From Candidatus Cloacimonadota bacterium (GTDB taxonomy: Bacteria; Cloacimonadota; Cloacimonadia; G963667145), in NCBI GenBank assembly GCA_963676615.1, contig OY781092.1, forward strand, positions 129,413 through 193,412: a stretch of DNA of 64,000 nt, in the 5' to 3' direction. The number at the start of each line of letters is the position of its first letter. Position 1 is the first letter of the stretch. Below, one piece after another: positions 1 through 64,000 of this stretch. A program made the position numbers and the translations under genes. The notes under the pieces are model-generated. The model was not told the DNA's origin. It did not search any database and worked only from the letters and a program-made list of their open reading frames with translations.

Positions 1-276
1 CCGCTGATTACCACCAACTGCGCTGTGCTTGGCGTGGCGATTTTGAATGTGCAATCTAAATGGCAAGACGGAGTTTCGTATAATTTCATCGAAGTGGTTT
101 TGCAGGGATTTTTCTCGGGAGTCGGATTTACGCTGGTGCTGGTTTTGATGGCTGGTATTCGCGAGAAACTCGAGACGGCGCCAGTGCCAGAGTCGCTCAA
201 GGGAATGCCGATGGCGTTTATCATTGCGGGCTGTATGGCGCTAGCTTTTTTAGGTTTTTCTGGATTTAAAATCTAG
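1..276 (+). CDS. rnfA: Rnf electron-transport complex subunit A/E, C-terminal part; gene continues upstream of the window
   Basis: Translating in frame from nt 1 gives ...[16 protein letters not shown]..., the conserved RnfA/RnfE motif, followed by hydrophobic TM segments. No stop lies between nt 1 and the GTG at 25 listed in the ORF track. rnfB follows directly. Confidence 0.65.
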
Positions 277-295
277 CATTTGTAGGGGAACGATT

Positions 296-1279
296 ATGGA
301 TTTTATTTTATACCCAATGGCTGTAGTTGGCGGATTGGGCGCTATTTATGGAATTATTTTGGCGTTTGCCTCGATAAAATTTAAGGTCGAAGTTGACCCG
401 AAAATCGAGCAGGTGATGGCTGTAACCCCGAAAGTGAATTGCGGCGCATGCGGCTATCCTGGTTGTGCTGGCTACGCCGAGGCGATTGTGAAAAATGGCG
501 AAGACATAACCAAATGCGCGCCAGGCGGAGCGGAAATGGTTCGACAGGTGTCGGAAATTATGGGCGTGAGCGTCGAAGCCAAAGAAAAAGAGGTCGCCGT
601 TATTTTATGTGGCTCTGGCGGAACAGACCGCACCAATGCCTCTTTCGACTATCAGGGTGTTAACCATTGCAAAATAATGGACTCCGTTGGAATGGGCGTA
701 AATAGTTGCGTTTACGGATGTTTAGGCGGAAACAGTTGCGTGGATGTTTGCGTTTTTGGAGCGATAGATTTGGACGAATTTGGCAACAAAACGGTAAACG
801 CCGAAAAGTGCACAGGTTGTGGTGCTTGCGTGCGAGAATGTCCGCGCGATTTGATAATCTTGGCGCCGATCAGCAAACAAGTGCATATCCGCTGCAGCAA
901 CAAAGAAAAGGGTGCGGCAGCAAAAGCAAATTGTGGCGCTGCGGCGTGTATCGGTTGCAAACTTTGCGAAAAAAAATGTCCTGTCGGCGCGATTTCGGTT
1001 GTCGATAATTTGGCGAGAATCGATTACGAAAAGTGCGTTTCGTGCGGATTGTGTGCTGGCGTTTGCCCAACGGGCGTTATTTTAGACCAAAAAGGTAGCC
1101 GCGGAAAAGCAAAAATCGGCGACGGTTGCATCGGTTGCACAAAGTGCGTCAAAATTTGTCCGACGGGCGCTATCTCTGGCAAATTAAAAGAAAAACACAA
1201 AGTCGATGTCGAGAAATGCATCGGTTGCGAGGCTTGTGTCGGCGAGTGTGTCAAAAATGCGATCGAGATTTTCGGCTAG
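296..1279 (+). CDS. rnfB: Rnf complex subunit B, polyferredoxin type
   Basis: N-terminal TM helix plus RnfB-type Cys cluster (CGACGYPGC), then about five CxxCxxCxxxCP [4Fe-4S] motifs. Sits directly downstream of rnfA. Confidence 0.7.
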   Translation: MDFILYPMAVVGGLGAIYGIILAFASIKFKVEVDPKIEQVMAVTPKVNCGACGYPGCAGYAEAIVKNGEDITKCAPGGAEMVRQVSEIMGVSVEAKEKEVAVILCGSGGTDRTNASFDYQGVNHCKIMDSVGMGVNSCVYGCLGGNSCVDVCVFGAIDLDEFGNKTVNAEKCTGCGACVRECPRDLIILAPISKQVHIRCSNKEKGAAAKANCGAAACIGCKLCEKKCPVGAISVVDNLARIDYEKCVSCGLCAGVCPTGVILDQKGSRGKAKIGDGCIGCTKCVKICPTGAISGKLKEKHKVDVEKCIGCEACVGECVKNAIEIFG

Positions 1280-1350
1280 CGATTGCGAAACGAAAAATTT
1301 GACCTTGAGGATGAGAGCAAAAATTCTTTGAGGTCTTTTTTTTTGAGAAT

Positions 1351-3228
1351 GTGAGGTTTGAGGAAGTTATGAGTTTGAAAAAAGAGCTGGGTTTTTGGGA
1401 TATTTTTTGCATTTCGTCGGGAGCGATGATTAGTTCTGGGTTGTTCATTTTGCCCGCCATAGCCTACTCTTTGTGCGGCAGGAGCGTCTTTGTCGCCTAT
1501 TTTTTGGCTGGCGTTTTGGTGCTTCCGTCTTTGTTTTCAAAAGCCGAACTAGCTACAGCGATGCCCAAATCTGGCGGCGACTATTTCCACATAGACAGGA
1601 GCCTGGGACCGATTGCGGGCACACTCTCGGGGATGGCTGCGTGGTTTTCGCTCAGCTTCAAAAGCGCCTTCGCCCTCTTGGGAATCGGGGCGTTCGTAAG
1701 GATTCTTATGCCCGATTTTCCGATGTGGCAGATCAAGCTGGTGGCGAGCATTTTTTGCGTAATTTTTATGCTCCTCAATATCTACGGGACGAAGCACGCA
1801 GGCAATTTGCAGATTTTTTTGGTTCTTTTTTTGCTGGCGATTTTGTTCTATTTTGTGGCGGTCGGCTTGCCCCAAGTTGATTTCTCTTTTTATCTGAACG
1901 ACAAAAATTTTTTGCCCGCTCACCGAGTTCTTTTGGGAACAGTCGGCACGATTTTCGTCTCTTATGGCGGTCTGACCAAAGTGGTGAGCGTCGCCGAAGA
2001 GACGAAAAATGTCTCTCGAAATTTGCCGCTGGGGATGATTTCCGCCTTTGTGGTGGTCACTCTGCTCTATGTTTTGGTCGTTTTTACGACAGTGGGAATT
2101 TTGCAAAACGGTATAATCCAAAACGGACAGCCGACTTTGACGCCGATTTCCGACGCCGCTTCCGTTTTTATGGGACCAATCGGGGGCGTGCTTTTGGCGA
2201 TTGCTGCGCTGCTTGCTTTCGTTTCCACAGGAAATGCTGGGATTATGGCAGCCTCCAGAACGCCGATGGCAATGGCGAAAGACAAGCTCCTGCCAGCGAC
2301 TTTCGGCAAGCTATTTGGCAAAGGGCAAACGCCGCTAGTCTCCATCGTCTTCACCTCGCTGTTTATGATAGCGGTCATTTTGTTCCTCGACCTCAAAATG
2401 CTTATCAAAACCGCATCCACTCTCAAAATTTTGCTTTTTGCCACCTCCAATTTGGTGCTGATCGTGATGCGAGAGAGCAAAATGAGCAACTACCGCCCGC
2501 AGTTTCGCTCGCCCTTGTATCCGTGGCTACAGGTTTTCGGACTCATCGCCTACGCGCTGTTGCTTTTTGAAATGGGCACAGCTCCGCTACTCATTTCGGC
2601 AGGATTTATCGTCGTAAGTTTCTTGTGGTATTGGTTTTATGGCAGACGACATACCGACCGCGCCTATGTTTTGCAAAATATTATCGAGCGAATAATCGGG
2701 AAAAAACTTTGCCACAAAAGTTTTTCGGAAGAGTTGCGGGAGATACTTCTGCAGCGGGAGCAGATAATTACCGACTTTTTTGACGAAACTGTGCTCAGGG
2801 CGAAAGTGCTGGACATTCCTGCTTCTGTCACGCAGCAGACGGCGCTGGAGATGATTAGCCAGACGCTTTGTGAGCGATTGGGCGGACAAAGCAGCTACTA
2901 CCTGCAAAAATTGCAGGAGCGAGAAAAAATCGGCAGCACCCTCATCAACTCGTTTTTGGCAATCCCGCACATCGTTTTGGAGGGCGAAAATCTTTTTGAG
3001 CTGGTGATTGTTCGCTCTCGTCAGGGCATCGATTATGGTGATGCGCAGCACAAAGCTCACGCCGTTTTTGCGCTGGTCGGCTCGCCAGATATGCGCACCA
3101 AGCACCTGAAAGCGCTGGCGGCTTTGGCGCAAATCGTGCAAAATCAGTCGTTTGCGCAGCGATGGATGAAAGCCCAATACGAGTCCGAGCTAAAAGATGT
3201 GTTGATTTTGGCATCTCGGAGGCGTTGA
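1351..3228 (+). CDS. APC-family amino-acid permease fused to a C-terminal PTS EIIA (Ntr/fructose type) domain
   Basis: N-terminal ~430 aa has about 12 hydrophobic helices and an APC-permease N-terminus (GFWDIFCISSGAMISSGLF). The C-terminal ~150 aa matches the EIIA-2/PtsN pattern (EREKIGSTLINSFLAIPHIVLE ... AHAVFALVGSPDMRTKHLKALAALAQ) and retains the phosphorylatable His in AIPH. Confidence 0.7.
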   Translation: MRFEEVMSLKKELGFWDIFCISSGAMISSGLFILPAIAYSLCGRSVFVAYFLAGVLVLPSLFSKAELATAMPKSGGDYFHIDRSLGPIAGTLSGMAAWFSLSFKSAFALLGIGAFVRILMPDFPMWQIKLVASIFCVIFMLLNIYGTKHAGNLQIFLVLFLLAILFYFVAVGLPQVDFSFYLNDKNFLPAHRVLLGTVGTIFVSYGGLTKVVSVAEETKNVSRNLPLGMISAFVVVTLLYVLVVFTTVGILQNGIIQNGQPTLTPISDAASVFMGPIGGVLLAIAALLAFVSTGNAGIMAASRTPMAMAKDKLLPATFGKLFGKGQTPLVSIVFTSLFMIAVILFLDLKMLIKTASTLKILLFATSNLVLIVMRESKMSNYRPQFRSPLYPWLQVFGLIAYALLLFEMGTAPLLISAGFIVVSFLWYWFYGRRHTDRAYVLQNIIERIIGKKLCHKSFSEELREILLQREQIITDFFDETVLRAKVLDIPASVTQQTALEMISQTLCERLGGQSSYYLQKLQEREKIGSTLINSFLAIPHIVLEGENLFELVIVRSRQGIDYGDAQHKAHAVFALVGSPDMRTKHLKALAALAQIVQNQSFAQRWMKAQYESELKDVLILASRRR

Positions 3229-3229
3229 T

Positions 3230-5815
3230 TTGCTAAAAAATTTTTTTGCTCTTTTGCTATTTCCGACTTTTTTGAGCGCCGCTTTTTGGAATTGGGAGTA
3301 TATTTCTAGCAAGCATTTTCAGGGCTATTATCGAAAAGGCGACAAAAATCAGGCGATAAAAGGGCTGTATTTTTTGGAAAAATACAAAAGCAAAATCGAC
3401 TCGCTGACCGGATTTGAGCAGACGGGAGCTTTCAATTTGGGCTACCATTTTTTGGAAATTCCCAAAATTTTTTCGTCGGGAAAAATCGAGCAAAAAATCC
3501 CAGTCGTCTTTCAAAATATGGGTCAAGCCAACGGTTACGCCAATCCGACGAAGCCCAAAATCTCGCTTTTTTATAGCAAGGTTCGCGCCGACGGATTTGC
3601 CTGGAGCGACAACTGGTATCGGATGGTGGCTGTTCACGAATACACGCACATCGCCCAGATGACCGCGAAAAACGGCGATTTGCTGGCGGCATTTTTGGGA
3701 GATTGGGTCAGCCCGAATATCTATCAGCCGCTTTGGCTTCTGGAAGGTTACACCGTTTACAGCGAGTCACAAATTTCTGTCAGCGGCGGCAGGCTGAACA
3801 ATGGGATTTTTTCGGCAATCGCCAGTTCGCAAAAATTTTTCGGCACAGCGCCCAACTTGCAGCAGCTCACATTTCACGACTATAGCCAATTTCCGTCCAG
3901 CGCGCCCTATCTTTATGGCGGAATTTTGCTGGAATATCTGGCAAAAACCTACGGCGAACAAGCGCTAAGGCGATATGTGGAGGCGATTGACAATCAAGGC
4001 TTTTTTGCAATTTTCAACACCGTTTTCCCGAGATTTTTTATGGACAGAGCGGCGAAAAAAGTTTTTGGCGAAAATTTCCACACTTTATACGCCCGAGCTT
4101 TGGCTGATTTACCGGCGGCAAAAATTGATGCAAAGCGAGAGCTTGACGGAGTCTCTGCTGGCAGCGTCTTGGAATTTTTGGTCAGCCAAGACGCGTGCTA
4201 TTACACGGTGGCAGAGTTCAACTTTTCTGGAGCGGCAGTCGCTCGGCTCTACCGCTGGGAAAATGGCGAGTCGGAGCTTATAACGAGTTTGCCCTATGCC
4301 GACGACTACGATTTTCAGTTGCAAGGGACGAAACTTTTTTACCGCAAAGCTGTCATCAAAAGGGGCTTTGCCAACATTGAGCAGCAAGGTTTTGGCGTTT
4401 GCCATCAGCTGTTTTTTTATGATTTGCAAGAAGGCGAGGAAGAGCGATTTTTGGCGGAAGCCGTGCAAAGTTTCGCCGTCAACCAAGAGGGCGGCGTTTA
4501 TTTTACCAAAGCCAGCGCCAGTGGCTATGGCAGCGATTTATTTTACAAAAAAGCGGATGGAGAGCCAGAGCTGATTTTGCAACTGAATAGAGCTGTGTCG
4601 CAATTGCGCTTGCACGATGAAGGCTTGATTTTGACCGCAAAGCCAGAGCTAGGCGCTTTGGGCATCTATTCTTGGCAAAAAGGCGATAAATTTCTGACGC
4701 CGCTGCTGAACTCCGCTTGGGTCGAGATTTCGCCGCAAATTGTGGACGGAAAGCTTTATTACACAGCCAATTACGGCAAAAAAGTTGGCGGATACTGCTA
4801 CGATTTGGCGACGAAAAAGGCGGAAAAAATCACCGCAGCCGATTTTGTCAAAGGCGCTTATTTTTTTCAGGGCGAGCTTTACTATCTCGGTTTGGGCAAA
4901 GACGGTTATCGCTTGTGCAGAGCCGAGCCAACGCCGAAGCCAGTGAATTTGCCGCCGAATCAGACGGAACAAACGCCGAATTACCAGCTTTTGCAATACA
5001 CGGAGCATGGCAACGCGGCTTTGCGGAATTTGGCGTCGATTTTGGTGCCCGACATCCGATTGTCGCCGCTTTTTCAGCAAGGAACGGACATTTTGGGCTC
5101 GACTAACTACGCTTTGAGCTTTGGCGCGCGCACCTCGCTTGTTATGTCCACGACCATTTTCGAGCCTTTGCTGGTCAGCGTCCTTCTGGAATCGAGTCGC
5201 CATTGCCTTGCCACAGGCGCTTTCCCCGTTTACACCTCGCTAAATTTCGGGCTCGCCAATGTTTATCTGCTGGCAGGCTACGAATACAAAAGCGCATCGT
5301 GGAACAACTCGCTTGCCGACGACGAAGATGTTTTTGCGGGAGTGGAGTGTGTTTTTAATTTTCCCGACGACTATCTGAGCGTAAACTCCACCTACGACGA
5401 CGAGGACGAAATCGACATTCAGGCGGAATTTGACCACTATTTCAAAAATGCGCAAGTCGGTTTTTTGGGCAAAGTTGAAAAAATTAACGACGAAAAATTG
5501 CGCTGGCATCAAAAGAAAAAAAACGGTTTGATTTTTTACTCTCACAAAATTGTCGAAATAAACGACGGATTGTGGACGCCGAGCGTTTTTTGGCAAGACC
5601 TCGCTCTGAAAATTTTTGCCGATTACGACAAAGGCGAAAATTCAAAAAACAGTTTTGAGGTTGACACCAAATTTGGCGCTGGTTTTGTTCCCAAAATAAA
5701 GGCTTTGCAAGGTTTTTTGACTGCTGATTTGGAATTTGGCGTGCAGTGGCAAAAAGCCGCAGAGCACAAAGATTATCGTCCAGAATTTTACGCAAATCTG
5801 GTTTTGAGCTACTAA
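3230..5815 (+). CDS. secreted 861-aa protein with a peptidase-MA-like zincin motif, TTG start
   Basis: N-terminal signal-like segment ([13 protein letters not shown]). HEYTH followed by WLLEGYTVY resembles the peptidase_MA_2 HExxH...EG signature. Long C-terminal region ends in an aromatic-rich stretch. Confidence 0.4.
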
Positions 5816-5828
5816 AAAAGGGGGAAGC

Positions 5829-6245
5829 GTGAAAAGTTTTCGCAAAGAGCTGAAGTTCACGGTGCAGGGCAGACGCGGCTACATAAACATTACGCCCAAA
5901 GTCGAGCAGGCGCTGGCGGAGAGCGGCGTCAGAGATGGGCTGTGCCTTGTCAACGCGATGCACATCACGGCGAGTGTCTATATCAACGACGACGAGCAGG
6001 GGCTTTTGCAAGATTATGACCGCTGGCTGGAAAAACTCGCTCCGCACGAACCTGTGGAAAGTTACGCCCACAACGGCTACGAAGACAACGGCGACGCGCA
6101 TTGTAAACGACAGATAATGGGCAGAGAGGTCGTTGTGGCGGTGACGGACGGCAAGCTCGATTTCGGACCTTGGGAGCAGATTTTTTACGGCGAGTTCGAC
6201 GGCAATCGCCCTAAACGAGTGTTAATCAAAATAATCGGAGAGTGA
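5829..6245 (+). CDS. YjbQ/UPF0047 family protein
   Basis: 138 aa. Length and overall pattern recalled as YjbQ-like. Stop overlaps the next gene's start. Confidence 0.5.
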
Positions 6246-7237
6246 CGATTTTGCCGCAAAAAATTTTGCTCATTCGGTTTAGCTCGATTGGGGACATCAT
6301 CATAACTACCCCGATTATCAAGAGTTTGCGAGAAAAATTTCCGCACGCTCAAATCGACTATCTGACCAAAAAAAAGTTTGCTCCTCTTTTGGAGAATAAT
6401 CCAGATTTGAGCAAAATTTGGGAATACGACAAACGGGAAACGAGCCTAAGTCAGCAAAAAAAAGCGCTGAAAGCGGAAAAATACGATTTAGTTATCGATT
6501 TGCATAACAGCTTGCGTTCTCGTATTTTACGGCTTTGGCTGGCAAAAAAAGTGCTGGTTTATGCCAAGCCGTATTTTCGGCGTTTACTTCTCACGAAATT
6601 TGGAATTAACTTTTTGCAGGACGCCAAGCCGATTTATCAGCGCTATTATCAAGCTTGTAAAGCGCTGAAATTGAAAGAGTATCGTAACTATTTTGTCCAC
6701 TATTTGCCGACCGATGCTCAAAAAATCGAAAATCTTGTTACGCGAGAAAATTTTGTGCTTGTGTCACTGTCGGCGGCGCATTTTACCAAAAAGTGGCAGC
6801 TGGAGAAATTTGCCGAGGTGATTGAGCGGTTGAGCGTCCCGCAAGTGATTGTGCTTGGCGGCAAGCAAGAGCAAAAAGAGGCGGAGCGCTTGAAAAATAT
6901 TTGTGCTAGCCCAGAAAAAATTTTGAATTTGTGCGGTCAACTCGATCTTTTGCAGACGGCGGCTTTGTTTGCAAAATCGAAACTTCTCATCTGTCACGAC
7001 AGCGGGCTTTTGCATTTGGCGCAGTCGCAAAATTTAGCCTGTGTGGCAATTTTTGGTTGCACGAGCAAAGAGCTGGGATTTTTCCCGATTAACGAAAATT
7101 GCGTTGTCGTGCAGGCGGATGTGAGCTGCCGACCATGCACAGCCAAAGGGCTTGCCGCTTGCCCTCGTGGGCATTTTCGCTGTATGCGCGAAATTTCGGT
7201 GGAGATGGTGCTTGAGCAGGCGGAGAGGTTGCTATGA
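6242..7237 (+). CDS. glycosyltransferase family 9 (LPS heptosyltransferase-like)
   Basis: N-terminus [28 protein letters not shown] is typical of GT9 heptosyltransferases. GTG start. Overlaps waaA by 4 nt. Confidence 0.65.
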
Positions 7238-8505
7238 GCGGGCTTTATAACTATCTGTTTTTGCCAATTGTGTTGGCGCTTCTTCCGTTGGCGAAAATTT
7301 TCAACAAAAAAATAGCACAATCTCTTGAGGTGCGCAAAAACTTGTTCGCCGAATTAGAGGAAAATTTGCAAAAATTAGAGCAAAATCGTCCGAGAATTTT
7401 GGTGCATAGCACTTCGGTTGGTGAGTGGTTGCAAGCAGAGTCGATTGTCGCGCGGCTCAAGAAAAGAAATCCGCAGCTGGCGGTGATTGCTAGCTTTTTT
7501 TCGCCATCGGGCTACAATTTTGTCGGCGAAAATCACCCGCTTATAGATGTGAAAACATATTTGCCGCTGGACACACGACGGAACGCCAAAAAATTTTTTG
7601 CGCTCATTCAGCCGAAATTTTGGCTGATTTCCAAGTTGGATGTTTGGGCAAATCACCTTTGGCAAGCCAAAAAAATGGGCGTCAAAGTTTTCCTCAGTTG
7701 CGCTACACTTACCAAAATTTCTGGTCGTGACAAGGGGTTGTCCGTTTTTTTTCATCGCAAACTTTACGCCAATATTGACGCGATGTTTCCCATTTCGCGT
7801 CAGGACAAACTGCGCCTTGCGAAGTTGTATGCGGGCAAGATGGTCGTTTGCGGGGACACCAAGCACGATTTGGTGATTGCCGCATCGCAGAAGCCGCTGA
7901 ATGCGTCGCTGCATTATTCGAGCGACGAGGTCGTTTTTGTTGCTGGCAGTATTTGGGCAGAAGGGGCGAAAGTTTTGTTCCCCGTTTTTGAAAAAATTTT
8001 GTCTAAATTTCCGAAATTTAAGCTCATTTTGGCGCCGCACGATTTGCGATTTGTGGACGAATTTTGTCGATATTTTCCGCAAGCGGCGCGATACTCTAGT
8101 GTGAAAAAGGGAGCTAGCCCGCAGGTAGTGGTGGTGGATAGCATTGGGCAGCTGGCGGGGCTCTATCGCTTTGCTCAAGTCGCTTATGTGGGTGGAGGTT
8201 TTGCCAATTTTGGGTTGCACAATGTTATCGAAGCGGCGGTGTTTGCGCCACTTTTGTGGGTCGGTCCGCAATTTCACTCCTCGCACGAAGCTGAGCAGAT
8301 GGTGAGCCAAAAGGCGATTACGGTCATTAGCAGCACGCAGCAAGCGGAGAAAGAACTTCTCGAATTTTTGCAAAATCGCCAGAAGTTTGACAAACAAAGA
8401 AAAGCTTGCGGCGATTATGTGCGAAAAAATCAGGGAGCGACAGAAAAAATCGTTCGAGCGCTGCTGGTGGAGATGGAGAGTTCTGAAGCCAAAAGGTTTT
8501 CATAA
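7234..8505 (+). CDS. waaA: 3-deoxy-D-manno-octulosonic acid (Kdo) transferase
   Basis: 423 aa. N-terminal TM helix, then ILVHSTSVGEWLQAESIVARLKKRNPQLAVIASFFSPSG, matching the KdtA N-domain signature. Confidence 0.75.
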   Translation: MSGLYNYLFLPIVLALLPLAKIFNKKIAQSLEVRKNLFAELEENLQKLEQNRPRILVHSTSVGEWLQAESIVARLKKRNPQLAVIASFFSPSGYNFVGENHPLIDVKTYLPLDTRRNAKKFFALIQPKFWLISKLDVWANHLWQAKKMGVKVFLSCATLTKISGRDKGLSVFFHRKLYANIDAMFPISRQDKLRLAKLYAGKMVVCGDTKHDLVIAASQKPLNASLHYSSDEVVFVAGSIWAEGAKVLFPVFEKILSKFPKFKLILAPHDLRFVDEFCRYFPQAARYSSVKKGASPQVVVVDSIGQLAGLYRFAQVAYVGGGFANFGLHNVIEAAVFAPLLWVGPQFHSSHEAEQMVSQKAITVISSTQQAEKELLEFLQNRQKFDKQRKACGDYVRKNQGATEKIVRALLVEMESSEAKRFS

Positions 8506-8510
8506 AAAAA

Positions 8511-8532
8511 GGGAAAGAATTTCTTCTTTCCC
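8511..8532. terminator. intrinsic terminator hairpin between convergent waaA (+) and decarboxylase (-) genes, probably bidirectional
   Basis: gggaaagaa / ttctttccc stem (9 bp, loop tttc). A7 run immediately 5' gives a T-run for the minus-strand transcript. T7 run lies 8 nt 3' on the plus strand. Confidence 0.55.
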
Positions 8533-8549
8533 CAAAAATATTTTTTTGC

Positions 8550-10406
8550 TTAAGCAATCTCTTCCAAAACCTTTTTCAAGGTGTTTATAAAATTGCCCCA
8601 ATACTGTTTGTAGTCCGTGTTGCTGATGAGCCAAGGCGAAAGAATGCAGGCTCTGAGAACGCGCACGCTTTTAATTTTGTCCCATTCTGATCCAGGAATT
8701 TTGCAGTTTTCCACAAAGCTTTTTGGAGCGTCGCCATAGTTGTCAAATTCCAGCTCCGTCTTCGATGTGATAAAGTCAGTTTTGTAGATTGCGCCTGTTT
8801 TGTATGAGCATTTGTCGAATATTTTTTGATTAAGCTCGTTCATAGCATCTAGGCTGGTGTTGCCCTTTTCGTTAACGGAAAAACACACAATGTTGAAATC
8901 TGGATTGGTGAGCGGCGTAATTGTGTAAGTTTTGTCTTTGATTTTGAACTCGCCAAGCTCGACTAAAGCGTCGTAAAATCTGTCTGCGCCCTCAAGGCTT
9001 TTGCCGATTATTCTGCCGTATCCGTTCAAATTTAGCGGAACAGCGCGGTGAGCAGTCCAAACTGCTGCAGCAGAAGCTCCAGCTTTTGAGCCTTCCATAA
9101 TGTATGAGCCAAGAAGAGTTGGGCTGTTTTTCATTCCTTTTTCCAGGACATAGTTGGCAAAATACGAAATCATATCCAAGATTCTTCTGTCGCGAACCAC
9201 TATTGCGCCAGCAGCGTAAGGGACATAGCCCATCTTGTGCGGGTCGATGGTAGTCGAATCAGCCTCGCCCATAACTTTGTAGGCGTCATAGACAGATTTT
9301 TTTGGCCAGTTGATCTCCTTGTGAAGAATTACGCCTTCTTTGTGGAGTTTTGCGTTCATTTTGTCGTAATCCATAAATTTGTTGTCTTCGTCCAAGAAAA
9401 TAGTCCTTGCATATCCGCCATAAGCGGCGTCGATATGAAGGTAGAAGTTGATGCCTTTTTGGCGATACTCTTTGCGCAAAGCAACAATAGCTGCCACATC
9501 GTCCACAGCGCCTTCTTCGGTTGAGCCCATAACGGTAACGACTCCCATAATTGGGATTTTTTTCTCAACCAAAGAGTCGATAGTTTCCCGCAAATGGTTT
9601 AAGTCGGTTCTGAAATTTTCGTCAACTTGAACATTGATTAGGTTGTTTTTTCCAATTCCCAGCACATCAGCAGCTTTTGGCCAAGAGTAGTGCTTGCTTT
9701 GAGGCACCAAGATTTTTCCGAATTTGCCCGATTGTGTTCCCATTCCGCGCACAGAATAGTCTCGCATCTCTTCAAACTTGCCTGCTTTACGGACTTCGTC
9801 CACCAAATCGAGGGTGTCGTCAACATTCATGTTCATAAGTTCCCACTCACTTTTGCCCTTTACAAGCTCCGGCATAACTTTGCTGATTGCATATGGGATA
9901 GATTTTGTGTTTCTTGCCATCCAAAAACCTTCGTAGTTGGCGATTGTTCCGCCGCAAGTGATGTGTCCCCAGCCTTTTTTCTCGTCATAACCCAACATTT
10001 TCGCCAAATCTTTTCCAGCTTCAATCTCCAGTTCTGTGGTTGCTGGGCTCCCTTCGTAGGCGCAGTTGTTGGGATTGTAGAGAATGGTGGACATATAGCC
10101 CAAATTCGCAGCCATAAGGGTGTCGGAGTTCATTTGCCCAAGATAGCGAGGCGAAAACCAAGGCATCGAATCTTTTTTTAATTTTTCAGACAGTTCTTTC
10201 AGGGCGTCCATTGTTCTTTGCTGAGTTTGTCTAAAAACTTCCTCTCTTTTTTCTTCTGGCCTTATGGAGTCGCTGTCGTGAGGATGAAACTCCTTTCGCC
10301 ATTCCATATGCTCATTCATCATCATATTTAGAGTCTCTTTAAAAAACTCCTCGTTCTCAGATTTTGGACCCAAAAATAGAGCGTTTACATTGTCCTTCTT
10401 TTCCAT
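8550..10406 (-). CDS. tyrDC: PLP-dependent group II amino-acid decarboxylase, tyrosine-decarboxylase-like (618 aa)
   Basis: Group II decarboxylase signatures: HITCGGTIANYEGFW, HIDAAYGG and a PLP-lysine context (DPHKMGYVPY). N-terminus NALFLGPKSENEEF...NEHMEWRKEFHPHD resembles the enterococcal and lactobacillal TyrDC N-terminus as I recall it. Paired with an APC antiporter. Confidence 0.7.
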   Translation of the reverse strand: MEKKDNVNALFLGPKSENEEFFKETLNMMMNEHMEWRKEFHPHDSDSIRPEEKREEVFRQTQQRTMDALKELSEKLKKDSMPWFSPRYLGQMNSDTLMAANLGYMSTILYNPNNCAYEGSPATTELEIEAGKDLAKMLGYDEKKGWGHITCGGTIANYEGFWMARNTKSIPYAISKVMPELVKGKSEWELMNMNVDDTLDLVDEVRKAGKFEEMRDYSVRGMGTQSGKFGKILVPQSKHYSWPKAADVLGIGKNNLINVQVDENFRTDLNHLRETIDSLVEKKIPIMGVVTVMGSTEEGAVDDVAAIVALRKEYRQKGINFYLHIDAAYGGYARTIFLDEDNKFMDYDKMNAKLHKEGVILHKEINWPKKSVYDAYKVMGEADSTTIDPHKMGYVPYAAGAIVVRDRRILDMISYFANYVLEKGMKNSPTLLGSYIMEGSKAGASAAAVWTAHRAVPLNLNGYGRIIGKSLEGADRFYDALVELGEFKIKDKTYTITPLTNPDFNIVCFSVNEKGNTSLDAMNELNQKIFDKCSYKTGAIYKTDFITSKTELEFDNYGDAPKSFVENCKIPGSEWDKIKSVRVLRACILSPWLISNTDYKQYWGNFINTLKKVLEEIA

Positions 10407-10431
10407 TATAATTTCCTCCTATTATTTTTAT

Positions 10432-11865
10432 TTAATTTGCCTGATTTTTGAGTGCGGCTTCTTTCCAGCTCGGCTTTCTGAAGCTAAAGATTATGAAAGG
10501 AATAGCCAGCATAACCAAAGAACTGATGGCGATGAACAGTTTGTAAGATAGTGGGCTGGCAACATCAAGCTCTGATGGCGGAATAAAACCGACGAATATG
10601 GCAAACAAAGAAATGATAATTCCCACTATCGAAATCACCCAAATGCCCCAATTTCCGCCAGGAATTTTGTAGGCTCTGGGAACTTCTGGGTGTGAATATC
10701 TTAACTTGATAGCAGCTGTAAGCATTAGAATATACATTATTACATACAAAATTGCGGTTACATTTAAGACCATAATAAAAGTCGTGTTGATGTTTGGAAC
10801 AACTGCGTATGATAGACCGACGATAGAGATTAAGGTGGCTTGAATTATAACCAAAGTGGTTGGCGTTCCGTTTTTGTTGGTTTTAGAAAAAATTGGAGGC
10901 AAGTCTCCATTTTCGGCTGTTGCCAAAAAACCTTTAACAGGTCCCAAAATCCATGTGCTTACTTGTCCTACAGCGCCAAAACTGGTAAGAGCCGCCAAAA
11001 CAGGAACCAGCCAAAGAAGGTGAAATTGCCCGAAAAACTTTTCGAACGCTTCCATAAGACCTGCTACAAGGCTAATATCTTTTGCAGGCACAACAAAAGC
11101 AACCGCCATCGCGCCGACGACATTGATGACAACCATAATTAACCCAGTCATAAAAATAACTTTGGGAAAGTTTTTTTGAGGATTGTCAACTTCGTTGGCA
11201 TGAGCTGCAGAAGCTTCAATTCCTAGAAAAATAAAGAGAATAGTGGTGAAAATGGTGACATTATGGATGTTGGAAAAATTGGGGAAAATGTTTTTAGCCG
11301 TGAGAGCGAGGTTGATTTGAATTGGGTTTCCGCTAAAAAGATAAATAATTCCCAAAATGATTATGAGCGCTCCTGGAATAAAAACTCCCACTGTTACGCA
11401 GACTGTGCTCACCATACTTGATGTTTTCATTCCGCCGAGGTTTAGCAAGGTCGCTCCCCAGTAAACAATCAGAATGACCGCAACGATGAAAGTTTTGTTG
11501 GTCGCCAAAGCGGGGTTAATGATATAGGCAAGCGAGCCCGCTATGAAGCCCATAACGGCAACCATCCCGAAAATCATCTGAATCCATTGCAACCAGATGG
11601 CGAGGAATCCAAATCTTTCGCCAAAAGCTTCTCGAACCCAAGCATACACTCCACCTTTTTCTGGCCACCCTGTGGCTAATTCTGCAGAAACCAGCGCTGT
11701 TGGAATAAGAAATGTGATTACCGCAAGCAGTGAAAAGAAAATCATAGAAAGCCCAGTTGAAGCAAGCATCGGCAGATTTCGCACACTGACGATGAAAGCC
11801 GCAGTGACCATCGTGATCTTGAAAACACTGATTTTTTGAATTGAATTTTTGATTTTTTCTGTCAT
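10432..11865 (-). CDS. tyrP: APC-family amino-acid:amine antiporter (TyrP/GadC-like)
   Basis: 477 aa, about 12 TM helices. The SAELATGWPEKGGVYAWVREAFGERFGF motif resembles GadC/TyrP-type exchangers. Lies immediately upstream of, and in the same direction as, the decarboxylase. Confidence 0.65.
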   Translation of the reverse strand: MTEKIKNSIQKISVFKITMVTAAFIVSVRNLPMLASTGLSMIFFSLLAVITFLIPTALVSAELATGWPEKGGVYAWVREAFGERFGFLAIWLQWIQMIFGMVAVMGFIAGSLAYIINPALATNKTFIVAVILIVYWGATLLNLGGMKTSSMVSTVCVTVGVFIPGALIIILGIIYLFSGNPIQINLALTAKNIFPNFSNIHNVTIFTTILFIFLGIEASAAHANEVDNPQKNFPKVIFMTGLIMVVINVVGAMAVAFVVPAKDISLVAGLMEAFEKFFGQFHLLWLVPVLAALTSFGAVGQVSTWILGPVKGFLATAENGDLPPIFSKTNKNGTPTTLVIIQATLISIVGLSYAVVPNINTTFIMVLNVTAILYVIMYILMLTAAIKLRYSHPEVPRAYKIPGGNWGIWVISIVGIIISLFAIFVGFIPPSELDVASPLSYKLFIAISSLVMLAIPFIIFSFRKPSWKEAALKNQAN

Positions 11866-12000
11866 TTTTTCTCCTTTTATTATGTAGAAGTCCTTAACTA
11901 CATCCTCTTCGCATATGGATTTTTTTAGCTTTTAGTCAAGCTTCTTTTCTATCTATTTTTGTAGCAAAAAACCATTGACAAACTTTTTGCGTCTTTATTT

Positions 12001-12014
12001 TGTGCATATGCACA
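12001..12014. promoter_or_regulatory. perfect 14-bp palindrome TGTGCATATGCACA; candidate operator
   Basis: Seen directly in the 163-bp divergent intergenic region, about 20 nt upstream of the DUF134 ATG and just upstream of the AAGGAG RBS. No other perfect palindrome of this length was noticed in the neighbouring intergenic regions. Confidence 0.4.
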
Positions 12015-12034
12015 CAAGAAGCTAAGGAGTGTTT

Positions 12035-12319
12035 ATGACTAGAAGCCGTAAAATGCGGAAATGCAGGTATTTAGGAAACGACAGGGTTTTTAAGCCTTTG
12101 GGGGTGCCTCGTTGTGAGCTTGAGGAGGTTGTTGTTAGTTCCGAAGAGCTAGAGGCGCTACGGCTGTGCAATTACGAGGGCTGCAGTCAAATTCAGGCGG
12201 CAGAAAAGATGCATATTTCGCGAGGGTCGCTGCAACGCGATTTGGCTTCTGGTGCGACAAAAATTTTAGAGGCTATTTTGCACAACAAAGTGCTGGTAGT
12301 CAAGGGAGAGGACGACTGA
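12035..12319 (+). CDS. DUF134/UPF0251 family putative DNA-binding protein
   Basis: RKCRYLGNDRVFKPLGVPRCELEEVVVSSEELEALRLCNYEG matches the DUF134 signature (RKCR...FKPxGxP...LTLDELEALRL). ATG at 12035 follows AAGGAG. The track's GTG at 12029 lies inside the RBS. Confidence 0.75.
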   Translation: MTRSRKMRKCRYLGNDRVFKPLGVPRCELEEVVVSSEELEALRLCNYEGCSQIQAAEKMHISRGSLQRDLASGATKILEAILHNKVLVVKGEDD

Positions 12320-13131
12320 TGGAGCAAGATAGAGCCACGCAGATGGCGGAGCAAGACCAGAGAATTAAGGCGACTTTGAGCAAAATTAAGCACAAAGTGG
12401 TGGTGATGAGCGGAAAAGGCGGCGTTGGAAAATCGACGGTGACCAGCAATGTCGCCTATGGGCTTTCGCAAAGGGGCTATCAGGTCGGCATTTTGGACGC
12501 CGATTTGCACGGTCCGAACATCCCGGTGATGTTTGGTGGACACGGAAAACATCCGCAAGTGACGGGCAAGCCGTATCGGGTTAGCGAAAATTTGGCGATT
12601 GTCTCGCTGAGTTTTTATGCGGAAAATGTGAACGACCCAGCCGTGTGGCGAGGTCCTGCAAAGATTGGGGTGATTCGGCAGCTTTTGGCGGACATCGATT
12701 GGGGCGAGCTAGATTTTTTGCTGGTGGATTTGCCTCCCGGCACGGGCGATGAGCCGCTGACGATTGCCCAGACGATCAGCGATTGCGACGGTTGCATCAT
12801 CGTGACGACGCCGCAAGAGGTGGCTCTTGCCGACACGCGCAAATCTATCGGTTTTGCGGGGCTTTTGCAGATGAAGATTCTGGGAGTTATCGAAAATATG
12901 AGCGGTTTTGTGTGTCCGCATTGTGGCAAAACGACCGATATTTTCCAAAGCGGAGGTGGCGAAAAAACTGCCAAAGAGTATAAGCTGGATTTTTTGGGTA
13001 AAATTCCGCTGAATCCGCAAATAATGATGGGCGGCGACAATGGAACGCCGCAGATTGGGCTGAGCGACGATTCGCCGTTTTGGGCGATTGTGGATAAAGT
13101 CGAAAAAAAGATTAAAAATAAGGAGGATTGA
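12319..13131 (+). CDS. mrp: Mrp/ApbC/NBP35-family P-loop ATPase (Fe-S cluster carrier type)
   Basis: Deviant Walker A KGGVGKST. ILDADLHGPNIP and the CPHC motif (VCPHCGK) are typical of Mrp/ApbC. ATG overlaps the DUF134 stop (ATGA). The upstream in-frame extension in the track is judged not coding. Confidence 0.8.
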   Translation: MEQDRATQMAEQDQRIKATLSKIKHKVVVMSGKGGVGKSTVTSNVAYGLSQRGYQVGILDADLHGPNIPVMFGGHGKHPQVTGKPYRVSENLAIVSLSFYAENVNDPAVWRGPAKIGVIRQLLADIDWGELDFLLVDLPPGTGDEPLTIAQTISDCDGCIIVTTPQEVALADTRKSIGFAGLLQMKILGVIENMSGFVCPHCGKTTDIFQSGGGEKTAKEYKLDFLGKIPLNPQIMMGGDNGTPQIGLSDDSPFWAIVDKVEKKIKNKED

Positions 13132-13132
13132 G

Positions 13133-13342
13133 ATGCCAGGTTTAGACGGAAAAGGTCCTAACGGACAAGGAAGTATGAGCGGAAGAGGCTTGGGCAGATG
13201 TGCAGGCGAGGAAAACCTCAACGACAGAGATTTTTTGGGAAGAGGCAGACGATTTGCTGGAAGAGGCAGAGGGCTTGGAATGGGTAGACGAAACAGATTT
13301 TTCGCTCCCAAAGCAGCAGATACGAGTGATGCCAAAGAGTAA
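13133..13342 (+). CDS. small Gly/Arg-rich protein (DUF5320-like)
   Basis: MPGLDGKGPNGQGSMSGRGLGRCAG... resembles the small MPxxDGTGPxGxGPxTGRGxGxC proteins I recall co-occurring with Mrp/NifX-like clusters in anaerobes. Strong AGGAGG RBS at 13121-13126. Confidence 0.5.
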   Translation: MPGLDGKGPNGQGSMSGRGLGRCAGEENLNDRDFLGRGRRFAGRGRGLGMGRRNRFFAPKAADTSDAKE

Positions 13343-14234
13343 GGACAAAATTTTTGAGACTCCAAAAGGGTTTCGTATCGCCATAGCCAGTGGCAAAGGT
13401 GGCACGGGCAAGACGACGCTGTCGGTGAATTTGAGTCGCTGGCTGGCGCAAAAACAGAAGGTGCGATTGGTCGATTTGGATGTCGAAGAGCCAAATTCGG
13501 GGCTTTTTTTGGCGATGTCCGCCGAGCAAAAGCGCTCTGTGAAGCGGAAAATTCCTGCTTGGGATAAAAGCAGTTGCCTTTTTTGCGGGAATTGTCAAAA
13601 AGTTTGCAATTTCAACTCGATTATTCAGACTCAGAGTTTGGTGCTGATTTTTCAGCAGCTATGTCACAGTTGCAGGGCGTGCTTCGAGCTTTGTCCTGCG
13701 GGAGCTTTGCAGCCGAGCGATTACACAGTTGGGCAGGTCAGCTTTTTTGAAGACGAAAATTTGCAGTTTATTGAAGGAAGGCTCGATGTCGGTCAGGAGC
13801 AGGCGGTGCCTGTGATTGCCGAGGTTTTGGACTATTTGGACGAAAATCCGCTTGATGAAGGGTTGACGATTATCGATTCGCCGCCTGGCGCGGCGTGTCC
13901 TGCGGTGGAGACTTTTGGTAGAGCCGATTTTGTGCTGCTGGTGGTCGAGCCGACGCCTTTTGGGCTTTATGACGGTTCGCTGGCGATAAAAGTGACGCAA
14001 GAGCTGGGCAAGCCCGTGGCGGTGGTGGTTAATAAGTGGTCGGGCGATAGCGATTTGCTGCAAGAATTTGTCGCCGAAAATTCGGTGGAAGTGATTACCA
14101 AAATTGGTGAGAGCAAAAAAATCGCCGAAAATTATTCGAACGGTCAGCTGATTTACGAGGATAATCCCGAAGTTCAACAAAATTTGCAGGAGATTTACGA
14201 CTATTTTTGCGCTAAAGTGGAGGCGCTTCGATGA
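13329..14234 (+). CDS. MinD/CooC-superfamily P-loop ATPase with an inserted 2x[4Fe-4S] ferredoxin domain
   Basis: Walker A IASGKGGTGKTT. Ferredoxin motifs CLFCGNCQKVC and CHSCRACFELCP. Start at the ATG in ...RVMPKSK. The upstream ORF extension overlaps the previous gene and lacks domain content. Confidence 0.7.
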   Translation: MPKSKDKIFETPKGFRIAIASGKGGTGKTTLSVNLSRWLAQKQKVRLVDLDVEEPNSGLFLAMSAEQKRSVKRKIPAWDKSSCLFCGNCQKVCNFNSIIQTQSLVLIFQQLCHSCRACFELCPAGALQPSDYTVGQVSFFEDENLQFIEGRLDVGQEQAVPVIAEVLDYLDENPLDEGLTIIDSPPGAACPAVETFGRADFVLLVVEPTPFGLYDGSLAIKVTQELGKPVAVVVNKWSGDSDLLQEFVAENSVEVITKIGESKKIAENYSNGQLIYEDNPEVQQNLQEIYDYFCAKVEALR

Positions 14235-15106
14235 AAGATTTGCGAGAATTTGTGGTGATTTCTGGCAAAGGCGGAACGGGCAAAACGACTGTCAGCTCTG
14301 CTCTTGCGTTGATTGGCAAAGAAGAGCTGATTTTGGCAGATTGCGATGTTGACGCTCCAGATTTGCATTTGGTGATGAGTCCTGATGTGCGAGAAAAAGA
14401 AGATTTTTACGCTGGCGAGCTGGCGAAAATCGATGCGGCAAAATGCGTGGCTTGCGGCAAATGTCAAGAGGTCTGCGCTTTTTCGGCTGTGCAAAAAAAA
14501 GATATCGTTTTCAGGATTGAGCCGTTTTCCTGCGAGGGTTGTGGATATTGCGCGCGGATTTGCCCCGCAGAAGCGATCGAGAATTTGCCACGACTGACAG
14601 GGCAAGTGCTGATTTCGCAAATCAAGACGAAAACGACGATGGTGCACGCAAATCTGGCTGTCGGCGGCGAAAATTCGGGCAAGTTGGTGGCTGAGTTGAA
14701 AAATCGAGCCAAAAAAATTGCGGAGGAAGCTGGCAAAAAGATTGTTCTGGTGGACGGATCGCCTGGAATTGGCTGTCCAGTGGTTTCCAGTTTGTCGGGC
14801 GCGAGCATTGTTTTACTGGTGGTTGAGCCGAGCGTTTCGGGTTTGCACGATCTGAAAAGGGTGCTGGAGCTGGTGAAAAAGTTCCACATTCAAGCGGCGG
14901 CGATTATCAACAAAGCGGATATTAACTTGCAAATAACCCAAAAAATCGAAAATTTTTTGGCTGAGCAAGGCGTGCAGGTTTTGGCGCAACTTCCTTACGA
15001 CAAAGCTTTTTCTAGAGCGATAATTGGCGGCAAGTCGATTGTGGAGTGCGACGATGAGTATCGCAAAATTTTTGCGGAAATTTACAAAAAATTAAAAGAG
15101 ATATAG
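14231..15106 (+). CDS. MinD/CooC-superfamily P-loop ATPase with an inserted 2x[4Fe-4S] ferredoxin domain (paralogue)
   Basis: Walker A ISGKGGTGKTT. CVACGKCQEVC and CEGCGYCARICP. 4-nt overlap with the preceding gene. Confidence 0.75.
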   Translation: MKDLREFVVISGKGGTGKTTVSSALALIGKEELILADCDVDAPDLHLVMSPDVREKEDFYAGELAKIDAAKCVACGKCQEVCAFSAVQKKDIVFRIEPFSCEGCGYCARICPAEAIENLPRLTGQVLISQIKTKTTMVHANLAVGGENSGKLVAELKNRAKKIAEEAGKKIVLVDGSPGIGCPVVSSLSGASIVLLVVEPSVSGLHDLKRVLELVKKFHIQAAAIINKADINLQITQKIENFLAEQGVQVLAQLPYDKAFSRAIIGGKSIVECDDEYRKIFAEIYKKLKEI

Positions 15107-15114
15107 GAGAAAAA

Positions 15115-15450
15115 ATGAAATTTGCAATAACATCTAAAGGGCAAAGTTTGAGCGATTCTGTCGATCCTCGATTTGGGCGGACGGACTTTTTGCTGATTTG
15201 CGAAGACGAGAAAGTTTTGGAGGCGATAGACAATTCAGCGAGCAAAGATCAGGCGCACGGTGTTGGTCCTGTAACGGCTTCCAAGCTAGAGGGCAAAGGC
15301 GTCGAAGTGGTCATCACGGGCAACGGACCTGGCGGAAATGCCAAGAGGGTGCTGGACGAATTGGGCATCAAAATGTATGTTGGCGCCGCTGGAATGAACG
15401 GCCAAGAGGCTATCGCCGCCTACAAAAACGGCGAATTGAAGCTGTTTTAG
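15115..15450 (+). CDS. NifX/NifB-type dinitrogenase FeMo-cofactor-binding-domain protein
   Basis: 111 aa. MKFAITSKG...FGRTDFLLI...VVITGNGPGGNA...LGIKMY fits the Nitro_FeMo-Co domain pattern. RBS AGGAG upstream. Confidence 0.7.
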   Translation: MKFAITSKGQSLSDSVDPRFGRTDFLLICEDEKVLEAIDNSASKDQAHGVGPVTASKLEGKGVEVVITGNGPGGNAKRVLDELGIKMYVGAAGMNGQEAIAAYKNGELKLF

Positions 15451-15465
15451 GCGAAGGAGAAAAAA

Positions 15466-15816
15466 ATGAGAATTGCGTTTCCGACGAACGATAAAATAAA
15501 TGTTGAGGAGCATTTTGGGCATTGCGCTTTTTTTGCTCTGGTCGATGTGGAGGGCGGCAAGATTGCCAAAACCGAGTTTGTGAGCTCGCCAGAGCACGCT
15601 CCGGGAGTGATGCCGAAATTTTTGGGAGAGCAAAAAGCCGATGTGATTATCACGGGCGGAATGGGCTCGATGGCGATAAATTTGTTTAATCAGCAAAATA
15701 TTCAGACCGTTTTGGGCGCCAGCGGCAGCATCGAAAATTTGGTGAGCGACTATTTGGCTGGAAACCTTGCCAGCAAAGGTTCTGCTTGCACAGATCACGC
15801 AAGAGGTTGTCACTAA
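15466..15816 (+). CDS. NifX/NifB-type dinitrogenase FeMo-cofactor-binding-domain protein (second copy)
   Basis: MRIAFPTNDKINVEEHFGHCAFFALVDV...VIITGGMGSMA...IQTV matches the same family. RBS AAGGAG upstream. Confidence 0.75.
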   Translation: MRIAFPTNDKINVEEHFGHCAFFALVDVEGGKIAKTEFVSSPEHAPGVMPKFLGEQKADVIITGGMGSMAINLFNQQNIQTVLGASGSIENLVSDYLAGNLASKGSACTDHARGCH

Positions 15817-15817
15817 A

Positions 15818-16606
15818 ATGGCGAAAAGTTTAATAAAGCCGAAGTTTAAAGCTCTTTTAATCCTTTTCCTGGGTTTTACTCTTCTGGCTTTATTTTTTTG
15901 GAAATTTGATTTACTAGGCAAAGATCGTGGAGCTCCCGTGGCGGTTTTGGGAGCTCCGCCTTGTCTTGAAAAAGCGCTGGAACAGATTTTGGCAGAGCGT
16001 TATCCAAGCGGCGACAGACCTTTTTCGGTGAACTATGCCACTCCGCCTGTGCTGGTTAAGCAGTTGCAAAACGGGCGCGATTACGGCGTGATTATCAGCG
16101 GCAATCGCAAATGGAGCGACTATCTCGCCAAAGAAGGCTACTACAGCCAGAGCGCAGTGATTTTGGGCAACGAGCTGGTGGTGATTGTGCAGAAAAGTTC
16201 GGATTTGCAGGTGAACTCTCCGCAAGATATTTTGCAGGGAAAAAAGATAGCTATGGCGGACTATTCGCACGCCCCGATGGGAAAATATGTGAAAAAATAT
16301 TTGCAAAATCACGGAATTTGGCAGGCGGCAAAGCAGAAAGCGGTGTGTGCACTGAACGATGTGGCAGCATTGAGTATGGTTGCCTCGGGCAGCGTGGATC
16401 TTGGAATCGTGGCGTATTCTGATGCGCAGGCGTCTTCGCAGGTGAAAATCGTTTACACTCTCAGAAAAAAAGTGCCTTCGATCGAGTTCGAGGCGATTGT
16501 TATCAAAGATTGTCCGCAAGAGCTAAAAGATTTTTACGATTATCTGATTTTGCCGTCAACATTGGACAAGTTTTGCGCCAGCGGGTTCAAAAATTTACGC
16601 TTGTGA
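15818..16606 (+). CDS. modA: ModA-like molybdate/tungstate periplasmic binding protein, orphan (no modBC adjacent)
   Basis: N-terminal membrane anchor/signal. YSHAPMGKYVKKYL...GSVDLGIVAYSDA resembles the ModA pattern (PxGxY...G.AD.GIVYxTDA). Start taken at the ATG in VTKMAKSL; the ORF track's upstream extension overlaps the previous gene. Confidence 0.55.
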   Translation: MAKSLIKPKFKALLILFLGFTLLALFFWKFDLLGKDRGAPVAVLGAPPCLEKALEQILAERYPSGDRPFSVNYATPPVLVKQLQNGRDYGVIISGNRKWSDYLAKEGYYSQSAVILGNELVVIVQKSSDLQVNSPQDILQGKKIAMADYSHAPMGKYVKKYLQNHGIWQAAKQKAVCALNDVAALSMVASGSVDLGIVAYSDAQASSQVKIVYTLRKKVPSIEFEAIVIKDCPQELKDFYDYLILPSTLDKFCASGFKNLRL

Positions 16607-16616
16607 GGTAGCAAAA

Positions 16617-17351
16617 GTGAAAAATTATTTACAATTGGGAATCGAGGAAGTGAAAAAACAGCTGGTGGACGAGTTGCAGTTGCAGGTGTCGATCAGCGTC
16701 AAAGGTTTGAGCGTGGAGCAGGCTATCGGCAGTCCCAAACGGCAAGATTTTCCTATTCAAAAGGGCAAAGAGATTTTGATTCAGGCGGATTTTCAGGGGT
16801 TCAAAGGTCAGGCGTTTACCACTCATCCGACCGATTTTGTCGGCAGTTTGGGCGAAGTTTTTGCGCTGGATAGCCAGAACGCTCGTGATAGAGCTTTGCT
16901 GGTGGCGACTCTCAACGCCGTGGCGAGTTATCTGGGCGCGTGCGAAAAGTGCGTGCATTGCAAAGACGAAGAGCCAGAAGAGTGCGGGCTTTGGATAGCG
17001 CAACAGTTGCAAGGCGAAAAAGGAAAAATTGCGATGATTGGGCTAAACCCTGCGATTTTGCAAAAGCTAGTCGAAGCTGGCTTGCAAGTGCGTTGTAGCG
17101 ACCTTGATCCCGACTGGATTGGCAAGCAAAAATTCGGCATCACCATCGAAGACGGCAGCAAAGTCAACGCTGAGCTTCTGCAAACAAGCGACTTTATCCT
17201 TTTCACAGGCTCGACTCTCTGCAACGACTCGTTCGACGAAATTATGGACGCCATAACAAAAAACGGCAAAGATTACGCCATCTTCGGCACTACAGCCGCA
17301 GGCGTTTGCGGGCTAATGAAGCTCAAGCGATTTTGCTATATGGGAAAGTAA
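16617..17351 (+). CDS. DUF364/DUF4213-like Rossmann-type protein with a Cys cluster (putative metal chelation)
   Basis: 244 aa. CEKCVHC...EEC cysteine cluster. Rossmann-like C-terminal half. Family assignment from memory only. Confidence 0.35.
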   Translation: MKNYLQLGIEEVKKQLVDELQLQVSISVKGLSVEQAIGSPKRQDFPIQKGKEILIQADFQGFKGQAFTTHPTDFVGSLGEVFALDSQNARDRALLVATLNAVASYLGACEKCVHCKDEEPEECGLWIAQQLQGEKGKIAMIGLNPAILQKLVEAGLQVRCSDLDPDWIGKQKFGITIEDGSKVNAELLQTSDFILFTGSTLCNDSFDEIMDAITKNGKDYAIFGTTAAGVCGLMKLKRFCYMGK

Positions 17352-17456
17352 TTGCGCTCAATAGTTTGTTCTAAAATCTAGGCGCGCAGAATAAAATCAA
17401 TCAAATCGAAAAAACAAGTTGACAGTCAAACAGCTAAAAATTTTTTGAGAAAAATT

Positions 17457-17531
17457 GCGGGAGTAGCTCAGCGGTAGAGCATCACGTTGCCAACGTGAGG
17501 GTCGCGAGTTCAAATCTCGTCTTCCGCTCCA
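17457..17531 (+). tRNA. tRNA-Gly (anticodon GCC)
   Basis: 75-nt cloverleaf. Acceptor gcgggag/cttccgc. Anticodon loop ttGCCaa. GTTCAAATC T-arm. CCA encoded. Confidence 0.85.
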
Positions 17532-17542
17532 TTTTTTTTTGT

Positions 17543-17616
17543 GGCGACATCGCCAAGTGGTAAGGCAAGGGTCTGCAAAATCCTCATCCCCAGTTCGAAT
17601 CTGGGTGTCGCCTCCA
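17543..17616 (+). tRNA. tRNA-Cys (anticodon GCA)
   Basis: 74 nt. Acceptor ggcgaca/tgtcgcc. Anticodon loop ctGCAaa. GTTCGAATC T-arm. CCA encoded. Confidence 0.85.
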
Positions 17617-17630
17617 ATTTCAAAAATCGA

Positions 17631-17718
17631 GCCGGAGTGGTGGAATTGGTAGACACAAGGGACTTAAAATCCCTCGGGCTTTTAGCCTGTACCGGTTCAA
17701 GTCCGGTCTCTGGTACCA
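17631..17718 (+). tRNA. tRNA-Leu (anticodon TAA)
   Basis: 88 nt with long variable arm. 5' end gccggagtggtggaattggtagac is typical of tRNA-Leu. Anticodon loop ctTAAaa. CCA encoded. Confidence 0.85.
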
Positions 17719-17727
17719 ATTATGACT

Positions 17728-17758
17728 AAGTCGTCTTTAACAAAAGGGCGACTTTTTT
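17728..17758 (+). terminator. hairpin plus T-run after the tRNA cluster
   Basis: aagtcgtc / ggcgactt 8-bp stem (one G-U) with an 11-nt loop, followed by tttttt. It ends only ~4 nt before the GTG start of the next gene. Confidence 0.4.
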
Positions 17759-17761
17759 AAT

Positions 17762-19066
17762 GTGAAAAGTGAAAAAATCGTGAACTCTCCGCAAAAAATC
17801 GTCTCTATCATCTCTTTCGGCTGCAAAGTCAACAGCTACGAAGCCGCTTGCATCGGCGACGATTTTGCGCAAAAATACAAAGTTATCCCCTATTTTACCG
17901 AAAAAGCGTCGGTTTTTGTGGTGAATAGCTGCACGGTGACTGCAAGAGCAGGCGCCAAGTGTCGCCAGACAATTCGCAAAATTTTGCGGCTAAAGCAGGC
18001 AGACCAACGCATCGTCCTAGTTGTCACGGGTTGCCTTGCTAATTTGGAGGCGGAGCGCATCAGGGCGCTGGGCGATGTGGACTATGTGCTTTCGGACAAA
18101 TCGCAGATTTTCGCCGTCTTACAAAAAAAATCAGCGCCTACTGCATCAGAAAAAAAGCCCGCAAAATATATCGAGCAAACGACCTCGCAAATGTTTGGAA
18201 AAACGCGCGCTTTCGTCAAAATTCAGGACGGCTGCAACTTTTTTTGCGCCTATTGCATAATCCCCTATGCTCGCGGCGTGCCAGTTTTTCGCTCGCCACA
18301 AAAAGTTTTGCAACAGATTGAACTTCTGGTAAAAAACGGCTACAGCGAGATTGTTCTCGGCGGCATCAATATCGGATTATACGCTTGCGACGGCTGGAGT
18401 TTGCAAGATTTGCTTTTTGCTATCGAAAAAATCAAGGGGCTTGATAAAATCAGAATTTCGTCGATTGAGCCGCAACATTTGGCGTCGATTTGGGACTTCA
18501 TCTGCAAAAGCAAAAAACTGGCGCACCATCTGCATATCCCGCTGCAATCGGGCAGTGGCAAGGTCTTGCAAGCGATGGGGCGTCGATATTTGACGCAAGA
18601 TTTTACCGAAATTGTGCAAAGTTTGAAAAAATTGGACTCGCATTTTGCTATCGGATGCGATGTTATTATAGGCTTTCCTGGCGAAAGTGAGCGAGATTTT
18701 TCGAACTGCTACGATTTTATCGCCGCTTTGCCGATAAGCTATTTGCACATCTTCCCCTACTCTTTGCGAGCTGGCACAAAGGCAGCCAAGATGCCTAGTC
18801 ACATTTCAGCGTCTCAGAAAAAAAAGCGAGCGTCGATTTTGTCGGAACTTGCCGAAGAGAAAAAAAAGCAATTTGCCCAAAAACTGCTAGACGACAAAGT
18901 GGTTTTGAGCGCTCAGCTTGAGCAAAAAAAAGGAGATTTCGCTGTGGGTGTAAGTGATTACTATGTCAATGTTTACTTGCAAAATTTGCCCGCAGATGGC
19001 AGGAGGCTAAAAGTTATCGGCAAAGAGCTTTTTCGCGACGGGCTACTCGCCGAAGTTGTTGACTAA
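17762..19066 (+). CDS. mtaB: radical-SAM methylthiotransferase, MiaB/MtaB family
   Basis: N-terminal MTTase domain (ISFGCKVNSYE...VVNSCTVT). Radical-SAM CNFFCAYCIIP. C-terminal TRAM-like region. GTG start. Confidence 0.7.
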   Translation: MKSEKIVNSPQKIVSIISFGCKVNSYEAACIGDDFAQKYKVIPYFTEKASVFVVNSCTVTARAGAKCRQTIRKILRLKQADQRIVLVVTGCLANLEAERIRALGDVDYVLSDKSQIFAVLQKKSAPTASEKKPAKYIEQTTSQMFGKTRAFVKIQDGCNFFCAYCIIPYARGVPVFRSPQKVLQQIELLVKNGYSEIVLGGINIGLYACDGWSLQDLLFAIEKIKGLDKIRISSIEPQHLASIWDFICKSKKLAHHLHIPLQSGSGKVLQAMGRRYLTQDFTEIVQSLKKLDSHFAIGCDVIIGFPGESERDFSNCYDFIAALPISYLHIFPYSLRAGTKAAKMPSHISASQKKKRASILSELAEEKKKQFAQKLLDDKVVLSAQLEQKKGDFAVGVSDYYVNVYLQNLPADGRRLKVIGKELFRDGLLAEVVD

Positions 19067-19086
19067 AATATTGGAATTAGAGACAG

Positions 19087-20451
19087 TTAGTCTATTCGTT
19101 TGTTGAGCTTGTAAAACTTTTTTAGTGAAATTTTAATCGAAGTGTATTTTTTGATTTCGCTCAGGCAGATGAGGTTGTTTTGCGTTTTGACCTTGCATCC
19201 TGTGGAAGAATCGACCTCGAAATTTCCGATGATTTTCAAAACCAAGCTATCTATGTCGAAATTGCTAGCGACCTCGATGCTGTCTTTGTCGGTGATTAGT
19301 TTTACCTGTTTGCGCAAGCTCAGCCACTCGTGGATTTGCGTTTGTGTGGCAAAATAAATTTCTGGTTTCTTCCCAAGTTTGACTAAATTGCCAAGCAGAT
19401 TTGCCGAATAGGGGATGTCGTATAAATCGGAAAATCGGAAGCAAAAACCAGCGATGCCGCCCGTGTGATAGGCGCTGTCGGTGTAGGAAGAGATGGTCGT
19501 TTGCGCGGCTGTTTCGTCCAAATAGCTGTAGTGCCCTTTTTTTAGCTCATCGCTTTTTAGGCAAAGCGCGAAATTTTCACCGTTACTCGGAAAAAGGAAG
19601 CTTTTTGAAGCTTGCAGCTGGTTTGCCTCGAGCGTAATCAGGCGTGGTCCCAATTTTTGCAACTCTTTAGCCACATTTTTCTCTGCGGTGGCAAAATTTT
19701 TGTTGTTTTTGAGCAGATAGTAGGTCAAATTTGGGGTGTCCTCCAAAAGCGGAAAATTCCAGTAAGGCTCGTCGTTTTTGAAATTGAGCTCAAAATACTC
19801 TCTGCAGGCAGCTATTGGGTGAGCAAAAATTCCGCCAAAAATTTTTTTGAGCGCTTTGGGATAGCTTTTCCATTTGTAAAGTTCGTCGATTTCCGCACTC
19901 AAAGAGAGAGCGAATTTCTCGTTGTTCGGCCAAAGCTGTTTTTTTACAAAAAAGGTGTCGTCGCTGGCGCAATCTTGCAGTTTTTCATAAAAATGGCAAA
20001 GAATTGAGTTGCAAATTGGTTTCTTTGAAAAATTTTGATGAAAATTCACAAACTGGAAAATATTGCCTAGCAAATCGAAATTGTAAAAAATGCAGCGGGT
20101 GAATTTGTCTTTTTGCTCCTCCACAGACGGGGCATTTTCGGTCAAAACATACGAGCCACAGAACTCTTTTTTTAGATTTTTGAGTTTTTCGTTGCTCAAT
20201 TTTTTGTAGAGGCTCAAATCGATTGTGACGAAAATGATGTTCGTGCAAGCGCTGAATTTTAGCAGCTCCATAATTTCGCGATTTTTGGGACGCTTTAGAG
20301 AATAGCAAACCAAAATATCTTCCAAATTGAGCTCGGCAAGACCAGAAATTATCTCGTATTGCAAGCCCAAAAAGTCGAAACTAAGGTCGATAATTCCTTG
20401 AATTTGCTTTTTGTAACTCTCTAGTTTTTCGTCAATTATAAACTTTATCAT
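19087..20451 (-). CDS. hypothetical protein; gene conspicuously AT-rich relative to its neighbours
   Basis: 454-aa ORF with no recognisable motif. Lys/Asn/Ile/Phe-rich, with many AAA/TTT/ATT codons compared with flanking genes. Confidence 0.35.
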   Translation of the reverse strand: MIKFIIDEKLESYKKQIQGIIDLSFDFLGLQYEIISGLAELNLEDILVCYSLKRPKNREIMELLKFSACTNIIFVTIDLSLYKKLSNEKLKNLKKEFCGSYVLTENAPSVEEQKDKFTRCIFYNFDLLGNIFQFVNFHQNFSKKPICNSILCHFYEKLQDCASDDTFFVKKQLWPNNEKFALSLSAEIDELYKWKSYPKALKKIFGGIFAHPIAACREYFELNFKNDEPYWNFPLLEDTPNLTYYLLKNNKNFATAEKNVAKELQKLGPRLITLEANQLQASKSFLFPSNGENFALCLKSDELKKGHYSYLDETAAQTTISSYTDSAYHTGGIAGFCFRFSDLYDIPYSANLLGNLVKLGKKPEIYFATQTQIHEWLSLRKQVKLITDKDSIEVASNFDIDSLVLKIIGNFEVDSSTGCKVKTQNNLICLSEIKKYTSIKISLKKFYKLNKRID

Positions 20452-20559
20452 AAAAATCTTGTCGAAGCGTAAAGCCCTCTTTTATCTCCAGTTTTCCGTA
20501 AAAAAACATCCACACTAGCAAAAAAAAAACTCATAGGCTGGCGTCAAGTAAAATTTGTA

Positions 20560-21009
20560 TTGACATTGGCTGGTGCAGTTTTGATGTTGAAATCGAAAAT
20601 GGAGATTATGGGTTTAAATATAGACAATCAGACAGAAGTTAAAGCCGATTTTTTGCCTCTTGCGGCGATTTATGAACGGGCGATAATGGCGAAAATTTTG
20701 CCAGAAGATTACGCCTTGGAGCTTTGTCTTTGTGGCGCGGAGTTTATTAGGCAGCACAACAAGGTTTTTCGGGGACTCGATCAAAAGACGGATGTGCTCT
20801 CTTTTGAGATGAGCTCTAGCAGCGGGAGTTTGCTGATTTGTCTGGAATATTTGCTCTCTCGTAGCGGAAAAGACGGTTTGGCAGAAGATCTGCAGGCTGT
20901 ATTTGCGCACGGAATTTGTCATTTGGGCGGCTGCGACCACTTGACAAAGGAGCAAACGGCACAGATGAAAGCTAAAGAAAATGCGATTTTGCAGGCGGCT
21001 CAAAAATGA
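20560..21009 (+). CDS. ybeY: endoribonuclease YbeY (start uncertain: TTG at 20560; in-frame ATGs at 20584, 20599, 20608)
   Basis: C-terminal HGICHLGGCDH matches the YbeY H..LHL.G.DH metal-binding motif. About 135-149 aa. Confidence 0.75.
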   Translation: MTLAGAVLMLKSKMEIMGLNIDNQTEVKADFLPLAAIYERAIMAKILPEDYALELCLCGAEFIRQHNKVFRGLDQKTDVLSFEMSSSSGSLLICLEYLLSRSGKDGLAEDLQAVFAHGICHLGGCDHLTKEQTAQMKAKENAILQAAQK

Positions 21010-22214
21010 CCAATCTCTACATTTTGTTCGCGCTTTTTTTGCTCTCCAGCTTTTTTTCGGGGGCAGAGGCGTCTTATTTTTCTATCTCAAAAATCGAGCA
21101 GCGGCGGCTTTGGCAGATTTCCAAAAGGGTGCAGCGTCTTTATGCGCACCCAAATCGGCTGCTGGTGGCGATTCTTATTGCAAACACAATCGTGAATGTG
21201 ATGATCGCCTCGATTTCGACAGTTTTTGCTTTGATTTTGGTCGAAAAATACGGACTGCAGCTGGAGCTGACGCTTTTCGTGGAAATTTTTGCTGTTTGGT
21301 TTTTACTGTTGATTTTTGGCGAGATTTTGCCGAAAGTTTTTTGTTATAAGCATTCCAAATTTATGGTCAGAAATTCTGCGATTTTTTTGGAGCCGTTGGT
21401 GTATCTGCTTTTCCCGTTTATTTTTTGCATCGAATTTTTGGGAAAGTTGCTGGCGCGCAACAAAAAAAATAGCGGCGTTACCAAAAAAGAGATAAAAGAT
21501 TTGGTCGATTCTGGTAAGTTGAGCCTGGATTTGAAGCATAAAAAGTTGATAAAAAATATTTTGCGATTTCCCGACACCAAAATTGCGCAAGTGATGGTGC
21601 CGCGCGTGGATATTGTCGCAATCGATGAGAGCCAGCCGTCGCAGGAGGTGATCCAGATTATTGCCAAAAGCGGGTTTTCGCGGATTCCGGTTTATCGAGC
21701 GGAGATTGATAATATCGTCGGTTTTATTTATGCCAAGGACATTATTTTGCTGGAGAAGGAAGCTTTTCGCATTGCAAAATTGATGCGAGAGCCGCTTTTT
21801 GTGACGGAAAATATGCCGATTTCGAATGTGTTGAATTTGTTCAAAACGGGCAGAAAGCATATGGCGGTGGTCGTGAATGAGTATGGTGGAACTTGCGGGA
21901 TTGTGACGATGGAGGATGTGCTGGAGGAGCTGGTGGGCGAGATTGTCGATGAGACCGATAGCGAGGAGCCGATGCTGGTCAAGACCAAACGAGGCTACAA
22001 AATCGATGGCAGCTGCAATCTCTATTTTCTTAATCAGGAATTGGGCTTGAATTTGCCGGCGGACGAGTATGATAATGTGGCTGAGTTTGTTTATGATAAG
22101 CTGAACAAAGTGCCGTCGCAGGGCGATTTTTTGGAAATCGATAGCGAGAAAAAGTTGGTGATAGAAAAAATTAGCAATAACAGAATTAACAGACTGGTTT
22201 TAAAGGAGATATGA
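21006..22214 (+). CDS. CNNM/CorC-HlyC-family transporter (DUF21 membrane domain, CBS pair, CorC_HlyC domain)
   Basis: N-terminal LFLLSSFFSGAEASYFS (DUF21), central CBS region and a C-terminal transporter-associated domain. Classic ybeY-corC neighbourhood. Confidence 0.75.
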   Translation: MTNLYILFALFLLSSFFSGAEASYFSISKIEQRRLWQISKRVQRLYAHPNRLLVAILIANTIVNVMIASISTVFALILVEKYGLQLELTLFVEIFAVWFLLLIFGEILPKVFCYKHSKFMVRNSAIFLEPLVYLLFPFIFCIEFLGKLLARNKKNSGVTKKEIKDLVDSGKLSLDLKHKKLIKNILRFPDTKIAQVMVPRVDIVAIDESQPSQEVIQIIAKSGFSRIPVYRAEIDNIVGFIYAKDIILLEKEAFRIAKLMREPLFVTENMPISNVLNLFKTGRKHMAVVVNEYGGTCGIVTMEDVLEELVGEIVDETDSEEPMLVKTKRGYKIDGSCNLYFLNQELGLNLPADEYDNVAEFVYDKLNKVPSQGDFLEIDSEKKLVIEKISNNRINRLVLKEI

Positions 22215-23611
22215 TGAAAATTTTTGATACAATGGCGAAAAAAAAGCGGGTGTTTATTCCCAAAGAAAAGGGCAAGGTGAAGCTGTATGTTTGCGGTCCG
22301 ACGGTTTACAACTATTTTCACATCGGCAACGCGCGTCCTTTCGTTTTTTTTGATGTTGTGCGAAGATTTTTCCTTTATCGGGACTACGAGGTGACTTTTG
22401 TGCAAAATTTGACCGACATTGACGATAAAATAATCGCTCAGGCGCAAAAAGAGGGCGTGGATATTTCGCAGATTAACCAAAAATATATTCAGGCTTTTTT
22501 TGACGATACGAAGGCGCTGAACATTATGCCTGCCGATGAGAATCCTAAGGCGACGGAGTATATTTCGCAGATGATAAAGTTTTTGCAGGAGCTGCAGGAG
22601 AAGGGCTATGCCTACGAATCTGGCGGCGATCTTTATTTTGAGGTGTCGAAAGTTGCTGATTATGGCAAGCTCTCGGGCAAAAAGCTCGAAGATTTGCGAG
22701 CTGGTGCGAGAGTTGAGGTGAACTCCGCCAAAAAGCATCCAGCCGATTTTACGCTCTGGAAAGCGTCGAAGCCTGGCGAGCCGTCGTGGCAGAGTCCGTG
22801 GGGAGCTGGCAGACCTGGTTGGCATTCGGAATGTGTGGTGATGAGCCGAGATTTGTTGGGCGAAAGTTTTGATATTCACGGCGGCGGCATCGATTTGATT
22901 TTTCCGCATCACGAGAACGAAATCGCCCAAGCCGAAGCGCTTTCGGGCGAGCGTTTTGTCAACTTTTGGATGCACAACGGATTTTTGAATATTCAGGGAC
23001 AGAAAATGTCTAAATCGCTGAACAATTTTTTCACTGCCCGAGACATCCTCAAAAAATACGACGCCGATGTAATTCGCCTGTTTTTTCTGTCCAAACATTA
23101 TCGCACCACCATCGATTTCAACGAAAAAATTATGCACGAGACGAAAGTCGCTTACGAAAATTTTTTGAGCGCTTTGCGTTCGGTGGACTATTCTGCCAAG
23201 CGGCAGGAGATAGATAGCTGCGGGCTTTTGGAAGAGGATGTGGCGACTTTTGTTATCGCCATGGAGGACGATTTCAACACCGCCAAGGCGCTGGCTGTGC
23301 TTTTCGGATTGGCGAAACTGGCCAAAAAGCAGTCGGCTTCGCGCGAAATTCGCTATCAAGCGGCGGCAACGCTGGTGGAGCTAGGCAAAGTTTTGGGATT
23401 TTTTGCTGATTTGGAAAATCAACTTAAATCTGTAGCTTCGGAGAGCAAAATGGACGGAATGGAGCAAAAACTTTTGCAACTTTTGTTGGATTATCGAAAT
23501 TTTGCCAAGAGCGAAAAAAACTGGGCGCTAGCGGACAAAATCAGGGACGATTTGCAAAATTTAGGCTTGAGAGTTGTTGATACAAAAGACGGCTCCAAAA
23601 TCGAGTCGTAG
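22211..23611 (+). CDS. cysS: cysteinyl-tRNA synthetase
   Basis: YVCGPTVYNYFHIGNAR (HIGH motif), KMSKS present, CysRS-type architecture, 466 aa. Confidence 0.9.
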   Translation: MMKIFDTMAKKKRVFIPKEKGKVKLYVCGPTVYNYFHIGNARPFVFFDVVRRFFLYRDYEVTFVQNLTDIDDKIIAQAQKEGVDISQINQKYIQAFFDDTKALNIMPADENPKATEYISQMIKFLQELQEKGYAYESGGDLYFEVSKVADYGKLSGKKLEDLRAGARVEVNSAKKHPADFTLWKASKPGEPSWQSPWGAGRPGWHSECVVMSRDLLGESFDIHGGGIDLIFPHHENEIAQAEALSGERFVNFWMHNGFLNIQGQKMSKSLNNFFTARDILKKYDADVIRLFFLSKHYRTTIDFNEKIMHETKVAYENFLSALRSVDYSAKRQEIDSCGLLEEDVATFVIAMEDDFNTAKALAVLFGLAKLAKKQSASREIRYQAAATLVELGKVLGFFADLENQLKSVASESKMDGMEQKLLQLLLDYRNFAKSEKNWALADKIRDDLQNLGLRVVDTKDGSKIES

Positions 23612-23622
23612 CGCCTTCAGAT

Positions 23623-24624
23623 TTAATCGTAAAAATTTTTTAGGCGAAAATCGGCGCGACTTTTGCCTGTGAAGATTTTTTTGCCAAAAGCGAGCAAAAA
23701 TCCGATTCCGTAGCCAAATAGCTGGGTGTAGCTGGCGATTACGCACAAAAATGGCAGAAAAATTTTTTTGTATTGCAGCGCGGCACTCAGATAGACCAGC
23801 AGGCTATACGCCAAAATCGGCAGCAGGGCAAAGGGGCAAAAAGCGCTTCCGACGAGCATCGCTGCCACAGATAGCGCGAAAGCCGTCGGCAAAAGATGGA
23901 CGATTTTTGTGGTTTTGGGGTGCAACGAGCCCAAGTTAATTCGTGCCGAGCCAGAGTTGAGGACTTGCTTGAAAAATTGCCGCAGATTCGCGCGCCTTTT
24001 GTGATAAACCCACGCTTTGGGGAAAAGTCGGCTGGCGAACCCTTTTTCGCTCAGCTTTAGGCTGAGGTCGATATCTTCGCCAAATCGCAAGTCGCTAAAG
24101 CCGCCGACAGTTTGAAAAGCGCTGGCTTTTATGCCCATATTGAAGCTGCGCGGCTGGAAGTTTTTTTTGCGTTTGCCTCTGATGCCGCCAGTGGTCAAAA
24201 AGCTGGTCATCGCATAGCTAATCGCCTTTTGCGTCGCTGAAAATTTCGGATGTTCTTTGTCTGGTCCGCCAAAAAACTGCACTTTGTGGTTGTTTAGCTC
24301 TTTTTCGATTTCGGACAGCCAGCCAGCGGGCAACAGGCAGTCGGAGTCGGCAAAAAGCAGAAATTCTCCTTTGGCACGGCTGGCTCCGTTGTTTCTAGCC
24401 AGAGCTGGTCCGCTATTTTTTTGTTGATGCCAGTGCAAATTGAGCTTCGGAAAAATTTCGCCCGCTTTTTGCAAAAAATCGATGGTGTCGTCTTGCGAGC
24501 CGTCGTCGATTACGATGACTTCGAATTTTTGCTTGGGAAATTGCAGTGCGTCGGCAAATTCCAAGAACTCCTTAATTTCCTGCGCTCGATTGTATGTCGG
24601 CACAATTATGCTGAACTCGATCAT
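23623..24624 (-). CDS. family-2 glycosyltransferase, membrane-anchored
   Basis: MIEFSIIVPTYNRA...VIVIDDGSQDDT GT2 N-terminus. C-terminal hydrophobic helices. Confidence 0.6.
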   Translation of the reverse strand: MIEFSIIVPTYNRAQEIKEFLEFADALQFPKQKFEVIVIDDGSQDDTIDFLQKAGEIFPKLNLHWHQQKNSGPALARNNGASRAKGEFLLFADSDCLLPAGWLSEIEKELNNHKVQFFGGPDKEHPKFSATQKAISYAMTSFLTTGGIRGKRKKNFQPRSFNMGIKASAFQTVGGFSDLRFGEDIDLSLKLSEKGFASRLFPKAWVYHKRRANLRQFFKQVLNSGSARINLGSLHPKTTKIVHLLPTAFALSVAAMLVGSAFCPFALLPILAYSLLVYLSAALQYKKIFLPFLCVIASYTQLFGYGIGFLLAFGKKIFTGKSRADFRLKNFYD

Positions 24625-25598
24625 CTGTGGCCTGCCCTATATTGTGAAAAATTTGCGGACTCTTTGCTTTTCAAAGTTTCTCCTTCTTGGTAGTAGATTA
24701 AAACTGCGATTTCGTGCTGATCGGCGATTTGGATCGCTTTATCGACAGGCAACAAAAAAAATGCGGTAGCAAGGGCGTCGGCTTTTTGGATGCTTGCGTC
24801 GATTACGCTTACGCTCACGCAGTTTTCGCTTGGATAGCCTGTGTCTGGGTCGATTATGTGATGATACCTTTTTCCGTCTTGAAAGAAAAATCGCTCGTAG
24901 TCGCCAGATGTTACCACGCAAGCGTTTGCCACGAGAAGTGTGTCGATGAGCTGCTCTTTTTTGCGCGGATGAGTAACGCCGATTTTTTGCTCTTCGTCGC
25001 CAAAAATTAGGATGTCGCCGCCAGCGTTAATGTATCCACTTTCGACTCCTTTTTTTTGCAGATAGTCGTAAACTTTTTGCACGATAAAGCCTTTGCCGAC
25101 ACCGCCTAGGTGGATTTTCAGATTTTGTGGCTTGTCTATATAAAGACTATCGTAGCCGATTTTTTGCAGTCCGCAACTTTTTTGCGCGTCTTTTATTTGG
25201 GCAACGGTCGGCACTTTTTGTTGGTTAAAATCCCAAATTTCGATGAGTTCGCCGACAGTTGGGTCGAATTTTTTGTTCGAGAGCCGAAAAATTTCTTGGC
25301 TGAAGTTTAGAAGTTGGTAAAGCTCGGGGAAAATTGGTGCGTGCGATTGCTTGTTTACGAGGCTCAGAGCGCTTTTGGGATCGTTGTAGTTGAGTTTTTT
25401 GCCGAGACTGTCGATGATTAAAAAGCAGGTATCAACGATTGCGTCGATTTGTTGTGGATCGCCCAGAACGCTGATTTCGATGAAAGTTCCCAGCGCGATT
25501 CTTGTTTTGCTGACTTTTTTGGGCGATATGGGGCGTCTATAGATTGCGACAGAGATTAGACTACAAAAAATCAGGAGAAATATTAGTTTTTTTTTCAT
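24621..25598 (-). CDS. apbE: ApbE-family FAD:protein FMN transferase (lipoprotein-like N-terminus)
   Basis: 325 aa. Signal/lipoprotein-like N-terminus. GGVGKGF and surrounding pattern resemble ApbE family proteins. Confidence 0.65.
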   Translation of the reverse strand: MKKKLIFLLIFCSLISVAIYRRPISPKKVSKTRIALGTFIEISVLGDPQQIDAIVDTCFLIIDSLGKKLNYNDPKSALSLVNKQSHAPIFPELYQLLNFSQEIFRLSNKKFDPTVGELIEIWDFNQQKVPTVAQIKDAQKSCGLQKIGYDSLYIDKPQNLKIHLGGVGKGFIVQKVYDYLQKKGVESGYINAGGDILIFGDEEQKIGVTHPRKKEQLIDTLLVANACVVTSGDYERFFFQDGKRYHHIIDPDTGYPSENCVSVSVIDASIQKADALATAFFLLPVDKAIQIADQHEIAVLIYYQEGETLKSKESANFSQYRAGHR

Positions 25599-25841
25599 AT
25601 CTCTTCCTTAAAAAATAGCAGATATTAGTCAAGATTAAAAGGAGATTTTAAAGGGGCTTAAATTGCAATTACACAATAAAATATGAAAATTCTTAAAAAA
25701 TTCTGAAAAATAAAAAATGGCTGTAACTGCTTGAAAAATCAGTGTGTAACGAAAGTTCTAACAAAAAAAAACGCCAAAAAGAAAAAAAAAGGTTTGACAC
25801 ATATACTGTTTGTAATTCTGTTTGATGATAAGAAATAAAAA

Positions 25842-27851
25842 ATGTCACATCGTTTAATATTGGGAATAAAAATGCGAACAAGAAAATTTATACTGTTTTT
25901 ACTTGTTTTTTGGACTTTCGGTCTTTTGCAGGCTCAGTACCCTTTTGAAAGTGGTAGCAATGAGCCGCTTAGTGTCGTAATGTATGCAGACAAGATTGCC
26001 AGGGGCTATGAGGTTCGCCTCGCTTCGACTTTGTCGTCTTATTGTGAGAGAGGAACTTATGAGGTTGATGTAACTGTTAACCTGAAGCCAAGGCAAGCTT
26101 CGAGTGGTCAGCTTGACATTGTGTCTTCCTCTTCTGCAGATTTGTCTGACGGCATAGTGATGCCAGGAACTAACGGCAGGTTCGTGAACGAGTTTATCGA
26201 TGAGTTTGCGAATGAGAGCCAGCCAGCGCAACCGATGATGTCTTACGGCAATCCGCTACAAGGCTCTGTTGGGTCTGGAAATCCAAGCGATTACGAAATT
26301 GAAAATGTTGTAATAAATGTGATGCTCGATGCTTCGGATTACACTCCAGAAGATGTCTCTTTTATAGACGAGTTGGTGAGAATGAAGTCTGGCGTCGATG
26401 TTTATCGTGGAGATGCGGTAAATGTGTCGCTGGTGAAGTTCACCAATCAGAAGCAAAAAATGCTGGAAGAGGCTCAAAAAGCTGAAGAGCTTAAAAAGAA
26501 GCAGGAAGAAGAGGCGAGAAAAGAGGCAGAGGCGGAAGAGGAGAGAAGGAAAAGGGAAGAGGCTGAAAATCAAACGCCGCCAGAAGAAGAGTCGAATTTC
26601 TTGTTTTACTTGATAATCGGATTGATTGGGCTGTTTGTCCTTATTGGACTTATTGTTTCACTGTTCTTTATCTCCAAAAGACACGCTGCGGCAGACGCGA
26701 ATATGGTTCAGCCGAAAGTAAATTTCCCTCGCTATGATGAACAGTTTGATAGCTTGATGCAAGAGATGCGAGAGTTAAAGAAAGTTAATTTGACTCCGAA
26801 GCCAGAGCGAATGGAAATTGCAGAATATAAAAGACTTCGCTCGTTTGCAATCAATAAATTTTTAGCAGAAGGAAAAAATGTTTCTATCGTTTTGCGTGGC
26901 TGGGTTGATAGTGGCGGAGACGAGGGCGTCGATAAGGCGTCTAAGTTGATAAAGGCGATAGATGAGAACTTGCTTGATCTTTTAGAAGAAAATATTGCTC
27001 ATGACGATTTTAAACTTTTGTCGTGGAATGTTCGTAATATGGAAGAGCTTGATACGAAGACGAAGCTAGAAGCTTTGCAAAACTTTAAAAATGCTTGGAG
27101 CTCTTTGACTGTTACCGATGATAGCGACGCTGATTCTGGAATGTTTGGTTTCTTGAATGCAATGTCTGTCGAACAAATACGGCAAGCTCTCAAGGGCGAG
27201 TCCGATGGTGTTCAGGCGTTGGTAATTACGCAAGTGGCTGCCGACAAAGCGTCAGAGATTTTGGCGTCCTACTCTTCGGAGCAACGCTCTGCAATTATGG
27301 GAAATATGGGCAAGCTTGGCAAAATCCCAACTTCTATCTACAAAGAAGTTTCTAGCAGGCTGGCTCGAGAAGCTCTTAAGATGCGTGGAATGGAATATGT
27401 TTCTTCGGATGGTGCTGGCAAAATGCTGGAGATTTTGGACACACTTTCTACAGCACAGCAAGAAGAGTTTATCGACGAAATTTCTAAGGCTGATGTAAAC
27501 ACTGCAGAACAAGTGTTGAAGTATTTCATAACATTTGAGAGTTTGGATGAATTAGAAGACGATATTTTAGTGAAAGCTATGCAAAAAATGGATAGAACGC
27601 TGTTGTCTGCCGCTTTGGTTGGCGTAGATGGTGTGAAATCTGATAGAATATTGTCGAATATTCCAGAAAGAATGCGTGAGATTGTAAAGTCTGAGCTTGC
27701 GGTGAATGAAAATAAACTTAAGCCTGACGATGTCGAAAAAGCTAGGCGAAAGATGATGGCGATTGTTAGAAAGGAAATTAAAGAAGCTGGCGGTCGAAAT
27801 ATTGGGTCGTCTGAATCTTCGGAAGAGGAAGGGGTGAGCGATGAGTATTAA
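25842..27851 (+). CDS. membrane protein: periplasmic FliF-RBM3-like region, one TM helix, cytoplasmic FliG-like domain (FliF-FliG-like fusion)
   Basis: Signal/TM at N-terminus (alternative ATG at 25872). NVVINVMLDAS...FIDELVRMKSGVDVYRGDAVNVSLVKF resembles the conserved FliF C-terminal ring-building motif (...VAVVVD...GFD..RGDSV.V...F). Lys/Glu coiled coil, then TM helix FLFYLIIGLIGLFVLIGLIVSLFF. C-terminus ILSNIPERMREIVKSELAVNENKLKPDDVEKARRKMMAIVRKE aligns with the FliG C-terminal torque-helix region. Confidence 0.55.
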   Translation: MSHRLILGIKMRTRKFILFLLVFWTFGLLQAQYPFESGSNEPLSVVMYADKIARGYEVRLASTLSSYCERGTYEVDVTVNLKPRQASSGQLDIVSSSSADLSDGIVMPGTNGRFVNEFIDEFANESQPAQPMMSYGNPLQGSVGSGNPSDYEIENVVINVMLDASDYTPEDVSFIDELVRMKSGVDVYRGDAVNVSLVKFTNQKQKMLEEAQKAEELKKKQEEEARKEAEAEEERRKREEAENQTPPEEESNFLFYLIIGLIGLFVLIGLIVSLFFISKRHAAADANMVQPKVNFPRYDEQFDSLMQEMRELKKVNLTPKPERMEIAEYKRLRSFAINKFLAEGKNVSIVLRGWVDSGGDEGVDKASKLIKAIDENLLDLLEENIAHDDFKLLSWNVRNMEELDTKTKLEALQNFKNAWSSLTVTDDSDADSGMFGFLNAMSVEQIRQALKGESDGVQALVITQVAADKASEILASYSSEQRSAIMGNMGKLGKIPTSIYKEVSSRLAREALKMRGMEYVSSDGAGKMLEILDTLSTAQQEEFIDEISKADVNTAEQVLKYFITFESLDELEDDILVKAMQKMDRTLLSAALVGVDGVKSDRILSNIPERMREIVKSELAVNENKLKPDDVEKARRKMMAIVRKEIKEAGGRNIGSSESSEEEGVSDEY

Positions 27852-28989
27852 AAAAAGCCTACTCTGGCTTCTATTGATTTTCTCTTTTTCTTCGCTTTTT
27901 GCTCAATTTGAATACAATCAGTTTTCAAATATGAGTGCCGTGGGTTCTTATCCTCGTAGTGACAGATCAGAAGTCAGGAATATTGCTAGAATTATGATGA
28001 GGGTGAAAGAGGCGGTGCTTAATTTCCCCTTGGGAGTAAAAAGGGTTGCTGTTTATAGGATTAAAGCTGATCGCGACGCTATCTCTCTTGGAATGGTGCG
28101 TTTTGTAAAATCGAAACTTGAGCAGGTGCTTTTGGACAATAAAACCATTGAGTTGGTGGTTGTCCCAGAGTTCAATTTGGCAAGAGTGAAAATAACGGAC
28201 ACCTCTTTTAGCTATGTGAATTCCGCGCGCTCTTTTGCGGAGCTTCGCCAATTGGGCGAAAAATACGACATTGATGCTTTTATCGAAGGAACTTGCACGC
28301 GTAGTGCTTATGGAGATATTCTGCTGTCGCTAAAAATGGTTAGCAACAAAACAGGCGAGATTATTTGGTCAAAAGCTTTTATCGAAGGTCCTAACAACGA
28401 CAAAGATATTGAAACACCGAAGCAATATGTCCTTGACTTTAATGTGGGATTTTATACGGTGAACGAATATAAGAGCAGTGGTGTTTCTGTTTTTGATAGC
28501 GAATACGGCGGTAGCAGTGCAAATATCGTGAGGATGATAGATTATCGGTTGGGAATTACTCGCCGTCAAAACTCTAATTTCTCTTTTGCGAATGTTATGA
28601 TGACCTTGACAGGAGGCTTGTCGATTATTAACTGTCAACTCAGTTTGGAGAATAATATTGAAGGGTTTAACGAACTTTCTACAGCTTTCTTGGGATACGC
28701 AGGTGGTGGTGTGATGACAAAGTATTTCAAAAAAGACAGTAAGGTAACAACAACAAAAGAAAATTATTGGTTTAAGCCTTATTTTAAGGGCAATTTTTAC
28801 ATACCGATTAACTATTCTGGAAGTTTTTTGAGTTTAGATTTAGGTGGCTCATCTGATTTTACAGAAGATATCGAAGTTGGAGCAGGCATTGGCATTATTC
28901 CATTTGGAAGAAAATTGGAAAAGAGCCAGTCAAGTTATATAGAGTTTGGAGCGGTAAAATATGAGATTAGTTTTAGTTATAATTTCTAG
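27841..28989 (+). CDS. secreted protein with N-terminal FlgP/CsgG/LpoB-like signature and aromatic C-terminus (possible OM barrel)
   Basis: Signal peptide. KRVAVYRIKADRD...FVKSKLEQVLLD...ELVVVPEF... plus GDILLSLKMVSNKTGEIIWSKA fits the AV..F......L...vveR......GAD.vl.G.i...rl.dv.TgeI.w fold signature. Ends ...ISFSYNF. Overlaps flanking genes, consistent with an operon. Confidence 0.35.
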   Translation: MSIKKSLLWLLLIFSFSSLFAQFEYNQFSNMSAVGSYPRSDRSEVRNIARIMMRVKEAVLNFPLGVKRVAVYRIKADRDAISLGMVRFVKSKLEQVLLDNKTIELVVVPEFNLARVKITDTSFSYVNSARSFAELRQLGEKYDIDAFIEGTCTRSAYGDILLSLKMVSNKTGEIIWSKAFIEGPNNDKDIETPKQYVLDFNVGFYTVNEYKSSGVSVFDSEYGGSSANIVRMIDYRLGITRRQNSNFSFANVMMTLTGGLSIINCQLSLENNIEGFNELSTAFLGYAGGGVMTKYFKKDSKVTTTKENYWFKPYFKGNFYIPINYSGSFLSLDLGGSSDFTEDIEVGAGIGIIPFGRKLEKSQSSYIEFGAVKYEISFSYNF

Positions 28990-29617
28990 CTTCTTTTTGC
29001 TTTCAGGTTGTTCTCTTTGGAATAAATATTTTTCTAAAGATAGCGCTCAGGAGAGCAGAATTACAGAGCAAGAGGCGGTTAAAGCCTCTTCTGGAGCGGC
29101 AACAGTTGATCAAGAAAGAGGGCTAGGAGTTAGTGACGGGACAAAAAAAGAGACGACAGTTATCCAGCAAAATCCTATCCGTCCACAAAAAAACGAGATT
29201 CTAATTAAGTATCGTAACAAATCTTCGGAAGTTATTTTGAGTCTTGATCCAAGAGACAATAATGTGCAAATAGATGTTTCAAAAGCAAATCCAGGTGGCG
29301 AAACTGCCAATAATTTGGAAGCGAATTCAGATTTCTCTTACGATGTTGGGCAAGAAAATGACGACTCTGGAGAAACGGAGAGCGATTTGTTGGCGCAAGC
29401 TCAGAACAAGTTTTATTCTGGCGACTATCAAGCGGCTCTAAATCTGATAAACAGTTCTTTGGGCAAAAGACCAACAGCTAGAGCGTATGCACTCAAAGGG
29501 AGCATCTATTATATGCTGGGCAACTTGGCTTTGGCTCGAAAAAACTGGGTGAATTCGTTGCGTTTAAATTCTAATGTCCAAGGTGTTAGGCAAATGTTAA
29601 ATAAAATAGGGTATTGA
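28961..29617 (+). CDS. TPR/Sel1-like repeat lipoprotein
   Basis: Lipobox LLSGC. C-terminal TPR-like repeats (YQAALNLINSSL...AYALKGSIYYMLGNLALARKNW). Confidence 0.5.
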   Translation: MRLVLVIISSFFLLSGCSLWNKYFSKDSAQESRITEQEAVKASSGAATVDQERGLGVSDGTKKETTVIQQNPIRPQKNEILIKYRNKSSEVILSLDPRDNNVQIDVSKANPGGETANNLEANSDFSYDVGQENDDSGETESDLLAQAQNKFYSGDYQAALNLINSSLGKRPTARAYALKGSIYYMLGNLALARKNWVNSLRLNSNVQGVRQMLNKIGY

Positions 29618-29618
29618 A

Positions 29619-30416
29619 ATGGTCGGTTCTATAAGTTCTTTTATCGCTTTTATTCTTACTTGTCTAATAGTTTTACTTACAATTACTTCTGCAACATCAA
29701 ACTGGCAGGTTTTTGTCAACTCTGCAAGTATTTTGATAGTTTTGGGTGGAACGCTTGTAAGTGAGTTTATTGCTCGTGGGTTCAGAGAAACTTTGGGGTC
29801 TCTTGTTTATATGCTTAAAATTATGTTTAAGCAACCGATGAAAACAAGGCATTTGATCAGAGAAATCGACACTATCAAAAGTTGGGCAGATCGGATACAA
29901 AGTGGTGGCAAGAAAGTTTATGACGAGATTTATTCGGAGGTTACAGAGCCTTTTGAAAAATATGTGTTTTCTATTTTGTCAACGGGGTATTCGGTAGAGG
30001 AGTCCAAAGAGTTTATCCAAAACGAAATTCAAAGAGAGCTTGAGATAAATGAGCGAAGAGCCGAAATTTTGAGCAGTTTGGGCGGCTCTGCACCTGCCTT
30101 TGGTATGTTGGGAACTTTGATAGGTTTGGTGATTTTGCTTAGCCAGTTAGACGATCCATCAAAAATTGGTCCTGCAATGGCGGTTGCTTTGATAACAACA
30201 TTTTATGGGCTGATTTTAGCCAGAGTTTTCTTTATTCCTGGAGCAAATAAATCTACTGCAATTTCTGACTCAACAATGTTTCGCAAACAAATGATTTTGG
30301 AGGGAGTTAGTCTTATTATGCAAGAAAAGTCCTCTTTTTATGTAGAAGATTATTTGAGCTCTTTCGTTGAAAAAAACGTTAAGAAAGAAGATATTAGTTC
30401 TGATAGTTCAATCTAA
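29619..30416 (+). CDS. motA: MotA/PomA-family stator channel protein
   Basis: Four TM segments arranged TM1-TM2, ~100-aa charged cytoplasmic loop, then TM3-TM4. TM3 has the conserved Pro (SAPAFGMLGTLIGL). TM4 is IGPAMAVALITTFYGLILA. Confidence 0.65.
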   Translation: MVGSISSFIAFILTCLIVLLTITSATSNWQVFVNSASILIVLGGTLVSEFIARGFRETLGSLVYMLKIMFKQPMKTRHLIREIDTIKSWADRIQSGGKKVYDEIYSEVTEPFEKYVFSILSTGYSVEESKEFIQNEIQRELEINERRAEILSSLGGSAPAFGMLGTLIGLVILLSQLDDPSKIGPAMAVALITTFYGLILARVFFIPGANKSTAISDSTMFRKQMILEGVSLIMQEKSSFYVEDYLSSFVEKNVKKEDISSDSSI

Positions 30417-30442
30417 TTTTGTTTGATTGAAGAGGAATAAAG

Positions 30443-31099
30443 ATGAAATTTCAAAAGAAGGAACCTAAAAAGATTGATGAGTCATGGATGATGACTTATT
30501 CCGATTTGGTTACTTTGCTTTTGTGTTTTTTCGTGCTTTTGGTTTCGATGTCCACAACAAATATGGGAATGTGGCAAGAGTTTAAGGAAGGGTATCGTTC
30601 TGAAATAGAAGCGCAGGAAGAAGATTTCTCTACACCTTTGTCGAGAATAAAAGATGATCTTGACTCGATGTTGTTGGACGAAAGAATGGCTGGAATTGTT
30701 TCGGTGCGACTAAATCGTTCTTCGATTACCATCAGCATTTTGTCCGACGCTCTCTATCGCACAGGCGAGGCGCAAATTATTCAAAAAAATATTAGCATTC
30801 TCAAAAAAATTGGTAATTCCATAAAAGCTATTGAGTATTACGACCCTAAAATTGATATTGAAGGACACACCGATGATGCTCCAATTCATACCTCTAGATT
30901 CCCTTCGAACTGGGAACTTTCTGTGGGCAGAGCATCAAATGTTGTGCGCTATTTCATTTCTCAAGGGATTCCACCTGAGCAGATGAAAGCCGCAGGTTAT
31001 GCCTATATCAAGCCTTTGGCGCCGAATAGGGACGCCGCTGGTCACCCAATTCAAGCTAACCGAGACCTTAACAGACGGATTGTCATTGAGGTGCACTAA
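30443..31099 (+). CDS. motB: MotB/PomB-family stator protein with OmpA-like peptidoglycan-binding domain
   Basis: N-terminal WMMTYSDLVTLLLCFFVLLVSMS contains the conserved protonatable Asp and closely resembles the PomB/MotB plug-TM region. C-terminal OmpA-like motif (GHTDDAP...NWELSVGRASNVVRY). Confidence 0.7.
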   Translation: MKFQKKEPKKIDESWMMTYSDLVTLLLCFFVLLVSMSTTNMGMWQEFKEGYRSEIEAQEEDFSTPLSRIKDDLDSMLLDERMAGIVSVRLNRSSITISILSDALYRTGEAQIIQKNISILKKIGNSIKAIEYYDPKIDIEGHTDDAPIHTSRFPSNWELSVGRASNVVRYFISQGIPPEQMKAAGYAYIKPLAPNRDAAGHPIQANRDLNRRIVIEVH

Positions 31100-32499
31100 T
31101 CTCGTTGGCTGAGTTTTTCCAGCTCTTTTTTCACCTCACGCATAGATTTCGGGTTTACGAAGACGGTTTTCTGATTTTTGTAATTTACTTGCCCTAATCT
31201 TCCTTTGCGGATTTTCCACACATAGCGGATAGCTGTGTAATCTACAGCCACTTTTCCCGAATGCTTGGCTTTGGAATAGTAGGCGGCGAGGCTTGCGGCA
31301 ATCTCCAAAATTTTTTGCGGAACATTTTTTTTGTAAGGGTTGAGGATGACGATATGCGAGCCTTTTATCGCCCGCGTGTGAAACCACAAATCGTTTTTTC
31401 CCGCGACACTGCAGGTGATGGTGTTGTTTTCGGCATCGTTTCTTCCGATGACAATTTTTAGGTCGTCGTCTATTTTGATCTGTTTAAAAGATTTTTTTTC
31501 GTTTGTTTTCGCTTTTTTGGGCAGAAAAATTTTGGACTTATTTTCATCAAGCGGTTTGTTTTTCAGGGAGTTAATCTCTGCTTCTTTGATTTTTATTCTG
31601 TTTTCAACGATTTTTTTGCCGCTGAGAGCTTTTTTGTATTTTTTGAAATAGTAGGCGATGTTTTGACTGGGCGAGAGCTCTTTTTTTAGCTCAATTTTGA
31701 TGTTTGGCAGAGCGGCATCAAAGTAGTTGGTGAGGCTGATTTCGCCCATTCCAGGCGAAATTTTGTGATGAGCAGATTTGAGAAGCTCGCCAGCCATTTT
31801 CCAATACTCCATTTTGCTGTAATCGCCAAGCACTCTCTTGAGCGCCGTTAGTTTTTTTTCCGCTTTGGTAATCTCTTTTTCTTGCTGTTTTTGCTGCTTT
31901 TTTTTGAAGATAACGACTCTTTTCAAGTGGATATGGTTGTAAAAAAAATGCTCCAAATAGGCGTTTACAGAGTCGAAACTGTAGTCGCCATCGTGCCAGG
32001 GCAAAGGGTGAAAGCAGTAATTTTGCGTGTTTTGATTGCTGGGCAAAGTGTATTTTTGTCCGGGCAAAATCTGCCGCTGCGGATTGTCGGCAAAGGTGAA
32101 GATTTTTTTGGCGAGCACAATTTTGTCGCCTTCCAAAAAGATAATGTTTTGTTTGCCGGGGATTAGCTCTACGACGATTTTTAGGTGTAAAAGTTCCCCA
32201 TAAATCGACTTTTTTTCGAAAGAAAACTCCACGATTCTGTCGCAAGTGGGCGTTTTGATCTCCAAAAGAGCCGCGTTTTTGAAAAGGTTAATAATCCCAG
32301 AAAAAGTCGGAGCGAACTCCAAAATGTCGTCTTGCGAAAAAAAGCAAAATCCGTCGTTTCCGCAGAGATTTAGCTGCAAAAAGAGCGGAGTTTTGGCGAA
32401 AGTGATGCGATATTGGTCGCTAGATTTTTCTATTGATTGGAATTTCAAAAATTGTGGCAGAGGCTTGCGGCACCACTGGGCGATGGTCGAATAGTTCAT
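31096..32499 (-). CDS. NFACT-family protein (FbpA/RqcH-like) with C-terminal DUF814
   Basis: C-terminal DLWFHTRAIKGSHIVIL...AASLAAYYSKAKHSGKVAVDY matches DUF814. Preceded by a coiled-coil region. Confidence 0.55.
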   Translation of the reverse strand: MNYSTIAQWCRKPLPQFLKFQSIEKSSDQYRITFAKTPLFLQLNLCGNDGFCFFSQDDILEFAPTFSGIINLFKNAALLEIKTPTCDRIVEFSFEKKSIYGELLHLKIVVELIPGKQNIIFLEGDKIVLAKKIFTFADNPQRQILPGQKYTLPSNQNTQNYCFHPLPWHDGDYSFDSVNAYLEHFFYNHIHLKRVVIFKKKQQKQQEKEITKAEKKLTALKRVLGDYSKMEYWKMAGELLKSAHHKISPGMGEISLTNYFDAALPNIKIELKKELSPSQNIAYYFKKYKKALSGKKIVENRIKIKEAEINSLKNKPLDENKSKIFLPKKAKTNEKKSFKQIKIDDDLKIVIGRNDAENNTITCSVAGKNDLWFHTRAIKGSHIVILNPYKKNVPQKILEIAASLAAYYSKAKHSGKVAVDYTAIRYVWKIRKGRLGQVNYKNQKTVFVNPKSMREVKKELEKLSQRD

Positions 32500-32582
32500 T
32501 TTTTATGAAAAAAATAAAGGCAGAAAAAGCGCTTAGCTAAATTAGAAAAGCGACCAATTTCTGCCTTTTTTAGTCGTTTTTT

Positions 32583-33497
32583 TTAGTTCACTTGGAAGGT
32601 GTTTGTGCCGTCTTTCAGGAAGGCGATTATTTGCTCGGCGGCAGCCACAGCGGCGTTGATATTAGCCTCGGCGGTTTGTGCGCCCATCTTTTTGGGAGTT
32701 GCGAAAAAGCGGTCGGTGAACGCCCCGAATTTATCTAAATTTACAGGAGCGATGTCGGTCATATATTTGAACTTTTCGTCCTCGTTCATTTTTTGCAAAA
32801 GTCCGTCCTCGTCGATAACCTCTTTGCGAGCGGTGTTCACAAGGCAAGCGCCTTTTGGCATTTTTGACAAAAGTTCGTAGTTGATCGAGCCTTTGGTTTT
32901 GTCGTTGGCAGGAATGTGCAGAGACAGGTAGTCGGCTTGCGAGTAAAGCTCTTCAACCGTCTTGGCGCAAGCGTCGCAGCCAGCCAAAATTTTGCTCTCC
33001 TTAACAAACGGGTCGTGCGCGATGACTTTCATTCCGAAACCTTTGGCGACTTTTGCTACGATGCAGCCGATGTTGCCGTAGGCGTGGATTCCAAGGGTTT
33101 TGCCTTTTAGCTCGCTGCCAGATTTTCCGTTGTAGCATCCGCGGGCAGCCATAATCATCATTCCAAGGGCAAGCTCTGCCACAGCGTTGGAGTTTTGCCC
33201 AGGAGTGTTCATCACTACAATCCCTTTTTCGCTAGCGGCTTGGCAGTCCACATTGTCGTAGCCAGCTCCAGCTCTAACGACGATTTTCAGATTTTTTGCT
33301 GCGTCCATCACCTCTTTGGTAACTTTGTCGCTTCTGATAATCAAAGCGTCGCAATCGCTTACTGCGCCCACAAAATCGGCTTGCTCTGCGTAATTTTCGA
33401 AAAGAACCAGCTCGTGCTCAGACTTTGCCACAGCCTCTTTGAGTTTGTTCACAGCCGCAGCTGCGAAAGGCTTTTGAGTTGCCACTAATATTTTCAT
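32583..33497 (-). CDS. D-isomer-specific 2-hydroxyacid dehydrogenase family (phosphoglycerate-dehydrogenase-like)
   Basis: NAD-binding GIHAYGNIGCIVAKVAKGFGMKVIAHD and catalytic-domain pattern. 304 aa. Confidence 0.7.
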   Translation of the reverse strand: MKILVATQKPFAAAAVNKLKEAVAKSEHELVLFENYAEQADFVGAVSDCDALIIRSDKVTKEVMDAAKNLKIVVRAGAGYDNVDCQAASEKGIVVMNTPGQNSNAVAELALGMMIMAARGCYNGKSGSELKGKTLGIHAYGNIGCIVAKVAKGFGMKVIAHDPFVKESKILAGCDACAKTVEELYSQADYLSLHIPANDKTKGSINYELLSKMPKGACLVNTARKEVIDEDGLLQKMNEDEKFKYMTDIAPVNLDKFGAFTDRFFATPKKMGAQTAEANINAAVAAAEQIIAFLKDGTNTFQVN

Positions 33498-33634
33498 AAT
33501 TTTCTCCTCATTATGTGATTTCTTTGATACTTAATTCGTGCATCCCTTAAAATGAGTCAAGAAAATAAAAAAAAATCTTGACTTTATATTTGCTGTTTTT
33601 TGATTTGGGGAAATTTTTTTAAATAGGAGGAAGA

Positions 33635-34921
33635 ATGTTCGAAAAATTCTTTAAACTTAGTGAGCACGGAACTACTGTAAAAACAGAAATCCTTGCTGGT
33701 CTTACTACTTTTTTGACTATGGGCTACATTTTGATTGTCAACCCAATTATTTTGTCAAAAACTGGTATGCCGTTTGGCTCAATCATCACAGCTACAGCGT
33801 TGTCTTCGGCAATTGCGACTTTGGTGATGGCGTTGTATGCCAATATGCCTTTTGGTCTTGCACCAGGGATGGGGCTTAACGCCTTTTTTGCTTTCACAGT
33901 GGTTTTGGGTATGGGTTACTCTTGGGAGTTTGCTCTTACAGCTGTATTTTTGGAAGGTATAATCTTTATGATTTTGACCTTCTTTAATGTGCGGACTGCG
34001 ATTGTAAACAGCATCCCAATCAACCTGAAGTATGCAATCTCGGCTGGTATCGGTCTCTTTATTGCCTTTATCGGTCTGCAAGGAGCTGGTCTTGTTGTGG
34101 ACAATCCAGCTGTTCTTGTTGGACTTGGCGATGTGCTTACTGCTAAACCGCTGATTTGTGTGTTTGGTCTTTTGGTTGTGGGTGTTTTGCATTACAAAAG
34201 AGTGAAAGGTGCTTTGATGATCGGGATTTTGGCTTCAACAGTGTTGGCTCTTATCTTGGGCGTTACCGAATACAACGGCATTTTTGCAGCTCCAGCTAGC
34301 CTTGCGCCAATTTTCTTCAAATTCGATTTCACCAATGTTTTCACATTGGATATGGCTACAGTTTTGTTCACTTTCTTGTTTGTCGATATGTTCGATACAG
34401 TTGGAACTTTGGTTGGTGTGGCTTCAAAGGCGAATATGCTTGACTCTGAAGGTAAACTTCCTGGCGTGAAAAAAGCTCTTTTCGCAGACTCTCTTGGAAC
34501 GACCGTCGGCGCTATCTTGGGAACTTGCACAGTGACAACTTATGTAGAGTCTGCCGCTGGTGTTGAAGAGGGTGGTCGCACAGGTCTTACCGCCTTGACA
34601 ATCGCAGCTCTTTTCTTGCTTTCGCTTTTCATCTCTCCGCTGATTATTATGGTGCCGGGCGCAGCTACTGCTCCAGTGCTTATCGCAGTGGGTGTGTTTA
34701 TGCTTACCCCAATCTTGAAAGTGGATTTCGACGACTTTACCGAAGGTCTTCCTGCTTTCTTGGCGATGATTATTATGCCGCTTACCTACTCAATTTCAGA
34801 AGGTATCGCATTCGGAATTATCTCTTATACAGTCTTGAAGCTTTTCACAGGCAAAGGAAAAGAGGTCAGCCTTGTTACTTACATCGTTGCTTTGATTTTT
34901 ATCGGCAAATTCTTTTTGTAA
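33635..34921 (+). CDS. NCS2/AzgA-family purine permease
   Basis: MFEKFFKLSEHGTTVKTEILAGLTTFLTMGYILIVNP is the typical AzgA/PbuG N-terminus. Polytopic. Strong RBS TAGGAGG. Confidence 0.75.
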   Translation: MFEKFFKLSEHGTTVKTEILAGLTTFLTMGYILIVNPIILSKTGMPFGSIITATALSSAIATLVMALYANMPFGLAPGMGLNAFFAFTVVLGMGYSWEFALTAVFLEGIIFMILTFFNVRTAIVNSIPINLKYAISAGIGLFIAFIGLQGAGLVVDNPAVLVGLGDVLTAKPLICVFGLLVVGVLHYKRVKGALMIGILASTVLALILGVTEYNGIFAAPASLAPIFFKFDFTNVFTLDMATVLFTFLFVDMFDTVGTLVGVASKANMLDSEGKLPGVKKALFADSLGTTVGAILGTCTVTTYVESAAGVEEGGRTGLTALTIAALFLLSLFISPLIIMVPGAATAPVLIAVGVFMLTPILKVDFDDFTEGLPAFLAMIIMPLTYSISEGIAFGIISYTVLKLFTGKGKEVSLVTYIVALIFIGKFFL

Positions 34922-34946
34922 TACGATAGTATAGCAATAATTTAAG

Positions 34947-34981
34947 CCGCTCTTCTTACGAAAAAGAAGGGCGGTTTTTTT
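34947..34981 (+). terminator. intrinsic terminator after the purine permease
   Basis: ccgctcttctt / aagaagggcgg 11-bp stem (one G-U), 6-nt loop, followed by ttttttt. Confidence 0.7.
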
Positions 34982-35142
34982 ATTTCTGCTTTTTTTATGA
35001 GTCAAAAAAAATTGCCGATAGCTAGCTGATTATTTTTCAATGAAATAAAAAAAATAGCGAATTTTTGCTTTTTTCCGATTTTGCTTGACTTTTATATGCG
35101 TCTCAAAGAATTAAGGGTATTGTAGATGAGGAAAGAACTGTT

Positions 35143-36762
35143 ATGGGTCGGAAAAAGTTAAGTAAAATCCAGCAATTGCTTTTGTTTGACGGGCTGTCTG
35201 TGCCGCAGGAGCAGCCGCAGCAGGCGAAAAAAACCGAGCAAACTGAGGCGACAAAAAAGATTCCAAAGCCGAAAAATCAGCAGATCGTCGTTCCCAAAAT
35301 TTTGGGGCGTGACAATTGGATGAATATTCAGGGCGGTCAGGTCTCGTTCGATTTTGTGCATCGGGTCGAAGATTTTTTGCTTGAGAATAATATTAAGCTC
35401 AACAGCAGGAAGTTTCTGCTGGGAGTGTCCGGCGGAAGCGACTCTCTGGCGATGCTGCTGGCGTTTTACTATTTGCGCAATAAATACGACCTGAAGCTTT
35501 TGGTGTCGCATATCAACTACAATCTTCGCGGGGAGCAGAGCGCCGCTGACCAGAGGCTACTGCAAAAAATCTGCTTTGAGAAAAATATTTTGGTGGAGAT
35601 TAAGAGTGTTGATGCTGGAGCGCTGAGCGAAAAAGGTTTGCGGGATTTGCGATTTGAGGAGTTCGAAAAGATTGCCAAGAGAGACAAAATCAAAAATCTG
35701 TGTCTGGCGCACAACAAAAACGATCAGGTGGAGACGGTGCTTTTTAATGTGGTGCGCGGAGCTGGGATTTCGGGAGCTGCGGGGATAAAGCAGACGCTGA
35801 AACTCGCCAGCGGGCTTACGCTGATTCATCCGCTTTTGCACATCGACAAAAAGCAGATTGTGGCGTTTTTGCAAGATCAAAAAGTGCAGTGGGCGGAGGA
35901 TGCAACCAACGCAGAGCCGATTTATTCTCGCAACAAAATTCGGCTGGAGCTTTTGCCGTGGCTGAAGGAGAACCTAAATCCCAAGGCGATGGAAAATATT
36001 TTTGAGTTTTCGACGATTTTGAGCCAGACGCACCAATTTTGGCAAGAGCAGGCCAGCTCGAAACTCAAGCGGCTGAAAATCAAAGGCGAAAGCGAGCCAG
36101 GAGTTTTTTGTTTTTCTGTTGAGAAGCTGAAAAAAGAGCTGCCGCTGCTTCGCTACTATTTGTTCAAAGAGATTTACGAGGAGTTTACTGGCGAAGTTGA
36201 CGGATTTTATCGCAACCATTTTAGTCAGATCGAGAAGCTTTTTGAGTCGCAAGGTTCTGTGAAAATCAACCTTTTTGAGAAGATGGTTTTGCTCAAGGAG
36301 TATGACAATCTCTACATTTTCGACCACGATTTGCAGGAGGAACATCCCGAAGATCAGCCGATGGTTTTTTCAAAATTGGCGAAAGTTTTTGTGTTTAACA
36401 ATTGTCGGATTCGGATGTCGAAGGTGAATAAAATTCCGGCGAAGTTCGACAAGAGCAGCGTGGCGTATTTGGATTATGGCAAATTGCAGATGCCGCTGGT
36501 GGTTCGTTCGGCTGTGGCAGGAGATAGGTTTGTGCCTGTGGGGATGAAGGGTCACAAAAAATTAAAGGAATTTTTTATTGACGAAAAGGTCTGTAAATTT
36601 GAAAGAAAAAGGATACCGATTATCACTGATACCAAAGGGATTGTTTGGGTCGGAGGATATCGCGTGGACGCAAGAGCGGTGGCGAAATCGTCTTGCAAAA
36701 ATGTCTTAAAAATCGAGCTGGAGCGGCTGGAGAAGTCGCGGTCTGCTCAACGGAAAAAGTAA
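35143..36762 (+). CDS. tilS: tRNA(Ile)-lysidine synthetase (possible later start near 35320)
   Basis: PP-loop GVSGGSDSLAML. TilS-type central and C-terminal domains. Conserved tilS-hpt-ftsH order. Confidence 0.75.
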   Translation: MGRKKLSKIQQLLLFDGLSVPQEQPQQAKKTEQTEATKKIPKPKNQQIVVPKILGRDNWMNIQGGQVSFDFVHRVEDFLLENNIKLNSRKFLLGVSGGSDSLAMLLAFYYLRNKYDLKLLVSHINYNLRGEQSAADQRLLQKICFEKNILVEIKSVDAGALSEKGLRDLRFEEFEKIAKRDKIKNLCLAHNKNDQVETVLFNVVRGAGISGAAGIKQTLKLASGLTLIHPLLHIDKKQIVAFLQDQKVQWAEDATNAEPIYSRNKIRLELLPWLKENLNPKAMENIFEFSTILSQTHQFWQEQASSKLKRLKIKGESEPGVFCFSVEKLKKELPLLRYYLFKEIYEEFTGEVDGFYRNHFSQIEKLFESQGSVKINLFEKMVLLKEYDNLYIFDHDLQEEHPEDQPMVFSKLAKVFVFNNCRIRMSKVNKIPAKFDKSSVAYLDYGKLQMPLVVRSAVAGDRFVPVGMKGHKKLKEFFIDEKVCKFERKRIPIITDTKGIVWVGGYRVDARAVAKSSCKNVLKIELERLEKSRSAQRKK

Positions 36763-36764
36763 AA

Positions 36765-37319
36765 ATGGGGTGCAAAGTGGACGAAAGATTTTCAAAAATC
36801 ATTTTGAGCGAAGAGGAAATTCAAGCCAGAATTGCGGAGCTTGCCAAAGAGCTATCTGCTTGCTACAAAGGCAAATGCCCCGTTTTTGTGTGTGTGCTAA
36901 AAGGCGCTGTGTTTTTTATCACCGATCTGACCAAAAAGCTGACGATTGACTGCCGTGTGGATTTTATGGATGTGTCCAGCTACGGCGCAGACCGAAGCAG
37001 CTCGGGGGTTGTGCAGATTCGCAAAGACCTTAGCGACCGAATCGAAGACCGCGATGTGATTGTGGTGGAAGATATTTTGGATACGGGGCTTACGCTGAAC
37101 TACCTGATTGGCTATTTGGTGAACAGAAAGCCGCGCTCGATAAAGATTTGCACGCTGCTGGATCGTCCGCATAAGCGAGATGCGAATATCGATTTGAAGG
37201 CCGATTTTGTCGGTTTTACGCTTACCAAGAGCGATTTTTTGGTCGGTTACGGTCTGGACGACGACCAAATTATGCGGAATTTGCCTTACATTGGAGTTTT
37301 AAAAAAGGATGATGTGTAG
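36765..37319 (+). CDS. hpt: hypoxanthine(-guanine) phosphoribosyltransferase
   Basis: VIVVEDILDTGLTL PRPP-binding motif. 184 aa from the ATG at 36765. The track ORF's upstream extension overlaps the tilS end. Confidence 0.8.
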   Translation: MGCKVDERFSKIILSEEEIQARIAELAKELSACYKGKCPVFVCVLKGAVFFITDLTKKLTIDCRVDFMDVSSYGADRSSSGVVQIRKDLSDRIEDRDVIVVEDILDTGLTLNYLIGYLVNRKPRSIKICTLLDRPHKRDANIDLKADFVGFTLTKSDFLVGYGLDDDQIMRNLPYIGVLKKDDV

Positions 37320-37322
37320 AGA

Positions 37323-39197
37323 ATGAGCAACAAAAATCAAAATAAATTGCCTGAGTTCAAAAAACCAAATATTACCCTGATAATTTTGTTTATTTTTGCG
37401 GGACTGCTGTTTTATCAGTTTTTTTTCGCGGTGGATAAAAGCGCTCGGGAAGTCAGCTATTCCACATTTATACAGATGAGTAGCTCTGGGCAGGTGCTTT
37501 CTGCCAGTTTTGACGAAAAAGATGTGATTTTTACGACCAGCGACGGCGGGAAATATTCTACTTATTTGCCGTTTCGGGACCCGAATTTGGTGGAAAAATT
37601 GCAGGCGCAAGGGGTTAATATCTCTTCGCACAAGCCTTCTTTTTTTGCGTCGGCGGTCTTGTCTTGGCTTCCGTTTTTGGTGTTTATTTTTATTTGGATT
37701 TTTTTGATGCGTTCGATGGGTGGCGGCGGCAAAGCTTTTAGTTTTGGCAAGAACAAAGCCCAGCTGGTAAACAAAGAGGATATTAAAACGACTTTTGACG
37801 ATGTGGCTGGGATTGACGAGGCAAAAGGCGAGCTGGAGGAGATTGTCGATTTCCTCAAAGATCCCGAAAAATTTTTGTCGGTCGGTGGCAGAATTCCGCG
37901 TGGAGTGCTGTTGCAGGGGCATCCCGGAACGGGAAAAACGCTTTTGGCGAGAGCTGTGGCTGGAGAGGCTGGAGTGCCTTTTTTTCGGATGAGCGGCTCT
38001 GATTTTGTGGAGATGTTTGTTGGTGTGGGAGCTTCGAGAGTGCGGAATCTTTTTGAATCGGCGAAAAAAAACTCGCCGTGTATCGCTTTTATCGATGAGA
38101 TTGACGCTGTCGGACGCCATCGTGGCACAGGTTTGGGTGGCGGACACGACGAGCGGGAGCAGACTCTCAACCAGCTTTTGGTGGAGATGGACGGTTTTAC
38201 TGAGAACGATTCGGTGATTATTATTGCCGCAACTAACCGTCCAGATGTTTTGGATCCTGCGCTTTTGCGTCCCGGCAGGTTTGATCGCCAAGTGACGGTC
38301 GATTTGCCCGACATCAGAGGTCGAGAGGCTATCCTCAAAGTTCATGCGAAGAAGATAAAGATGCAAGAGGGTTTGAGTTTTTCGACGATTGCCAGAGCCA
38401 CGGCTGGTTTTTCTGGTGCAGATTTGGCGAATTTGCTCAACGAGGCGGCTTTGATTACAGCAGGAAGGGGCAGCAAAGAGGTGACGCTTGCGGAGGTGGA
38501 GGAGGCGAAAGACAAGATTATTTTGGGCAAAGAGAAAAAGAGCAAGGTGATTTCGGAGGAGGAGAAGCGGATAACGGCTTATCACGAGATTGGGCATGTG
38601 ATTACCTCGATTTGTTTGCCGTTTACCGACCCGCTGCACAAAGTGTCGATTATTCCGCGCGGATTTACCGCAGGGGCGACGCACTATTTGCAGACCGACC
38701 GCAGTAACTATTCCAAAGATTATCTGAAGCAGATGTTGGTGCAGCTTTTGGGCGGACGAGCCGCAGAGGAACTGAAGTTTGAGTCGATAACCACTGGCGC
38801 CAGCAGCGATATTGCCAGAGCGACAGACATTGCTAAAAAAATGACTTGCTCTTGGGGAATGAGTGATTTTTTTGGTCCGATGGCGATAAATCGAGAGCAA
38901 GAGCAAACTTTTTTGGGTAAAGAGCTTGCGCATCACGACTCCATTAGTCAGTATCTGAGCGAAAAAGCGGATCAGCAAATTCTCGATTTTGTCTCGGAAG
39001 CTTATAAAACGGCGAAAGATATTTTGCAAAAACAGGAGAAAATGTTGGTGAGTTTGTCCGAAGAACTTTTGAAGAAAGAGACTTTGGAACTGGACGAGAT
39101 TTTTGACATCTGTTTTGAGCAAGCCACGCAGGATAGCAAAGAGCTTTTGCACGAGAAATACAAAAAGGCGAAAGAGCTGACAATAAGTGCCGATTAG
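37323..39197 (+). CDS. ftsH: ATP-dependent zinc metalloprotease FtsH
   Basis: N-terminal TM helices. AAA Walker [24 protein letters not shown]. Zinc site HEIGHV. 624 aa. Confidence 0.95.
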
Positions 39198-39213
39198 TTT
39201 TTTAGAAAAAAGT

Positions 39214-39290
39214 GCCCCCGTAGCTCATCTGGATAGAGTGTTTGATTCCGGTTCAAAAAGTAGGAGGTTCGAATCCTCTCGGGGGTACCA
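39214..39290 (+). tRNA. tRNA-Arg (anticodon CCG)
   Basis: 77 nt. Acceptor gcccccg/cgggggt. Anticodon loop ttCCGgt. GTTCGAATC T-arm. CCA encoded. Confidence 0.8.
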
Positions 39291-39311
39291 TTTTTTTCTC
39301 TAGCGGCTTTT

Positions 39312-40088
39312 TTGGGGATTTTTTTTGGTATGCAATATTATAAAGATAAAGGCAAAATTTTTTTTCAAGTTGGGGTGATTTCTGCCCTGAGCTTGATAAT
39401 TCTCTTTTTTTCTTACGGCTGGATTACCAGAGCTTTTGCGCAGAGTAAATATGAGAAAATTTTGGTTGCTTTTCCGTCTGGAGGCGGTCTTTCGCAAGGT
39501 TCTGTCGTGTGTCTGCAGGGCGTTCCGCAAGGGTTTGTCGATAAAATCGATGTGACGCCAGAGGGAGTTGTGTTTGAGCTGAAGGCGGAGATTCCGTTTC
39601 CGCTGCGAGAGGGAAGCGCTTTTGTGGTGGAAGATGTGGATTTGATGGGCAACAAGCAGCTGAATATCGTGCCGAGTTTGCATGGCGCAGAGCTGGATTT
39701 GCAAAAGGTGCAAAAAGGGCAGGTGAAGATAACTTTTAACCGCTTTATCGCGCGGCTCAACGAGATTTTGGACGATTTGGAAGCTAAAAATGTGAACGCC
39801 GAAAAGTTGGGCGAGATTTTTGGCAGATTGGATGCAATCGCTAGTCAGGCGGAGATTGCTCTTGGCAGAGTTAACGCAAAAAACGGGCTGCTCCATCAGA
39901 CGCAAGCGGCGCTTTTGCAGACGAACGCTCTTTTGCAAAAATTGAACGAAAAGAACTCGACGCTGGGGAAATTTTTGTCCGACACGATTCTTTATGAGCA
40001 AGTGGTGACCAGCACCAAGCGGGTGGATTCGCTTCTGATTGATGTTAAGGCAAATCCGACTAAATATTTTAAGATTGAAGTTTTTTAG
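39312..40088 (+). CDS. MCE/MlaD-domain protein
   Basis: N-terminal TM segment. GSVVCLQGVPQGFVDKIDV...VDLMGNKQLNIVP resembles the Mce/MlaD domain core. Confidence 0.5.
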   Translation: MGIFFGMQYYKDKGKIFFQVGVISALSLIILFFSYGWITRAFAQSKYEKILVAFPSGGGLSQGSVVCLQGVPQGFVDKIDVTPEGVVFELKAEIPFPLREGSAFVVEDVDLMGNKQLNIVPSLHGAELDLQKVQKGQVKITFNRFIARLNEILDDLEAKNVNAEKLGEIFGRLDAIASQAEIALGRVNAKNGLLHQTQAALLQTNALLQKLNEKNSTLGKFLSDTILYEQVVTSTKRVDSLLIDVKANPTKYFKIEVF

Positions 40089-42554
40089 ATGAGAAAAGTT
40101 TTTGCCAGCTTTTTAATCGTTTTGGGGTGCTTAAATTTTGCGTTTGCGCAAACTACCACGCCAGAGTCGGCGCTTTTGTTGCCGGGCAAACAGATGAGTT
40201 CTGTGGGAAATTCGGTCAACATCTCGATGGCGAGCGACTCGATTTCCTACATTGCAAACGATATGTTTTACGATGTCGTTTTTTCGCAGGCAAATCTTTA
40301 TGGCGATGTGCAGATTACTTCGGGCAGCTCGATTTTGCGCTCGGACACGATTACGATCAATTTGCAAAGCAACATAATGAGCTCGCACGGCGTCACTTAT
40401 ATCAAAGATCAAAACAGCTGTATGATTGGGCACGATGTTTGGGTGAATCCCAAAAAAGAGTGGGCGCTGTTCCTCAAGGGTGCCGGCAAAATCGATGTTG
40501 GCTACTATTACGGCAGCCAGGTGCGGCAGGTAAAGAACGGCGTTTACGATATCGATAACGGGATGTTCACCACTTGCGATGCGCCCGATCATCATTTTGA
40601 TATCTATTCCACGCAAATGCGGATCTATCGCGGACAGATGGTGGTGATGAAGCCGGTGGTGATTTTGGTGAACCACTTCCCGATTTTTGCGCTGCCCTCA
40701 TACTCTTTTTCGATTGCGCGCGGCAAGCAAAACGGCTTTTTGATGCCGACTCCGGGGCGGAACTCTACCGACGGAAAATATCTGGAAAATATCGGCTACT
40801 ACCTTTATTTCGAAGATTACTGGGACGGCATCATCAAGATGAATATCCGCGAAAATACGGGCATTGACGGCGAATTTCACACGCAATACAAAAAGCGCTA
40901 CGAGTTTGAGGGGCATTTGGACATTAGCCAAAAAAGGACGCTCAGCGATGCGGGAACTGCCTCGAAATACGAGGGCGAGTATCATTTTGAGCACGACCAA
41001 AATTTTGACGACGGCGCAACGCTCTATGCTGACGCAAACTACTATTCCAGCAAAGAGCTTTTGGAGGAGTCTAGCGATATCAACACTCGCACCAAAGAAA
41101 AAATCGACTCGAAAATAAATTACAGTCGCCCATTTTTGAGCAGCATTCTGAATGTTAACGGCAAATATACTCACGATTTGCAAACCGAGGCGAAGACGAT
41201 AACTTTGCCCGAAGTCTCTTATACGCTGACTTCTCGACCAGTTTGGGAGGTTTTTCAGGATGTTGCGCCGACGGACGATCCGTGGTGGGAAGATTTCAGC
41301 TACGCCTTTCGATTTAACGCCGTGCAAAAAGGGGTGATCAACGACTCTTCGTCCAGTTTTGCCGATGTGGTCTGGGAGTCCAAACGCGACACCAGCGGCG
41401 ATATGATAAATTCGCACTCGGCTGGCACACGGCAAGAGCTGGACTTTTCGTATTCCCACAAATTTTGGAATTGGCTGACATTTAGCCAAAGCGTGCCGCT
41501 GAAATTTGCCTATTCGAGTTCGGAAATTAACTACGAGAAATTCAAATCTTCGCACCAATACAGCTACTCAAACGACTTGGGTTTCGATATTGTCGGCTTC
41601 CGCAATTTTGGCGATTTCTACCTGAAAGGAATTCGCCACACAATCGGCATCTCGACCAGCTTTGACTATACGCCAGAGATAAAAAACACCGCCACAGGTG
41701 ATTACGCGCTTGGTGCAACTAGCGAGAGCAAAGCTTCCAAGCTGAATTTTAGCAACACTTGGGACTTGAAACTTAATCCTCCTGGCAAAACGGATAAGCT
41801 CTTGCTGAACAGCATTTTAACGGCAAAAACTGCCTACAATTTGTATAACGACGACACAGAGATTGAGGGCACCTGGGACGATATTATTTGGACAGGCAAA
41901 TTGGACGGACAAAAGCTGATACCTGCGGCAACTTTTGTGAATAAGGCGCTGGAATGGACTTATCTTTCCAAATGGTTGTCGTATTCGCTGACCAACCAAA
42001 ACACCGCTTCGGCGACTCAAGACCCCTACAATTTTGAGCTGGAAGAGTGGGAGTATAAGGTGCCGCTGAACAACTCGCTGAAGTTTAGTTTTTCGCAATC
42101 CAAGAAAATCCGCTATTTCAACTATTCGCCCGCAAAATACAATATGTTTGAGCTGAACAAGTTTTTTAACAACGGGCCGCCAGCTAAACGGCATAACTAT
42201 CTGTTGCAGGACAACAGCATCAGCACGGGCATCAGCTATACGCACAACATCGTCGGGCAGCAGGCAAAAGGCACGGGCTATCACAAAACGATTGACTACA
42301 CGCTGGATATGACTTGCGGGGCAAAAATTTTCTTGTCCAAAACTTGGCATTTGGAGTATTCCAACTCGATCGACCTCAAGGAGCGGGACCTGGTGAAGCA
42401 GACTTTTTCGGCGGTTAAACACCTGCACTGCTGGGATTTCACCTTTTCGTATATCAAAGAGGGCTCGTTTTGGGAGTATAAATTTTTGTTCTTTAACATC
42501 AAGTTGCCTAACGACCTGAAGCACGAGGAAGAGGGCGATTCCAACGATGACTAA
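40089..42554 (+). CDS. lptD: LPS-assembly outer-membrane protein LptD
   Basis: Signal peptide. OstA-like N-domain with GDVQITSGSSILRSDTI. Conserved FTTCD...P.YSFSIARGKQNGFLMPTPG region. 821-aa barrel-sized protein. Confidence 0.7.
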   Translation: MRKVFASFLIVLGCLNFAFAQTTTPESALLLPGKQMSSVGNSVNISMASDSISYIANDMFYDVVFSQANLYGDVQITSGSSILRSDTITINLQSNIMSSHGVTYIKDQNSCMIGHDVWVNPKKEWALFLKGAGKIDVGYYYGSQVRQVKNGVYDIDNGMFTTCDAPDHHFDIYSTQMRIYRGQMVVMKPVVILVNHFPIFALPSYSFSIARGKQNGFLMPTPGRNSTDGKYLENIGYYLYFEDYWDGIIKMNIRENTGIDGEFHTQYKKRYEFEGHLDISQKRTLSDAGTASKYEGEYHFEHDQNFDDGATLYADANYYSSKELLEESSDINTRTKEKIDSKINYSRPFLSSILNVNGKYTHDLQTEAKTITLPEVSYTLTSRPVWEVFQDVAPTDDPWWEDFSYAFRFNAVQKGVINDSSSSFADVVWESKRDTSGDMINSHSAGTRQELDFSYSHKFWNWLTFSQSVPLKFAYSSSEINYEKFKSSHQYSYSNDLGFDIVGFRNFGDFYLKGIRHTIGISTSFDYTPEIKNTATGDYALGATSESKASKLNFSNTWDLKLNPPGKTDKLLLNSILTAKTAYNLYNDDTEIEGTWDDIIWTGKLDGQKLIPAATFVNKALEWTYLSKWLSYSLTNQNTASATQDPYNFELEEWEYKVPLNNSLKFSFSQSKKIRYFNYSPAKYNMFELNKFFNNGPPAKRHNYLLQDNSISTGISYTHNIVGQQAKGTGYHKTIDYTLDMTCGAKIFLSKTWHLEYSNSIDLKERDLVKQTFSAVKHLHCWDFTFSYIKEGSFWEYKFLFFNIKLPNDLKHEEEGDSNDD

Positions 42555-43134
42555 AGCGGTTTTTTTGGACAGAGACGGCACGCTAAATCCAGATGAGCGG
42601 GGGTATATCGCCTCGCCAGAAGATTTTGAGCTGTATCCGTTTAGTGCTGCGGCGGTGAAAATTTTTGCCGATTTGGGCTTCAAAGTTTTTGTGATAACCA
42701 ACCAGTCGGGCATAGCGCGCGGACTGTATAGTGCAGCAGATTTGCAGGCGGTGCATAGCAAAATGCTCGCGCAGTTGCAGCAAGGCGGAGCGACGCTTGA
42801 CGAAGTTTTGCACTGTCCGCATCATCCGCAAGGCACAGTGCCGCAATTGAGTGTGAAGTGTCAGTGTCGCAAGCCGGGAAATCTCTTTTTTCGGCAGTTG
42901 CAAAAAAAATATTCTCTGCGAGCTAGGGCGTCTTTTATGATTGGAGACAAGGCGTCGGACATTGGTTTTGGCAAAAATAGCGGCTTGCAAACTATCTTGG
43001 TGCGCACTGGCGAGGGCGAGCAGACTTTTCGTGCGGGTAATGCAAACCCCGATTTTGTCGTGGACGATTTGCTGGCAGCGGCGAAGCTCATCAAACGATT
43101 GAGTGCGCAAGAAGCGGGCGATTATGCCAGATAG
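42547..43134 (+). CDS. gmhB: D,D-heptose 1,7-bisphosphate phosphatase (HAD, histidinol-phosphatase-like)
   Basis: AVFLDRDGTLN HAD motif I. CPHHPQG...C.CRKP zinc-binding loop typical of GmhB. Confidence 0.7.
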   Translation: MTKAVFLDRDGTLNPDERGYIASPEDFELYPFSAAAVKIFADLGFKVFVITNQSGIARGLYSAADLQAVHSKMLAQLQQGGATLDEVLHCPHHPQGTVPQLSVKCQCRKPGNLFFRQLQKKYSLRARASFMIGDKASDIGFGKNSGLQTILVRTGEGEQTFRAGNANPDFVVDDLLAAAKLIKRLSAQEAGDYAR

Positions 43135-43780
43135 GAAGCCGCCGTCCGCTTTCGATTTCGAGAAAATTTTTGCCGTTTTGGCGGAATATTACGCAAATTG
43201 TGAGGCTGCGGTCAAAAAATTTGAGCAGGTATCGGCAGCCACGCCGCTTCAGATTTTGATTGCGGCGATGCTCTCGGCTCGCACGAACGACCGCACGACG
43301 ACGAAAGTGATGAGCGACTGGGGGATAGAGCGGCTGGAGCAGCTGCAGGGGCTGTCGGCGCAGGAGCTGGAGAAAATCGTCTATCCAGTGGGATTCTACA
43401 AGCAAAAGGCACTGCACTTGAGCAAATGGTGTGAGCATATCGAAAAACATTTTGGCGGCAAATTACCCACAAATCGCCAGCAGACGATGAGTTTGCCCGG
43501 TGTGGGGCTAAAGACCGCAAATCTTTATCTTTCTCGGGCGTATGGCTTGCCGTTTGTTTGCGTGGATATTCATGTGCATCGGATTTGCGGGCGGCTTGGA
43601 CTGACTTCGTATAAAACTCCACAGCAGACAGAAAAAGAGCTGAGTCGAATTTTGCCCAAGAAGTTTATCAGCGACGCTAATCGTTATTTTGTCGCTCTGG
43701 GGCAAACTTTGTGCAAAGCTCAAAAAACCGACTGCGAAAATTGTCCTCTGAGCGAATTTTGCGCGAGAATAGGAGTGTAA
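43124..43780 (+). CDS. nth: endonuclease III (HhH-GPD glycosylase with 4Fe-4S loop)
   Basis: LPGVGLKTANLYL...VCVDIHVHRI (Lys/Asp catalytic pair conserved). C-terminal Cx6Cx2Cx5C cluster. Confidence 0.7.
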   Translation: MPDRKPPSAFDFEKIFAVLAEYYANCEAAVKKFEQVSAATPLQILIAAMLSARTNDRTTTKVMSDWGIERLEQLQGLSAQELEKIVYPVGFYKQKALHLSKWCEHIEKHFGGKLPTNRQQTMSLPGVGLKTANLYLSRAYGLPFVCVDIHVHRICGRLGLTSYKTPQQTEKELSRILPKKFISDANRYFVALGQTLCKAQKTDCENCPLSEFCARIGV

Positions 43781-44566
43781 ATGGTTGGAATTTTGGTATT
43801 TTATGGGGAAAATCGAAAAGTGCTATTGAAGGCGATTTGCCAAAATTTGGAAAAAAGCAAAGAGCGATATTTGAACTCAGAAAATCATAGAGAGTTGCAA
43901 CAAAAAATTGTGCAGGTGGAGCAAAAGCCTTTTCCGACGCTGCTTGAGGCGCTGGTGCATTTTAAAAGCTTGCCCGAAGGGGAGGTCAAGCAGTTTGCGC
44001 AGTATCGCTATCTTTGTTTGGATTGTGAGGGCGTGCCGTGTTTGTCTTCTGCCAGCGACACTTTGGCGGCGAGCAAAGATTTTGTGGGACCGTTTCGCAA
44101 TCTTTTTTTTATTTCCGATTTTACCGATAAGTTCGCCCAGCGCTACGATTTGCCTGCGTTGAGCCAAGAGCGGATGTGCGAAAATATTTTGGATTTTTAT
44201 CTGGACGAAAAAGTTTGGCAGGAGTGCAAAAACGAGCTGGACGATCTAGAAAATCGGCTGGATTTTGCCAAAGCGGAAATTCTTGCGCAAGATTTGCAGC
44301 CGTTGCGGCGATATTTCGAGTATTTGCAGTTTATTCGCACTAGTAAAAATCTTTGCTTCTCTTGCTCTTGGCAAGGAGCAGATTTGCAGGTGAAAGACGG
44401 ACTTTTACAAAAGTTTGGCGATTTGCGTTTTCGGCTGGATTATCGCCCGATGGAGTATCAAAAAAGCGAGCAAAACGCTTTGCCGCTGGACGAGCTGGAT
44501 GAGCGGGAGATTGTGTATCGCTTTTGGCAGGAGTTGGGCGAGCAGAGTGCTCATTTGCGAAGTTAA
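43781..44566 (+). CDS. hypothetical protein
   Basis: 261-aa ORF with no recognised motif. Tightly follows nth. Confidence 0.3.
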   Translation: MVGILVFYGENRKVLLKAICQNLEKSKERYLNSENHRELQQKIVQVEQKPFPTLLEALVHFKSLPEGEVKQFAQYRYLCLDCEGVPCLSSASDTLAASKDFVGPFRNLFFISDFTDKFAQRYDLPALSQERMCENILDFYLDEKVWQECKNELDDLENRLDFAKAEILAQDLQPLRRYFEYLQFIRTSKNLCFSCSWQGADLQVKDGLLQKFGDLRFRLDYRPMEYQKSEQNALPLDELDEREIVYRFWQELGEQSAHLRS

Positions 44567-44581
44567 TATTTTTCGTTTTCT

Positions 44582-45010
44582 TCATTCGTATGCGACTAAA
44601 TTTATATTTAAAGTCTCGCTGCGGTAAGTTTTTAGGGAGTCGCTGCTAATATCAATATTTTCCGTTTTATAGTCAGCTTTGAAGATAGAGAGTTGGTAGC
44701 TGGGCGCGATTTTGGCGAGCACTTTGTTGACGGCAGCTTGCAGAATAACAACGCTGGTGTCGTTGATGCCGCCAGCGACGATGGTTAGCTCTGCGTCGGT
44801 CGGTTGTCCGACAGAGTCTCGGACGCAAATATAAAACTGGTTGCTTGAGGTCGTGTCGATGATGATGTCGGTCTCTGGTGGGATTTTGTCTTCTTCGTCT
44901 TCTTCGGGAGCAGGCGCTGTGGTCGTTCCGCCGCCGCTGCTACCCCCGCCGCAAGCGCAAAAGCCGATTATGATTGCCAGCATTAGTAGTAGCTTGATGA
45001 ATTTTTTCAC
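44582..45010 (-). CDS. small lipoprotein
   Basis: Signal plus lipobox (IIGFCAC) followed by a Gly/Ser/Thr-rich linker. Immediately downstream of, and co-directional with, the giant repeat gene. Confidence 0.5.
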   Translation of the reverse strand: MKKFIKLLLMLAIIIGFCACGGGSSGGGTTTAPAPEEDEEDKIPPETDIIIDTTSSNQFYICVRDSVGQPTDAELTIVAGGINDTSVVILQAAVNKVLAKIAPSYQLSIFKADYKTENIDISSDSLKTYRSETLNINLVAYE

Positions 45011-45034
45011 TGTGTTCTCCTCAAAAAAACTTTT

Positions 45035-48000
45035 TTAATTTTGATCATAGTTTGGTAACCAGTCTGGGTCTGGCACATAGTCTTCGTATTTTTGAAATTC
45101 GAGGTATGGATCGAAGTCTGCGGGGTCTGCGCTGAAGCGTGGTTTGTAGTTTTCTTGCCAGGCTGGCGTGTTTTCTTGATACCACGAATAGTTGCCGCCT
45201 ACGCTGACGAGTTTTGCTGTCCAGGTGTTCAAAGGTTGGTTAAACGACTGTGCGCCCTGGAACATACAGAACATATCGTCGACATTGGTGACATCCCAAT
45301 TGTCCAAAGGTTGGTTGAAAGATTTGGCTTTGTAGAACATTGCCCTTGCCCTTTTTAGTTCGGAGACATTCCACTTGTCCAGTGGCTGATTGAAGGCGTA
45401 TGCTCGCAAAAATACTGTGCTCATTTTTGTGACATGCTGCACATCCCAGTCGTTGATGTTTTGGTTAAACGAAAAAGCACGGCGGAAGGCACTGTCCATT
45501 CTATCAAACCAATCGTCTTTATTTCTAGTTTCGTTATAGCGGGTGTTGAATTTCCAGCTGTTAATCGGCTGATTGAAGCGAAAAGCGCCCCAAAACATTC
45601 CGTAAATCGTTGTGACGCTGCCCATATCCCATTTGTCGAGTGGTTGGTTAAATTCGTATGCGTCGCAAAAAGTCGATGCCATTTTTTTTACATTGCCCAC
45701 ATCCCAGTTGTTGATGTTTTGGTTGAACACTTCTGCGTGGTAGAATGTGTAGGTCATATCGGTGACATTGCTCACATCCCAATAGCTGATGTCTTGGTTA
45801 AAGGAGGAATTTGGAGAAGAGACGCCCTCGCATTCGGTTGGGTGATCTTCCCAGTATTCTTGGGCGTCGGGGATTAGGTTTCTCAAGCTTGTGATTTGGC
45901 TGGTGTTGACATAGCGGACATCTTCGCCTTTGGCAATTTTTTTGATAAGTTCATCGAAGGTAATCGGCGGCACGAGCGCTCTTGGTTTTTCCTGAACTCC
46001 CCAATCGCTGCGAGTTATGTAGTCGAAATCGGCGAGGTTTGCATCTTGGGAAATATCCCAGTTTATCAGATTTTGTCGGAAAGAAGAGGCGCCATGGAAC
46101 ATACTTCTGGCGGTGGTAACGCTGCTGACATTCCATCTAGTGATGTCTTGGTCGAACTTTCTGGCTTCATCGAACATATACTCCATATCGGTAACGCTGC
46201 TGACATCCCAGTTGCCGATGTAGCCATTAAAAGGGGTGCCCTTGAACATATAGCCCATCGATGTGACTTTGCTGACATCCCAAGAGGGAACATCGCCGTT
46301 GAAGTTGTAGGCGCCGTTGAACATTGCTCGCATATTCGTCACTTTGCTCACATTCCAGCTGTCGAGATTTTGGTTGAAGCTTTGCGCGCCAGCGAACATC
46401 TGGCTCATGCTGGTGACATTGCCGACATTCCAGCCATTTAGGGGTTGATTGAAAGATTTTGCGTAGGCGAACATTCCGTCCATATTGGTGACATTGCTCA
46501 CATCCCAGCTGATGACATCGGGGTCGTTGAAGTTTTGCACGGTCTGGCAGCTGAGGATAGTTTCCCCTTTTGCATCAGCGACAGCTTGCATCAGCCCAGA
46601 CATATCGCCAGCGAGCTTTAAGCCCGCTAAATCCATGCCAGCGACGATTTTTGCCACAAGTTCTTGTTTGCTTATCGGGAATTTTGGTCTTTCGAGCGCT
46701 GTCCAATTGGTGTTTTCTTCGCTAGCGAAATAGTCGAAATTTTGGATCTTGTCTACATTCCAGCGGCTGATATCTTGGTCAAAATTATAGGCTCCCACAA
46801 ATGTTCGTTCCATATTGATGGCGTTTGCTGTGTTCCAGCCTCCGATAGAGGATGAGCCGCCGTTGTTAAAAGCTGTGGCGCCAGCGAACATCCTGTTCAT
46901 ATCTGTTACATATGCCATATTCCAGCTGCCGATATCTTGGTTGAATTTGGTCGCTTCGGAGAACATTCCGCTGGTGTTGATCGGTGCGACATTTTTCCAG
47001 TTGCCGATTTCTCTGTTAAAACTAGAGGCTCCTCCGAACATATAGCGCATATTCCTGACATTTGCGACATCCCAGCCGCTGATATCTTGGTTGAATGCTC
47101 TGGCTTTATAGAACATAGATTCCATATCCGTAACATTGCTGACATTCCATTCACCGATTTCTTGGTTAAAATTGAACACCGGAGGGCAATCGTCTGCCGA
47201 GTATGTTGTGCCATGAATTTCGTTATATTTTTGAGTTACTTTGCTCATCAGAAAAGACATATCGGTGATGAATTGGACATCCGCCAGCGCAACATCGACA
47301 TTGTCTGCGATTAGTTCGATGAGTTTGTCGAGGGTGACGGGGAATTTGGGCATCTCGCTGAGTTTCCATTCATAGTTATGATCCCAAGAACAAAAACCGC
47401 CAAATTGTTTGATTTCGCCTCTTTGGGTAAACGCAGTTAGAGCGTCGGATGACCAGGCGGTGAGGTCTTGGTCGAAAACGGTGTTGTCGGCAAACATCAT
47501 AGTCAGGTCGGTTACCTGATCTATATCCCAATCGCTGATGTCTTGGTTAAAGTTGGTTTCCCTAAACATATAGCTCATATCTGTCACCAAACCAGTGTTC
47601 CAGTCTCCGATTGGTCTGTCAAAGGCGGTGGCTCCTTCAAACATATACGACATATCCGTGGCGTTAAAATTCCAAGTGTTGTTGCTTGTGTTGGCGTTTA
47701 TATCTTGGTTAAAAGATTTGGCGTTTCTGAACATTGCGCTGAGGTTTTTGACGCTTTGCAAGTTCCAAGTCCCGATGGCTTGGTTAAAGCTCTCTGCGCC
47801 GTCGAACATATGGCTCATATCGGTGACTTGGCTGGTTTTTTGTCCCCAATTGCCGATGTTTCCGTTGAATTTTTTCGCACCAGCGAACATCCCTTTCATA
47901 TTGGTAACGCCGCTGACATTCCAGCCGCCCAGCGGTTGGTCGAAGATGGTGTCGCTCTCGAACATATAGCTCATATCGGTTACATTTGCGACATTCCAGC

Positions 48001-51000
48001 TGCCGATGGGTTGGTTGAACGAGTTTGCGCCTGCGAACATCCTGCTCATATTGGTGACGCCGCTGACATCCCAGCCGCTGATATTTTGGTTGAAACTTTT
48101 CACACTTTGGCTGGAGCGGCTTGCGACCAGATCCATAAGGTTAGACATATCGGTTATTTGTGACACATCAACATTGGTGACATCGTTGCCAGCAGCGATC
48201 ATCAGCACGAGGTCGCTTTTTGAGACTGGTAGATTTGGTCGGTTGGAAAATTCCCATTTTGAGGCGTTCAGGGCGTAGTCTTGGCTTTTGGTGACTTTGC
48301 CGATATCCCAGCCGCTGAGGTCTTGGTTAAACGAGATGGCGTTGTAGAGCATCGAGTCCATTTTGGTGACATTTGCGATATTCCAGTTGCTGATGTTTTG
48401 GTTGAAATCTTTCACTGTTTGACAATCGTCGATATCTTCTTGCAGGTAGTCGGCAACCTCTTGCATCAGGTCGGACAAATCGGTGATGCTGCTGACATCC
48501 AGATTTGTGACATCTTTGCCGAGGGCGATTTGGCGAGCCAGAGCGTGCTTGGTGTTTATCGGGAAGCTGGGCTTTTCGCTCGCGAGCCAGCTGTCTTTTG
48601 TGCCAGAATCGAAAAAGTTGAAATCGGTAACTGCGCCGACATTCCATCTGCTGAGGTCGCGACCGAAGTTGCTGGCACTATAGAACATTGCCCGCATATC
48701 TTCGACTCTGTCAACTTCCCAGTCCTTGATGTTGTCGTCGAAGGCGGTCGCCCCATAAAACATCGAGTTCATATTGGTAACCGAATCGACATCCCAGTCG
48801 CCGATGTATTTGGAAAAACTCGTGGCGTTTTTGAACATCGACGCCATAGTGGTGACATCGCTGACATCCCAGTCGCTGATGTCTTGGTTGAAGGCTATGG
48901 CACCCTCGAACATCGAATCCATAGTGTAAACATTGCCAGTTTTTGCGTTCCAGTCGCCGATATCGCCGTTGAACTTTGCTGCGCCCTTAAACATTCCGTC
49001 CATACGACGAACTGTGCTAACATTCCAGCTGCCGATATCTTGGTTGAAATTTTCTGCGTCGCCGAACATATATTGCATAAAATAAGCTTTGCCGACATTC
49101 CAGTCGCTGATGTTTTGGTTGAAGGCTGTGGCTTTATAGAACATCTCGCTCATATTATAAACTTGGCTGACATCCCAGCTGCTGATATCTTGGTTGAATT
49201 TTCCTGCCTCAAGAAACATCCCGCTCATTTCTCTGACTTTGCCAGTTTTTGCTCCCCATAGACCCACATTACCGTTGAAGTTGTCCGCTAGCGAGAACAT
49301 ACCGTTCATATTGGTGACTTGGCTGACATCCCAGCCGCCGATGTTTTGGTTGAAACTTTCGGCATTATCGAACATATAGCTCATATTAGTAACGCTGTCC
49401 ACTGACCAGCCGCCGATATTTTGGTTGAAGGAAGTGGCGTTTTGGAACATATGGTGCATATCTTTTACTCGGCTCACATCCCATTGGCTGATGTCTTGGT
49501 TGAAGCTTTGCACGACAGGGCACTCTTTTGGATTGTCGTAGTCCAGAGCGCTCGCGACTTGAGTCATCAGATTCGACATATCGGTGATTTGCGAAACATT
49601 GGCACTGGATACATCTCGTTGGTTGGCTATCAGGAGCACCAAGTTCTCCTTGGTCAGGGGGTAGCCCGCCAGTGCTGGTTTTTCGAGGATTGTCCACTGG
49701 CTGGAAGTCCCCGCGTCGAACTCGTCGATGGCTGTCACATTCCCGACGCTCCAGCCGCTGAGGTCTTTGTCAAAACCGCTGGCGCCCTTAAACATCCCGC
49801 TCATATCGGTAACATTTTCGACATTCCAGCCTCTAATATCTTGGTCGAAATTTTTAACGATGGAACAGGAACTCAAATTTTCGCCCAGAGAATCGGCAAC
49901 GGCTTGCATAAGGTTCGACATATCAGTGATTTGCGAAACATTGACTTTGGTAACATCTTTACCTTTTGAGATGAGCAGGACGAGATCCGCTTTGCGCAGC
50001 GGCAGATTTTTTAGGTTCGGCTTCTCCAAAATCGTCCAGTTTGTGCTGCTTGCGGTGTCAAAATTGTCGTAATTTTTCACAGAATCTATCACCCAGCCGC
50101 TGAGGTCTTGGTCGAAGTTGCTAGCGCCAGAGAACATCCCGCTCATATCGGAGACGCTGCTCACATCCCAGCCGCTGATATCTTGGTTGAGCGAAGACGC
50201 CCCTTGGAACATCTCTGTCATTTTGGAAACTTTTTCGACATTCCAGCCGCTGATATCTTGGTTGAAATTTTGCACGACGCTTTGGCTAGAGAGGCTAGCG
50301 ACGGCCTCCATCAAATAGGAAAAATCTCCCGTGAGCTTTACATTGCTCACATCCTCGTCATTTGCGATCATCTGGGCGAGCTGTTGTTTGCCAATCGGAA
50401 ATTGCGGTTTTTCATCTGCGAGCCAGCTTGCGTTGCTGTTGCTGTCAAAATCGTTGAACTCGGTAACTTTGTCGATATTCCAGCCGCTGATATTTTGGTC
50501 GAAAGCGCTTGCTCTCGCGAACATACTGCTCATATTCGCAACTCGGCTCGTTTTCCAGCCGCTGATATCTTGATTGAACAGACTCGCATCCTCGAACATC
50601 CCGCTCATATTAACGACGCTGTCAACATTCCAGCCGCCGATGTTTTGGTTGAACGAGCTTGCCCCTTTGAACATTCTGCTCATATCGGTGACTTGGCTCG
50701 TTGTCCAGCCGCTGATGTCCCGATTAAACGAGCTGGCGCCCTCGAACATCCCGCTCATATTTTTGATGTTGCTCACATCCCAGCCGCTGATATCTTGGTT
50801 GAAATTTTGCACAGCCGGGCAATTTTCGGGGCTGTCCGTTCCCGAAATTCTGGCAACATCTTGCATAAGGTCGGGCAGATAGTCGATATACGCAAGGCTC
50901 ACATAAGTGACATCTTCGCCGTTGGCAATCATTTGCGCCAATTTGTGGCGATTTAGGTGGAATTTTGGCTTTTGGGCGATAGTCCACTCGGGCGAACTTC

Positions 51001-53098
51001 CATCTGCAAATTTAAAGAAATTCGTAACCGTTTCTGTGTTCCAGCCGCTCAAATTTTGCGCAAAACTCGTCGCACCCGCAAACATCTGGCTCATATCGGT
51101 AACTTTTTCGATGTCCCAGCCGCTGATGTCTTGGTTGAAAGCGCTCGCATTTTCGAACATCCCGCTCATATTAGTAGCGCTGCTCGTTGTCCAGCCGCTG
51201 ATGTTGGCGTTGAAACTCGTTGCCCCCGCGAACATCCTGCTCATATAGCTCACATTGCCGACGCTCCAGCTGCTAAGGTCTTGGGCAAAATTTGCAGCAT
51301 CTTGGAAAATTCCAGACATATCGCCGACACTGCTTACAGACCAGCCGCCGATGTCTTGGTTGAAGGCGCTTGCCCCTTTGAACATTCTGCTCATATTGGT
51401 GACTTGGCTCGTTGTCCAGCCGCTAAGGTCTTGATTAAACGAGCTGGCGCCCTCAAACATCCCGCTCATATTGGTAACATTCTCGACATTCCAGTCGCTG
51501 ATATCTTGGTTGAAATTTTGCACGGTGTCCGCATTTGAAAAGTCGGTGACGATACTCATCAAGCCCGACATATCGGTGATTTGGCTGATGTTGGCGCTAG
51601 TCACATCCCTGCCGCTAGCGATCAAGAGCGCTAGGTCTTCTCTGCTCAGGGCGTAGTTGTCAAACTTTGGCTTCTCATCCAAAGTCCAGCTGGGGGAATG
51701 CCCGCTAGCAAAATCGCTGTGGTCGCTGATTTGGCTGACATTCCAGCCGCTAATATCTTGATCAAAAGCGCTTGCCCCCGCAAACATCTGGCTCATATTC
51801 GTAACATTGTTTGTCGTCCAACCGCCGATATTTTGGTTGAAAGCGCTCGCATCTTTGAACATCCCGCTCATATTTGTAACTTTGCCGACTTGCCAGTCTC
51901 TGATGTTGCCATTGAACTTTTTTGCCCCCTCGAACATTTGGCTCATATCGGTAACATTGCCCACATTCCATCCGTCGAGGTCTTGGTTGAAATTTGCGGC
52001 GTTTTTGAACATCCCACTCATATTGGTGACTTGGCTGGTTGTCCAGTCGCTAAGGTCTTGATTAAACGAGCTGGCACCCTCGAACATACCGCTCATATTG
52101 GTGGCGCCGCTCACATCCCAGCCGCTGATATCTTGGTTGAAATTTTGCACGATGGAGCAGGAGCTTAACTCCTCTCCCAAAGCATCGGCTACCGCTTGCA
52201 TCAAGCCCGACATATCGCTGATTTGGCTGACATTCGCACCAGCAACATTTTCGCCATTTGCAATCGCACTTACCAAATTTTCTTTGCTGAGAGGGTCGGA
52301 ATTTTTCATCAACTTAATTTCCCACGGAGTTGAATTGTAAGCCTGCAGCTCGCTCTTGGTTTTGGCGAAATTTTTACTGTCATAGCCCGCTTTGCTGACC
52401 GTAATGGTGTAGTTTTCTTGCTCTTCCAGCAAAATTTTTGTCGCTTTGGGTTTTATCAAAATCGTGTCGGCGCTGCTTTCTTCCTTAAAATTTGCAGAAG
52501 TGCCAGTCCATACACCATTGTCGTTTAAGATTTTCGCCTCGATGTAAAAGACAACCAAAGAGCCCTCATAAGTGAAATCCGCAAAGCCAAAATCTTGCGG
52601 ATCTGTGTCGGATTCTACCTCAACGACTTTTAGAGCTAGCTGATTTTCGCCTTCGTTTACCTTAAATTTATACGGCAACGACGAGGGAATTTTTAGGGTT
52701 TTATCGACAAAACTTTCGCTCTTGGGAACGGCAAAAATTGTGAGCCCAGTCGCGTTCAGCAGCTCAAATCTTGTGATTTCGTAGTCGCCGATGTCCAGAG
52801 TCAGCAAATTTGTGAGCGGGATTTTGACAGAAAATTCGGTAGTGTCGTTTTTCTTTCGATATTTAAGGGCTATTTTTGTGGCTGTTTGGGTGTCGCCAGA
52901 GCTTAGATTGACGCTTTGTCCAGTGGAGCTAAGTCTTTCCAAGCTAAAGTATACTTCGCCCTGTTTGTCTTCATTAACAGTTGGAGAATCGTCTTCGTTT
53001 TGGTTGCCGTCGAGGTCGTCCAAAATTTTGTCGAAACACGAAAAAAGCACCAAAATCATCGCCAAAAAAGCAACAAGCTTGACTCTTCTAAAATTCAT
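45035..53098 (-). CDS. giant (2687 aa) secreted/lipo-protein built from >60 DUF285/BspA-like repeats
   Basis: Signal peptide with possible lipobox (LFSC). About 11 modules, each starting with a ~50-aa intro (…LVLLIA.G.DVT.ANVSQITDMS.LM..VA…) followed by 5-8 copies of a ~23-aa unit F.GA.SFNQDIS.WDVS.VT.MS.MF, the DUF285 (Mycoplasma-lipoprotein type) repeat. Confidence 0.75.
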   Translation of the reverse strand: MNFRRVKLVAFLAMILVLFSCFDKILDDLDGNQNEDDSPTVNEDKQGEVYFSLERLSSTGQSVNLSSGDTQTATKIALKYRKKNDTTEFSVKIPLTNLLTLDIGDYEITRFELLNATGLTIFAVPKSESFVDKTLKIPSSLPYKFKVNEGENQLALKVVEVESDTDPQDFGFADFTYEGSLVVFYIEAKILNDNGVWTGTSANFKEESSADTILIKPKATKILLEEQENYTITVSKAGYDSKNFAKTKSELQAYNSTPWEIKLMKNSDPLSKENLVSAIANGENVAGANVSQISDMSGLMQAVADALGEELSSCSIVQNFNQDISGWDVSGATNMSGMFEGASSFNQDLSDWTTSQVTNMSGMFKNAANFNQDLDGWNVGNVTDMSQMFEGAKKFNGNIRDWQVGKVTNMSGMFKDASAFNQNIGGWTTNNVTNMSQMFAGASAFDQDISGWNVSQISDHSDFASGHSPSWTLDEKPKFDNYALSREDLALLIASGRDVTSANISQITDMSGLMSIVTDFSNADTVQNFNQDISDWNVENVTNMSGMFEGASSFNQDLSGWTTSQVTNMSRMFKGASAFNQDIGGWSVSSVGDMSGIFQDAANFAQDLSSWSVGNVSYMSRMFAGATSFNANISGWTTSSATNMSGMFENASAFNQDISGWDIEKVTDMSQMFAGATSFAQNLSGWNTETVTNFFKFADGSSPEWTIAQKPKFHLNRHKLAQMIANGEDVTYVSLAYIDYLPDLMQDVARISGTDSPENCPAVQNFNQDISGWDVSNIKNMSGMFEGASSFNRDISGWTTSQVTDMSRMFKGASSFNQNIGGWNVDSVVNMSGMFEDASLFNQDISGWKTSRVANMSSMFARASAFDQNISGWNIDKVTEFNDFDSNSNASWLADEKPQFPIGKQQLAQMIANDEDVSNVKLTGDFSYLMEAVASLSSQSVVQNFNQDISGWNVEKVSKMTEMFQGASSLNQDISGWDVSSVSDMSGMFSGASNFDQDLSGWVIDSVKNYDNFDTASSTNWTILEKPNLKNLPLRKADLVLLISKGKDVTKVNVSQITDMSNLMQAVADSLGENLSSCSIVKNFDQDIRGWNVENVTDMSGMFKGASGFDKDLSGWSVGNVTAIDEFDAGTSSQWTILEKPALAGYPLTKENLVLLIANQRDVSSANVSQITDMSNLMTQVASALDYDNPKECPVVQSFNQDISQWDVSRVKDMHHMFQNATSFNQNIGGWSVDSVTNMSYMFDNAESFNQNIGGWDVSQVTNMNGMFSLADNFNGNVGLWGAKTGKVREMSGMFLEAGKFNQDISSWDVSQVYNMSEMFYKATAFNQNISDWNVGKAYFMQYMFGDAENFNQDIGSWNVSTVRRMDGMFKGAAKFNGDIGDWNAKTGNVYTMDSMFEGAIAFNQDISDWDVSDVTTMASMFKNATSFSKYIGDWDVDSVTNMNSMFYGATAFDDNIKDWEVDRVEDMRAMFYSASNFGRDLSRWNVGAVTDFNFFDSGTKDSWLASEKPSFPINTKHALARQIALGKDVTNLDVSSITDLSDLMQEVADYLQEDIDDCQTVKDFNQNISNWNIANVTKMDSMLYNAISFNQDLSGWDIGKVTKSQDYALNASKWEFSNRPNLPVSKSDLVLMIAAGNDVTNVDVSQITDMSNLMDLVASRSSQSVKSFNQNISGWDVSGVTNMSRMFAGANSFNQPIGSWNVANVTDMSYMFESDTIFDQPLGGWNVSGVTNMKGMFAGAKKFNGNIGNWGQKTSQVTDMSHMFDGAESFNQAIGTWNLQSVKNLSAMFRNAKSFNQDINANTSNNTWNFNATDMSYMFEGATAFDRPIGDWNTGLVTDMSYMFRETNFNQDISDWDIDQVTDLTMMFADNTVFDQDLTAWSSDALTAFTQRGEIKQFGGFCSWDHNYEWKLSEMPKFPVTLDKLIELIADNVDVALADVQFITDMSFLMSKVTQKYNEIHGTTYSADDCPPVFNFNQEIGEWNVSNVTDMESMFYKARAFNQDISGWDVANVRNMRYMFGGASSFNREIGNWKNVAPINTSGMFSEATKFNQDIGSWNMAYVTDMNRMFAGATAFNNGGSSSIGGWNTANAINMERTFVGAYNFDQDISRWNVDKIQNFDYFASEENTNWTALERPKFPISKQELVAKIVAGMDLAGLKLAGDMSGLMQAVADAKGETILSCQTVQNFNDPDVISWDVSNVTNMDGMFAYAKSFNQPLNGWNVGNVTSMSQMFAGAQSFNQNLDSWNVSKVTNMRAMFNGAYNFNGDVPSWDVSKVTSMGYMFKGTPFNGYIGNWDVSSVTDMEYMFDEARKFDQDITRWNVSSVTTARSMFHGASSFRQNLINWDISQDANLADFDYITRSDWGVQEKPRALVPPITFDELIKKIAKGEDVRYVNTSQITSLRNLIPDAQEYWEDHPTECEGVSSPNSSFNQDISYWDVSNVTDMTYTFYHAEVFNQNINNWDVGNVKKMASTFCDAYEFNQPLDKWDMGSVTTIYGMFWGAFRFNQPINSWKFNTRYNETRNKDDWFDRMDSAFRRAFSFNQNINDWDVQHVTKMSTVFLRAYAFNQPLDKWNVSELKRARAMFYKAKSFNQPLDNWDVTNVDDMFCMFQGAQSFNQPLNTWTAKLVSVGGNYSWYQENTPAWQENYKPRFSADPADFDPYLEFQKYEDYVPDPDWLPNYDQN
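45300..52300. repeat. intragenic tandem DNA repeats within the giant gene
   Basis: 60-80-nt stretches recur with >90% identity, e.g. around 50700-50770, 51410-51480 and 52030-52100 (ccagccgct..gtc..gattaaacgagctggcgccctcgaacatcccgctcatatt...). The many plus-strand ORFs in this span are repeat artefacts. Confidence 0.7.
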
Positions 53099-53250
53099 AA
53101 AAAACTTCCTTTTTTTGTAAAGATTAACAACTATCTTCCGTATGTTGATGCTACAGTATATGCAAAGGAATTGTCAAACAATTTTTGGATTTTTTTGGGA
53201 GTTGTGATTTGCTGTAAATCTTGATTTGTCAACAGGTTAAAGCCTTTTCG

Positions 53251-54774
53251 CTATTTGCGCTCTTTCACAACTCTAAGCCCATAAGTTTTGCTAGTGTCGC
53301 TTGGAGCAGCAGACTGGAGAAATTCAATTGCGATGTATGTGCTGTCGGCTTGATAGCTCCCGCCTTTCATAGCTCTGTCTCCAGTTGTTTCATCTTTTTC
53401 GTCAAAACACCATTCCCACAGGTTCCCGCTCATATCGTAAACGCCCAACTGATTTGTTGTCCGTGATTTTACGGTGTGGCAAGAGTCCTGGCTGTTTGAG
53501 CTAAACCAAGCAACCTTTTCAAAAGCGTTGATGTTTCCAGCTAAAGCTCCGCTTGCCCAGTATAAATTGGTGCATTCTCCGTTGTTTCGCAGCAAAATTT
53601 GGTCAGACTTTTTGTCTTCGATGAACATCGCCGCAAGATTCCACTCGGAAACGGTTGGCAGTCTGAATCCAGTTGCGTTTTCGTCTAAAACCAACTGGTC
53701 TTCGTCAAAAGATGTCGGATTTTTAATGACGGCATCGCCATTTTTTTTGTAGTAGCAAGTGTAGTTTGGCGTTGGTGAAACCTGGGAGTTGCAATATTCG
53801 GTCAAAGCGTTGCAAAAGATAATCGCCTCTTTCCAAGAAATTTTACTAATCGGATGGTTGTCCGAGATTGCAGTTGGATCGTCAGAGAAAGAGTAGCCGT
53901 TTGATTCTGCCCAAGTGGTTACATCGTCCCAAACTTTTTTGGTTATTTCGGTTTGAGCAATCCAAAAAGCTGTTTTAACGCTGTCATCTCCAGAAGGATG
54001 AGCAGGAAATTGCTTTATTTTGGGAACAAAATTCATTATCATATCGGCGTTGCCCAAAAAGTCAACTTGATCTCCTGGTGCAAAATCTATTTCAATTTTT
54101 ATGGAATCTTTCAGTCCGCTTCTGGCAACGCCTGCGGGAGTAGCTCGTATGTAGGTTGAGCCCGTGTCGTTTGCTGTGACTAAGCCAAAATCGTTGACGC
54201 TGGCGATATTGGCGTTGTCAGAAATCCAAGTGACGCCAGAATCGACATAGATATCTGGGCTGAAGTAAGCTTTTAATTGGCTGGTCTGTCCTTTTGCTAT
54301 CTGAACAGAGGTGGAATCTAGCCAAAATCCCACAATCTCAAAGTAGCAAACAAGTATCATCGAAGCGCTTACTTGTTTGTCTTCCAATGTGATTGCTTTT
54401 GCGGTAATCTCGGAAGATCCAGCCCTTTTTGCCACGATAGTTCGCTGAAAATCGTTGTCGTCAATAAATTCGGCAATATTTGGGTTGGAGATGCTCCAGA
54501 CGATGTTTTTTTCCAAAGCGTCGCTGGGCGAGTATGATAGGGTAACGGTTGTGGTGTCAAATTCTTTAGCTTCTGGAGGCGATGTATTTTCGATAGGGAT
54601 AAGATAAATTTTTATTTGCTTTTGAGTAAAAAAAATGTCGTCGAGATCAAAATTTTGTTCTGAGGTGCTATTGGGAGAATAAAGACAACCGCCGAGGCTG
54701 GCGGCGATAGCGGCGACGAACAAAAAGAGTCTAAATTTCATTTTTCTTTTTTTTACTCCATATATTACGAACAA
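53251..54774 (-). CDS. lipoprotein with Ig-like (Big_2-type) domains and a C-terminal formylglycine-generating-enzyme (FGE/sulfatase-modifying) fold domain
   Basis: Lipobox LGGC. The C-terminal ~280 aa carries FGE-type motifs (NHPISKISWKEAIIFCNALT ... GVYDMSGNLWEWCFDE ... RVVKER). Confidence 0.65.
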   Translation of the reverse strand: MFVIYGVKKRKMKFRLFLFVAAIAASLGGCLYSPNSTSEQNFDLDDIFFTQKQIKIYLIPIENTSPPEAKEFDTTTVTLSYSPSDALEKNIVWSISNPNIAEFIDDNDFQRTIVAKRAGSSEITAKAITLEDKQVSASMILVCYFEIVGFWLDSTSVQIAKGQTSQLKAYFSPDIYVDSGVTWISDNANIASVNDFGLVTANDTGSTYIRATPAGVARSGLKDSIKIEIDFAPGDQVDFLGNADMIMNFVPKIKQFPAHPSGDDSVKTAFWIAQTEITKKVWDDVTTWAESNGYSFSDDPTAISDNHPISKISWKEAIIFCNALTEYCNSQVSPTPNYTCYYKKNGDAVIKNPTSFDEDQLVLDENATGFRLPTVSEWNLAAMFIEDKKSDQILLRNNGECTNLYWASGALAGNINAFEKVAWFSSNSQDSCHTVKSRTTNQLGVYDMSGNLWEWCFDEKDETTGDRAMKGGSYQADSTYIAIEFLQSAAPSDTSKTYGLRVVKERK

Positions 54775-54929
54775 AATAATCTTTGTTTTTTTTTAAGTGA
54801 AATCGAAAATGTTAATAAATTGTCAAGAATTAAAGAGATAAAAGCCAAATTTAGAAAAAAGATTTGACAAATAATGAGTGTAAATCCGATTTAGGGAATA
54901 TAAAAAATGAGGAAACAGACGAGGGAAAA

Positions 54930-55823
54930 ATGCTAAAGAACAAACTATTTCTATTTATTGGGTTTATGGTGGTTTTGCAGATTTTGGTGTCTTGGGTAGG
55001 TTTGGGCTCAGATTTGAACATTGGCACGAACCCGGCAACGGGGAAGTTTGCGGTGTGGAATTCGCCGAACGACAACTCGATCCAAAAGCAGATTTTGACC
55101 GAGTTTCAGCCAGATCAATACCTAGCGGAAAATGGCGGCACTGGCGAAATCTTGGGCAGCGCCGCTCTCTACGGTTTTTTTGCTAAATTCACCGCTTCGC
55201 CTTTGGGCACATCCAAACTTCTGTTTATGATTTTGGTCGTCGATTTGCTTCTTTTGGCTGGAGCGATTTTTGTCGCCAAAACCGCGAGCTTTATCCCTGG
55301 TAAATGGCAATTGTTGTGGGAAAATATCTACAATTTTTTTGCGGAACTCGTGGGCGACTCGCTGGGTAAAGACCGTCTGAACTTTTTGCCATACATCGCC
55401 ACGATTTTTCTTTTTATTCTAATGAGCAACATTTTGGGCGTTGTGCCTGGACTCTCCGAGCCAACCAGAAACCTGAATGTGCCGCTGGGAATGGGCATCG
55501 TCGCCAATGTCGTGGTGCACTTTATGATGATAAAAGTCAAGGGCGCTTGGGGCTATATGAAAGGCTACGCTGAGCCGATGTTTTTCCTAACGCCGCTGAA
55601 TGTTTTGGGCGAAGCATCAAAGCTGGTGTCGATTTCGTTCCGTTTGTTCGGCAACATTTTGGGCGGCTCGATTATCTGCGTTGTGATCTCCAACTTGACC
55701 AAATTTATCGTTTTCCCGATGTTTCTTTCGGGATTTTTTGGAATATTTATCGGCATTATTCAAGCGTTTGTGTTTACAATGCTCTCGCTTTCGTATCTAA
55801 GTGCTGGAATAGTAGAGGAATAA
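54930..55823 (+). CDS. atpB: F-type ATP synthase subunit a
   Basis: Conserved Arg in ISFRLFGNILGG. Five or six TM helices. RBS GAGGGA ahead of the ATG at 54930. The track ORF's 22-codon extension is probably not translated. Confidence 0.8.
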   Translation: MLKNKLFLFIGFMVVLQILVSWVGLGSDLNIGTNPATGKFAVWNSPNDNSIQKQILTEFQPDQYLAENGGTGEILGSAALYGFFAKFTASPLGTSKLLFMILVVDLLLLAGAIFVAKTASFIPGKWQLLWENIYNFFAELVGDSLGKDRLNFLPYIATIFLFILMSNILGVVPGLSEPTRNLNVPLGMGIVANVVVHFMMIKVKGAWGYMKGYAEPMFFLTPLNVLGEASKLVSISFRLFGNILGGSIICVVISNLTKFIVFPMFLSGFFGIFIGIIQAFVFTMLSLSYLSAGIVEE

Positions 55824-55826
55824 CAA

Positions 55827-56576
55827 ATGATAGACCCAGGAATAATTCGGATTGCGGCGTATATCTCTGCTGGCATCGCTGTGGGAACGGCATCTTTGGC
55901 AACGGGCATCGGCTCGGGCTATATCGCTGGTGGAGCCGTGGAGTCGATGGAGCGGCAACCACTTATTAGCGACAAACTTTTCCGCAGTATGCTCATCGGG
56001 CAAGCCGCCACAGGAACAGGAGCGATTTTGTCGTTGGTGATAGGGCTTTTGCTACTTTTTGGCGGATTTGATAATCCCGCAGGTGGCTGGTTCCGAGTCG
56101 CTTCACTTTTGGGAGCTGGCATCGCTATCGGTCTTGGCGCAATCGGCTCTGGCTATGGTGCAGGCGCTGCTGGTGGACAGGCGTGCGTAGCAATGGGGCG
56201 TGTCCCCGACAAAAACGCAACCCTTTTGGGTAATATGCTCATCGGGCAGGCGCTTAGCCAGTCGGTGACGATTTACGCACTGCTGATTTCGCTGATGCTG
56301 CTTTACTCCACGCCGCTGCAGCCTAGCGGTTTGGACACGGGCTCGATTGTGATGAAGTCGGTGGCTTTGGTTGCTTCGGGAATATGCATCGGATTTGGGA
56401 GCATCGGCTCTGGCATCGGAATTGGCGAGCTAGCGGGCAAATCGAATATGAGCATCGCCAAAGTGAGCAAAGGCGAAATGGGCGTGATGCGGGTGATGTT
56501 TATCGGTTCGGCAGTTACGCAATCGACGGCGGTTTATGCTTTGATTGTCTCGTTTTTGCTGATGTTTATAGTTTAA
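55827..56576 (+). CDS. triplicated c-subunit-like protein: three helical hairpins, none with the ion-binding carboxylate
   Basis: Three GxGxGxG helix-1 motifs (GIGSGYIAGGAV, GAIGSGYGAGAAGG, GSIGSGIGIGELAG), each followed by an RxP-type loop and a helix 2. At the position aligning with the E of atpE (AVSESTGIY), the three repeats have G, Q, Q (AATGTGAIL, ALSQSVTIY, AVTQSTAVY). Confidence 0.7.
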   Translation: MIDPGIIRIAAYISAGIAVGTASLATGIGSGYIAGGAVESMERQPLISDKLFRSMLIGQAATGTGAILSLVIGLLLLFGGFDNPAGGWFRVASLLGAGIAIGLGAIGSGYGAGAAGGQACVAMGRVPDKNATLLGNMLIGQALSQSVTIYALLISLMLLYSTPLQPSGLDTGSIVMKSVALVASGICIGFGSIGSGIGIGELAGKSNMSIAKVSKGEMGVMRVMFIGSAVTQSTAVYALIVSFLLMFIV

Positions 56577-56629
56577 ATAAAAAAGAAAATAAAAAAAGTT
56601 CTTAATTTTTAAGAGTTAGGAGGAAAGTT

Positions 56630-56872
56630 ATGGATATGACATTGATTGTTAAGGCGGCATCGCTGCTAGGAGCGGGCATTTGTATGGGTCTTGGTGCTAT
56701 CGGACCGGGAGTCGGAGAGGGTTTTGTGGGCGGAAAAGCTTGCGAGGGTATCGCCAGAAGCCCCGAGCATGCAGGGCTTATCACCAGAACTATGCTTGTT
56801 GGACAGGCTGTGTCGGAGTCAACTGGTATCTACTCGCTGGTTATTGCGCTTCTTTTGATGTTCTCTGTGTAG
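56630..56872 (+). CDS. atpE: ATP synthase subunit c with Na+-binding-type motif
   Basis: 80 aa. [19 protein letters not shown] is near-identical to the Na+-binding helix 2 of the Ilyobacter c-subunit (ESTxxY). Glu also present in helix 1 (GVGEGF), as in the two-carboxylate Fusobacterium type. Strong RBS AGGAGG. Confidence 0.85.
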
Positions 56873-56935
56873 TGACTTTTTTTGGATTACGAAAAAAAGT
56901 TTGATAACTAAAGATTTTAAAAGGAGTCGTATCTT

Positions 56936-57412
56936 ATGGTAAGCGTAGATTATTCGCTGATTTTGGTGATTCTGAACTTTATTGTTTTGATGTGGCTTTT
57001 GAATAAGTTCATTTTTCAAAATGTAAAGAAATTTTTGGAAAAGCGCCAGGAGAAAATTGCCACTGAGTTGAAAGAGACGCAGGCGGCACGAGACGAGGCA
57101 AAAGAGCTTGTTTTGCAAAAAGAGCAGGAGCTAAAAAAGGCGGATTCGGAAATCAGGAGCGAGCGCAAACGGGTTCTGAGTAAGGCAGAGGGCGAGGCAA
57201 CGCAGATAATTGATGAGGCGAAATCTCGCGAAAAGGCGATTTTGCAGGAGAGCAAAAAGGAGCTTCTTTCGCAAAAAAGTGCGGTTGTTGCGGGCATTAG
57301 CGACGAGGTTATTGCTTTGGTAGCAAAGGTTTCGGAGAAAATTATTGGCAAAAAGTTGGATGAGAAGACCGACGCTGAGCTTATCAAAAAGATGATAGCC
57401 GAAGGAATTTAG
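56936..57412 (+). CDS. atpF: ATP synthase subunit b
   Basis: N-terminal TM helix followed by a long charged coiled-coil. 158 aa. Position within the operon. Confidence 0.7.
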   Translation: MVSVDYSLILVILNFIVLMWLLNKFIFQNVKKFLEKRQEKIATELKETQAARDEAKELVLQKEQELKKADSEIRSERKRVLSKAEGEATQIIDEAKSREKAILQESKKELLSQKSAVVAGISDEVIALVAKVSEKIIGKKLDEKTDAELIKKMIAEGI

Positions 57413-57416
57413 GACT

Positions 57417-57944
57417 GTGAGAAGTAAGATAATAGCTTCCAGATATGCCAAGGCTTTGTTTTCGTTGTTGCAAAAGGAGAAGCTTGATGTTTTTGGGCAA
57501 GATGCGCAAAAGTTAATCGCTTTTTTTGCGGCGAACGACCAACTGGCGAAGAGTTTGAACAGTTCTGTTTTTGGGAAAGCCAAAAAGGAGAGCTTTGTTA
57601 AGGAGCTTTCTGGGCAGCTGAGTGACGCCAAGATTTGGAATAACTTTTTGTGGCTGCTGGTGAAGAAGCATCGTTTTGATTTTGTGGTGGAGATCTTGCA
57701 GGAGCTTGCGGGCGTTATTTTGGATTATCAAAATGGCGAAAATGTGCTTTTAGTGCTGGCGCGTGAGCATTCGGAAGGTTTGCTGGCGGAGATCAAGGAA
57801 GCTATTGGAGAGAAAATCGGTAAGAAACCGAAAATTTCTTTGGTGATGGATACGGCAATTTTGGGTGGATTTGTGGCGCATACCAAAAATTTTACGATAG
57901 ATTGTTCGGTGAAAAGCAGTTTGGATAGATTGGCTGCTCAATAG
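57417..57944 (+). CDS. atpH: ATP synthase subunit delta (OSCP)
   Basis: N-terminal ASRYAKALF motif. 175 aa. Operon position. Confidence 0.7.
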   Translation: MRSKIIASRYAKALFSLLQKEKLDVFGQDAQKLIAFFAANDQLAKSLNSSVFGKAKKESFVKELSGQLSDAKIWNNFLWLLVKKHRFDFVVEILQELAGVILDYQNGENVLLVLAREHSEGLLAEIKEAIGEKIGKKPKISLVMDTAILGGFVAHTKNFTIDCSVKSSLDRLAAQ

Positions 57945-57954
57945 GAGTTAATGG

Positions 57955-59454
57955 ATGAAAATACAACCTGATGAAGTAAGTAATATTTTGAAGAGTAGAA
58001 TCGACGATTTTACTTTTGATGTAGATATCGCCGAGACTGGAAAGGTGGTGGAAGTTGGCGATGGTATCGCGCGTGTGTATGGTTTGCATAATGTGCTGGC
58101 CTCGGAGATGGTCGTTTTTGAGAACGATGTTTACGGAATGGCGCTGAACCTGGAGGAGGACAATGTTGGTTGTATCCTTTTTGGTAATGGTAGCAGCGTT
58201 AAAGAGGGCGACACCGTTAAGCGAACTGGAAAAGTTTTGCAGGTGCCTGTGGGCGAAGCGATGCAGGGCAGAGTGGTTGATCCGCTGGGCAGTCCGCTGG
58301 ACGGAAAGGGCGAGATTAAGGCGGAGATGTTTTTGCCTGTGGAGCGAAAAGCTTTGGGCGTTATCCAACGGCAACCCGTGGAAGAGGCTTTGCAGACAGG
58401 CTTGAAAGCTATCGATTCGATGATTCCTATCGGTAGAGGACAGCGTGAGCTTATCATTGGCGACCGTCAGACAGGGAAAACTGCGATCGGTTTGGATACG
58501 ATTATCAACCAAAAAGATACGGGCGTGAAGTGTATTTATGTGGCTATCGGGCAAAAAGCTTCGACTGTGGCTGGCATCGTGAAAACTTTGGAAGAGCATG
58601 GCGCGATGGCTTATACGACAATCGTTAGTGCGACGGCGTCGGTTTCGCCAGCTTTGCAATATATCGCTCCTTTTGCGGGCGCTTCGATTGCGGAGTATTA
58701 TCGCGACAAGGGCGAGCACGCTTTGATTATTTACGACGATTTGTCCAAGCACGCTGTGGCGTATCGTGAGCTGTCGCTTCTTTTGCGTAGACCGCCGGGT
58801 CGTGAGGCTTTCCCAGGCGATGTGTTTTATTTGCACTCTCGCCTTTTGGAGAGGGCGAGCAAGTTGAGCGATGAGCTTGGTGGTGGCAGTCTTACGGCTT
58901 TGCCGATTATCGAGACGCAAGCGGAAGATATTTCGGCTTACATTCCTACGAATGTGATCTCGATTACGGACGGGCAGATTTATTTGTCGTCAAAACTGTT
59001 TTATTCTGGGCGTCGTCCTGCGATTAACGCGGGATTGTCGGTTTCGAGAGTGGGCGGAAGCGCGCAGATTAACTGTATGAAAAAAGTTGTCGGTCAGTTG
59101 CGTTTCGACCTAGCGCAATATGCGGAGTTGGAAGCTTTTGCCAAGTTCGGTTCGGATTTGGACAAAGCAACGCAGGCGCAGCTTCGTCGTGGAGAGCGTC
59201 TTATCCAGATCCTCAAGCAAGGGCAGTATAAGCCGCTGGAGGTTGCCAAGCAAATTATGATAATTTTTATGGCGAACAACGGCTATTTGGACGAAGTTGA
59301 ATTGGGCAAAATTCCTGTTGTGGAGGAGAAACTTTTCGAGACTTTGGACGATAAACATCAAGATTTGAAAAAATCTTTGTCTAGCGAAAAACTTACCGAC
59401 GAGCTTAAAGAAAAAATGCACGCTCTTTGTAAGGAGGTCGTGGCTAAGTTTTAG
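57955..59454 (+). CDS. atpA: ATP synthase subunit alpha
   Basis: Walker [16 protein letters not shown]. 499 aa. Alpha-type C-terminus. Confidence 0.95.
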
Positions 59455-59495
59455 TCATTTTTGCTAAATTAAAAGAAGCAAAAATTCTTTTTTGA

Positions 59496-59570
59496 GCGGG
59501 CATAGCTCAGTGGTAGAGCATCAGCTTCCCAAGCTGAGGGTCGCGAGTTCGACTCTCGTTGCCCGCTCCA
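59496..59570 (+). tRNA. tRNA-Gly (anticodon CCC)
   Basis: 75 nt. Acceptor gcgggca/tgcccgc. Anticodon loop ttCCCaa. GTTCGACTC T-arm. CCA encoded. Followed by a T7 run. Confidence 0.8.
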
Positions 59571-59595
59571 TTTTTTTATTTATGAGGTTTGATTT

Positions 59596-60840
59596 ATGTT
59601 GATATCTTCGATCGATTTGATGAACGGAAAGGCGGTGCAGCTTCGCAACGGCAAAGAGAAAGTTCTGGAAAAGTCCGATCCTGTGGCGCTGGCAAAGGAG
59701 TTCGCCAAACTCTCGCAAGTGGCTGTGATCGATTTGGATGCGGCTATGGGCAATGGCGAGAATGAGCAGCTCATCAGACAAATTTGCACTGTTGCCGATT
59801 GCCGCGTTGGTGGCGGGATTCGCACTCTGGAAAAAGCGCAAAAGATTTTTAGTTACGGCGCACAAAAGTTGATAATCGGCACGAGTGCTTTCGCAGACGA
59901 TACGATAAATCACGCCTTTTTGCAGGAGCTGGTGGACAATTTTGGCAAAGAGCGGATAATGATTGCTATCGACGCTCATCACGGCAAAATCGTGACGAAA
60001 GGCTGGAAGCACGATACGGGGCTTGATGTTTACCAAACGGTGGCAGAGCTGGAAAAATATTGCGGCAGCTTTTTGTTCACGATGGTGGAGACCGAGGGCT
60101 GTATGACGGGCATCGATGCGGAAGCTATTCAAAAGTTGCAGACCAAAAATCAGCTGACTGTGGCTGGCGGCATCAAAGACGATGAGCAGGTGATTGAGTT
60201 GAGCAAAATGGGCTACGATGTGCAGGTCGGAATGGCGCTCTACACGGGGGCGATCGATTTGCAGAAATGTTTTGTCGAGTCTTTGGCGTGGGACAAAGCC
60301 GAGCTTTTGCCGACGATTACGCAAGATTTGTGCGGCAATGTCTTGATGCTGGCGTATTCGAATCGCCAGTCGCTTTATAAAACTTTGTCTGCGGGCAAAG
60401 TGACCTACTATTCCAGAAGCCGCAAATCGCTTTGGACGAAGGGCGAGACCAGCGGCAATTTTCAGGATTTTATTTCGGTGCGCACCGATTGCGACAGGGA
60501 TACATTGTTGATTTTAGCAGAGCAAAACGGCGTTGCGTGTCATCTGGGAAACTATTCTTGTTTTGGAGATAAACCTTTTGATCTGAATGTGTTATACAAG
60601 ATTGTGCAAGACAGGTTCGCCAATCCGCGTCCAGAGTCTTACACCGCCAAACTTGCCAAGGGAGATTTGCTCAAAGAGAAGATTATGGAAGAGGCGGAAG
60701 AGGTGTGTGACGCGCGCTCGCGGGAGGACAAAATCTGGGAAGTGGGCGATTTGCTCTACTTTGTGACCTGCTATCTCGCCAAAGAGGGCATCTCGTTTGC
60801 TGAGATTTTTAACGAGCTGCAGAGACGGGATAGGGAGTAG
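59596..60840 (+). CDS. trifunctional fusion: HisA-like (beta/alpha)8 ProFAR-isomerase domain, HisI (PR-AMP cyclohydrolase) and HisE (PR-ATP pyrophosphatase)
   Basis: N-terminus MLISSIDLMNGKAVQL...VGGGIRTLEKA...IIGTSAF (HisA/HisF fold). Middle VLMLAYSNRQSLYKTLSAGKVTYYSRSRKSLWTKGETSGNFQ...CHLGNYSCF (HisI). C-terminus SYTAKLAKGDLLKEKIMEEAEEV...DLLYFV (HisE). Confidence 0.65.
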   Translation: MLISSIDLMNGKAVQLRNGKEKVLEKSDPVALAKEFAKLSQVAVIDLDAAMGNGENEQLIRQICTVADCRVGGGIRTLEKAQKIFSYGAQKLIIGTSAFADDTINHAFLQELVDNFGKERIMIAIDAHHGKIVTKGWKHDTGLDVYQTVAELEKYCGSFLFTMVETEGCMTGIDAEAIQKLQTKNQLTVAGGIKDDEQVIELSKMGYDVQVGMALYTGAIDLQKCFVESLAWDKAELLPTITQDLCGNVLMLAYSNRQSLYKTLSAGKVTYYSRSRKSLWTKGETSGNFQDFISVRTDCDRDTLLILAEQNGVACHLGNYSCFGDKPFDLNVLYKIVQDRFANPRPESYTAKLAKGDLLKEKIMEEAEEVCDARSREDKIWEVGDLLYFVTCYLAKEGISFAEIFNELQRRDRE

Positions 60841-60873
60841 CTAGCGTTTTTAAGTAGCAGTTAAGGCAAAAAA

Positions 60874-60902
60874 AGGACTCTAAGGTTTTTTCCTAGAGTC
60901 CT
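60874..60902 (-). terminator. intrinsic terminator for the minus-strand lipoprotein gene
   Basis: aggactcta / tagagtcct 9-bp stem plus an inner GG/CC pair, T-rich loop. A7 run on the plus-strand 5' side gives a T-run on the minus strand. Confidence 0.5.
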
Positions 60903-60918
60903 TGAAAAAATATTGTGA

Positions 60919-61464
60919 CTAGTCGCCTAAATTTTTAAGCTCTTCTATTATCTCTTTGCAGACTAAATCTATGTCCTCTTTTTCGTCTTCAGGACCAGAT
61001 AACGAAGCTGTTATTTTCAAGTTTCTGACAACTGAATAGTTTATAACATAGTCGGTAAAGCTGTAGTAAGCAACCTTTTTGTTTCCTTTTTTTACGGAAA
61101 TAATATGTGAGAAATGTGGAATATTTAAAGCTTTTTTCCCTAAAAGATTAAAATTGCGGACGAAATCAAATTCGGCAGAAAGAGTTAAACCAGAAGAGGT
61201 GGAATCAAAGATATTATACTCTTTCAAATATTTTTTTAGGTCAGTAGTAAATTCTTGAACAAGCTCTTTTTGAGAAAAATACACTGTGTCGTTTTCCCCT
61301 TTTTCTCCATTTGTTCCTAGCTTCAAATTGACTTCAACTTTACCGAGATGATACCTTGTCACGCCTTTTTTAATGGGAACAGATTTGTCAGAATAAACAA
61401 ATCTTGAGGCGCAACCCATTAGCATTGCAACGCTGATAATAATCAGTAATTTTTTTTTAAACAT
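60919..61464 (-). CDS. lipoprotein of unknown function
   Basis: Signal plus lipobox (LMGC). 181 aa. No recognised domain. Confidence 0.45.
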   Translation of the reverse strand: MFKKKLLIIISVAMLMGCASRFVYSDKSVPIKKGVTRYHLGKVEVNLKLGTNGEKGENDTVYFSQKELVQEFTTDLKKYLKEYNIFDSTSSGLTLSAEFDFVRNFNLLGKKALNIPHFSHIISVKKGNKKVAYYSFTDYVINYSVVRNLKITASLSGPEDEKEDIDLVCKEIIEELKNLGD

Positions 61465-61498
61465 AATTTTCTCCTTAACTTTATATTAGATTTATTTT

Positions 61499-63934
61499 TC
61501 ACCCAAACAACTCTTTTAACTCTTGTAAGCTCAAGTTTTTGAGGGTGTTGTCCACGCCTTCGATAGTTTTTTCAAACAGCTCTTTTTTTTGATTTTGCAG
61601 TTCTAAAATTTTTTCTTCGATGCTATTTTTGGTGATGAGTTTGTAAATGTTGATTTTTTTGGTCTGCCCGATGCGGTGTGTGCGGTCGATTGCTTGATTT
61701 TCCACCATCGGATTCCACCAAGGATCAACCAAAATGACAGTGTCGGCTGCGGTCAGATTTAGCCCCAATCCGCCGACTTTCAGGCTGAGCAAAAACACCT
61801 TTTTCTCGTCGTTTTCGTTAAACTCTTTGATCACTTTTTCGCGAGATTTGGTCGAGCCGTCCATATAGCAGTAGCCGATTTTGTGCTTCTGCAGAAGTTG
61901 CTGAATATTTTTTAGGCTTTGTAAAAATTGGGCGAACACGAGGATTTTTTTGCCGTTCTCCACGCAAAGTTGAATAAGGTCGCCGGCGGCTTCGATTTTT
62001 CCCGAAATGTCGGTCTGGCTGGCATCGACAAGGTTCAGCCCGTTGGCGATTTGTCGCAATTTTGTGATGCCAGAGAGGATGTGAATCGGCGTAAAATTTT
62101 TGTCGTTCAGAATCGATTTGCTGATTTGCTCCCACATCGAAAAGTAAAAATCGTGCTGTTTTTTGCTCATTTTGCAATAAATAATTTGGCTTTCTTTCGG
62201 CGCGAGTTCTTGCAAAATTTCAGCTTTTTTTCGCCTTAAGACAAACGGCGAGATGATTTTTTGCAAATATTTTTCTTTGGCTTTGGACTCCACCTCTTGC
62301 GAAAAAGAGCGAAATCTCGGCAAATATCCAGGCAAAAGAAAATCGAAAATCGACCACAAATCTTGTAACGAATTTTCCATTGGCGTGCCCGAAATAGCGA
62401 TTTTGTGTTCGGCGTTTAGTGCTTTGCAGACAATCGATCGCGACGAGCGAGGATTTTTGATGTTTTGCGCTTCGTCCAAGATCAGATAGAAAAAATCGTG
62501 ATCTTTTAGCAGCTCAAAATCTTTTTGCGCAATGGAGTATGAGGCGACAAAAATTTTGTGTTTTTGCTCAAGCAGTTTTTTTCTGGTCGCTTTGTCGCCG
62601 TGATAATGCACAACTTCGGTCTTCATCTGGAATTTTTTGGCTTCGGCTATCCAGTTGTAAATCAAGGTCTTAGGGCAGATAACCAAACTGTTTTTGCCTT
62701 TGGGCATCATCGCCGCTACGGACAAAGCTTGCAAAGTTTTCCCAGTTCCCATTTCGTCCGCCAAAACGCCATTTAGGTGGTAGCTTTCCAAAGTTTTTAG
62801 CCAGTCGAACCCTTTTTGCTGATAGCTTCGCAGCCATTTTTTTAGCGGCGAGGGAGTGATATTTTTTTTGCTCCTTTGCAAAAGGTCGTTGACCATCTGC
62901 TGCAGATATTGGTCGTCGATAGTCGTTTGGCTGCCCTCTAACGCCTTGATTTGCATAAGCTTATAGTTGGGTAGTGCCCACAGATTTTTCGCTTTGTGAC
63001 TGCCAGAAGCTAAGATTTCTTCGATTTGTTTGACCTTGTCGAACGAACTCTGGGAGATGATAATTTTTTTGTCGTCGCTGATTTGATAGCTGTTTTTTTT
63101 CGTTTTTCGCATTTTGCGCAAGGTCTCAAACGGAATGTTTACGCGCTCGAATTTGAAGTTGATGTCGATTCCCAAAAGGTTTTTTTGCTCTAGCGAGTGG
63201 ATGTCGAACTCTGGCAAAAGCTCCACTTTTTGCGTCAAAAGCTCCTTCAGCTCTTTGGTCAAACTCACTTGCCATGCGGGATTGACGATTTGGTAGATTT
63301 TGTCTTTAATCAGCTCGACCTCGTAGCCAGTGAACTCGGTGAATTGCGAAATCGGCTTGCTTATTTTGTCGAAATAGCTCTTCACTTCAAGCATAAAATC
63401 GGCAGGAAGGTAGCACCATTTCTCGCCATCTTCGAAATTTTGCAAGCTCAGGCTGAACGAGTCAACGATTTTTTCGACCGACAGCAAGTGGTATTCGTCG
63501 AAGAAAATTTCGGCGTCCATTGTCACTTTTCCTGGAGGATGCGAGAAGCGTAAGCGCAGATTGGGCAAGGTTTGCAAGTGTTTTGGCACTTCGCATTCGA
63601 TGTTGAGTTCGTGGCCTTCGCTCTCCAATTTTTTTCGGATCAAAAAATCCAAAAAGACCAGCTCATTGTCGTTTAGGTAGTATTCGCCCTGCAAAAAACT
63701 TTCGATTTTGGCTTTGCTGAACGGCAAATTTATCGTGTAGATGTGGTTGAGCGAGCAAAAATAGAGCGTGTCGCTGACGAAATAGTTGTAGGTGCTGAAC
63801 TTAGTGCAGATCGACATTTTGCGTGTTTTGGAAACTTTGATGGAAAATTTTGGCTTTTTTTGCGAAAAAATCAGGTCGTTTTCGTTCTCTTTTAGTTTGA
63901 TTTGCCCAGCGTCGAACCCTTTTAGGATAAACAA
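61499..63934 (-). CDS. SNF2-family helicase with uncharacterised ~380-aa N-terminal region; may extend beyond the window end
   Basis: Motif I LADEMGTGKTLQAL. DEAQ box LILDEAQNIKNP. HELICc region LGLNLTAADTVILVDPWWNP...QAIDRTHRIGQTK. Confidence 0.75.
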   Translation of the reverse strand: MFILKGFDAGQIKLKENENDLIFSQKKPKFSIKVSKTRKMSICTKFSTYNYFVSDTLYFCSLNHIYTINLPFSKAKIESFLQGEYYLNDNELVFLDFLIRKKLESEGHELNIECEVPKHLQTLPNLRLRFSHPPGKVTMDAEIFFDEYHLLSVEKIVDSFSLSLQNFEDGEKWCYLPADFMLEVKSYFDKISKPISQFTEFTGYEVELIKDKIYQIVNPAWQVSLTKELKELLTQKVELLPEFDIHSLEQKNLLGIDINFKFERVNIPFETLRKMRKTKKNSYQISDDKKIIISQSSFDKVKQIEEILASGSHKAKNLWALPNYKLMQIKALEGSQTTIDDQYLQQMVNDLLQRSKKNITPSPLKKWLRSYQQKGFDWLKTLESYHLNGVLADEMGTGKTLQALSVAAMMPKGKNSLVICPKTLIYNWIAEAKKFQMKTEVVHYHGDKATRKKLLEQKHKIFVASYSIAQKDFELLKDHDFFYLILDEAQNIKNPRSSRSIVCKALNAEHKIAISGTPMENSLQDLWSIFDFLLPGYLPRFRSFSQEVESKAKEKYLQKIISPFVLRRKKAEILQELAPKESQIIYCKMSKKQHDFYFSMWEQISKSILNDKNFTPIHILSGITKLRQIANGLNLVDASQTDISGKIEAAGDLIQLCVENGKKILVFAQFLQSLKNIQQLLQKHKIGYCYMDGSTKSREKVIKEFNENDEKKVFLLSLKVGGLGLNLTAADTVILVDPWWNPMVENQAIDRTHRIGQTKKINIYKLITKNSIEEKILELQNQKKELFEKTIEGVDNTLKNLSLQELKELFG

Positions 63935-64000
63935 AAGTTGCGGTATTTTTTCTGTGGGAATTGTGAAAAATTTTAGTTTGCGATTGCTGAATGTGCGATT

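Follow-up and report, generated by a model that had tools for sequence, protein, structure and literature searches.

The nine genes at positions 12035-17351 form, judging by their packing and conserved order, a genuine single operon, and this operon is the Cloacimonadota version of the already described ORP ("orange protein") metal-cluster system of anaerobes. The best overall explanation, which we regard as probable when taken as a whole, is that the locus is a single sigma70-type operon of Candidatus Cloacimonadota bacterium, dedicated to ORP-type handling of metal-sulfur clusters and encoding its own DUF134 repressor.

Organisation of the operon

A sequence-only reading of the window (the whole 64-kb stretch of DNA that was analysed) had described nine co-directional genes with operon-like packing and had assigned each to a family. 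All nine were found where it placed them, tightly packed on the + strand, and every family assignment holds, either above curated thresholds in profile searches or by fold, using AlphaFold models.

g1, 12035-12319, + strand: DUF134 protein, 94 aa, predicted helix-turn-helix (HTH) repressor (PF02001, E 1.7e-16)
g2, 12319-13131, + strand: Mrp/NBP35-type Fe-S carrier ATPase, 270 aa (PF10609, E 1e-91)
g3, 13133-13342, + strand: DUF5320 small Gly/Arg-rich protein, 69 aa (PF17253, E 5.7e-13)
g4, 13329-14234, + strand: MinD-type ATPase with a 2x[4Fe-4S] ferredoxin domain insertion, 301 aa, Orp3/Orp4-like (CbiA and Fer4 families)
g5, 14231-15106, + strand: second MinD-ferredoxin ATPase, 291 aa, Orp3/Orp4-like (CbiA and Fer4 families)
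g6, 15115-15450, + strand: Nitro_FeMo-Co single-domain protein of the ORP/TM1290/MTH1175 type, 111 aa (PF02579, E 2e-13)
g7, 15466-15816, + strand: Nitro_FeMo-Co protein of the TM1816/PH0822/MrpORP-C-terminal type, 116 aa (PF02579, E 9e-20)
g8, 15818-16606, + strand: ModA-type solute-binding protein with an N-terminal hydrophobic anchor, 262 aa (TIGR01256, 101 bits against a cutoff of 62.5)
g9, 16617-17351, + strand: DUF364 two-domain protein, 244 aa, GTG start (PF04016, E 8.5e-11)

From g1 to g9, successive genes are separated by -1, +1, -14, -4, +8, +15, +1 and +10 nt, and internal promoter-like and terminator-like matches in a generic scan were at or below shuffle expectation. The gene order is common to five related Cloacimonadota genomes whose upstream neighbours and flanks differ, and such a fixed order amid differing flanks is, on this comparison, more than chance would give. 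The public gene call joins g3 to g4 as one 344-aa g4. The evidence favours a separate DUF5320 frame, which has a Pfam match and orthologues called in four relatives (L003, L006, L009 and L010); the gene is absent from L011.

Relationship to the ORP system

By homology, g2, g4, g5, g6 and g7 are counterparts of Desulfovibrio Orp9-N, Orp3/Orp4, ORP/Orp8 and Orp9-C. The translation of g2, the counterpart of the MrpORP P-loop domain, has GKGGVGKS Walker A and CPHC motifs, and its best NCBIfam match is MrpORP (NF041136), with 343 bits over model positions 1-251; it stays under the cutoff of 450 bits because the C-terminal domain is missing. Positions 265-365 of the same model are matched by g7 (104 bits). 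Neither protein reaches the cutoff since the MrpORP domains are separate genes here, about 2.3 kb apart, and true MrpORP-type fusions do exist in related DUF134 loci (L079). The deviant Walker A, CXXC, HFGHC and C-terminal C(x)DH motifs of MrpORP (Pardoux et al. 2019, PMC6345978) are all present in g2/g7, although g7 does not have the first Cys of CxHFGHCE.

The ATPases g4 and g5 share 30% identity, and each has a MinD/CbiA P-loop and two CxxCxxCxxxC motifs (CLFCGNCQKVC and CHSCRACFELCP in g4, CVACGKCQEVC and CEGCGYCARICP in g5); PDB matches of g5 cover the MinD and ferredoxin parts only separately. For g6, full-length sequence matches (E 1.5e-12 to 7.7e-11) were obtained to TM1290 (1rdu, 1.5e-12), the D. 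gigas orange protein (2wfb, 4.7e-11) and MTH1175 (1eo1), all of the same size and single-domain architecture, while g7 matches 2yx6 and 1t3v. Profile searches confirmed the earlier NifX-like and ModA-like assignments, with PF02579 for g6/g7 and TIGR01256 for g8. As NifX proper, g6 and g7 were rejected: g7 scores 19.5 bits against a TIGR02663 cutoff of 112 and g6 is unmatched. The two share the PF02579 domain and the idea of a small metal-sulfur cluster carrier with the NifX/NafY/NifB C-terminal carriers, but their partners are MinD-ferredoxin ATPases, where those carriers have NifEN/NifH. In agreement with the remark that nitrogenase is missing here, nitrogenase/nif genes, Mo/W enzymes and modBC are all absent from the 64-kb window.

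The ORP system of D. vulgaris Hildenborough comprises orp3-orp4-orp5 and orp7-orp8-orp9 with the regulator OrpR. It has in common with the present operon an anaerobic host, clustering of the genes in the genome, a paralogous MinD-type ATPase pair with two [4Fe-4S] motifs each (g4 and g5 resembling Orp3 and Orp4), single-domain Nitro_FeMo-Co proteins (g6 resembling ORP/Orp8, g7 the Orp9 C-terminal domain and possibly Orp5), and an Mrp/NBP35 carrier with CXXC (g2 resembling the Orp9 N-terminal domain). In contrast to the two divergent Desulfovibrio operons under sigma54, OrpR and IHF, we see one operon with a sigma70-type promoter and a DUF134 palindrome, MrpORP split into two genes, and DUF5320, ModA and DUF364 as extra components.

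The sequence-only reading had stated that such a cluster has no experimentally defined role. This is true only of physiological function, as the core is a known and studied system for which the complex, Fe-S transfer, localisation and control have been shown experimentally. In Desulfovibrio, Orp3/4/5/8/9 form a physical complex, and MrpORP passes Fe-S to Orp3-Orp4-Orp8 in vitro (PMC6345978); the system is polar in localisation, is under redox-dependent sigma54/OrpR control (PMC6345978, PMC8359166, PMC3897727), and its expression is turned off by raised redox potential (PMC8359166). Studied since 2011, the complex still had a function described as "still unclear" in a 2021 paper (PMC8359166).

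ModA, DUF364 and the nature of the cargo

The cluster had also been read as a Mo/W cofactor trafficking and insertion system whose gene combination recurs in many anaerobes. Recurrence holds for the core of DUF134, NifX-like and MinD-ferredoxin genes, with or without Mrp and DUF5320, which occurs in many phyla. It does not extend to ModA and DUF364, which on their distribution are a Cloacimonadota lineage-specific add-on outside the recurrent combination. The company that DUF364 keeps (ModA, a Moco operon, and modABC in an independent ORP cluster) makes a Mo/W link plausible. Cofactor insertion is a putative activity of the cluster.

The g8 protein matches E. coli ModA (1amf) at E 1.3e-21, but it is substituted at three of the five oxyanion-ligand positions (C49, P76, A199), and its ligand is accordingly uncertain. 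The AlphaFold model of g9 (pLDDT 89) matches both solved DUF364 structures over their full length (Foldseek 3npg, E 1.5e-9, and 3l5o, E 9e-6; about 233 columns), whereas a profile comparison with the solved members by sequence gave no significant match (E 0.57). With Dhaf4260 (3l5o) and PH1506 (3npg), g9 shares a two-domain fold, enolase-N-like plus Rossmann-like. It differs from them in that its subfamily has its own set of invariant residues (H114, C115, C123 and C240) and is attached to an ORP-type operon. The solved proteins are linked to Mo/W/V/Fe transporters, and the g9-ModA linkage agrees with Miller et al. 2010 and with fitness data from M. maripaludis, where a modABC operon that includes DUF364 is cofit with nifH (bioRxiv 10.1101/2024.03.05.583561). 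In locus L210 DUF364 closes a Moco-biosynthesis operon (MobA-like/MoeA/MoaA/MoaC/MOSC/MogA-like).

Gene neighbourhoods were compared in 80 DUF134-anchored loci, chosen by the peptide pattern [DE]E[LF]EA[LMI]RLC and ordered by how similar they are to g1 (1724 DUF134 relatives overall). A less probable reading is that the operon encodes a general system that stores and delivers Fe-S, or iron sulfide of the thioferrate type, to a strict anaerobe's low-potential enzymes and has no role specific to Mo/W; ModA and DUF364 would then be a two-gene uptake module that acts separately and came to rest at the 3' end. In vitro, Fe-S clusters are the only ones bound by MrpORP and its Di-Nase domain, and IssA, a member of the family, binds thioferrate (PMC6345978). 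Two sister genomes keep the rest of the cluster without ModA (L011; L003/L012), so the core does not depend on Mo/W supply. ModA and DUF364 stand alone as a pair in L209, and among the 40 DUF134-anchored loci that extend 6 kb or more to either side they are found in only 2 and 4, respectively. NifU_N adjoins an ORP-type core in L214. Against this reading stand the short gaps of 1 nt between g7 and g8 and of 10 nt between g8 and g9; moreover, g6 has its highest similarity with the ORP/TM1290 subgroup, in which the D. gigas protein holds a Mo-Cu sulfide cluster (PMC6345978). As that cluster is held non-covalently, no ligand motif in the sequence can tell whether g6 binds [S2MoS2CuS2MoS2]. The link to Mo/W is further supported by L211, where an unrelated, sigma54-EBP-regulated NifX-like/MinD-ferredoxin cluster with another gene order is followed by modABC and DUF364, an association made independently.

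We consider it highly improbable that the system works in cell division or positioning, the proposal of the authors of the Desulfovibrio ORP work, by which MinD/ParA/Mrp-like ATPases would place septum or chromosome while the metal centres would be mere redox switches. MinD/ParA-superfamily P-loop ATPases do make up three of the nine proteins, altered cell morphology is the sole in vivo phenotype reported in Desulfovibrio, following inactivation of OrpR, and MrpORP lies at one pole in D. vulgaris (PMC6345978, PMC8359166, PMC4672049); the papers themselves present the division role as a hypothesis. The conserved partners, however, are cluster carriers rather than division proteins, and a division gene is linked in 0 of the 80 loci. 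Neighbours in other lineages are Moco biosynthesis genes, modABC and NifU, and additional genes preceded by the operator described below have a metal/sulfur theme (CGGC-domain proteins, DUF1007, a Cys/Met PLP enzyme).

A promoter palindrome and the DUF134 protein

The following elements lie upstream of g1.

11975-11980, + strand: -35 hexamer TTGACA of the operon promoter, read from sequence
11996-12001, + strand: -10 hexamer TATTTT, whose last T is base 1 of the palindrome
12001-12014, no strand: perfect 14-bp palindrome TGTGCATATGCACA, unique in the window, proposed DUF134 operator
12024-12029, + strand: ribosome-binding site AAGGAG of g1, read from sequence, 5 nt 5' of the ATG at 12035

The -35 hexamer and the 15-nt spacer are also kept in L009 and L010; the short spacer explains why a generic promoter scan missed the hexamer. 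In a phylogenetic footprint, the block TTATTT[T/C]GTGCATATGCACA is invariant in three Cloacimonadota lineages and the remaining intergenic DNA has diverged. A riboswitch search of the leader found none, and neither ModE (by family profiles) nor a Moco riboswitch (by Rfam, for the leader) was found as a known Mo-responsive control.

Across the 80 loci (1.15 Mb), 55 exact copies of TGTGCATATGCACA were observed against a chance expectation of 0.003, and 72 loci have the palindrome at ≤2 mismatches. The sites invariably stand before the cluster's first gene, also in loci that end with DUF134, and they also serve DUF134 proteins without Cys45. In L015, L017 and L057 a site is found in front of a DUF5320 gene; along with genes for CGGC-domain proteins, DUF1007 and a Cys/Met PLP enzyme, DUF5320 counts among the additional genes behind the motif, which have a metal theme. 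Of 43 good promoters, 39 have the palindrome starting either 1 base short of the -10 hexamer's end (19, the class to which the window promoter belongs) or 5 bases beyond it (20). When 120 metagenome contigs were picked solely for containing the 14-mer, the motif adjoined DUF134/NifX-like (NifXb) genes in 21. For the other 99, no further downstream family recurred, and 43 of these copies fall within long ORFs, which is what chance matches should give when the collection is very large. Taken together, the 14-base operator, placed over the -10/transcription-start region, appears to vary hardly at all among a dozen or more bacterial phyla, and we propose that it is bound by DUF134; given how the loci were chosen, this near-invariance holds for one DUF134 subfamily and for the motif-first sample. 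To our knowledge, the half-site layout TGTGCA-TA-TGCACA matches none of the CRP/FNR, Rex, Fur, IscR or NsrR motifs.

Least probable of all is that the palindrome belongs to another, unlinked global regulator or is a 5'-leader RNA hairpin, DUF134 having some other role: we infer the DUF134-palindrome pairing from sequence, the 14-mer could fold as a 5-bp hairpin and about 80% of metagenome occurrences are not beside DUF134 genes, but among DNA-binding proteins DUF134 alone accompanies the motif through more than 12 phyla, the motif shifts to whichever cluster gene comes first, the unlinked copies behave as described above, the leader matches no Rfam family, and with transcription predicted to start inside the palindrome in the window's promoter class, the RNA cannot hold both arms.

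The idea that the operon is headed by its own small DNA-binding protein is borne out by the fold of g1 and by the conserved palindrome on its promoter. The AlphaFold model of g1 (pLDDT 93.6) is a sigma70-region-4-like HTH domain with an N-terminal beta element; over about 47 residues its three helices fit ECF sigma region 4 to <1 Å, and a weak Sigma70_r4_2 match accompanies PF02001. There is no solved DUF134 structure for comparison with this model. DUF134 would share with ModE, IscR and NsrR the logic of a dimeric HTH repressor acting at a palindrome that overlaps the promoter of a metal-handling operon, but its fold is unrelated to those of Rrf2 or ModE. We see in DUF134 what appears to be a previously uncharacterised repressor of its own operon. 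Elsewhere, ORP-type cores occur with other regulators, a sigma54 EBP (L211) or PadR (L212-L214).

DUF134 is fused to a Cys/His-tailed NifX-like protein in 13 of the 80 loci and immediately followed by one in another 22 (35/80 in total). Proteins of this NifXb type have the HFG motif in 58 of 63 cases and the tail cysteine in 60 of 63; g7 has an HFGHC motif and a CTDHARGCH tail. We propose g7 as the sensor partner of g1. In the window, g7 is neither fused with nor adjacent to g1.

Proposed mechanism

By analogy with MrpORP in vitro, Mrp (g2) would hand [4Fe-4S] clusters to the g4/g5 ATPase pair, which, with ATP and low-potential electrons, may load, remodel or unload inorganic clusters on g6 and g7. 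In the present lineage, ModA (g8), with its membrane anchor, and DUF364 (g9) would couple the system to molybdate/tungstate supply, so that the cargo is probably a Mo(W)-S or mixed-metal sulfide rather than only Fe-S.

A g1 dimer would bind TGTGCATATGCACA, block open-complex formation and so repress its own operon. MrpORP's Di-Nase domain binds [3Fe-4S] via its CxHFGHCE and CDH motifs (PMC6345978), to which the HFGHC motif and Cys/His tail of g7 would correspond. Acting as a partner here and as a DUF134-fused domain elsewhere, g7 may report cluster or metal occupancy to g1, relieving or enforcing repression. In short, DUF134 most likely senses clusters and represses its own genes within an ORP-type system for Fe-S / Mo(W)-S trafficking.

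Gene content of the operon

The nine-gene cluster is real, and is a Cloacimonadota variant of a known system, the orange protein (ORP) complex of Desulfovibrio, rather than an unassigned novelty. Nine open reading frames (ORFs), g1 to g9, were read directly from the window on the + strand between 12035 and 17351, with consecutive gaps of −1, +1, −14, −4, +8, +15, +1 and +10 nt. ORF calling was naive and the profiles were ad hoc. The family assignments offered by the sequence-only reading were all borne out by profile searches.

Gene assignments in the operon at 12035–17351 (+ strand).
g1: DUF134/UPF0251 (PF02001); 61 bits against a cutoff of 27 in a profile search
g2: Mrp/NBP35; PF10609 at E 1e-91, with the deviant Walker A motif GKGGVGKS and the CXXC motif (CPHC) present
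g3: DUF5320; E 5.7e-13
g4, g5: MinD/CbiA P-loop ATPases (here MinD-ferredoxin); CbiA and Fer4 families, two CxxCxxCxxxC ferredoxin motifs apiece
g6, g7: Nitro_FeMo-Co (NifX-like); mutual identity only 28% over 80 residues
g8: ModA; TIGR01256 at 101.3 bits against a cutoff of 62.5
g9: DUF364 (PF04016, with a DUF4213 N-terminal domain); Pfam match limited to residues 132–227

The two MinD-ferredoxin proteins share 30% identity. In the public gene call, g3 is absorbed into a 344-aa version of g4; a separate DUF5320 frame is better supported, by its Pfam match and by gene calls in sister contigs. Promoter-like and terminator-like matches within the operon were at or below shuffle expectation. An RNA search of 11000–18000 gave no riboswitch or other known RNA and only three downstream tRNAs, so control of the operon by such an RNA was rejected. 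The tRNA array, Gly(GCC)-Cys(GCA)-Leu(TAA), spans 17457–17718 (+) and begins approximately 105 nt past g9. There is no terminator-like site in the interval between g9 and the array, the first being found at 17728–17754, after tRNA-Leu.

Comparison with the ORP system

In D. vulgaris the ORP complex comprises Orp3 and Orp4, which are MinD-like proteins with two [4Fe-4S] motifs each, the Nitro_FeMo-Co proteins Orp5 and Orp8, and Orp9 or MrpORP, which combines Mrp and Nitro_FeMo-Co domains (PMC6345978). The CXXC motif of MrpORP bridges a [4Fe-4S] cluster, and its Di-Nase domain holds a [3Fe-4S] cluster that has been attributed to CxHFGHCE and CDH motifs; cluster transfer from MrpORP to Orp3-Orp4-Orp8 has been observed in vitro (PMC6345978). 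Formation of a physical complex and passage of Fe-S clusters from Mrp to the ATPases have been demonstrated solely for the D. vulgaris and D. alaskensis proteins (PMC6345978).

All of the ORP component types are encoded in the window. Among NCBIfam models, g2 is matched best by ‘iron-sulfur cluster carrier protein MrpORP’ (positions 1–251), and the C-terminal domain of the same model is matched by g7, which carries an EEHFGHC motif and a CTDHARGCH tail. Orange protein itself, from D. gigas (PDB 2wfb), is matched by g6 over residues 2–108 (E 4.7e-11). TM1290/MTH1175 are also matched by g6, and PH0822 and TM1816 by g7. Neither protein is NifX proper (TIGR02663), for which g7 scores 19.5 bits against a cutoff of 112 and g6 gives no match. 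The sequence-only reading had held that this set of genes has no experimentally defined role, which overlooked the published ORP work and holds only for the physiological function.

There are clear differences from the Desulfovibrio system. MrpORP is split into two genes in the window: no Mrp–Nitro_FeMo-Co fusion was found, and g2 and g7 separately reach 343 and 104 bits with NF041136, against a cutoff of 450 bits. In D. vulgaris, orp expression requires sigma54, IHF and the redox-sensing enhancer-binding protein (EBP) OrpR (PMC8359166, PMC3897727, PMC4672049). In contrast, there is no OrpR and no sigma54 promoter here: no EBP gene was found in the window, and the region upstream of g1 shows TTGACA-15-TATTTT and lacks a GG-N10-GC element. 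A query with an MrpORP fusion led to PadR-associated ORP cores, with no named Desulfovibrio protein in the best 120 matches. Desulfovibrio Orp7 may be a DUF134 protein, which is not counted as evidence here.

ORP-type cores are also found with other regulators, namely a PAS-sigma54 EBP in locus L211, a Reinekea-like gammaproteobacterial contig, and PadR in L212–L214, contigs from Armatimonadota-like organisms. L212–L214 have a true MrpORP fusion, no DUF134, and an unannotated gene of 64–74 aa; L214 additionally carries NifU_N and a methyltransferase-4HBT fusion. Upstream of the OrpR-type cluster in L211 (130–345) are a GG-N10-GC element and two palindromes, GGTTGCAGTTTTGCAACC and GGTTGCATCTTTGCA, which resemble the published OrpR box GGGCGYRTTTTGCGCCC.

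Survey of DUF134 loci

A word-indexed homologue search with g1 found only three proteins, and an exhaustive HMMER library was used instead, giving 1724 DUF134 relatives at E ≤ 1e-3. As an alignment of 70 sequences was too diverse for a locus scan, one of 12 sequences was used, which confines the genome scan to proteins with an ...EA[LMI]RLC pattern. The 80 best-scoring loci, from at least 581 matches to this RLC-containing pattern, cover at least 12 phyla. Represented among them are Cloacimonadota, Fusobacteriota, Spirochaetota, Izemoplasmatales (Mycoplasmatota), Bacillota, Thermotogota, Bipolaricaulota, Gemmatimonadota, Ignavibacteriota, Margulisiibacteriota, GN15, Verrucomicrobiota and Desulfuromonadales. 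Loci were annotated per domain with profiles made from the window proteins, trimmed to single domains since fusions bridge DUF134 and NifX-like sequences. Neighbours were counted in the 40 loci that extend 6 kb or more to both sides of the DUF134 gene.

Genes found near DUF134 in 40 loci.
NifX-like gene: 36
Two or more MinD-ferredoxin genes: 24
Mrp: 12
DUF5320: 10
DUF364: 4
ModA: 2

The recurrent module is therefore DUF134 with a g7-type gene, a g6-type gene and two MinD-ferredoxin genes, with or without Mrp and DUF5320. This agrees with the earlier claim of a combination recurring in many anaerobes as far as the DUF134/NifX-like/MinD-ferredoxin core is concerned. The claim does not extend to ModA and DUF364, as every locus with either of these near DUF134 belongs to Cloacimonadota. 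Fusions of DUF134 to a g7-type domain are seen in 13 of the 80 loci, and in 22 more a g7-type gene comes directly after DUF134; a single Ilyobacter locus has a true MrpORP fusion.

The window derives from a 1.57-Mb circular metagenome contig, and the closest genomes are Candidatus Cloacimonadota/Cloacimonadales chromosomes of approximately 1.55 Mb, in which g1 is 75–90% identical. In five related genomes the cluster sits between the same LPS genes and mtaB, and the genes immediately upstream differ, being a tyrosine-decarboxylase-like enzyme and an antiporter in the window and a DpnI-type restriction system in the relatives L003 and L012. The cluster thus behaves as a unit. The adjoining variable island occupies 8550–11865 (−) in the window and 5849–9744 in L003, where a DpnI-type restriction-modification set, a cation-efflux protein and a cupin replace the tyrosine-decarboxylase-like PLP enzyme and the amino-acid antiporter. 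In L006, a JGI contig of the same phylum, the second MinD-ferredoxin gene (3190–4051) is in pieces of 92 aa and 159/212 aa, which is either a frameshift or pseudogene, or an assembly error.

The remaining window genes are housekeeping in nature (RnfB, LPS glycosyltransferases, F-type ATPase, FtsH, TilS and histidine biosynthesis). Also noted outside the operon were the following.

25842–27851 (+): 669-aa protein whose C-terminal third consists of FliG middle and C-terminal domains; the first ~430 residues have no Pfam or NCBIfam match at the thresholds used
45035–53098 (−): giant ORF of 2687 aa with 23 DUF285 (BspA-like leucine-rich) repeats
54864–55823: normal ATP synthase a subunit, adjoining the following gene
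55827–56576 (+): F-type ATP synthase c subunit of 249 aa with three ATP-synt_C repeats, thus triplicated and fused

A possible link to molybdenum or tungsten

The g8 protein is a genuine ModA relative, with best PDB matches that are all ModA proteins, and it bears an N-terminal hydrophobic anchor. The residues that we take to be the oxyanion ligands of E. coli ModA (S12, S39, A125, V152 and Y170) align with C49, P76, M154, D181 and A199 of g8, a comparison in which two of the five E. coli ligands act via the backbone and other ModAs use different residues. Cys49 (codon 15962–15964, motif GAPPCLEK) is kept in other DUF364-linked ModAs. Those of the relatives L006, L009 and L010 and of locus L209 share G(A/V)PPCL, with a conserved Cys at the Ser12 position, and DUF364-linked ModAs have Pro or Ala at the position of Ser39 and Ala at that of Tyr170. 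These substitutions may point to a different, perhaps thiolated, ligand.

For g9, placement was by fold comparison only, because PDB searches with the single sequence or a profile gave no match. The AlphaFold model (pLDDT 89) aligns over its full length with both solved DUF364 proteins (3npg, E 1.5e-9; 3l5o, E 9e-6) at a TM of about 0.55, and has their two-domain fold, enolase-N-like plus Rossmann-like. Within the g9 subfamily, for which 170 relatives were found, H114, C115, C123 and C240 are invariant. Published work links DUF364 to Mo/W/V transporters, and ties it to nifH cofitness in Methanococcus (bioRxiv 10.1101/2024.03.05.583561).

DUF364 is paired with ModA in L209, is the last gene of a MobA-like/MoeA/MoaA/MoaC/MOSC/MogA-like operon in L210, and in L211 follows modABC at the end of the sigma54-EBP-controlled cluster, which has three NifX-like and two MinD-ferredoxin genes. 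Thus, on at least two independent occasions, an ORP-type core has become associated with Mo uptake genes and DUF364, and this supports a Mo/W-sulfide cargo. The main rival explanation is a purely Fe-S or iron-sulfide role for the core, with ModA/DUF364 as a passenger module. ModA is missing from L003/L012 and L011 within the lineage, and L011 also lacks DUF5320. No modB or modC was found in the operon or anywhere in the 64-kb window; a client Mo/W enzyme was also sought there and none was found. Nor were any nif genes seen in the window, as the sequence-only reading had stated of nitrogenase.

A conserved palindrome at DUF134 promoters

The proposed DUF134 operator is a perfect 14-bp palindrome, TGTGCATATGCACA, located at 12001–14 between the −35 element TTGACA (11975–80) and the ribosome-binding site. 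It overlaps the −10 hexamer TATTTT by a single base, the last T of the hexamer being the first base of the palindrome, and no second copy is present in the window. The block TTATTT[T/C]GTGCATATGCACA is invariant in three Cloacimonadota lineages in which the other intergenic sequence has diverged beyond alignment, and so has the appearance of a footprint.

Most of the 80 loci have the identical 14-mer ahead of their DUF134 gene. Exact copies number 55 across the 1.15 Mb of these loci, where composition predicts 0.003, and copies with one mismatch number 13, where it predicts 0.15; allowing up to two mismatches, the site is present in 72 of the 80 loci. When DUF134 is last in the cluster, as in several Spirochaetota, the site is found ahead of the first gene instead. 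A good sigma70 promoter was identified in 43 of 49 cases. In 19 of them the palindrome shares the final base of the −10 hexamer, beginning one base before the hexamer ends, and in 20 it begins five bases after that end. Such phasing indicates the position of a repressor, not of an activator. For promoters of the overlapping class, transcription is expected to start within the palindrome; this speaks against an RNA hairpin, and that reading was rejected.

A less likely reading is that the palindrome is a site for something other than DUF134. To avoid anchoring on DUF134, a metagenome collection was scanned with the bare 14-mer. Of the 120 contigs that this gave, 21 have a DUF134 or g7-type gene directly downstream of the motif, and these matches include DUF134 proteins without the Cys45 that the genome scan had required. 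No recurrent downstream family was seen in the other 99 contigs; in 43 of them the motif falls within a long ORF, as expected for chance matches.

Under the DUF134 reading, genes behind extra exact copies of TGTGCATATGCACA are candidates for further regulon members. These copies precede divergent CGGC-domain and 4HBT thioesterase genes in five Gemmatimonadota contigs (L026, L046, L049, L054 and L055), DUF1007 genes in two Spirochaetota contigs (L015 and L017), DUF5320 genes, and a Cys/Met-metabolism PLP enzyme adjoining a VKOR-thioredoxin protein (L088). Together they look like a metal/sulfur regulon. We found no functional study of the motif, DUF134, UPF0251 or COG1342 in the literature searched.

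The predicted regulator and its putative sensor

No solved DUF134 structure was found. In the predicted model of g1 (pLDDT 93.6), a small beta element accompanies three helices, which superpose on region 4 of ECF sigma factors at under 1 Å. A Cys10/Cys45 pair is present in half (35/70) of the closest DUF134 relatives, taken as unbiased top matches, and, where present, may act as a redox or metal site within the regulator. The corresponding g1 codons are at 12062–12064 and 12167–12169.

In the g7-type family, an HFG[H/S/R] loop is found in 58 of 63 members and a C-terminal Cys, usually within a His-rich tail, in 60 of 63. The loop and tail correspond to the motifs to which the [3Fe-4S] cluster of MrpORP has been attributed. 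The repeated fusion of DUF134 to one of the two NifX-like types suggests a likely sensory role for a protein so far regarded only as a carrier. It is quite possible, if somewhat short of probable, that DUF134 and a Cys/His-tailed Nitro_FeMo-Co domain, whether fused, adjacent or in the same operon, constitute a very widespread but as yet undescribed class of metallocluster-responsive repressors, with a 14-bp operator that is essentially invariant across more than 12 bacterial phyla. The core regulon of this putative family would be the ORP system plus small metal/sulfur sets (CGGC proteins, DUF1007 transporter components and DUF5320).

Proposed mechanism and significance

The homologies, operon structure, operator statistics and fusions described here are observed, and comparative evidence suggests how they may fit together. 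Binding at the palindrome, g1 would act as an autorepressor occluding the −10/start region, with g7 as its cluster-occupancy sensor. We infer that g2 would feed [4Fe-4S] clusters to the g4/g5 ATPase pair, which could draw on ATP and low-potential electrons for loading inorganic clusters onto g6 and g7 or remodelling them there; the direction of cluster flow and the cargo are likewise proposed. In the Cloacimonadota lineage, g8 and g9 may supply or process Mo/W. Less likely is a role in cell division, put forward as a hypothesis in the ORP literature, where the role of the proteins is called ‘still unclear’ (PMC8359166, PMC3897727, PMC4672049).

The ORP complex is among the best-conserved ‘anaerobe-specific’ gene sets, and ten years after its definition the role is still called unclear. 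To the published work our comparisons would add a DUF134 repressor/operator pair, regulator-carrier fusions, and a repeated association with Mo uptake and DUF364, none of which we found described in the literature searched. For annotation, the motif and the family links let DUF134, DUF5320 and COG1149-type ATPases count as one functional module. Outside Desulfobacterota, the controlling protein is predicted to be a small HTH factor whose operator is sharply defined, which would bring the regulon and inducing signal within reach of simple experiments in tractable Fusobacterium or Clostridia relatives. If the proposed repressor family is real, the DUF134 effector would disclose the long-sought cargo of the ORP system and its function.

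Follow-up and report, generated by a model that had tools for sequence, protein, structure and literature searches.

Tandem units of the form W-D-V-S-x-V-T-x-M-S-x-M-F-x-x-A-x-x-F-N-Q-D-I-S-x characterise the PARCEL proteins (TIGR02167), such as LppQ and Mbov_0838. These combine an N-terminal lipoprotein signal with amphipathic units of 25 residues, all different from one another and numbering 5-20 in the mycoplasma proteins, and take their name from a dyad symmetry in the underlying DNA. The repeats were predicted to form amphipathic helices (Roske et al. 2010, PMC2996958). Public data contain many giant DUF285 proteins, with 38-76 units each; those named by PGAP as BspA family leucine-rich repeat surface proteins, from Bacteroidota and other groups, are 2000-4700 aa long, arrange their units in blocks of 1-18 with spacers, are presumed to be located on the cell surface, and often carry PKD or Ig domains and the T9SS tail PF18962. 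BspA of Tannerella contains LRR_5 repeats. BT_0210 of Bacteroides thetaiotaomicron (4ecn) presents a single solenoid of classical LRRs on an N-terminal beta-sandwich stalk. Another group of lipoproteins has the FGE-sulfatase / C-type-lectin-like fold; it includes TvpA (Treponema denticola variable protein 1, 2y3c), which is the variable protein of a diversity-generating retroelement (DGR), as well as GldK, GldJ and PorK, all of which have the FGE fold.

The locus described here encodes a lipoprotein of 2687 aa that belongs to this common, already named kind of protein. It shares the repeat unit, the diversity of units and the lipoprotein signal with PARCEL proteins, but has about 67 units in eleven capped modules, a beta-sandwich stalk ahead of the repeats, and a diderm host. 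Like the PGAP-named giants it groups its units in blocks; unlike many of them it lacks PKD and Ig domains and the T9SS tail, and begins with an N-terminal lipid and a stalk. The general plan is that of BT_0210, at about 12% sequence identity and with eleven DUF285 solenoids in place of one.

Layout of the locus and its variation among relatives

The genomes nearest to the host are Cloacimonadota MAG chromosomes, and its clade is one of small-genome Cloacimonadota (about 1.55 Mb), in which the locus lies upstream of the ATP-synthase operon. The analysed window, the whole 64-kb stretch of DNA, encodes LptD and MlaD in the left flank and a Kdo transferase and a heptosyltransferase elsewhere, as in a diderm. 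The features of the locus are as follows.

44582-45010, minus strand: lipoprotein gene, 142 aa, 24 nt downstream of the giant gene
45035-53098, minus strand: giant DUF285 lipoprotein gene, 2687 aa, uninterrupted ORF of 8064 nt
45035-45133, minus strand: C-terminal tail and stop codon, 32 acidic and aromatic residues, SADPADFDPYLEFQKYEDYVPDPDWLPNYDQN
45134-52294, minus strand: eleven DUF285 solenoid modules, aa 269-2655, from unit and module parsing and Pfam
45134-45976, minus strand: module M11
45977-46678, minus strand: module M10
46679-47341, minus strand: module M9
47342-48229, minus strand: module M8
48230-48562, minus strand: module M7
48563-49666, minus strand: module M6
49667-50011, minus strand: module M5
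50012-50398, minus strand: module M4
50399-50959, minus strand: module M3
50960-51661, minus strand: module M2
51662-52294, minus strand: module M1
50188-52122, minus strand: most self-similar stretch, within M1-M4
52310-53035, minus strand: acidic tether and two-domain stalk, from an AF2 model, Foldseek and a family search
53036-53098, minus strand: signal peptide and lipobox of the giant protein, MNFRRVKLVAFLAMILVLFS followed by Cys21
53099-53250, minus strand: intergenic region of 152 nt upstream of the giant gene
53251-54774, minus strand: Big_2/FGE lipoprotein ORF (gene-caller start at 54741, giving 53251-54741, 496 aa)

All three minus-strand ORFs of the original prediction are present and co-oriented, and direct reading of the translations showed a signal peptide and lipobox cysteine at the start of each protein. 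The description of a DUF285 repeat protein with a lipoprotein on either side was thus correct, the giant itself being also a lipoprotein. Overall, that prediction held for the genes and modules, held for the DNA identity in a weak form only and failed for the range of units, and its interpretation was supported in part. The gap upstream of the giant gene contains a promoter-like site, TTGACA-18-TAGCAT at 53177-53148, found by a consensus scan whose matches are no commoner than in shuffled sequences, and a Shine-Dalgarno-like AGGAAG is read 8 nt ahead of the giant-gene ATG. Inverted repeats of the invertible-promoter type were not found in this upstream region.

The site upstream of atpB was compared in five related genomes. 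It is empty in one of them, has the FGE protein alone in two (L005 and L006, 42-43% identity), and in the other two (L003 and L004) contains different stalk-bearing lipoproteins, among them DUF285 lipoproteins without the FGE protein. Six genomes, including the host, have six different contents at this site. The three genes therefore form no fixed unit, and given this variability of the island among relatives, the FGE gene has no fixed link with the giant gene. The giant-gene locus shows neither a mobile-element context nor a compositional sign of recent transfer.

Architecture of the giant protein

The lipobox of the giant protein, LFS followed by Cys21, is a membrane-targeting signal of a type also found in 103 of 148 relatives in the stalk family. 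It is followed by a disordered acidic tether, C-FDKILDDLDGNQNE (approximately aa 22-45), and by two confidently predicted stalk beta-sandwiches at approximately aa 46-160 and 181-263. The AF2 model of this region has a mean pLDDT of 87.4, with strands at model residues 26-140 and 161-243 and pLDDT below 50 over the first 20 or so residues. Its top Foldseek match was the LRR lipoprotein BT_0210 (E 2e-7), followed by stalk domains of pilins and adhesins and transthyretin-like domains; the first domain also gave a weak, sub-threshold match to DUF4458. A family search with the stalk gave 226 clusters (E <= 1e-3); of the 150 listed, almost all have the domain beginning no more than about 125 residues from the N-terminus. 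In these relatives the stalk is nearly always preceded by a lipobox followed by a polar, acidic tether, and its other passengers include Laminin_G_3, LRR, lectin C, CBM96, Fib_succ_major, FG-GAP and many more domains of binding type. At positions +2 to +15 of close relatives the fraction of D+E is 0.21, against 0.03 for K+R, consistent with the lipoprotein export signal of the Bacteroidota type.

Repeat units of the giant protein match DUF285, as originally predicted: PF03382 was found with E = 0 and 1907 bits (cut-off 25) in 23 stretches. The PARCEL-repeat models of NCBIfam match as well, TIGR02167 with 492 bits (cut-off 30) in 18 stretches. The score of 1203 bits for NF045896, the Mbov_0838 family, adds up 24 partial stretches, none of them full-length; the best covers positions 283-379 of this 433-position model, that is, the repeat part only. 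The label 'BspA-like' holds in the loose naming of NCBI but not in Pfam, which at E <= 0.01 returned DUF285 alone without LRR_5 (PF13306), the repeat of Tannerella BspA.

In each module, helices form the N-cap, between 2 and 12 units of 25 residues follow, and the motif 'W..EKP.F' marks the C-cap. The predicted number of about eleven modules was confirmed, while the units per module, expected to be 5-8, proved to be 6, 7, 5, 3, 2, 12, 2, 9, 6, 7 and 8 in M1 to M11. The spacers formed by C-cap and N-cap are short, about 55 residues, and their motifs occur only in the host's own clade; none of 119 giant DUF285 proteins has three or more such caps. The AF2 model of M2 (pLDDT 93.5, pTM 0.89) suggests an LRR-like solenoid, in contrast to the helices predicted in 2010. 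Its best fold matches in PDB are exclusively LRR proteins, though weak (best E 1.7e-3, TM about 0.35); the solved LRR_5 protein 4h09 ranks 41st with E 0.088, and DUF285 has no sequence relative among solved structures. The dyad symmetry behind the PARCEL name was not detected: at k = 10, 12 and 14 the strand had as many k-mers in common with its reverse complement as synonymous-codon and codon shuffles had with theirs, a test that differs from the MEME-type search for degenerate palindromes used in the original PARCEL paper.

A check of the C-terminus for T9SS or other sorting signals had been proposed. Even at E <= 1, NCBIfam models matched the last 119 residues only as PARCEL repeats, neither Pfam nor NCBIfam gave a match of the TIGR04183 / PF18962 type anywhere in the protein, and the terminal tail has no similarity to proteins of the relatives.

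Among 43 canonical units no two are identical, with a mean amino acid identity of 49% and a maximum of 88%. The core positions F1, W8, V13, M16, M19, F20 and A23 are nearly invariant in the unit profile (entropy below 1 bit), and 13 other positions exceed 2 bits. Such a conserved hydrophobic core combined with freely varying remaining positions would provide eleven different binding surfaces, and the giant is most likely a cell-surface binding protein. Its large, modular, rod-like repeat architecture would also suit a structural component, such as an S-layer-like envelope spacer or part of a cell-cell aggregation matrix acting as no specific adhesin, and the stalk-only lipoproteins encoded alongside, both here and in L003, could form a layer. 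This structural role is unlikely: the giant is species-specific and the site is empty in one close relative, which argues against an essential structural function, and free variation of the unit surface is expected of binding surfaces rather than of a lattice.

Repeat divergence and gene length

The original prediction described the giant gene as packed with near-identical DNA repeats, which overstates their similarity. Copies within the repeat families share 60-76% identity with the respective reference copy, no BLAST HSP of at least 40 nt reached 90% identity within the gene, and the best long pair was 337 nt at 78%. The claim that 60-80-nt stretches recur at more than 90% identity applies to a few windows: ungapped scans found seven offsets with a 60-nt window and three with an 80-nt window at >=90%, all confined to 48.0-52.2 kb. 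Most of these, together with the longest exact repeat (42 nt, 50771/52109), fall in the stretch 50188-52122.

It was further proposed that these repeats make the gene prone to recombinational expansion and contraction. As a contingency locus, it would change in length frequently, making the protein variable in size or antigenicity from cell to cell and strain to strain. Module duplication has indeed shaped the gene family, with a tandem copy of 689 nt at 96.7% identity in L004 and a duplication of 609 nt at 87.5% in L003. Recent module and stalk duplications in the relatives reach 96.7%, 97.9% and 87.5%, while the modules of the giant gene, at 78% for the best pair, are old and diverged, so that its present-day recombinational instability should be low. 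In the protein no unit is repeated exactly. Among about 15 billion proteins clustered at 90%, no length variant was found; the clusters contain just the giant protein and a fragment (P0004, 1477 aa), the only candidate for a short allele, which was rejected since it comes from a fold-back chimeric contig. The contingency reading is accordingly rather improbable.

Collapsed or mis-joined repeats could also have produced a wrong gene length or module number, and proneness to assembly collapse had been anticipated. Run ERR14749983, assembled from k-mers in Logan, does break inside the gene: contigs L017 and L019 stop at 50187 and 52123, leaving 50188-52122 unbridged, and the source assembly also yielded a chimeric contig of 6190 bp and 23x that touches the giant gene. 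The gene length itself is upheld: the unbroken ORF lies on a 1.57-Mb contig, 899x and circular according to the record name; the independent assembler reproduced 6129 of 8064 nt (76%) at 100% identity; and L010, another contig from the source assembly, matches 48894-54075 at 100%, including the unbridged 1.9 kb. The three assemblies or contigs are identical wherever they overlap. No repeats there exceed 78% identity over more than 300 nt, so that reads a few hundred bases long have a unique placement, and an artefact is very unlikely.

Neighbouring lipoproteins and the role of the island

The upstream lipoprotein (lipobox LGGC, Cys19) was correctly predicted to combine Ig-like and FGE domains: Pfam identified one or more Big_2 domains (3.3e-13) and a C-terminal FGE-sulfatase / C-type-lectin-like domain (6.8e-26). 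With its orthologues in two relatives, it is the more conserved of the island's residents, and probably an independent and older one. A structural link to type IX secretion had been suggested for it, through the FGE fold of GldK/PorK, while noting that the gene lies outside a gldKLMN context. The latter is correct, as the gene is flanked by atpB and the DUF285 gene, and neither a gldKLMN/porKLMN context nor gldLMN genes occur nearby. The former was rejected: the match to GldK (TIGR03525) is 32.2 bits over 94 residues against a cut-off of 350, and that to GldJ 26 against 458. There is hardly any likelihood that the trio works as a secretion or anchoring unit, with the FGE protein as a PorK/GldK-like ring part or a modifying enzyme for the giant; adjacency, common orientation and these weak NCBIfam matches would favour it, but the giant cargo has no T9SS C-terminal domain, the FGE and DUF285 genes occur without each other in relatives, and the two genes are separated here by the 152-nt gap with promoter-like sites. 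The best solved relative of the FGE protein is TvpA (E 1.1e-17), yet its role as a DGR target in a hypervariable ligand-binding system is highly improbable, because no template repeat was found in the window (best off-target match 19 nt) and a Pfam scan of 33 ORFs of the window, a set that does not include 16 ORFs of 111-466 aa, gave no reverse transcriptase.

In the stalk alignment the 142-aa lipoprotein falls on columns 180-300; it matches the L003 protein L003_301 (BLASTP 6.7e-6), and is placed by profile search among stand-alone stalk lipoproteins. It is a paralogue of one half of the stalk, the second beta-sandwich.

Taken together, the locus is probably a variable surface-lipoprotein island of this species, in which the giant is a lipidated, stalked, eleven-solenoid putative multivalent adhesin or ligand binder encoded by a now stable gene. 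Whole modules were probably duplicated in tandem and then diverged over a long time to give the present array, which would now be stable rather than actively size-variable. A binding function is in line with two other DUF285 proteins: deletion of one reduces adhesion in Lactococcus lactis (PMC5071367), and a lipoprotein of Mycoplasma bovis binds beta-actin (PMC8707762). The lipidated N-terminus would anchor the giant in the diderm cell, where the acidic tether and the analogy with Bacteroidota surface lipoproteins point to exposure on the surface, as opposed to anchoring at the periplasmic face. The flexible tether and the two-sandwich stalk would then hold out eleven separately capped solenoids, which may contact ligands as a multivalent, surface-exposed array.

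The three-gene locus and its chromosomal setting

The locus comprises three genes in the same orientation; at the N-terminus of each product, a signal peptide closed by a lipobox cysteine can be read directly:

44582-45010, minus strand, small lipoprotein of 142 aa (ORF call)
45035-53098, minus strand, giant protein of 2687 aa (ORF call)
53251-54774, minus strand, FGE lipoprotein (ORF call; in the public gene call it begins at 54741 and has 496 aa)

Since it carries a signal peptide and a lipobox cysteine, the giant protein is a lipoprotein too, a point absent from the original prediction. The gene is preceded by a Shine-Dalgarno-like AGGAAG of its own, and a promoter-like site lies in the 152-nt gap upstream; an invertible promoter was sought there, and no flanking inverted repeats were found.

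The island is flanked by core chromosomal genes, with tilS, an hpt-like gene, ftsH, an mlaD-like gene, lptD, and genes for a HAD hydrolase, a HhH-GPD glycosylase and a 261-aa ORF on the left, and the atp operon, hisF/IE and a SNF2 helicase gene on the right. Recent horizontal transfer of the island was rejected, given a GC content of 46.5% versus 45.3% for the window and no signs of mobile elements; the flanks scanned contain no tRNA, integrase or mobile-element genes. ENA assembly ERZ25074360 contains the exact giant protein on a contig of 1.57 Mb, ctg24561_899x_c, which, going by its name, would be circular with 899x coverage. Five complete chromosomes, each about 1.55 Mb long, are the nearest genomes; they come from MAGs assigned to Candidatus Cloacimonadota/Cloacimonadales and have AtpB identities of 82-88%. 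The host is a diderm, because LptD, a Kdo transferase and a heptosyltransferase are encoded in the window.

In the adjacent atp operon, a 249-aa protein (55827-56576, plus strand) consists of three fused c-subunit hairpins and stands beside an ordinary 80-aa c subunit (56630-56872, plus strand). The column of the ion-binding glutamate (SES in the 80-aa subunit) holds G, Q and Q in the three hairpins, so that no hairpin of the fusion keeps the carboxylate; the fusion ORF is conserved in 5 of 5 Cloacimonadota relatives. This pair of c subunits is reminiscent of the hybrid c ring of Acetobacterium woodii.

Elsewhere in the window, the C-terminal half of a 669-aa protein (25842-27851, plus strand) matches the middle and C-terminal domains of FliG, at 84.6 bits versus a fliG cut-off of 226.7; no further flagellar genes were found among the ORFs scanned, and the adjoining 382-aa ORF has no Pfam match. 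At 8550-11865 (minus strand), a tyrosine-decarboxylase-type PLP enzyme (618 aa) adjoins an amino-acid permease (477 aa), and the two look like a decarboxylation/antiport pair. An 861-aa ORF (3230-5815, plus strand) without Pfam or NCBIfam match has a gene for an amino-acid permease/EIIA fusion on one side and glycosyltransferase genes of the LPS core on the other.

Architecture of the giant protein and age of its repeats

Profile searches assigned the giant protein to the DUF285 family, as had been proposed: the Pfam model matches 23 stretches (E = 0, 1907 bits), and the NCBIfam PARCEL-repeat models TIGR02167 and NF045896 also match. About eleven modules had been expected, and eleven were found. 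The protein is built as follows:

residues 1-21, signal peptide, with lipobox Cys21
directly after Cys21, acidic tether, beginning FDKILDDLDGNQNEDD
residues ~46-263, stalk of two beta-sandwiches (AF2 model)
residues 269-2655, eleven modules (M1-M11)
last 32 residues, acidic, aromatic tail

Each module begins with two or three N-cap helices (L..LIA.G.DV...ITDMS.LM..VA), continues with 2-12 units of 25 residues, and closes with a C-cap, a degenerate last unit ending W..EKP.F. Modules M1 to M11 contain 6, 7, 5, 3, 2, 12, 2, 9, 6, 7 and 8 units, respectively, about 67 in total. Across 43 canonical units, positions F1, W8, V13, M16, M19, F20 and A23 are near-invariant and 13 positions have an entropy above 2 bits; no two of these units are identical, the mean pairwise identity being 49% and the maximum 88%. 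The AF2 model of module 2 (aa 480-716; pLDDT 93.5, pTM 0.89) has one beta bridge per unit, and its best PDB matches are all LRR proteins, namely the Nogo receptor, LGR4/5, VLR repebodies and TLRs, at weak scores (best E 1.7e-3, TM ~0.35). No PDB chain with sequence similarity to DUF285 was found. DUF285 is a family without a solved structure, and the modules, with their confident LRR-like models and clear N- and C-caps, are good targets for structure determination.

At the DNA level, the gene had been described as packed with near-identical repeats. Stretches of 60-80 nt with more than 90% identity do exist, but they are few: in an ungapped scan, ≥90% identity was reached at 7 offsets over 60 nt and at 3 over 80 nt, all such windows being confined to 48.0-52.2 kb and mostly to modules M1-M4. 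A 75-nt periodicity is obvious, and the repeat families have 60-76% identity to their own reference copies. The best long self-match covers 337 nt at 78%, the longest exact repeat is 42 nt, and no HSP of at least 40 nt with at least 90% identity occurs inside the gene. The repeat copies are old. DNA palindromy of the PARCEL type (PMC2996958) is not detectable, inverted k-mer sharing being that of shuffled sequences. The many plus-strand ORFs within the gene proved equally trivial, their antisense stop counts being like those of other window genes and of shuffles that preserve the codons; they are a by-product of codon usage.

A link to type IX secretion (T9SS) had also been suggested. Neither Pfam nor NCBIfam detected a T9SS or other sorting domain in the giant protein, even with the last 119 residues tested to E <= 1, and its reading as T9SS cargo was rejected. 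The FGE lipoprotein, with Big_2 and FGE-sulfatase domains (Pfam), scores 32 and 26 bits against GldK and GldJ cut-offs of 350 and 458, far too low for either protein; its position outside a gldKLMN context was borne out, as no gld or por genes surround it. Among proteins of solved structure, it is most closely related to Treponema denticola TvpA (2y3c, E 1e-17), the variable protein of a diversity-generating retroelement. A role as the target of such an element was rejected, as there is no template repeat in the 64-kb window and no reverse transcriptase in the 33 ORFs scanned.

Relatives, assembly and a false allele

A search with the whole giant protein gave more than 4100 matches at E <= 1e-10 among 8000 candidates scored. 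The 120 matches listed comprise one chimeric fragment, P0004, and 119 other proteins of 1650-4700 aa from Bacteroidota, archaea, prasinophyte algae and others. Counted with the same regular expression, these have 38-76 units each, in blocks of 1-18 between spacers; NCBI/PGAP names them "BspA family leucine-rich repeat surface protein". The giant protein is not very unusual. Many of the other giants possess PKD domains and a T9SS tail (PF18962), in place of which this protein relies on an N-terminal lipid and a stalk. Only its own clade has its short cap motifs, three or more caps occurring in none of the 119.

Assembly collapse and size variation had been anticipated from the repeats. In the Logan assembly of run ERR14749983, two contigs match the window at 34582-50187 and 52123-64000 with zero mismatches, which confirms 6129 of the 8064 nt of the giant gene. 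Contigs end at the most self-similar 1.9 kb; assembly trouble was rightly foreseen, but this k-mer assembler breaks there rather than collapsing the repeats. This unbridged stretch is matched at 100% identity by L010, a second contig of the source assembly (ENA ERZ25074360 ctg16299_23x_l; 6190 bp, 23x, linear). Three pieces, each 100% identical to the window, are joined in L010 itself as a fold-back chimera, with end pieces of about 500 bp each:

57167-57676, plus strand, end piece
54075-48894, minus strand, middle piece
48453-48952, plus strand, end piece

P0004, encoded on this contig (1477 aa, of which 1402 are identical to the giant protein), was rejected as a shorter allele because of its chimeric source; its tail is a translation of the plus strand at 48456-48680. 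In protein databases, the giant protein's clusters at 90% and at 50% are now represented by P0004. With this sole short candidate removed, no length variant was found: the 90% clusters contain no strain variants, and no other sequence at least 90% identical was found among about 15 billion proteins. Scans of JGI metagenomes with the stalk and with AtpB revealed no close relative, and a word-indexed search with the N-terminal 319 aa gave no match.

The probable display stalk and the variable island

The AF2 model of the stalk, based on 28 homologues, has a mean pLDDT of 87.4 (below 50 in the tether). In the PDB it is matched best by BT_0210, a Bacteroides LRR lipoprotein (4ecn, E 2e-7), and next by stalk domains of Gram-positive pilins and adhesins and by transthyretin-like domains. 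No Pfam model matches the lipobox/tether/stalk unit of about 250 residues above threshold, DUF4458 being the only sub-threshold hit. HMMER, run in full against 1.84 billion representatives, recovered 226 clusters at E <= 1e-3, including at least one member from Bacteroidota. In nearly all of the 150 matches listed, which are proteins of 133-1477 aa, the stalk starts no more than ~125 residues from the N-terminus, and in 103 of 148 stalk proteins a lipobox can be recognised, with an acidic polar tether after it. The passengers, that is, whatever follows the stalk, include Laminin_G_3, several LRR types, Fib_succ_major, DUF285, Lcl_C, Flg_new, CBM96, C-type lectin, FG-GAP and beta-propellers. 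The unit has the look of a general-purpose, lipid-anchored stalk on which binding domains are displayed.

The content between the 261-aa ORF and atpB is different in each genome compared; in the five related Cloacimonadota genomes (L002-L006) it is:

L002, island empty
L003, DUF285 lipoprotein of 1305 aa, then two stalk-only lipoproteins; no FGE lipoprotein; left-flank synteny lost
L004, three DUF285 lipoproteins (767, 551 and 679 aa), and a protein of 544 aa that combines the same stalk with a beta-helix-like passenger
L005 and L006, FGE lipoprotein only (42-43% identity)

As the FGE gene stands alone in two relatives and is absent beside other DUF285 genes, there is no functional tie between it and the giant gene. 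The stalks of the L003 and L004 proteins are 30-36% identical to that of the giant protein, and the small 142-aa lipoprotein aligns only with the second stalk sandwich. L004 contains a tandem module copy of 689 nt at 96.7% identity, and L003 a repeat of 609 nt at 87.5%. Such recent copies in relatives indicate that duplication and domain swapping build these genes; unlike them, the array of the giant gene has had time to diverge. Two adjacent L004 genes (2967-4601 and 4628-6283, both plus strand) share an 840-nt 5' part, encoding signal peptide and stalk, at 97.9% identity, beyond which the passengers are unrelated, a beta-helix-like domain versus eight DUF285 units. The pair is a fresh example of a passenger swap on the stalk.

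The giant protein is most likely a lipid-anchored, multivalent binding protein (adhesin), with surface exposure and a ligand inferred; tether and stalk would keep eleven different solenoid surfaces off the outer membrane. Deletion of a DUF285 protein reduced adhesion in Lactococcus (PMC5071367), and a DUF285 lipoprotein of Mycoplasma bovis binds beta-actin (PMC8707762). A broader proposal, tentative and on balance doubtful, is that lipobox, tether and stalk, not the DUF285 array, form a conserved Cloacimonadota surface-display cassette with swapped passengers, a fast-turnover island and species-specific sets. Passengers would then comprise DUF285, classical LRR, lectins, CBMs, beta-helices and propellers, alongside stand-alone stalk lipoproteins and with relatives in Bacteroidota; clustering of the genes in a fast-turnover island beside the atp operon would give each species a different displayed set.

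Overall, the original prediction was confirmed in part as an observation and supported in part as an interpretation. As a DUF285 protein, the giant adds little, given that thousands exist, more than 100 are equally large and the PGAP name is already given, although the record is corrected in that its gene is neither a near-identical repeat array nor T9SS-linked. Its value is modest and lies mainly in the display stalk, the fast-turnover island and the well-behaved modules of a fold without a solved structure. With its variable content, the island upstream of atpB offers, together with the common stalk, a handle on the surface proteins that distinguish uncultured, small-genome Cloacimonadota species. 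Should the cassette proposal hold, the displayed set could decide to which partners or substrates these small-genome syntrophs attach.

Follow-up and report, generated by a model that had tools for sequence, protein, structure and literature searches.

A triple-hairpin F-type c-subunit paralogue without canonical ion-binding carboxylates in the atp operon of a Cloacimonadota bacterium

In cellular bioenergetics the c-ring fixes the ion/ATP ratio, and this ratio serves as the gear. To our knowledge, the ring of Acetobacterium woodii is the only characterised natural F-type ring that contains a non-binding hairpin, and it contains one such blank. The triplicated proteolipid of Methanocaldococcus jannaschii is said (in work attributed to Ruppert et al., 1999) to have a reduced number of carboxylates, two being kept. 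The c1 subunit of A. woodii is encoded, as in Clostridium aceticum, within the gene order atpB, atpE1, atpE2/3 (PMC7911925), and a single copy per ring is accompanied by nine one-hairpin subunits, a 9:1 ratio (PMC9171764). Triplicated hairpins are also found in the A1Ao proteolipid of methanogens (PMC2359735). The two-carboxylate Na+ motif was defined and solved in the c ring of Fusobacterium nucleatum, where the site spans neighbouring hairpins: residues 32 and 65 belong to one hairpin, the carbonyl of residue 63 and residue 66 to the adjacent one, and residue 67 lies on the same outer helix (PMC3692424).

Here we describe a gene in a 64-kb stretch of DNA (the window) from Cloacimonadota, anaerobic fermenters in which Rnf and the ATP synthase are the sole ion-motive machinery (PMC12590816). 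The gene lies between atpB and atpE and encodes a 249-residue protein, hereafter c3, from an ATG start to a TAA stop (Table 1). Only one Pfam profile, ATP-synt_C (PF00137), matches the protein; it does so over three stretches, with E 9.7e-37 and 125.5 bits (cut-off 24). Three tandem c-subunit hairpins had been proposed in the initial annotation, which expected three stretches from this very alignment.

Table 1. Features of the atp locus in the window (all on the forward strand; site residues are listed in the order 32/63/65/66/67/70)
Feature	Position	Strand	Details and basis
atpB (Fo subunit a)	54930..55823	+	Pfam ATP-synt_A, E 1e-44; RLFGN arginine motif
Shine-Dalgarno-like AGAGGA of c3	55814..55819	+	Within the last atpB codons, 7 nt ahead of the c3 ATG
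c3, triple-hairpin c-subunit paralogue without canonical carboxylate	55827..56576	+	Pfam, alignment, AlphaFold2, dN/dS
c3 hairpin 1, aa 1-80	55827..56066	+	Site residues S A G T G L; loop RQP
Gly63 codon GGA, replaces hairpin-1 carboxylate	56013..56015	+	Sequence, alignment
c3 hairpin 2, aa 84-162	56076..56312	+	Site residues A L Q S V Y; loop RVP
Gln145 codon CAG, replaces hairpin-2 carboxylate	56259..56261	+	Sequence, alignment
c3 hairpin 3, aa 171-249	56337..56573	+	Site residues I V Q S T Y; loop K-V-S
Gln232 codon CAA, replaces hairpin-3 carboxylate	56520..56522	+	Sequence, alignment
Spacer, 81% A+T	56577..56629	+	Consensus AGGAGG at 56618-56623, 6 nt ahead of the atpE ATG; sequence
atpE, one-hairpin c (c1)	56630..56872	+	Pfam, E 2.9e-18; site table
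atpF (subunit b)	56936..57412	+	Pfam ATP-synt_B, E 1e-14
atpH (subunit delta/OSCP)	57417..57944	+	Pfam OSCP, E 1.5e-30
atpA (F1 alpha), final atp gene of the cluster	57955..59454	+	GDRQTGKT P-loop

The carboxylate column was set by aligning the three repeats and the atpE product with the c subunits of E. coli, I. tartaricus and Spirulina. It contains Gly63, Gln145 and Gln232 in the c3 repeats and Glu in atpE, as had been read from the sequence in the initial annotation (G, Q and Q, beside the intact AVSESTGIY of atpE). These residues occupy the essential Asp/Glu position in the middle of the outer helix; c3 is a homologue of PF00137 proteins yet not an ion-carrying c subunit. The repeats share 32-38% identity with each other and 39-49% with atpE. 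Two further motifs had been assigned to every hairpin, and each is present in two of the three. The R-x-P loop is found in hairpins 1 and 2 and is replaced by K-V-S in hairpin 3, and the GxGxGxG pattern of the inner helix is found in hairpins 2 and 3, hairpin 1 having GxGxG only (G27/G29/G31). In c3 relatives outside the clade of the window, the hairpin 3 loop is R[F/Y]P; the loss of RxP in the window clade counts against reading c3 as a ring member. The outer-helix ligands of hairpin 3 are canonical (V230, S233, T234 and Y237), and in hairpin 2 positions 66 and 67 have diverged to Ser and Val. An AlphaFold2 model of c3, built from a 77-sequence alignment (pLDDT 94, pTM 0.88), comprises six long helices, with periplasmic linkers of 5 and 10 residues between the hairpins; linkers of this length would permit only adjacent packing of the three hairpins. 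Short open reading frames of 55-68 aa on the opposite strand across c3 are unsupported.

The best sequence match of c3 in the PDB is 4BEM_J (E 1.3e-21, 38% identity over hairpins 1-2), the A. woodii c1 subunit as crystallised within a c-ring. The same chain ranks first when the c3 model is compared with the PDB by Foldseek (TM 0.83 on target, rmsd 1.5 Å), followed by a tier of V-type c, c'' and K subunits (TM 0.8 on target). Its first hairpin carries Glu and its second Gln. The comparison with A. woodii c1 drawn in the initial annotation is therefore upheld by sequence, by fold and by the shared gene slot. NCBIfam models of F-type c subunits score 110-124 bits on c3, whereas V/A-type K models reach at most 54 bits against cut-offs of at least 101 (the best V-type model, 53.8 against 188), and the N-ATPase c model TIGR03322 gives 99.9 bits, below its cut-off of 130.85. 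N-ATPase genes are ordered atpDCQRBEFAG, whereas the order here is B-c3-E-F-H-A. A V-type or N-ATPase c subunit is ruled out by these curated model scores together with the F-type neighbours a, b, delta and alpha. AtpI/UncI (PF03899) has no match in c3.

The gene is embedded in a cluster of F-type genes. For atpB, the mechanically called frame begins at a TTG at 54864, and the downstream ATG adopted in Table 1 agrees with the starts of orthologues (MLKNKL...). The ligand set of atpE is Glu32, Val63, Glu65, Ser66, Thr67 and Tyr70, the two-carboxylate Na+ motif, and atpA is 75-96% identical to other atpA sequences of Cloacimonadota. Upstream of atpB the window has no atpI; the gene found there is on the opposite strand. 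In 38 other Cloacimonadota loci, atpG, atpD and atpC are located downstream of c3 at a distance of about 4.9 kb, but in the window clade atpA is the last gene of the operon and a hisA-hisIE fusion gene comes next. The 64-kb window lacks genes for gamma, beta and epsilon, and none turned up within 8 kb in any of the five closest genomes, which counts against the ring reading; no beta P-loop was found in the window or in loci L001-L005, and a Cloacimonadota beta-subunit query returned only other clades among the best 120 matches listed.

The spacing of these genes differs on the two sides of c3, which starts 3 nt past the atpB stop and ends 53 nt ahead of atpE. Across 66 loci the gap between the atpB stop and the c3 start is 1-7 nt in most cases, with a mode of 3, and the Shine-Dalgarno sequence of c3 lies inside atpB. 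The spacer between c3 and the one-hairpin c gene has a median of 30 nt, is AT-rich and has the consensus GGAGGA. As far as can be judged from the gene layout, this fits a c3 level that would be tied to the single-copy subunit a, alongside an abundant one-hairpin c that would be strongly and independently translated. A scan of positions 54500-59800 for promoters and terminators gave counts near those from shuffled sequence, and a promoter-like site upstream of atpE (9/12 at 56545-56572) is no better than chance.

Site-less c3 is under strong purifying selection. Within the window clade (six genomes, all site-less) dN/dS of c3 is 0.02-0.06 at dS of about 0.9-1.8, ratios that are rough because dS is near saturation and that are still far below 1; the corresponding values are 0-0.05 for the one-hairpin c gene, 0.03 for atpA and 0.04 for atpB. 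The c3 frame is unbroken and of identical length in these six genomes and in about 70 species, and 39 columns are invariant across 77 sequences. A frameshift that splits three separate genes, raised at the outset as what might undo the reading, is excluded by the continuous frame and its equal length in about 70 genomes. A pseudogene is excluded by dN/dS.

To place c3 in its phylum, one genome per species was scanned, which gave 71 c3 loci, nearly all from Cloacimonadota; the nearest genomes among them are complete MAG chromosomes, about 1.55 Mb in size, assigned to Cloacimonadota or Cloacimonadales. The gene is preceded by atpB in 69 of the 71 loci, and the order atpB, c3, c1, atpF, atpH, atpA is found in all 56 loci long enough to show it. 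In all 66 loci uncut by a contig end, a one-hairpin c gene with Glu follows directly, so that the search for the same gene in related operons, suggested with the first description, finds it in the same slot throughout. The sites of the three hairpins differ in how far they have been lost. Hairpin 2 carries Gln in every full-length c3 sequence (68/68). Hairpin 1 is a complete site, E32-V-E65-T-G-F, in 14 of the 68 and is otherwise dead, with both carboxylates gone (S-A-Q/G-T-A/G-F), the loss of Glu65 being accompanied by that of Glu32. Hairpin 3 reads I-V-E-S-T-Y in 54 of the 68, and I-V-Q-S-T-Y in the window clade and a few others. Most orthologues therefore retain one or two live sites.

Zero-site c3 occurs in the window clade, in loci L015/L061, in L050, in L045 and in a non-Cloacimonadota pair (L067/L068). 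For each of these, either the nearest relatives carry the hairpin-3 Glu or the lineage forms a separate deep branch, and the zero-site state appears on these sequence grounds to have arisen independently about five times. The window protein had been presented as a singular extreme. Its lack of sites stands and its singularity does not, since it is the end of a phylum-wide series in which the zero-site state recurs. The progression EQE, QQE, QQQ is more suggestive of a graded adjustment of the number of sites than of a switch.

In bacteria of other phyla, among them Desulfobacterales, this gene slot holds relatives with four or five hairpins. A first database search returned 324-aa four-hairpin (EQQQ/EQQE) and 405-aa five-hairpin (EQQQQ/EQQQE) proteins, with the operon order atpI, atpB, c4, c1 in Desulfobacterales CP070771.1 and atpI, atpB, c5, c1, atpF, atpF' on a metagenomic contig. 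An exhaustive search of 1.84 billion representatives gave 51 matches at E <= 1e-30 and 244 at E <= 1e-10, with hairpin counts of 2, 3, 4, 5 and 7-9. Carboxylate-free representatives comprise nine two-hairpin, five three-hairpin and one four-hairpin protein, some of which may be fragments. Three consecutive blanks are, at the level of sequence, conserved across a phylum and repeatedly evolved, with four- and five-hairpin relatives elsewhere.

The shared construction of the Na+ site makes a prediction about which ligands a dead hairpin should keep. In the fused K subunit of E. hirae, Leu61 and Thr64 (equivalent to 63 and 66) lie in hairpin 1 and Gln110 and Glu139 (equivalent to 32 and 65) in hairpin 2 (PMC2359735), from which it follows that each site takes its neighbour-side ligands from the hairpin preceding it on the N-terminal side. 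From helix geometry, i, i+4 with Ser66, we infer that Tyr70 is also on the neighbour side. If a live monomer comes next in the ring, the last hairpin of a fusion must keep residues 66, 67 and 70 whether or not it retains a carboxylate itself; a middle hairpin followed by a dead one would have no need of them. We compared the two positions in 99 representatives at 50% identity with at least one dead hairpin, and a larger set agrees. Tyr70 is kept in 40 of 52 dead last hairpins as against 3 of 96 dead middle hairpins (Fisher 8e-22, kinship ignored), and Ser or Thr at both 66 and 67 in 35 of 52 as against 12 of 96 (Fisher 2e-11, kinship ignored). First hairpins carry Gln or Glu at position 32 in 57 of 79 cases when live and almost never have Tyr70. 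This asymmetry between last and middle dead hairpins argues that c3 sits in the ring beside live monomers. In addition, the live sites of c3 orthologues only make sense in a rotor that faces subunit a. The proposal that c3 enters the c-ring gains indirect support from these live sites, from purifying selection, from the retained ligands of the last hairpin and from the gene spacing.

We think it probable, although well short of assured, that c3 is present in one copy per ring, contributes three ion-blind positions and lowers the Na+/ATP ratio. What the sequences show directly is the anatomy of c3, its conservation, the selection on it, its homology to c1 and the asymmetric retention of ligands; that c3 belongs to the ring, in how many copies, how large the ring is and in which direction the enzyme runs are inferred. 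In such a model c3 would have a structural role in a heteromeric (hybrid) F-type c-ring, of which it would be an ion-blind component. Its three linked hairpins would insert adjacently, probably once per ring, between one-hairpin c subunits, and the outer helix of hairpin 3 (Val230 carbonyl, Ser233, Thr234 and Tyr237) would complete the Na+ site of the following live c subunit, so that every monomer would keep a working site. The ring would be of normal size and would carry three fewer ions per turn. Purely as an illustration, 8 sites in an 11-hairpin ring would correspond to about 2.7 Na+/ATP, compared with 3.7 for c11 and 3.3 for A. woodii, the 11-hairpin size being an assumption modelled on the A. 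woodii ring (c1 with nine one-hairpin subunits) and on the c11 ring of F. nucleatum. A lower ratio could yield a higher sodium-motive force per ATP hydrolysed, or could allow synthesis at low phosphorylation potential.

The data do not compel the view, put forward in the initial annotation, that this gearing favours ATP-driven Na+ pumping. An enzyme with V-type c subunits makes ATP at 90-150 mV (PMC9171764), and V-type c subunits are therefore no bar to ATP synthesis. Three consecutive blanks would nevertheless present a real mechanical problem for torque in the direction of synthesis, since in the fused c10 of Bacillus PS3 a single E56Q hairpin is described as abolishing ATP synthesis (Mitome 2004, cited in PMC8809890). 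At subunit a, two to three c subunits act together, and defects do less damage when clustered than when scattered (PMC8809890). The milder effect of clustering offers a rationale for fusing the blanks in one polypeptide.

Other roles have to be weighed against this model. The selected function of a c3 within the ring could be regulatory. An unbroken run of ion-blind hairpins, roughly matching the a/c interface in width, would give the rotor a position in which to park or latch; with this run opposite subunit a, Na+ leakage and futile hydrolysis of ATP would stop, and the altered gearing would come as a by-product. Such a role is compatible with all the data. In every case the blanks form one uninterrupted run within a single polypeptide, independent families have three to four of them, and the residue they carry is almost always Gln rather than a hydrophobic one; moreover, two to three c subunits face subunit a together, with clustered and dispersed defects differing in effect (PMC8809890). 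On the other hand, the series EQE, QQE, QQQ resembles tuning, and A. woodii copes with a single blank, and we consider this role rather unlikely to be the selected one. We assign about the same low likelihood to the idea that c3 is a scaffold or nucleator for assembly of the c-ring or of the a-c interface, standing in for AtpI and absent from, or irrelevant to, the mature rotor. It would account for the missing atpI upstream of atpB in the window, for the tight coupling of c3 to atpB and for a protein that has no ion site to offer. However, the four- and five-hairpin relatives coexist with atpI in one operon, so the fusion is no replacement for AtpI; orthologues have complete Na+ sites; the last hairpin retains the Na+ ligands of its neighbour; and the nearest characterised homologue is a genuine ring subunit. 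The alternative of an assembly factor, offered alongside the first description, is weakened on each of these four counts.

It is also conceivable that c3 carries an ion through a non-canonical residue such as Glu201 of hairpin 3, an acidic residue in the transmembrane inner helix two residues beyond the position-32 ligand; the one-hairpin c has Glu32. Glu201 is off the canonical ligand positions, however, half a helical turn from the site-facing one, and no outer-helix carboxylate is present to meet the arginine of subunit a. It is specific to the clade, and even there is Gln in one member (P0003), being Tyr, Phe or Asn in other zero-site lineages (for example P0095 and P0005), and this lack of conservation makes ion binding through it very unlikely. 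Equally hard to credit is a c3 that shares a transcript with the atp genes but has left the ATP synthase and forms a membrane assembly of its own with a different function. The defining catalytic residue is gone and the hairpin-3 loop has diverged in the window clade, yet the operon position is invariant across the phylum, orthologues with live sites exist, and the glycine packing motif, the RQP and RVP loops and the ligands of the neighbour's site are retained. The least probable reading, which we regard as extremely remote, is that c3 is a decaying, functionless duplicate or an artefact of assembly or frameshift. The absence of all three essential residues would suggest as much, but the low dN/dS, the intact frame of constant length and the invariant columns given above speak against it, and purifying selection excludes a functionless relic.

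If c3 is indeed a member of the ring, Brownian-ratchet models and models of cooperation between two to three subunits must explain an ion-free arc of about 100 degrees, and fermenters and syntrophs living near the thermodynamic limit would tune Na+/ATP in steps (EQE, QQE, QQQ). All such proteins are annotated in present genomes as "F0 subunit C", so that metabolic models would overestimate the ion cost of ATP. A broader proposal, which we advance only tentatively and consider unlikely, is that the F-type rotors of anaerobic lineages contain a contiguous ion-blind sector as wide as the a/c interface, from three hairpins in Cloacimonadota to four in the five-hairpin relatives. In that event torque would be generated without a carboxylate at every step, and the blank sector would also be a built-in parking or anti-leak position with the lowest ion/ATP ratio known for an F-type enzyme. 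We found no account of a triple-hairpin or site-less F-type c subunit in the literature searched, in which an earlier mention may have been missed, and the widespread multi-hairpin class to which c3 belongs appears to be undescribed.

Several known systems share part of this architecture. The triplicated proteolipids of M. jannaschii and other methanogens likewise fuse three hairpins in one rotor subunit, but belong to an archaeal A-type enzyme and are the sole c subunit of their ring. The V-type proteolipids (E. hirae NtpK and eukaryotic c, c' and c'') resemble c3 in that hairpins are duplicated and a site is lost with each duplication. In contrast to c3, each of them retains a single carboxylate, blank and live hairpins alternate instead of the blanks standing in a row, and operon and stator are different. 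The c11 ring of F. nucleatum has the same Glu32/Glu65/Ser66/Thr67/Tyr70 set as the one-hairpin c of the window; unlike the window locus, it is homomeric, with no multi-hairpin paralogue. The fused c10 of PS3 shares covalently linked hairpins of which some are defective, but is artificial and loses synthesis through one E56Q, whereas the three Gln/Gly hairpins of c3 are naturally maintained under selection. The closest counterpart is AtpE1 of A. woodii and C. aceticum, which like c3 consists of fused F-type hairpins encoded directly after atpB and before a one-hairpin c, and which in A. woodii likewise places a Glu-to-Gln hairpin beside Na+-type monomers. The differences are of degree and of context: A. 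woodii c1 has two hairpins, one Na+ site and one blank per ring, and c3 has three hairpins, no site and three contiguous blanks; the window operon is without atpI, unlike that of A. woodii; and the partner one-hairpin c carries Glu32 in the window and Gln32 in A. woodii. In sequence and gene context, c3 is a more extreme variant of the hybrid-rotor c1.

The third hairpin of c3, the triple-hairpin c-subunit paralogue that lacks the canonical carboxylate, carries two alterations peculiar to the window's clade. One is a glutamate gained by this clade in the inner helix, at the equivalent of position 34, two residues past the Na+-ligand position 32 of the c subunit; the other is an altered cytoplasmic loop, in which R[F/Y]P has been replaced by K-V-S or K-I-G. 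The adjacent one-hairpin c subunit (c1, atpE) has Glu at both 32 and 65, a two-carboxylate Na+ motif of the type characterised so far in Fusobacterium nucleatum. Glu32 is found in 62 of 67 related genomes, with Gln in the remaining 5. The G+C content of both genes (55827..56872) is raised, at 54% for c3 and 52% for c1 relative to a window mean of 45%, because their coding is rich in glycine and alanine; this accounts for the excess, which thus lends no support to a foreign origin.

Upstream of c3, the Pfam domain of subunit a (atpB; 319-aa ORF) starts only at residue 120, and the protein therefore has an N-terminal extension, of ∼75–100 aa, that includes a single hydrophobic segment. No atpI was found upstream of this gene in the window. 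The adjacent gene on that side, transcribed divergently from the atp cluster, encodes a probable lipoprotein. Beyond it, a gene occupying one eighth of the window encodes a 2687-aa protein with 23 DUF285 (PF03382) repeats after an N-terminal hydrophobic segment. Elsewhere in the window lies a gene whose 669-aa product combines FliG_M and FliG_C domains and far exceeds typical FliG in length.

At the other end, atpA is the last gene of the atp cluster in the window's clade (genomes of ∼1.55 Mb), followed by a single ORF in which HisA-like, PRA-CH, and PRA-PH domains are fused (window 57955..60840; L001–L005, from the five closest genomes). For this clade, the search did not find atpG, atpD, or atpC. 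The beta subunit lies ∼4.9 kb downstream of c3 in 38 other Cloacimonadota loci.

Features of the atp region, other window genes, and multi-hairpin relatives
Feature	Locus	Coordinates	Strand	Remarks
FliG-domain protein	window	25842..27851	+	
DUF285-repeat protein	window	45035..53098	-	
Divergent neighbour	window	53251..54774	-	Big_2 and FGE-sulfatase (sulfatase-modifying-factor-like) domains
Subunit a	window	54864..55823		
Glu201, c3 hairpin 3	window	56427..56429		position-34 equivalent, inner helix
K-V-S cytoplasmic loop, c3 hairpin 3	window	56460..56468		
One-hairpin c	window	56630..56872		
Multi-hairpin F-type c fusion	L072	8001..8975		
Multi-hairpin F-type c fusion	L073	8001..9218		
Multi-hairpin F-type c fusion	L074	1530..2747		

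F-type c fusions with four hairpins (EQQQ, read as the residue at the carboxylate position of each) and five (EQQQE) occur in Desulfobacterales and on a metagenomic contig (L072–L074). Like c3, they lie between atpB and a one-hairpin c; unlike the window, their loci contain atpI. Related sequences have up to four consecutive hairpins without the carboxylate. Four metagenomic c-subunit polyproteins of 524–1139 aa (P0306, P0338, P0356, and P0385), with 7–9 hairpins detected and Glu in every one, resemble the single-chain rotor of Methanopyrus kandleri.
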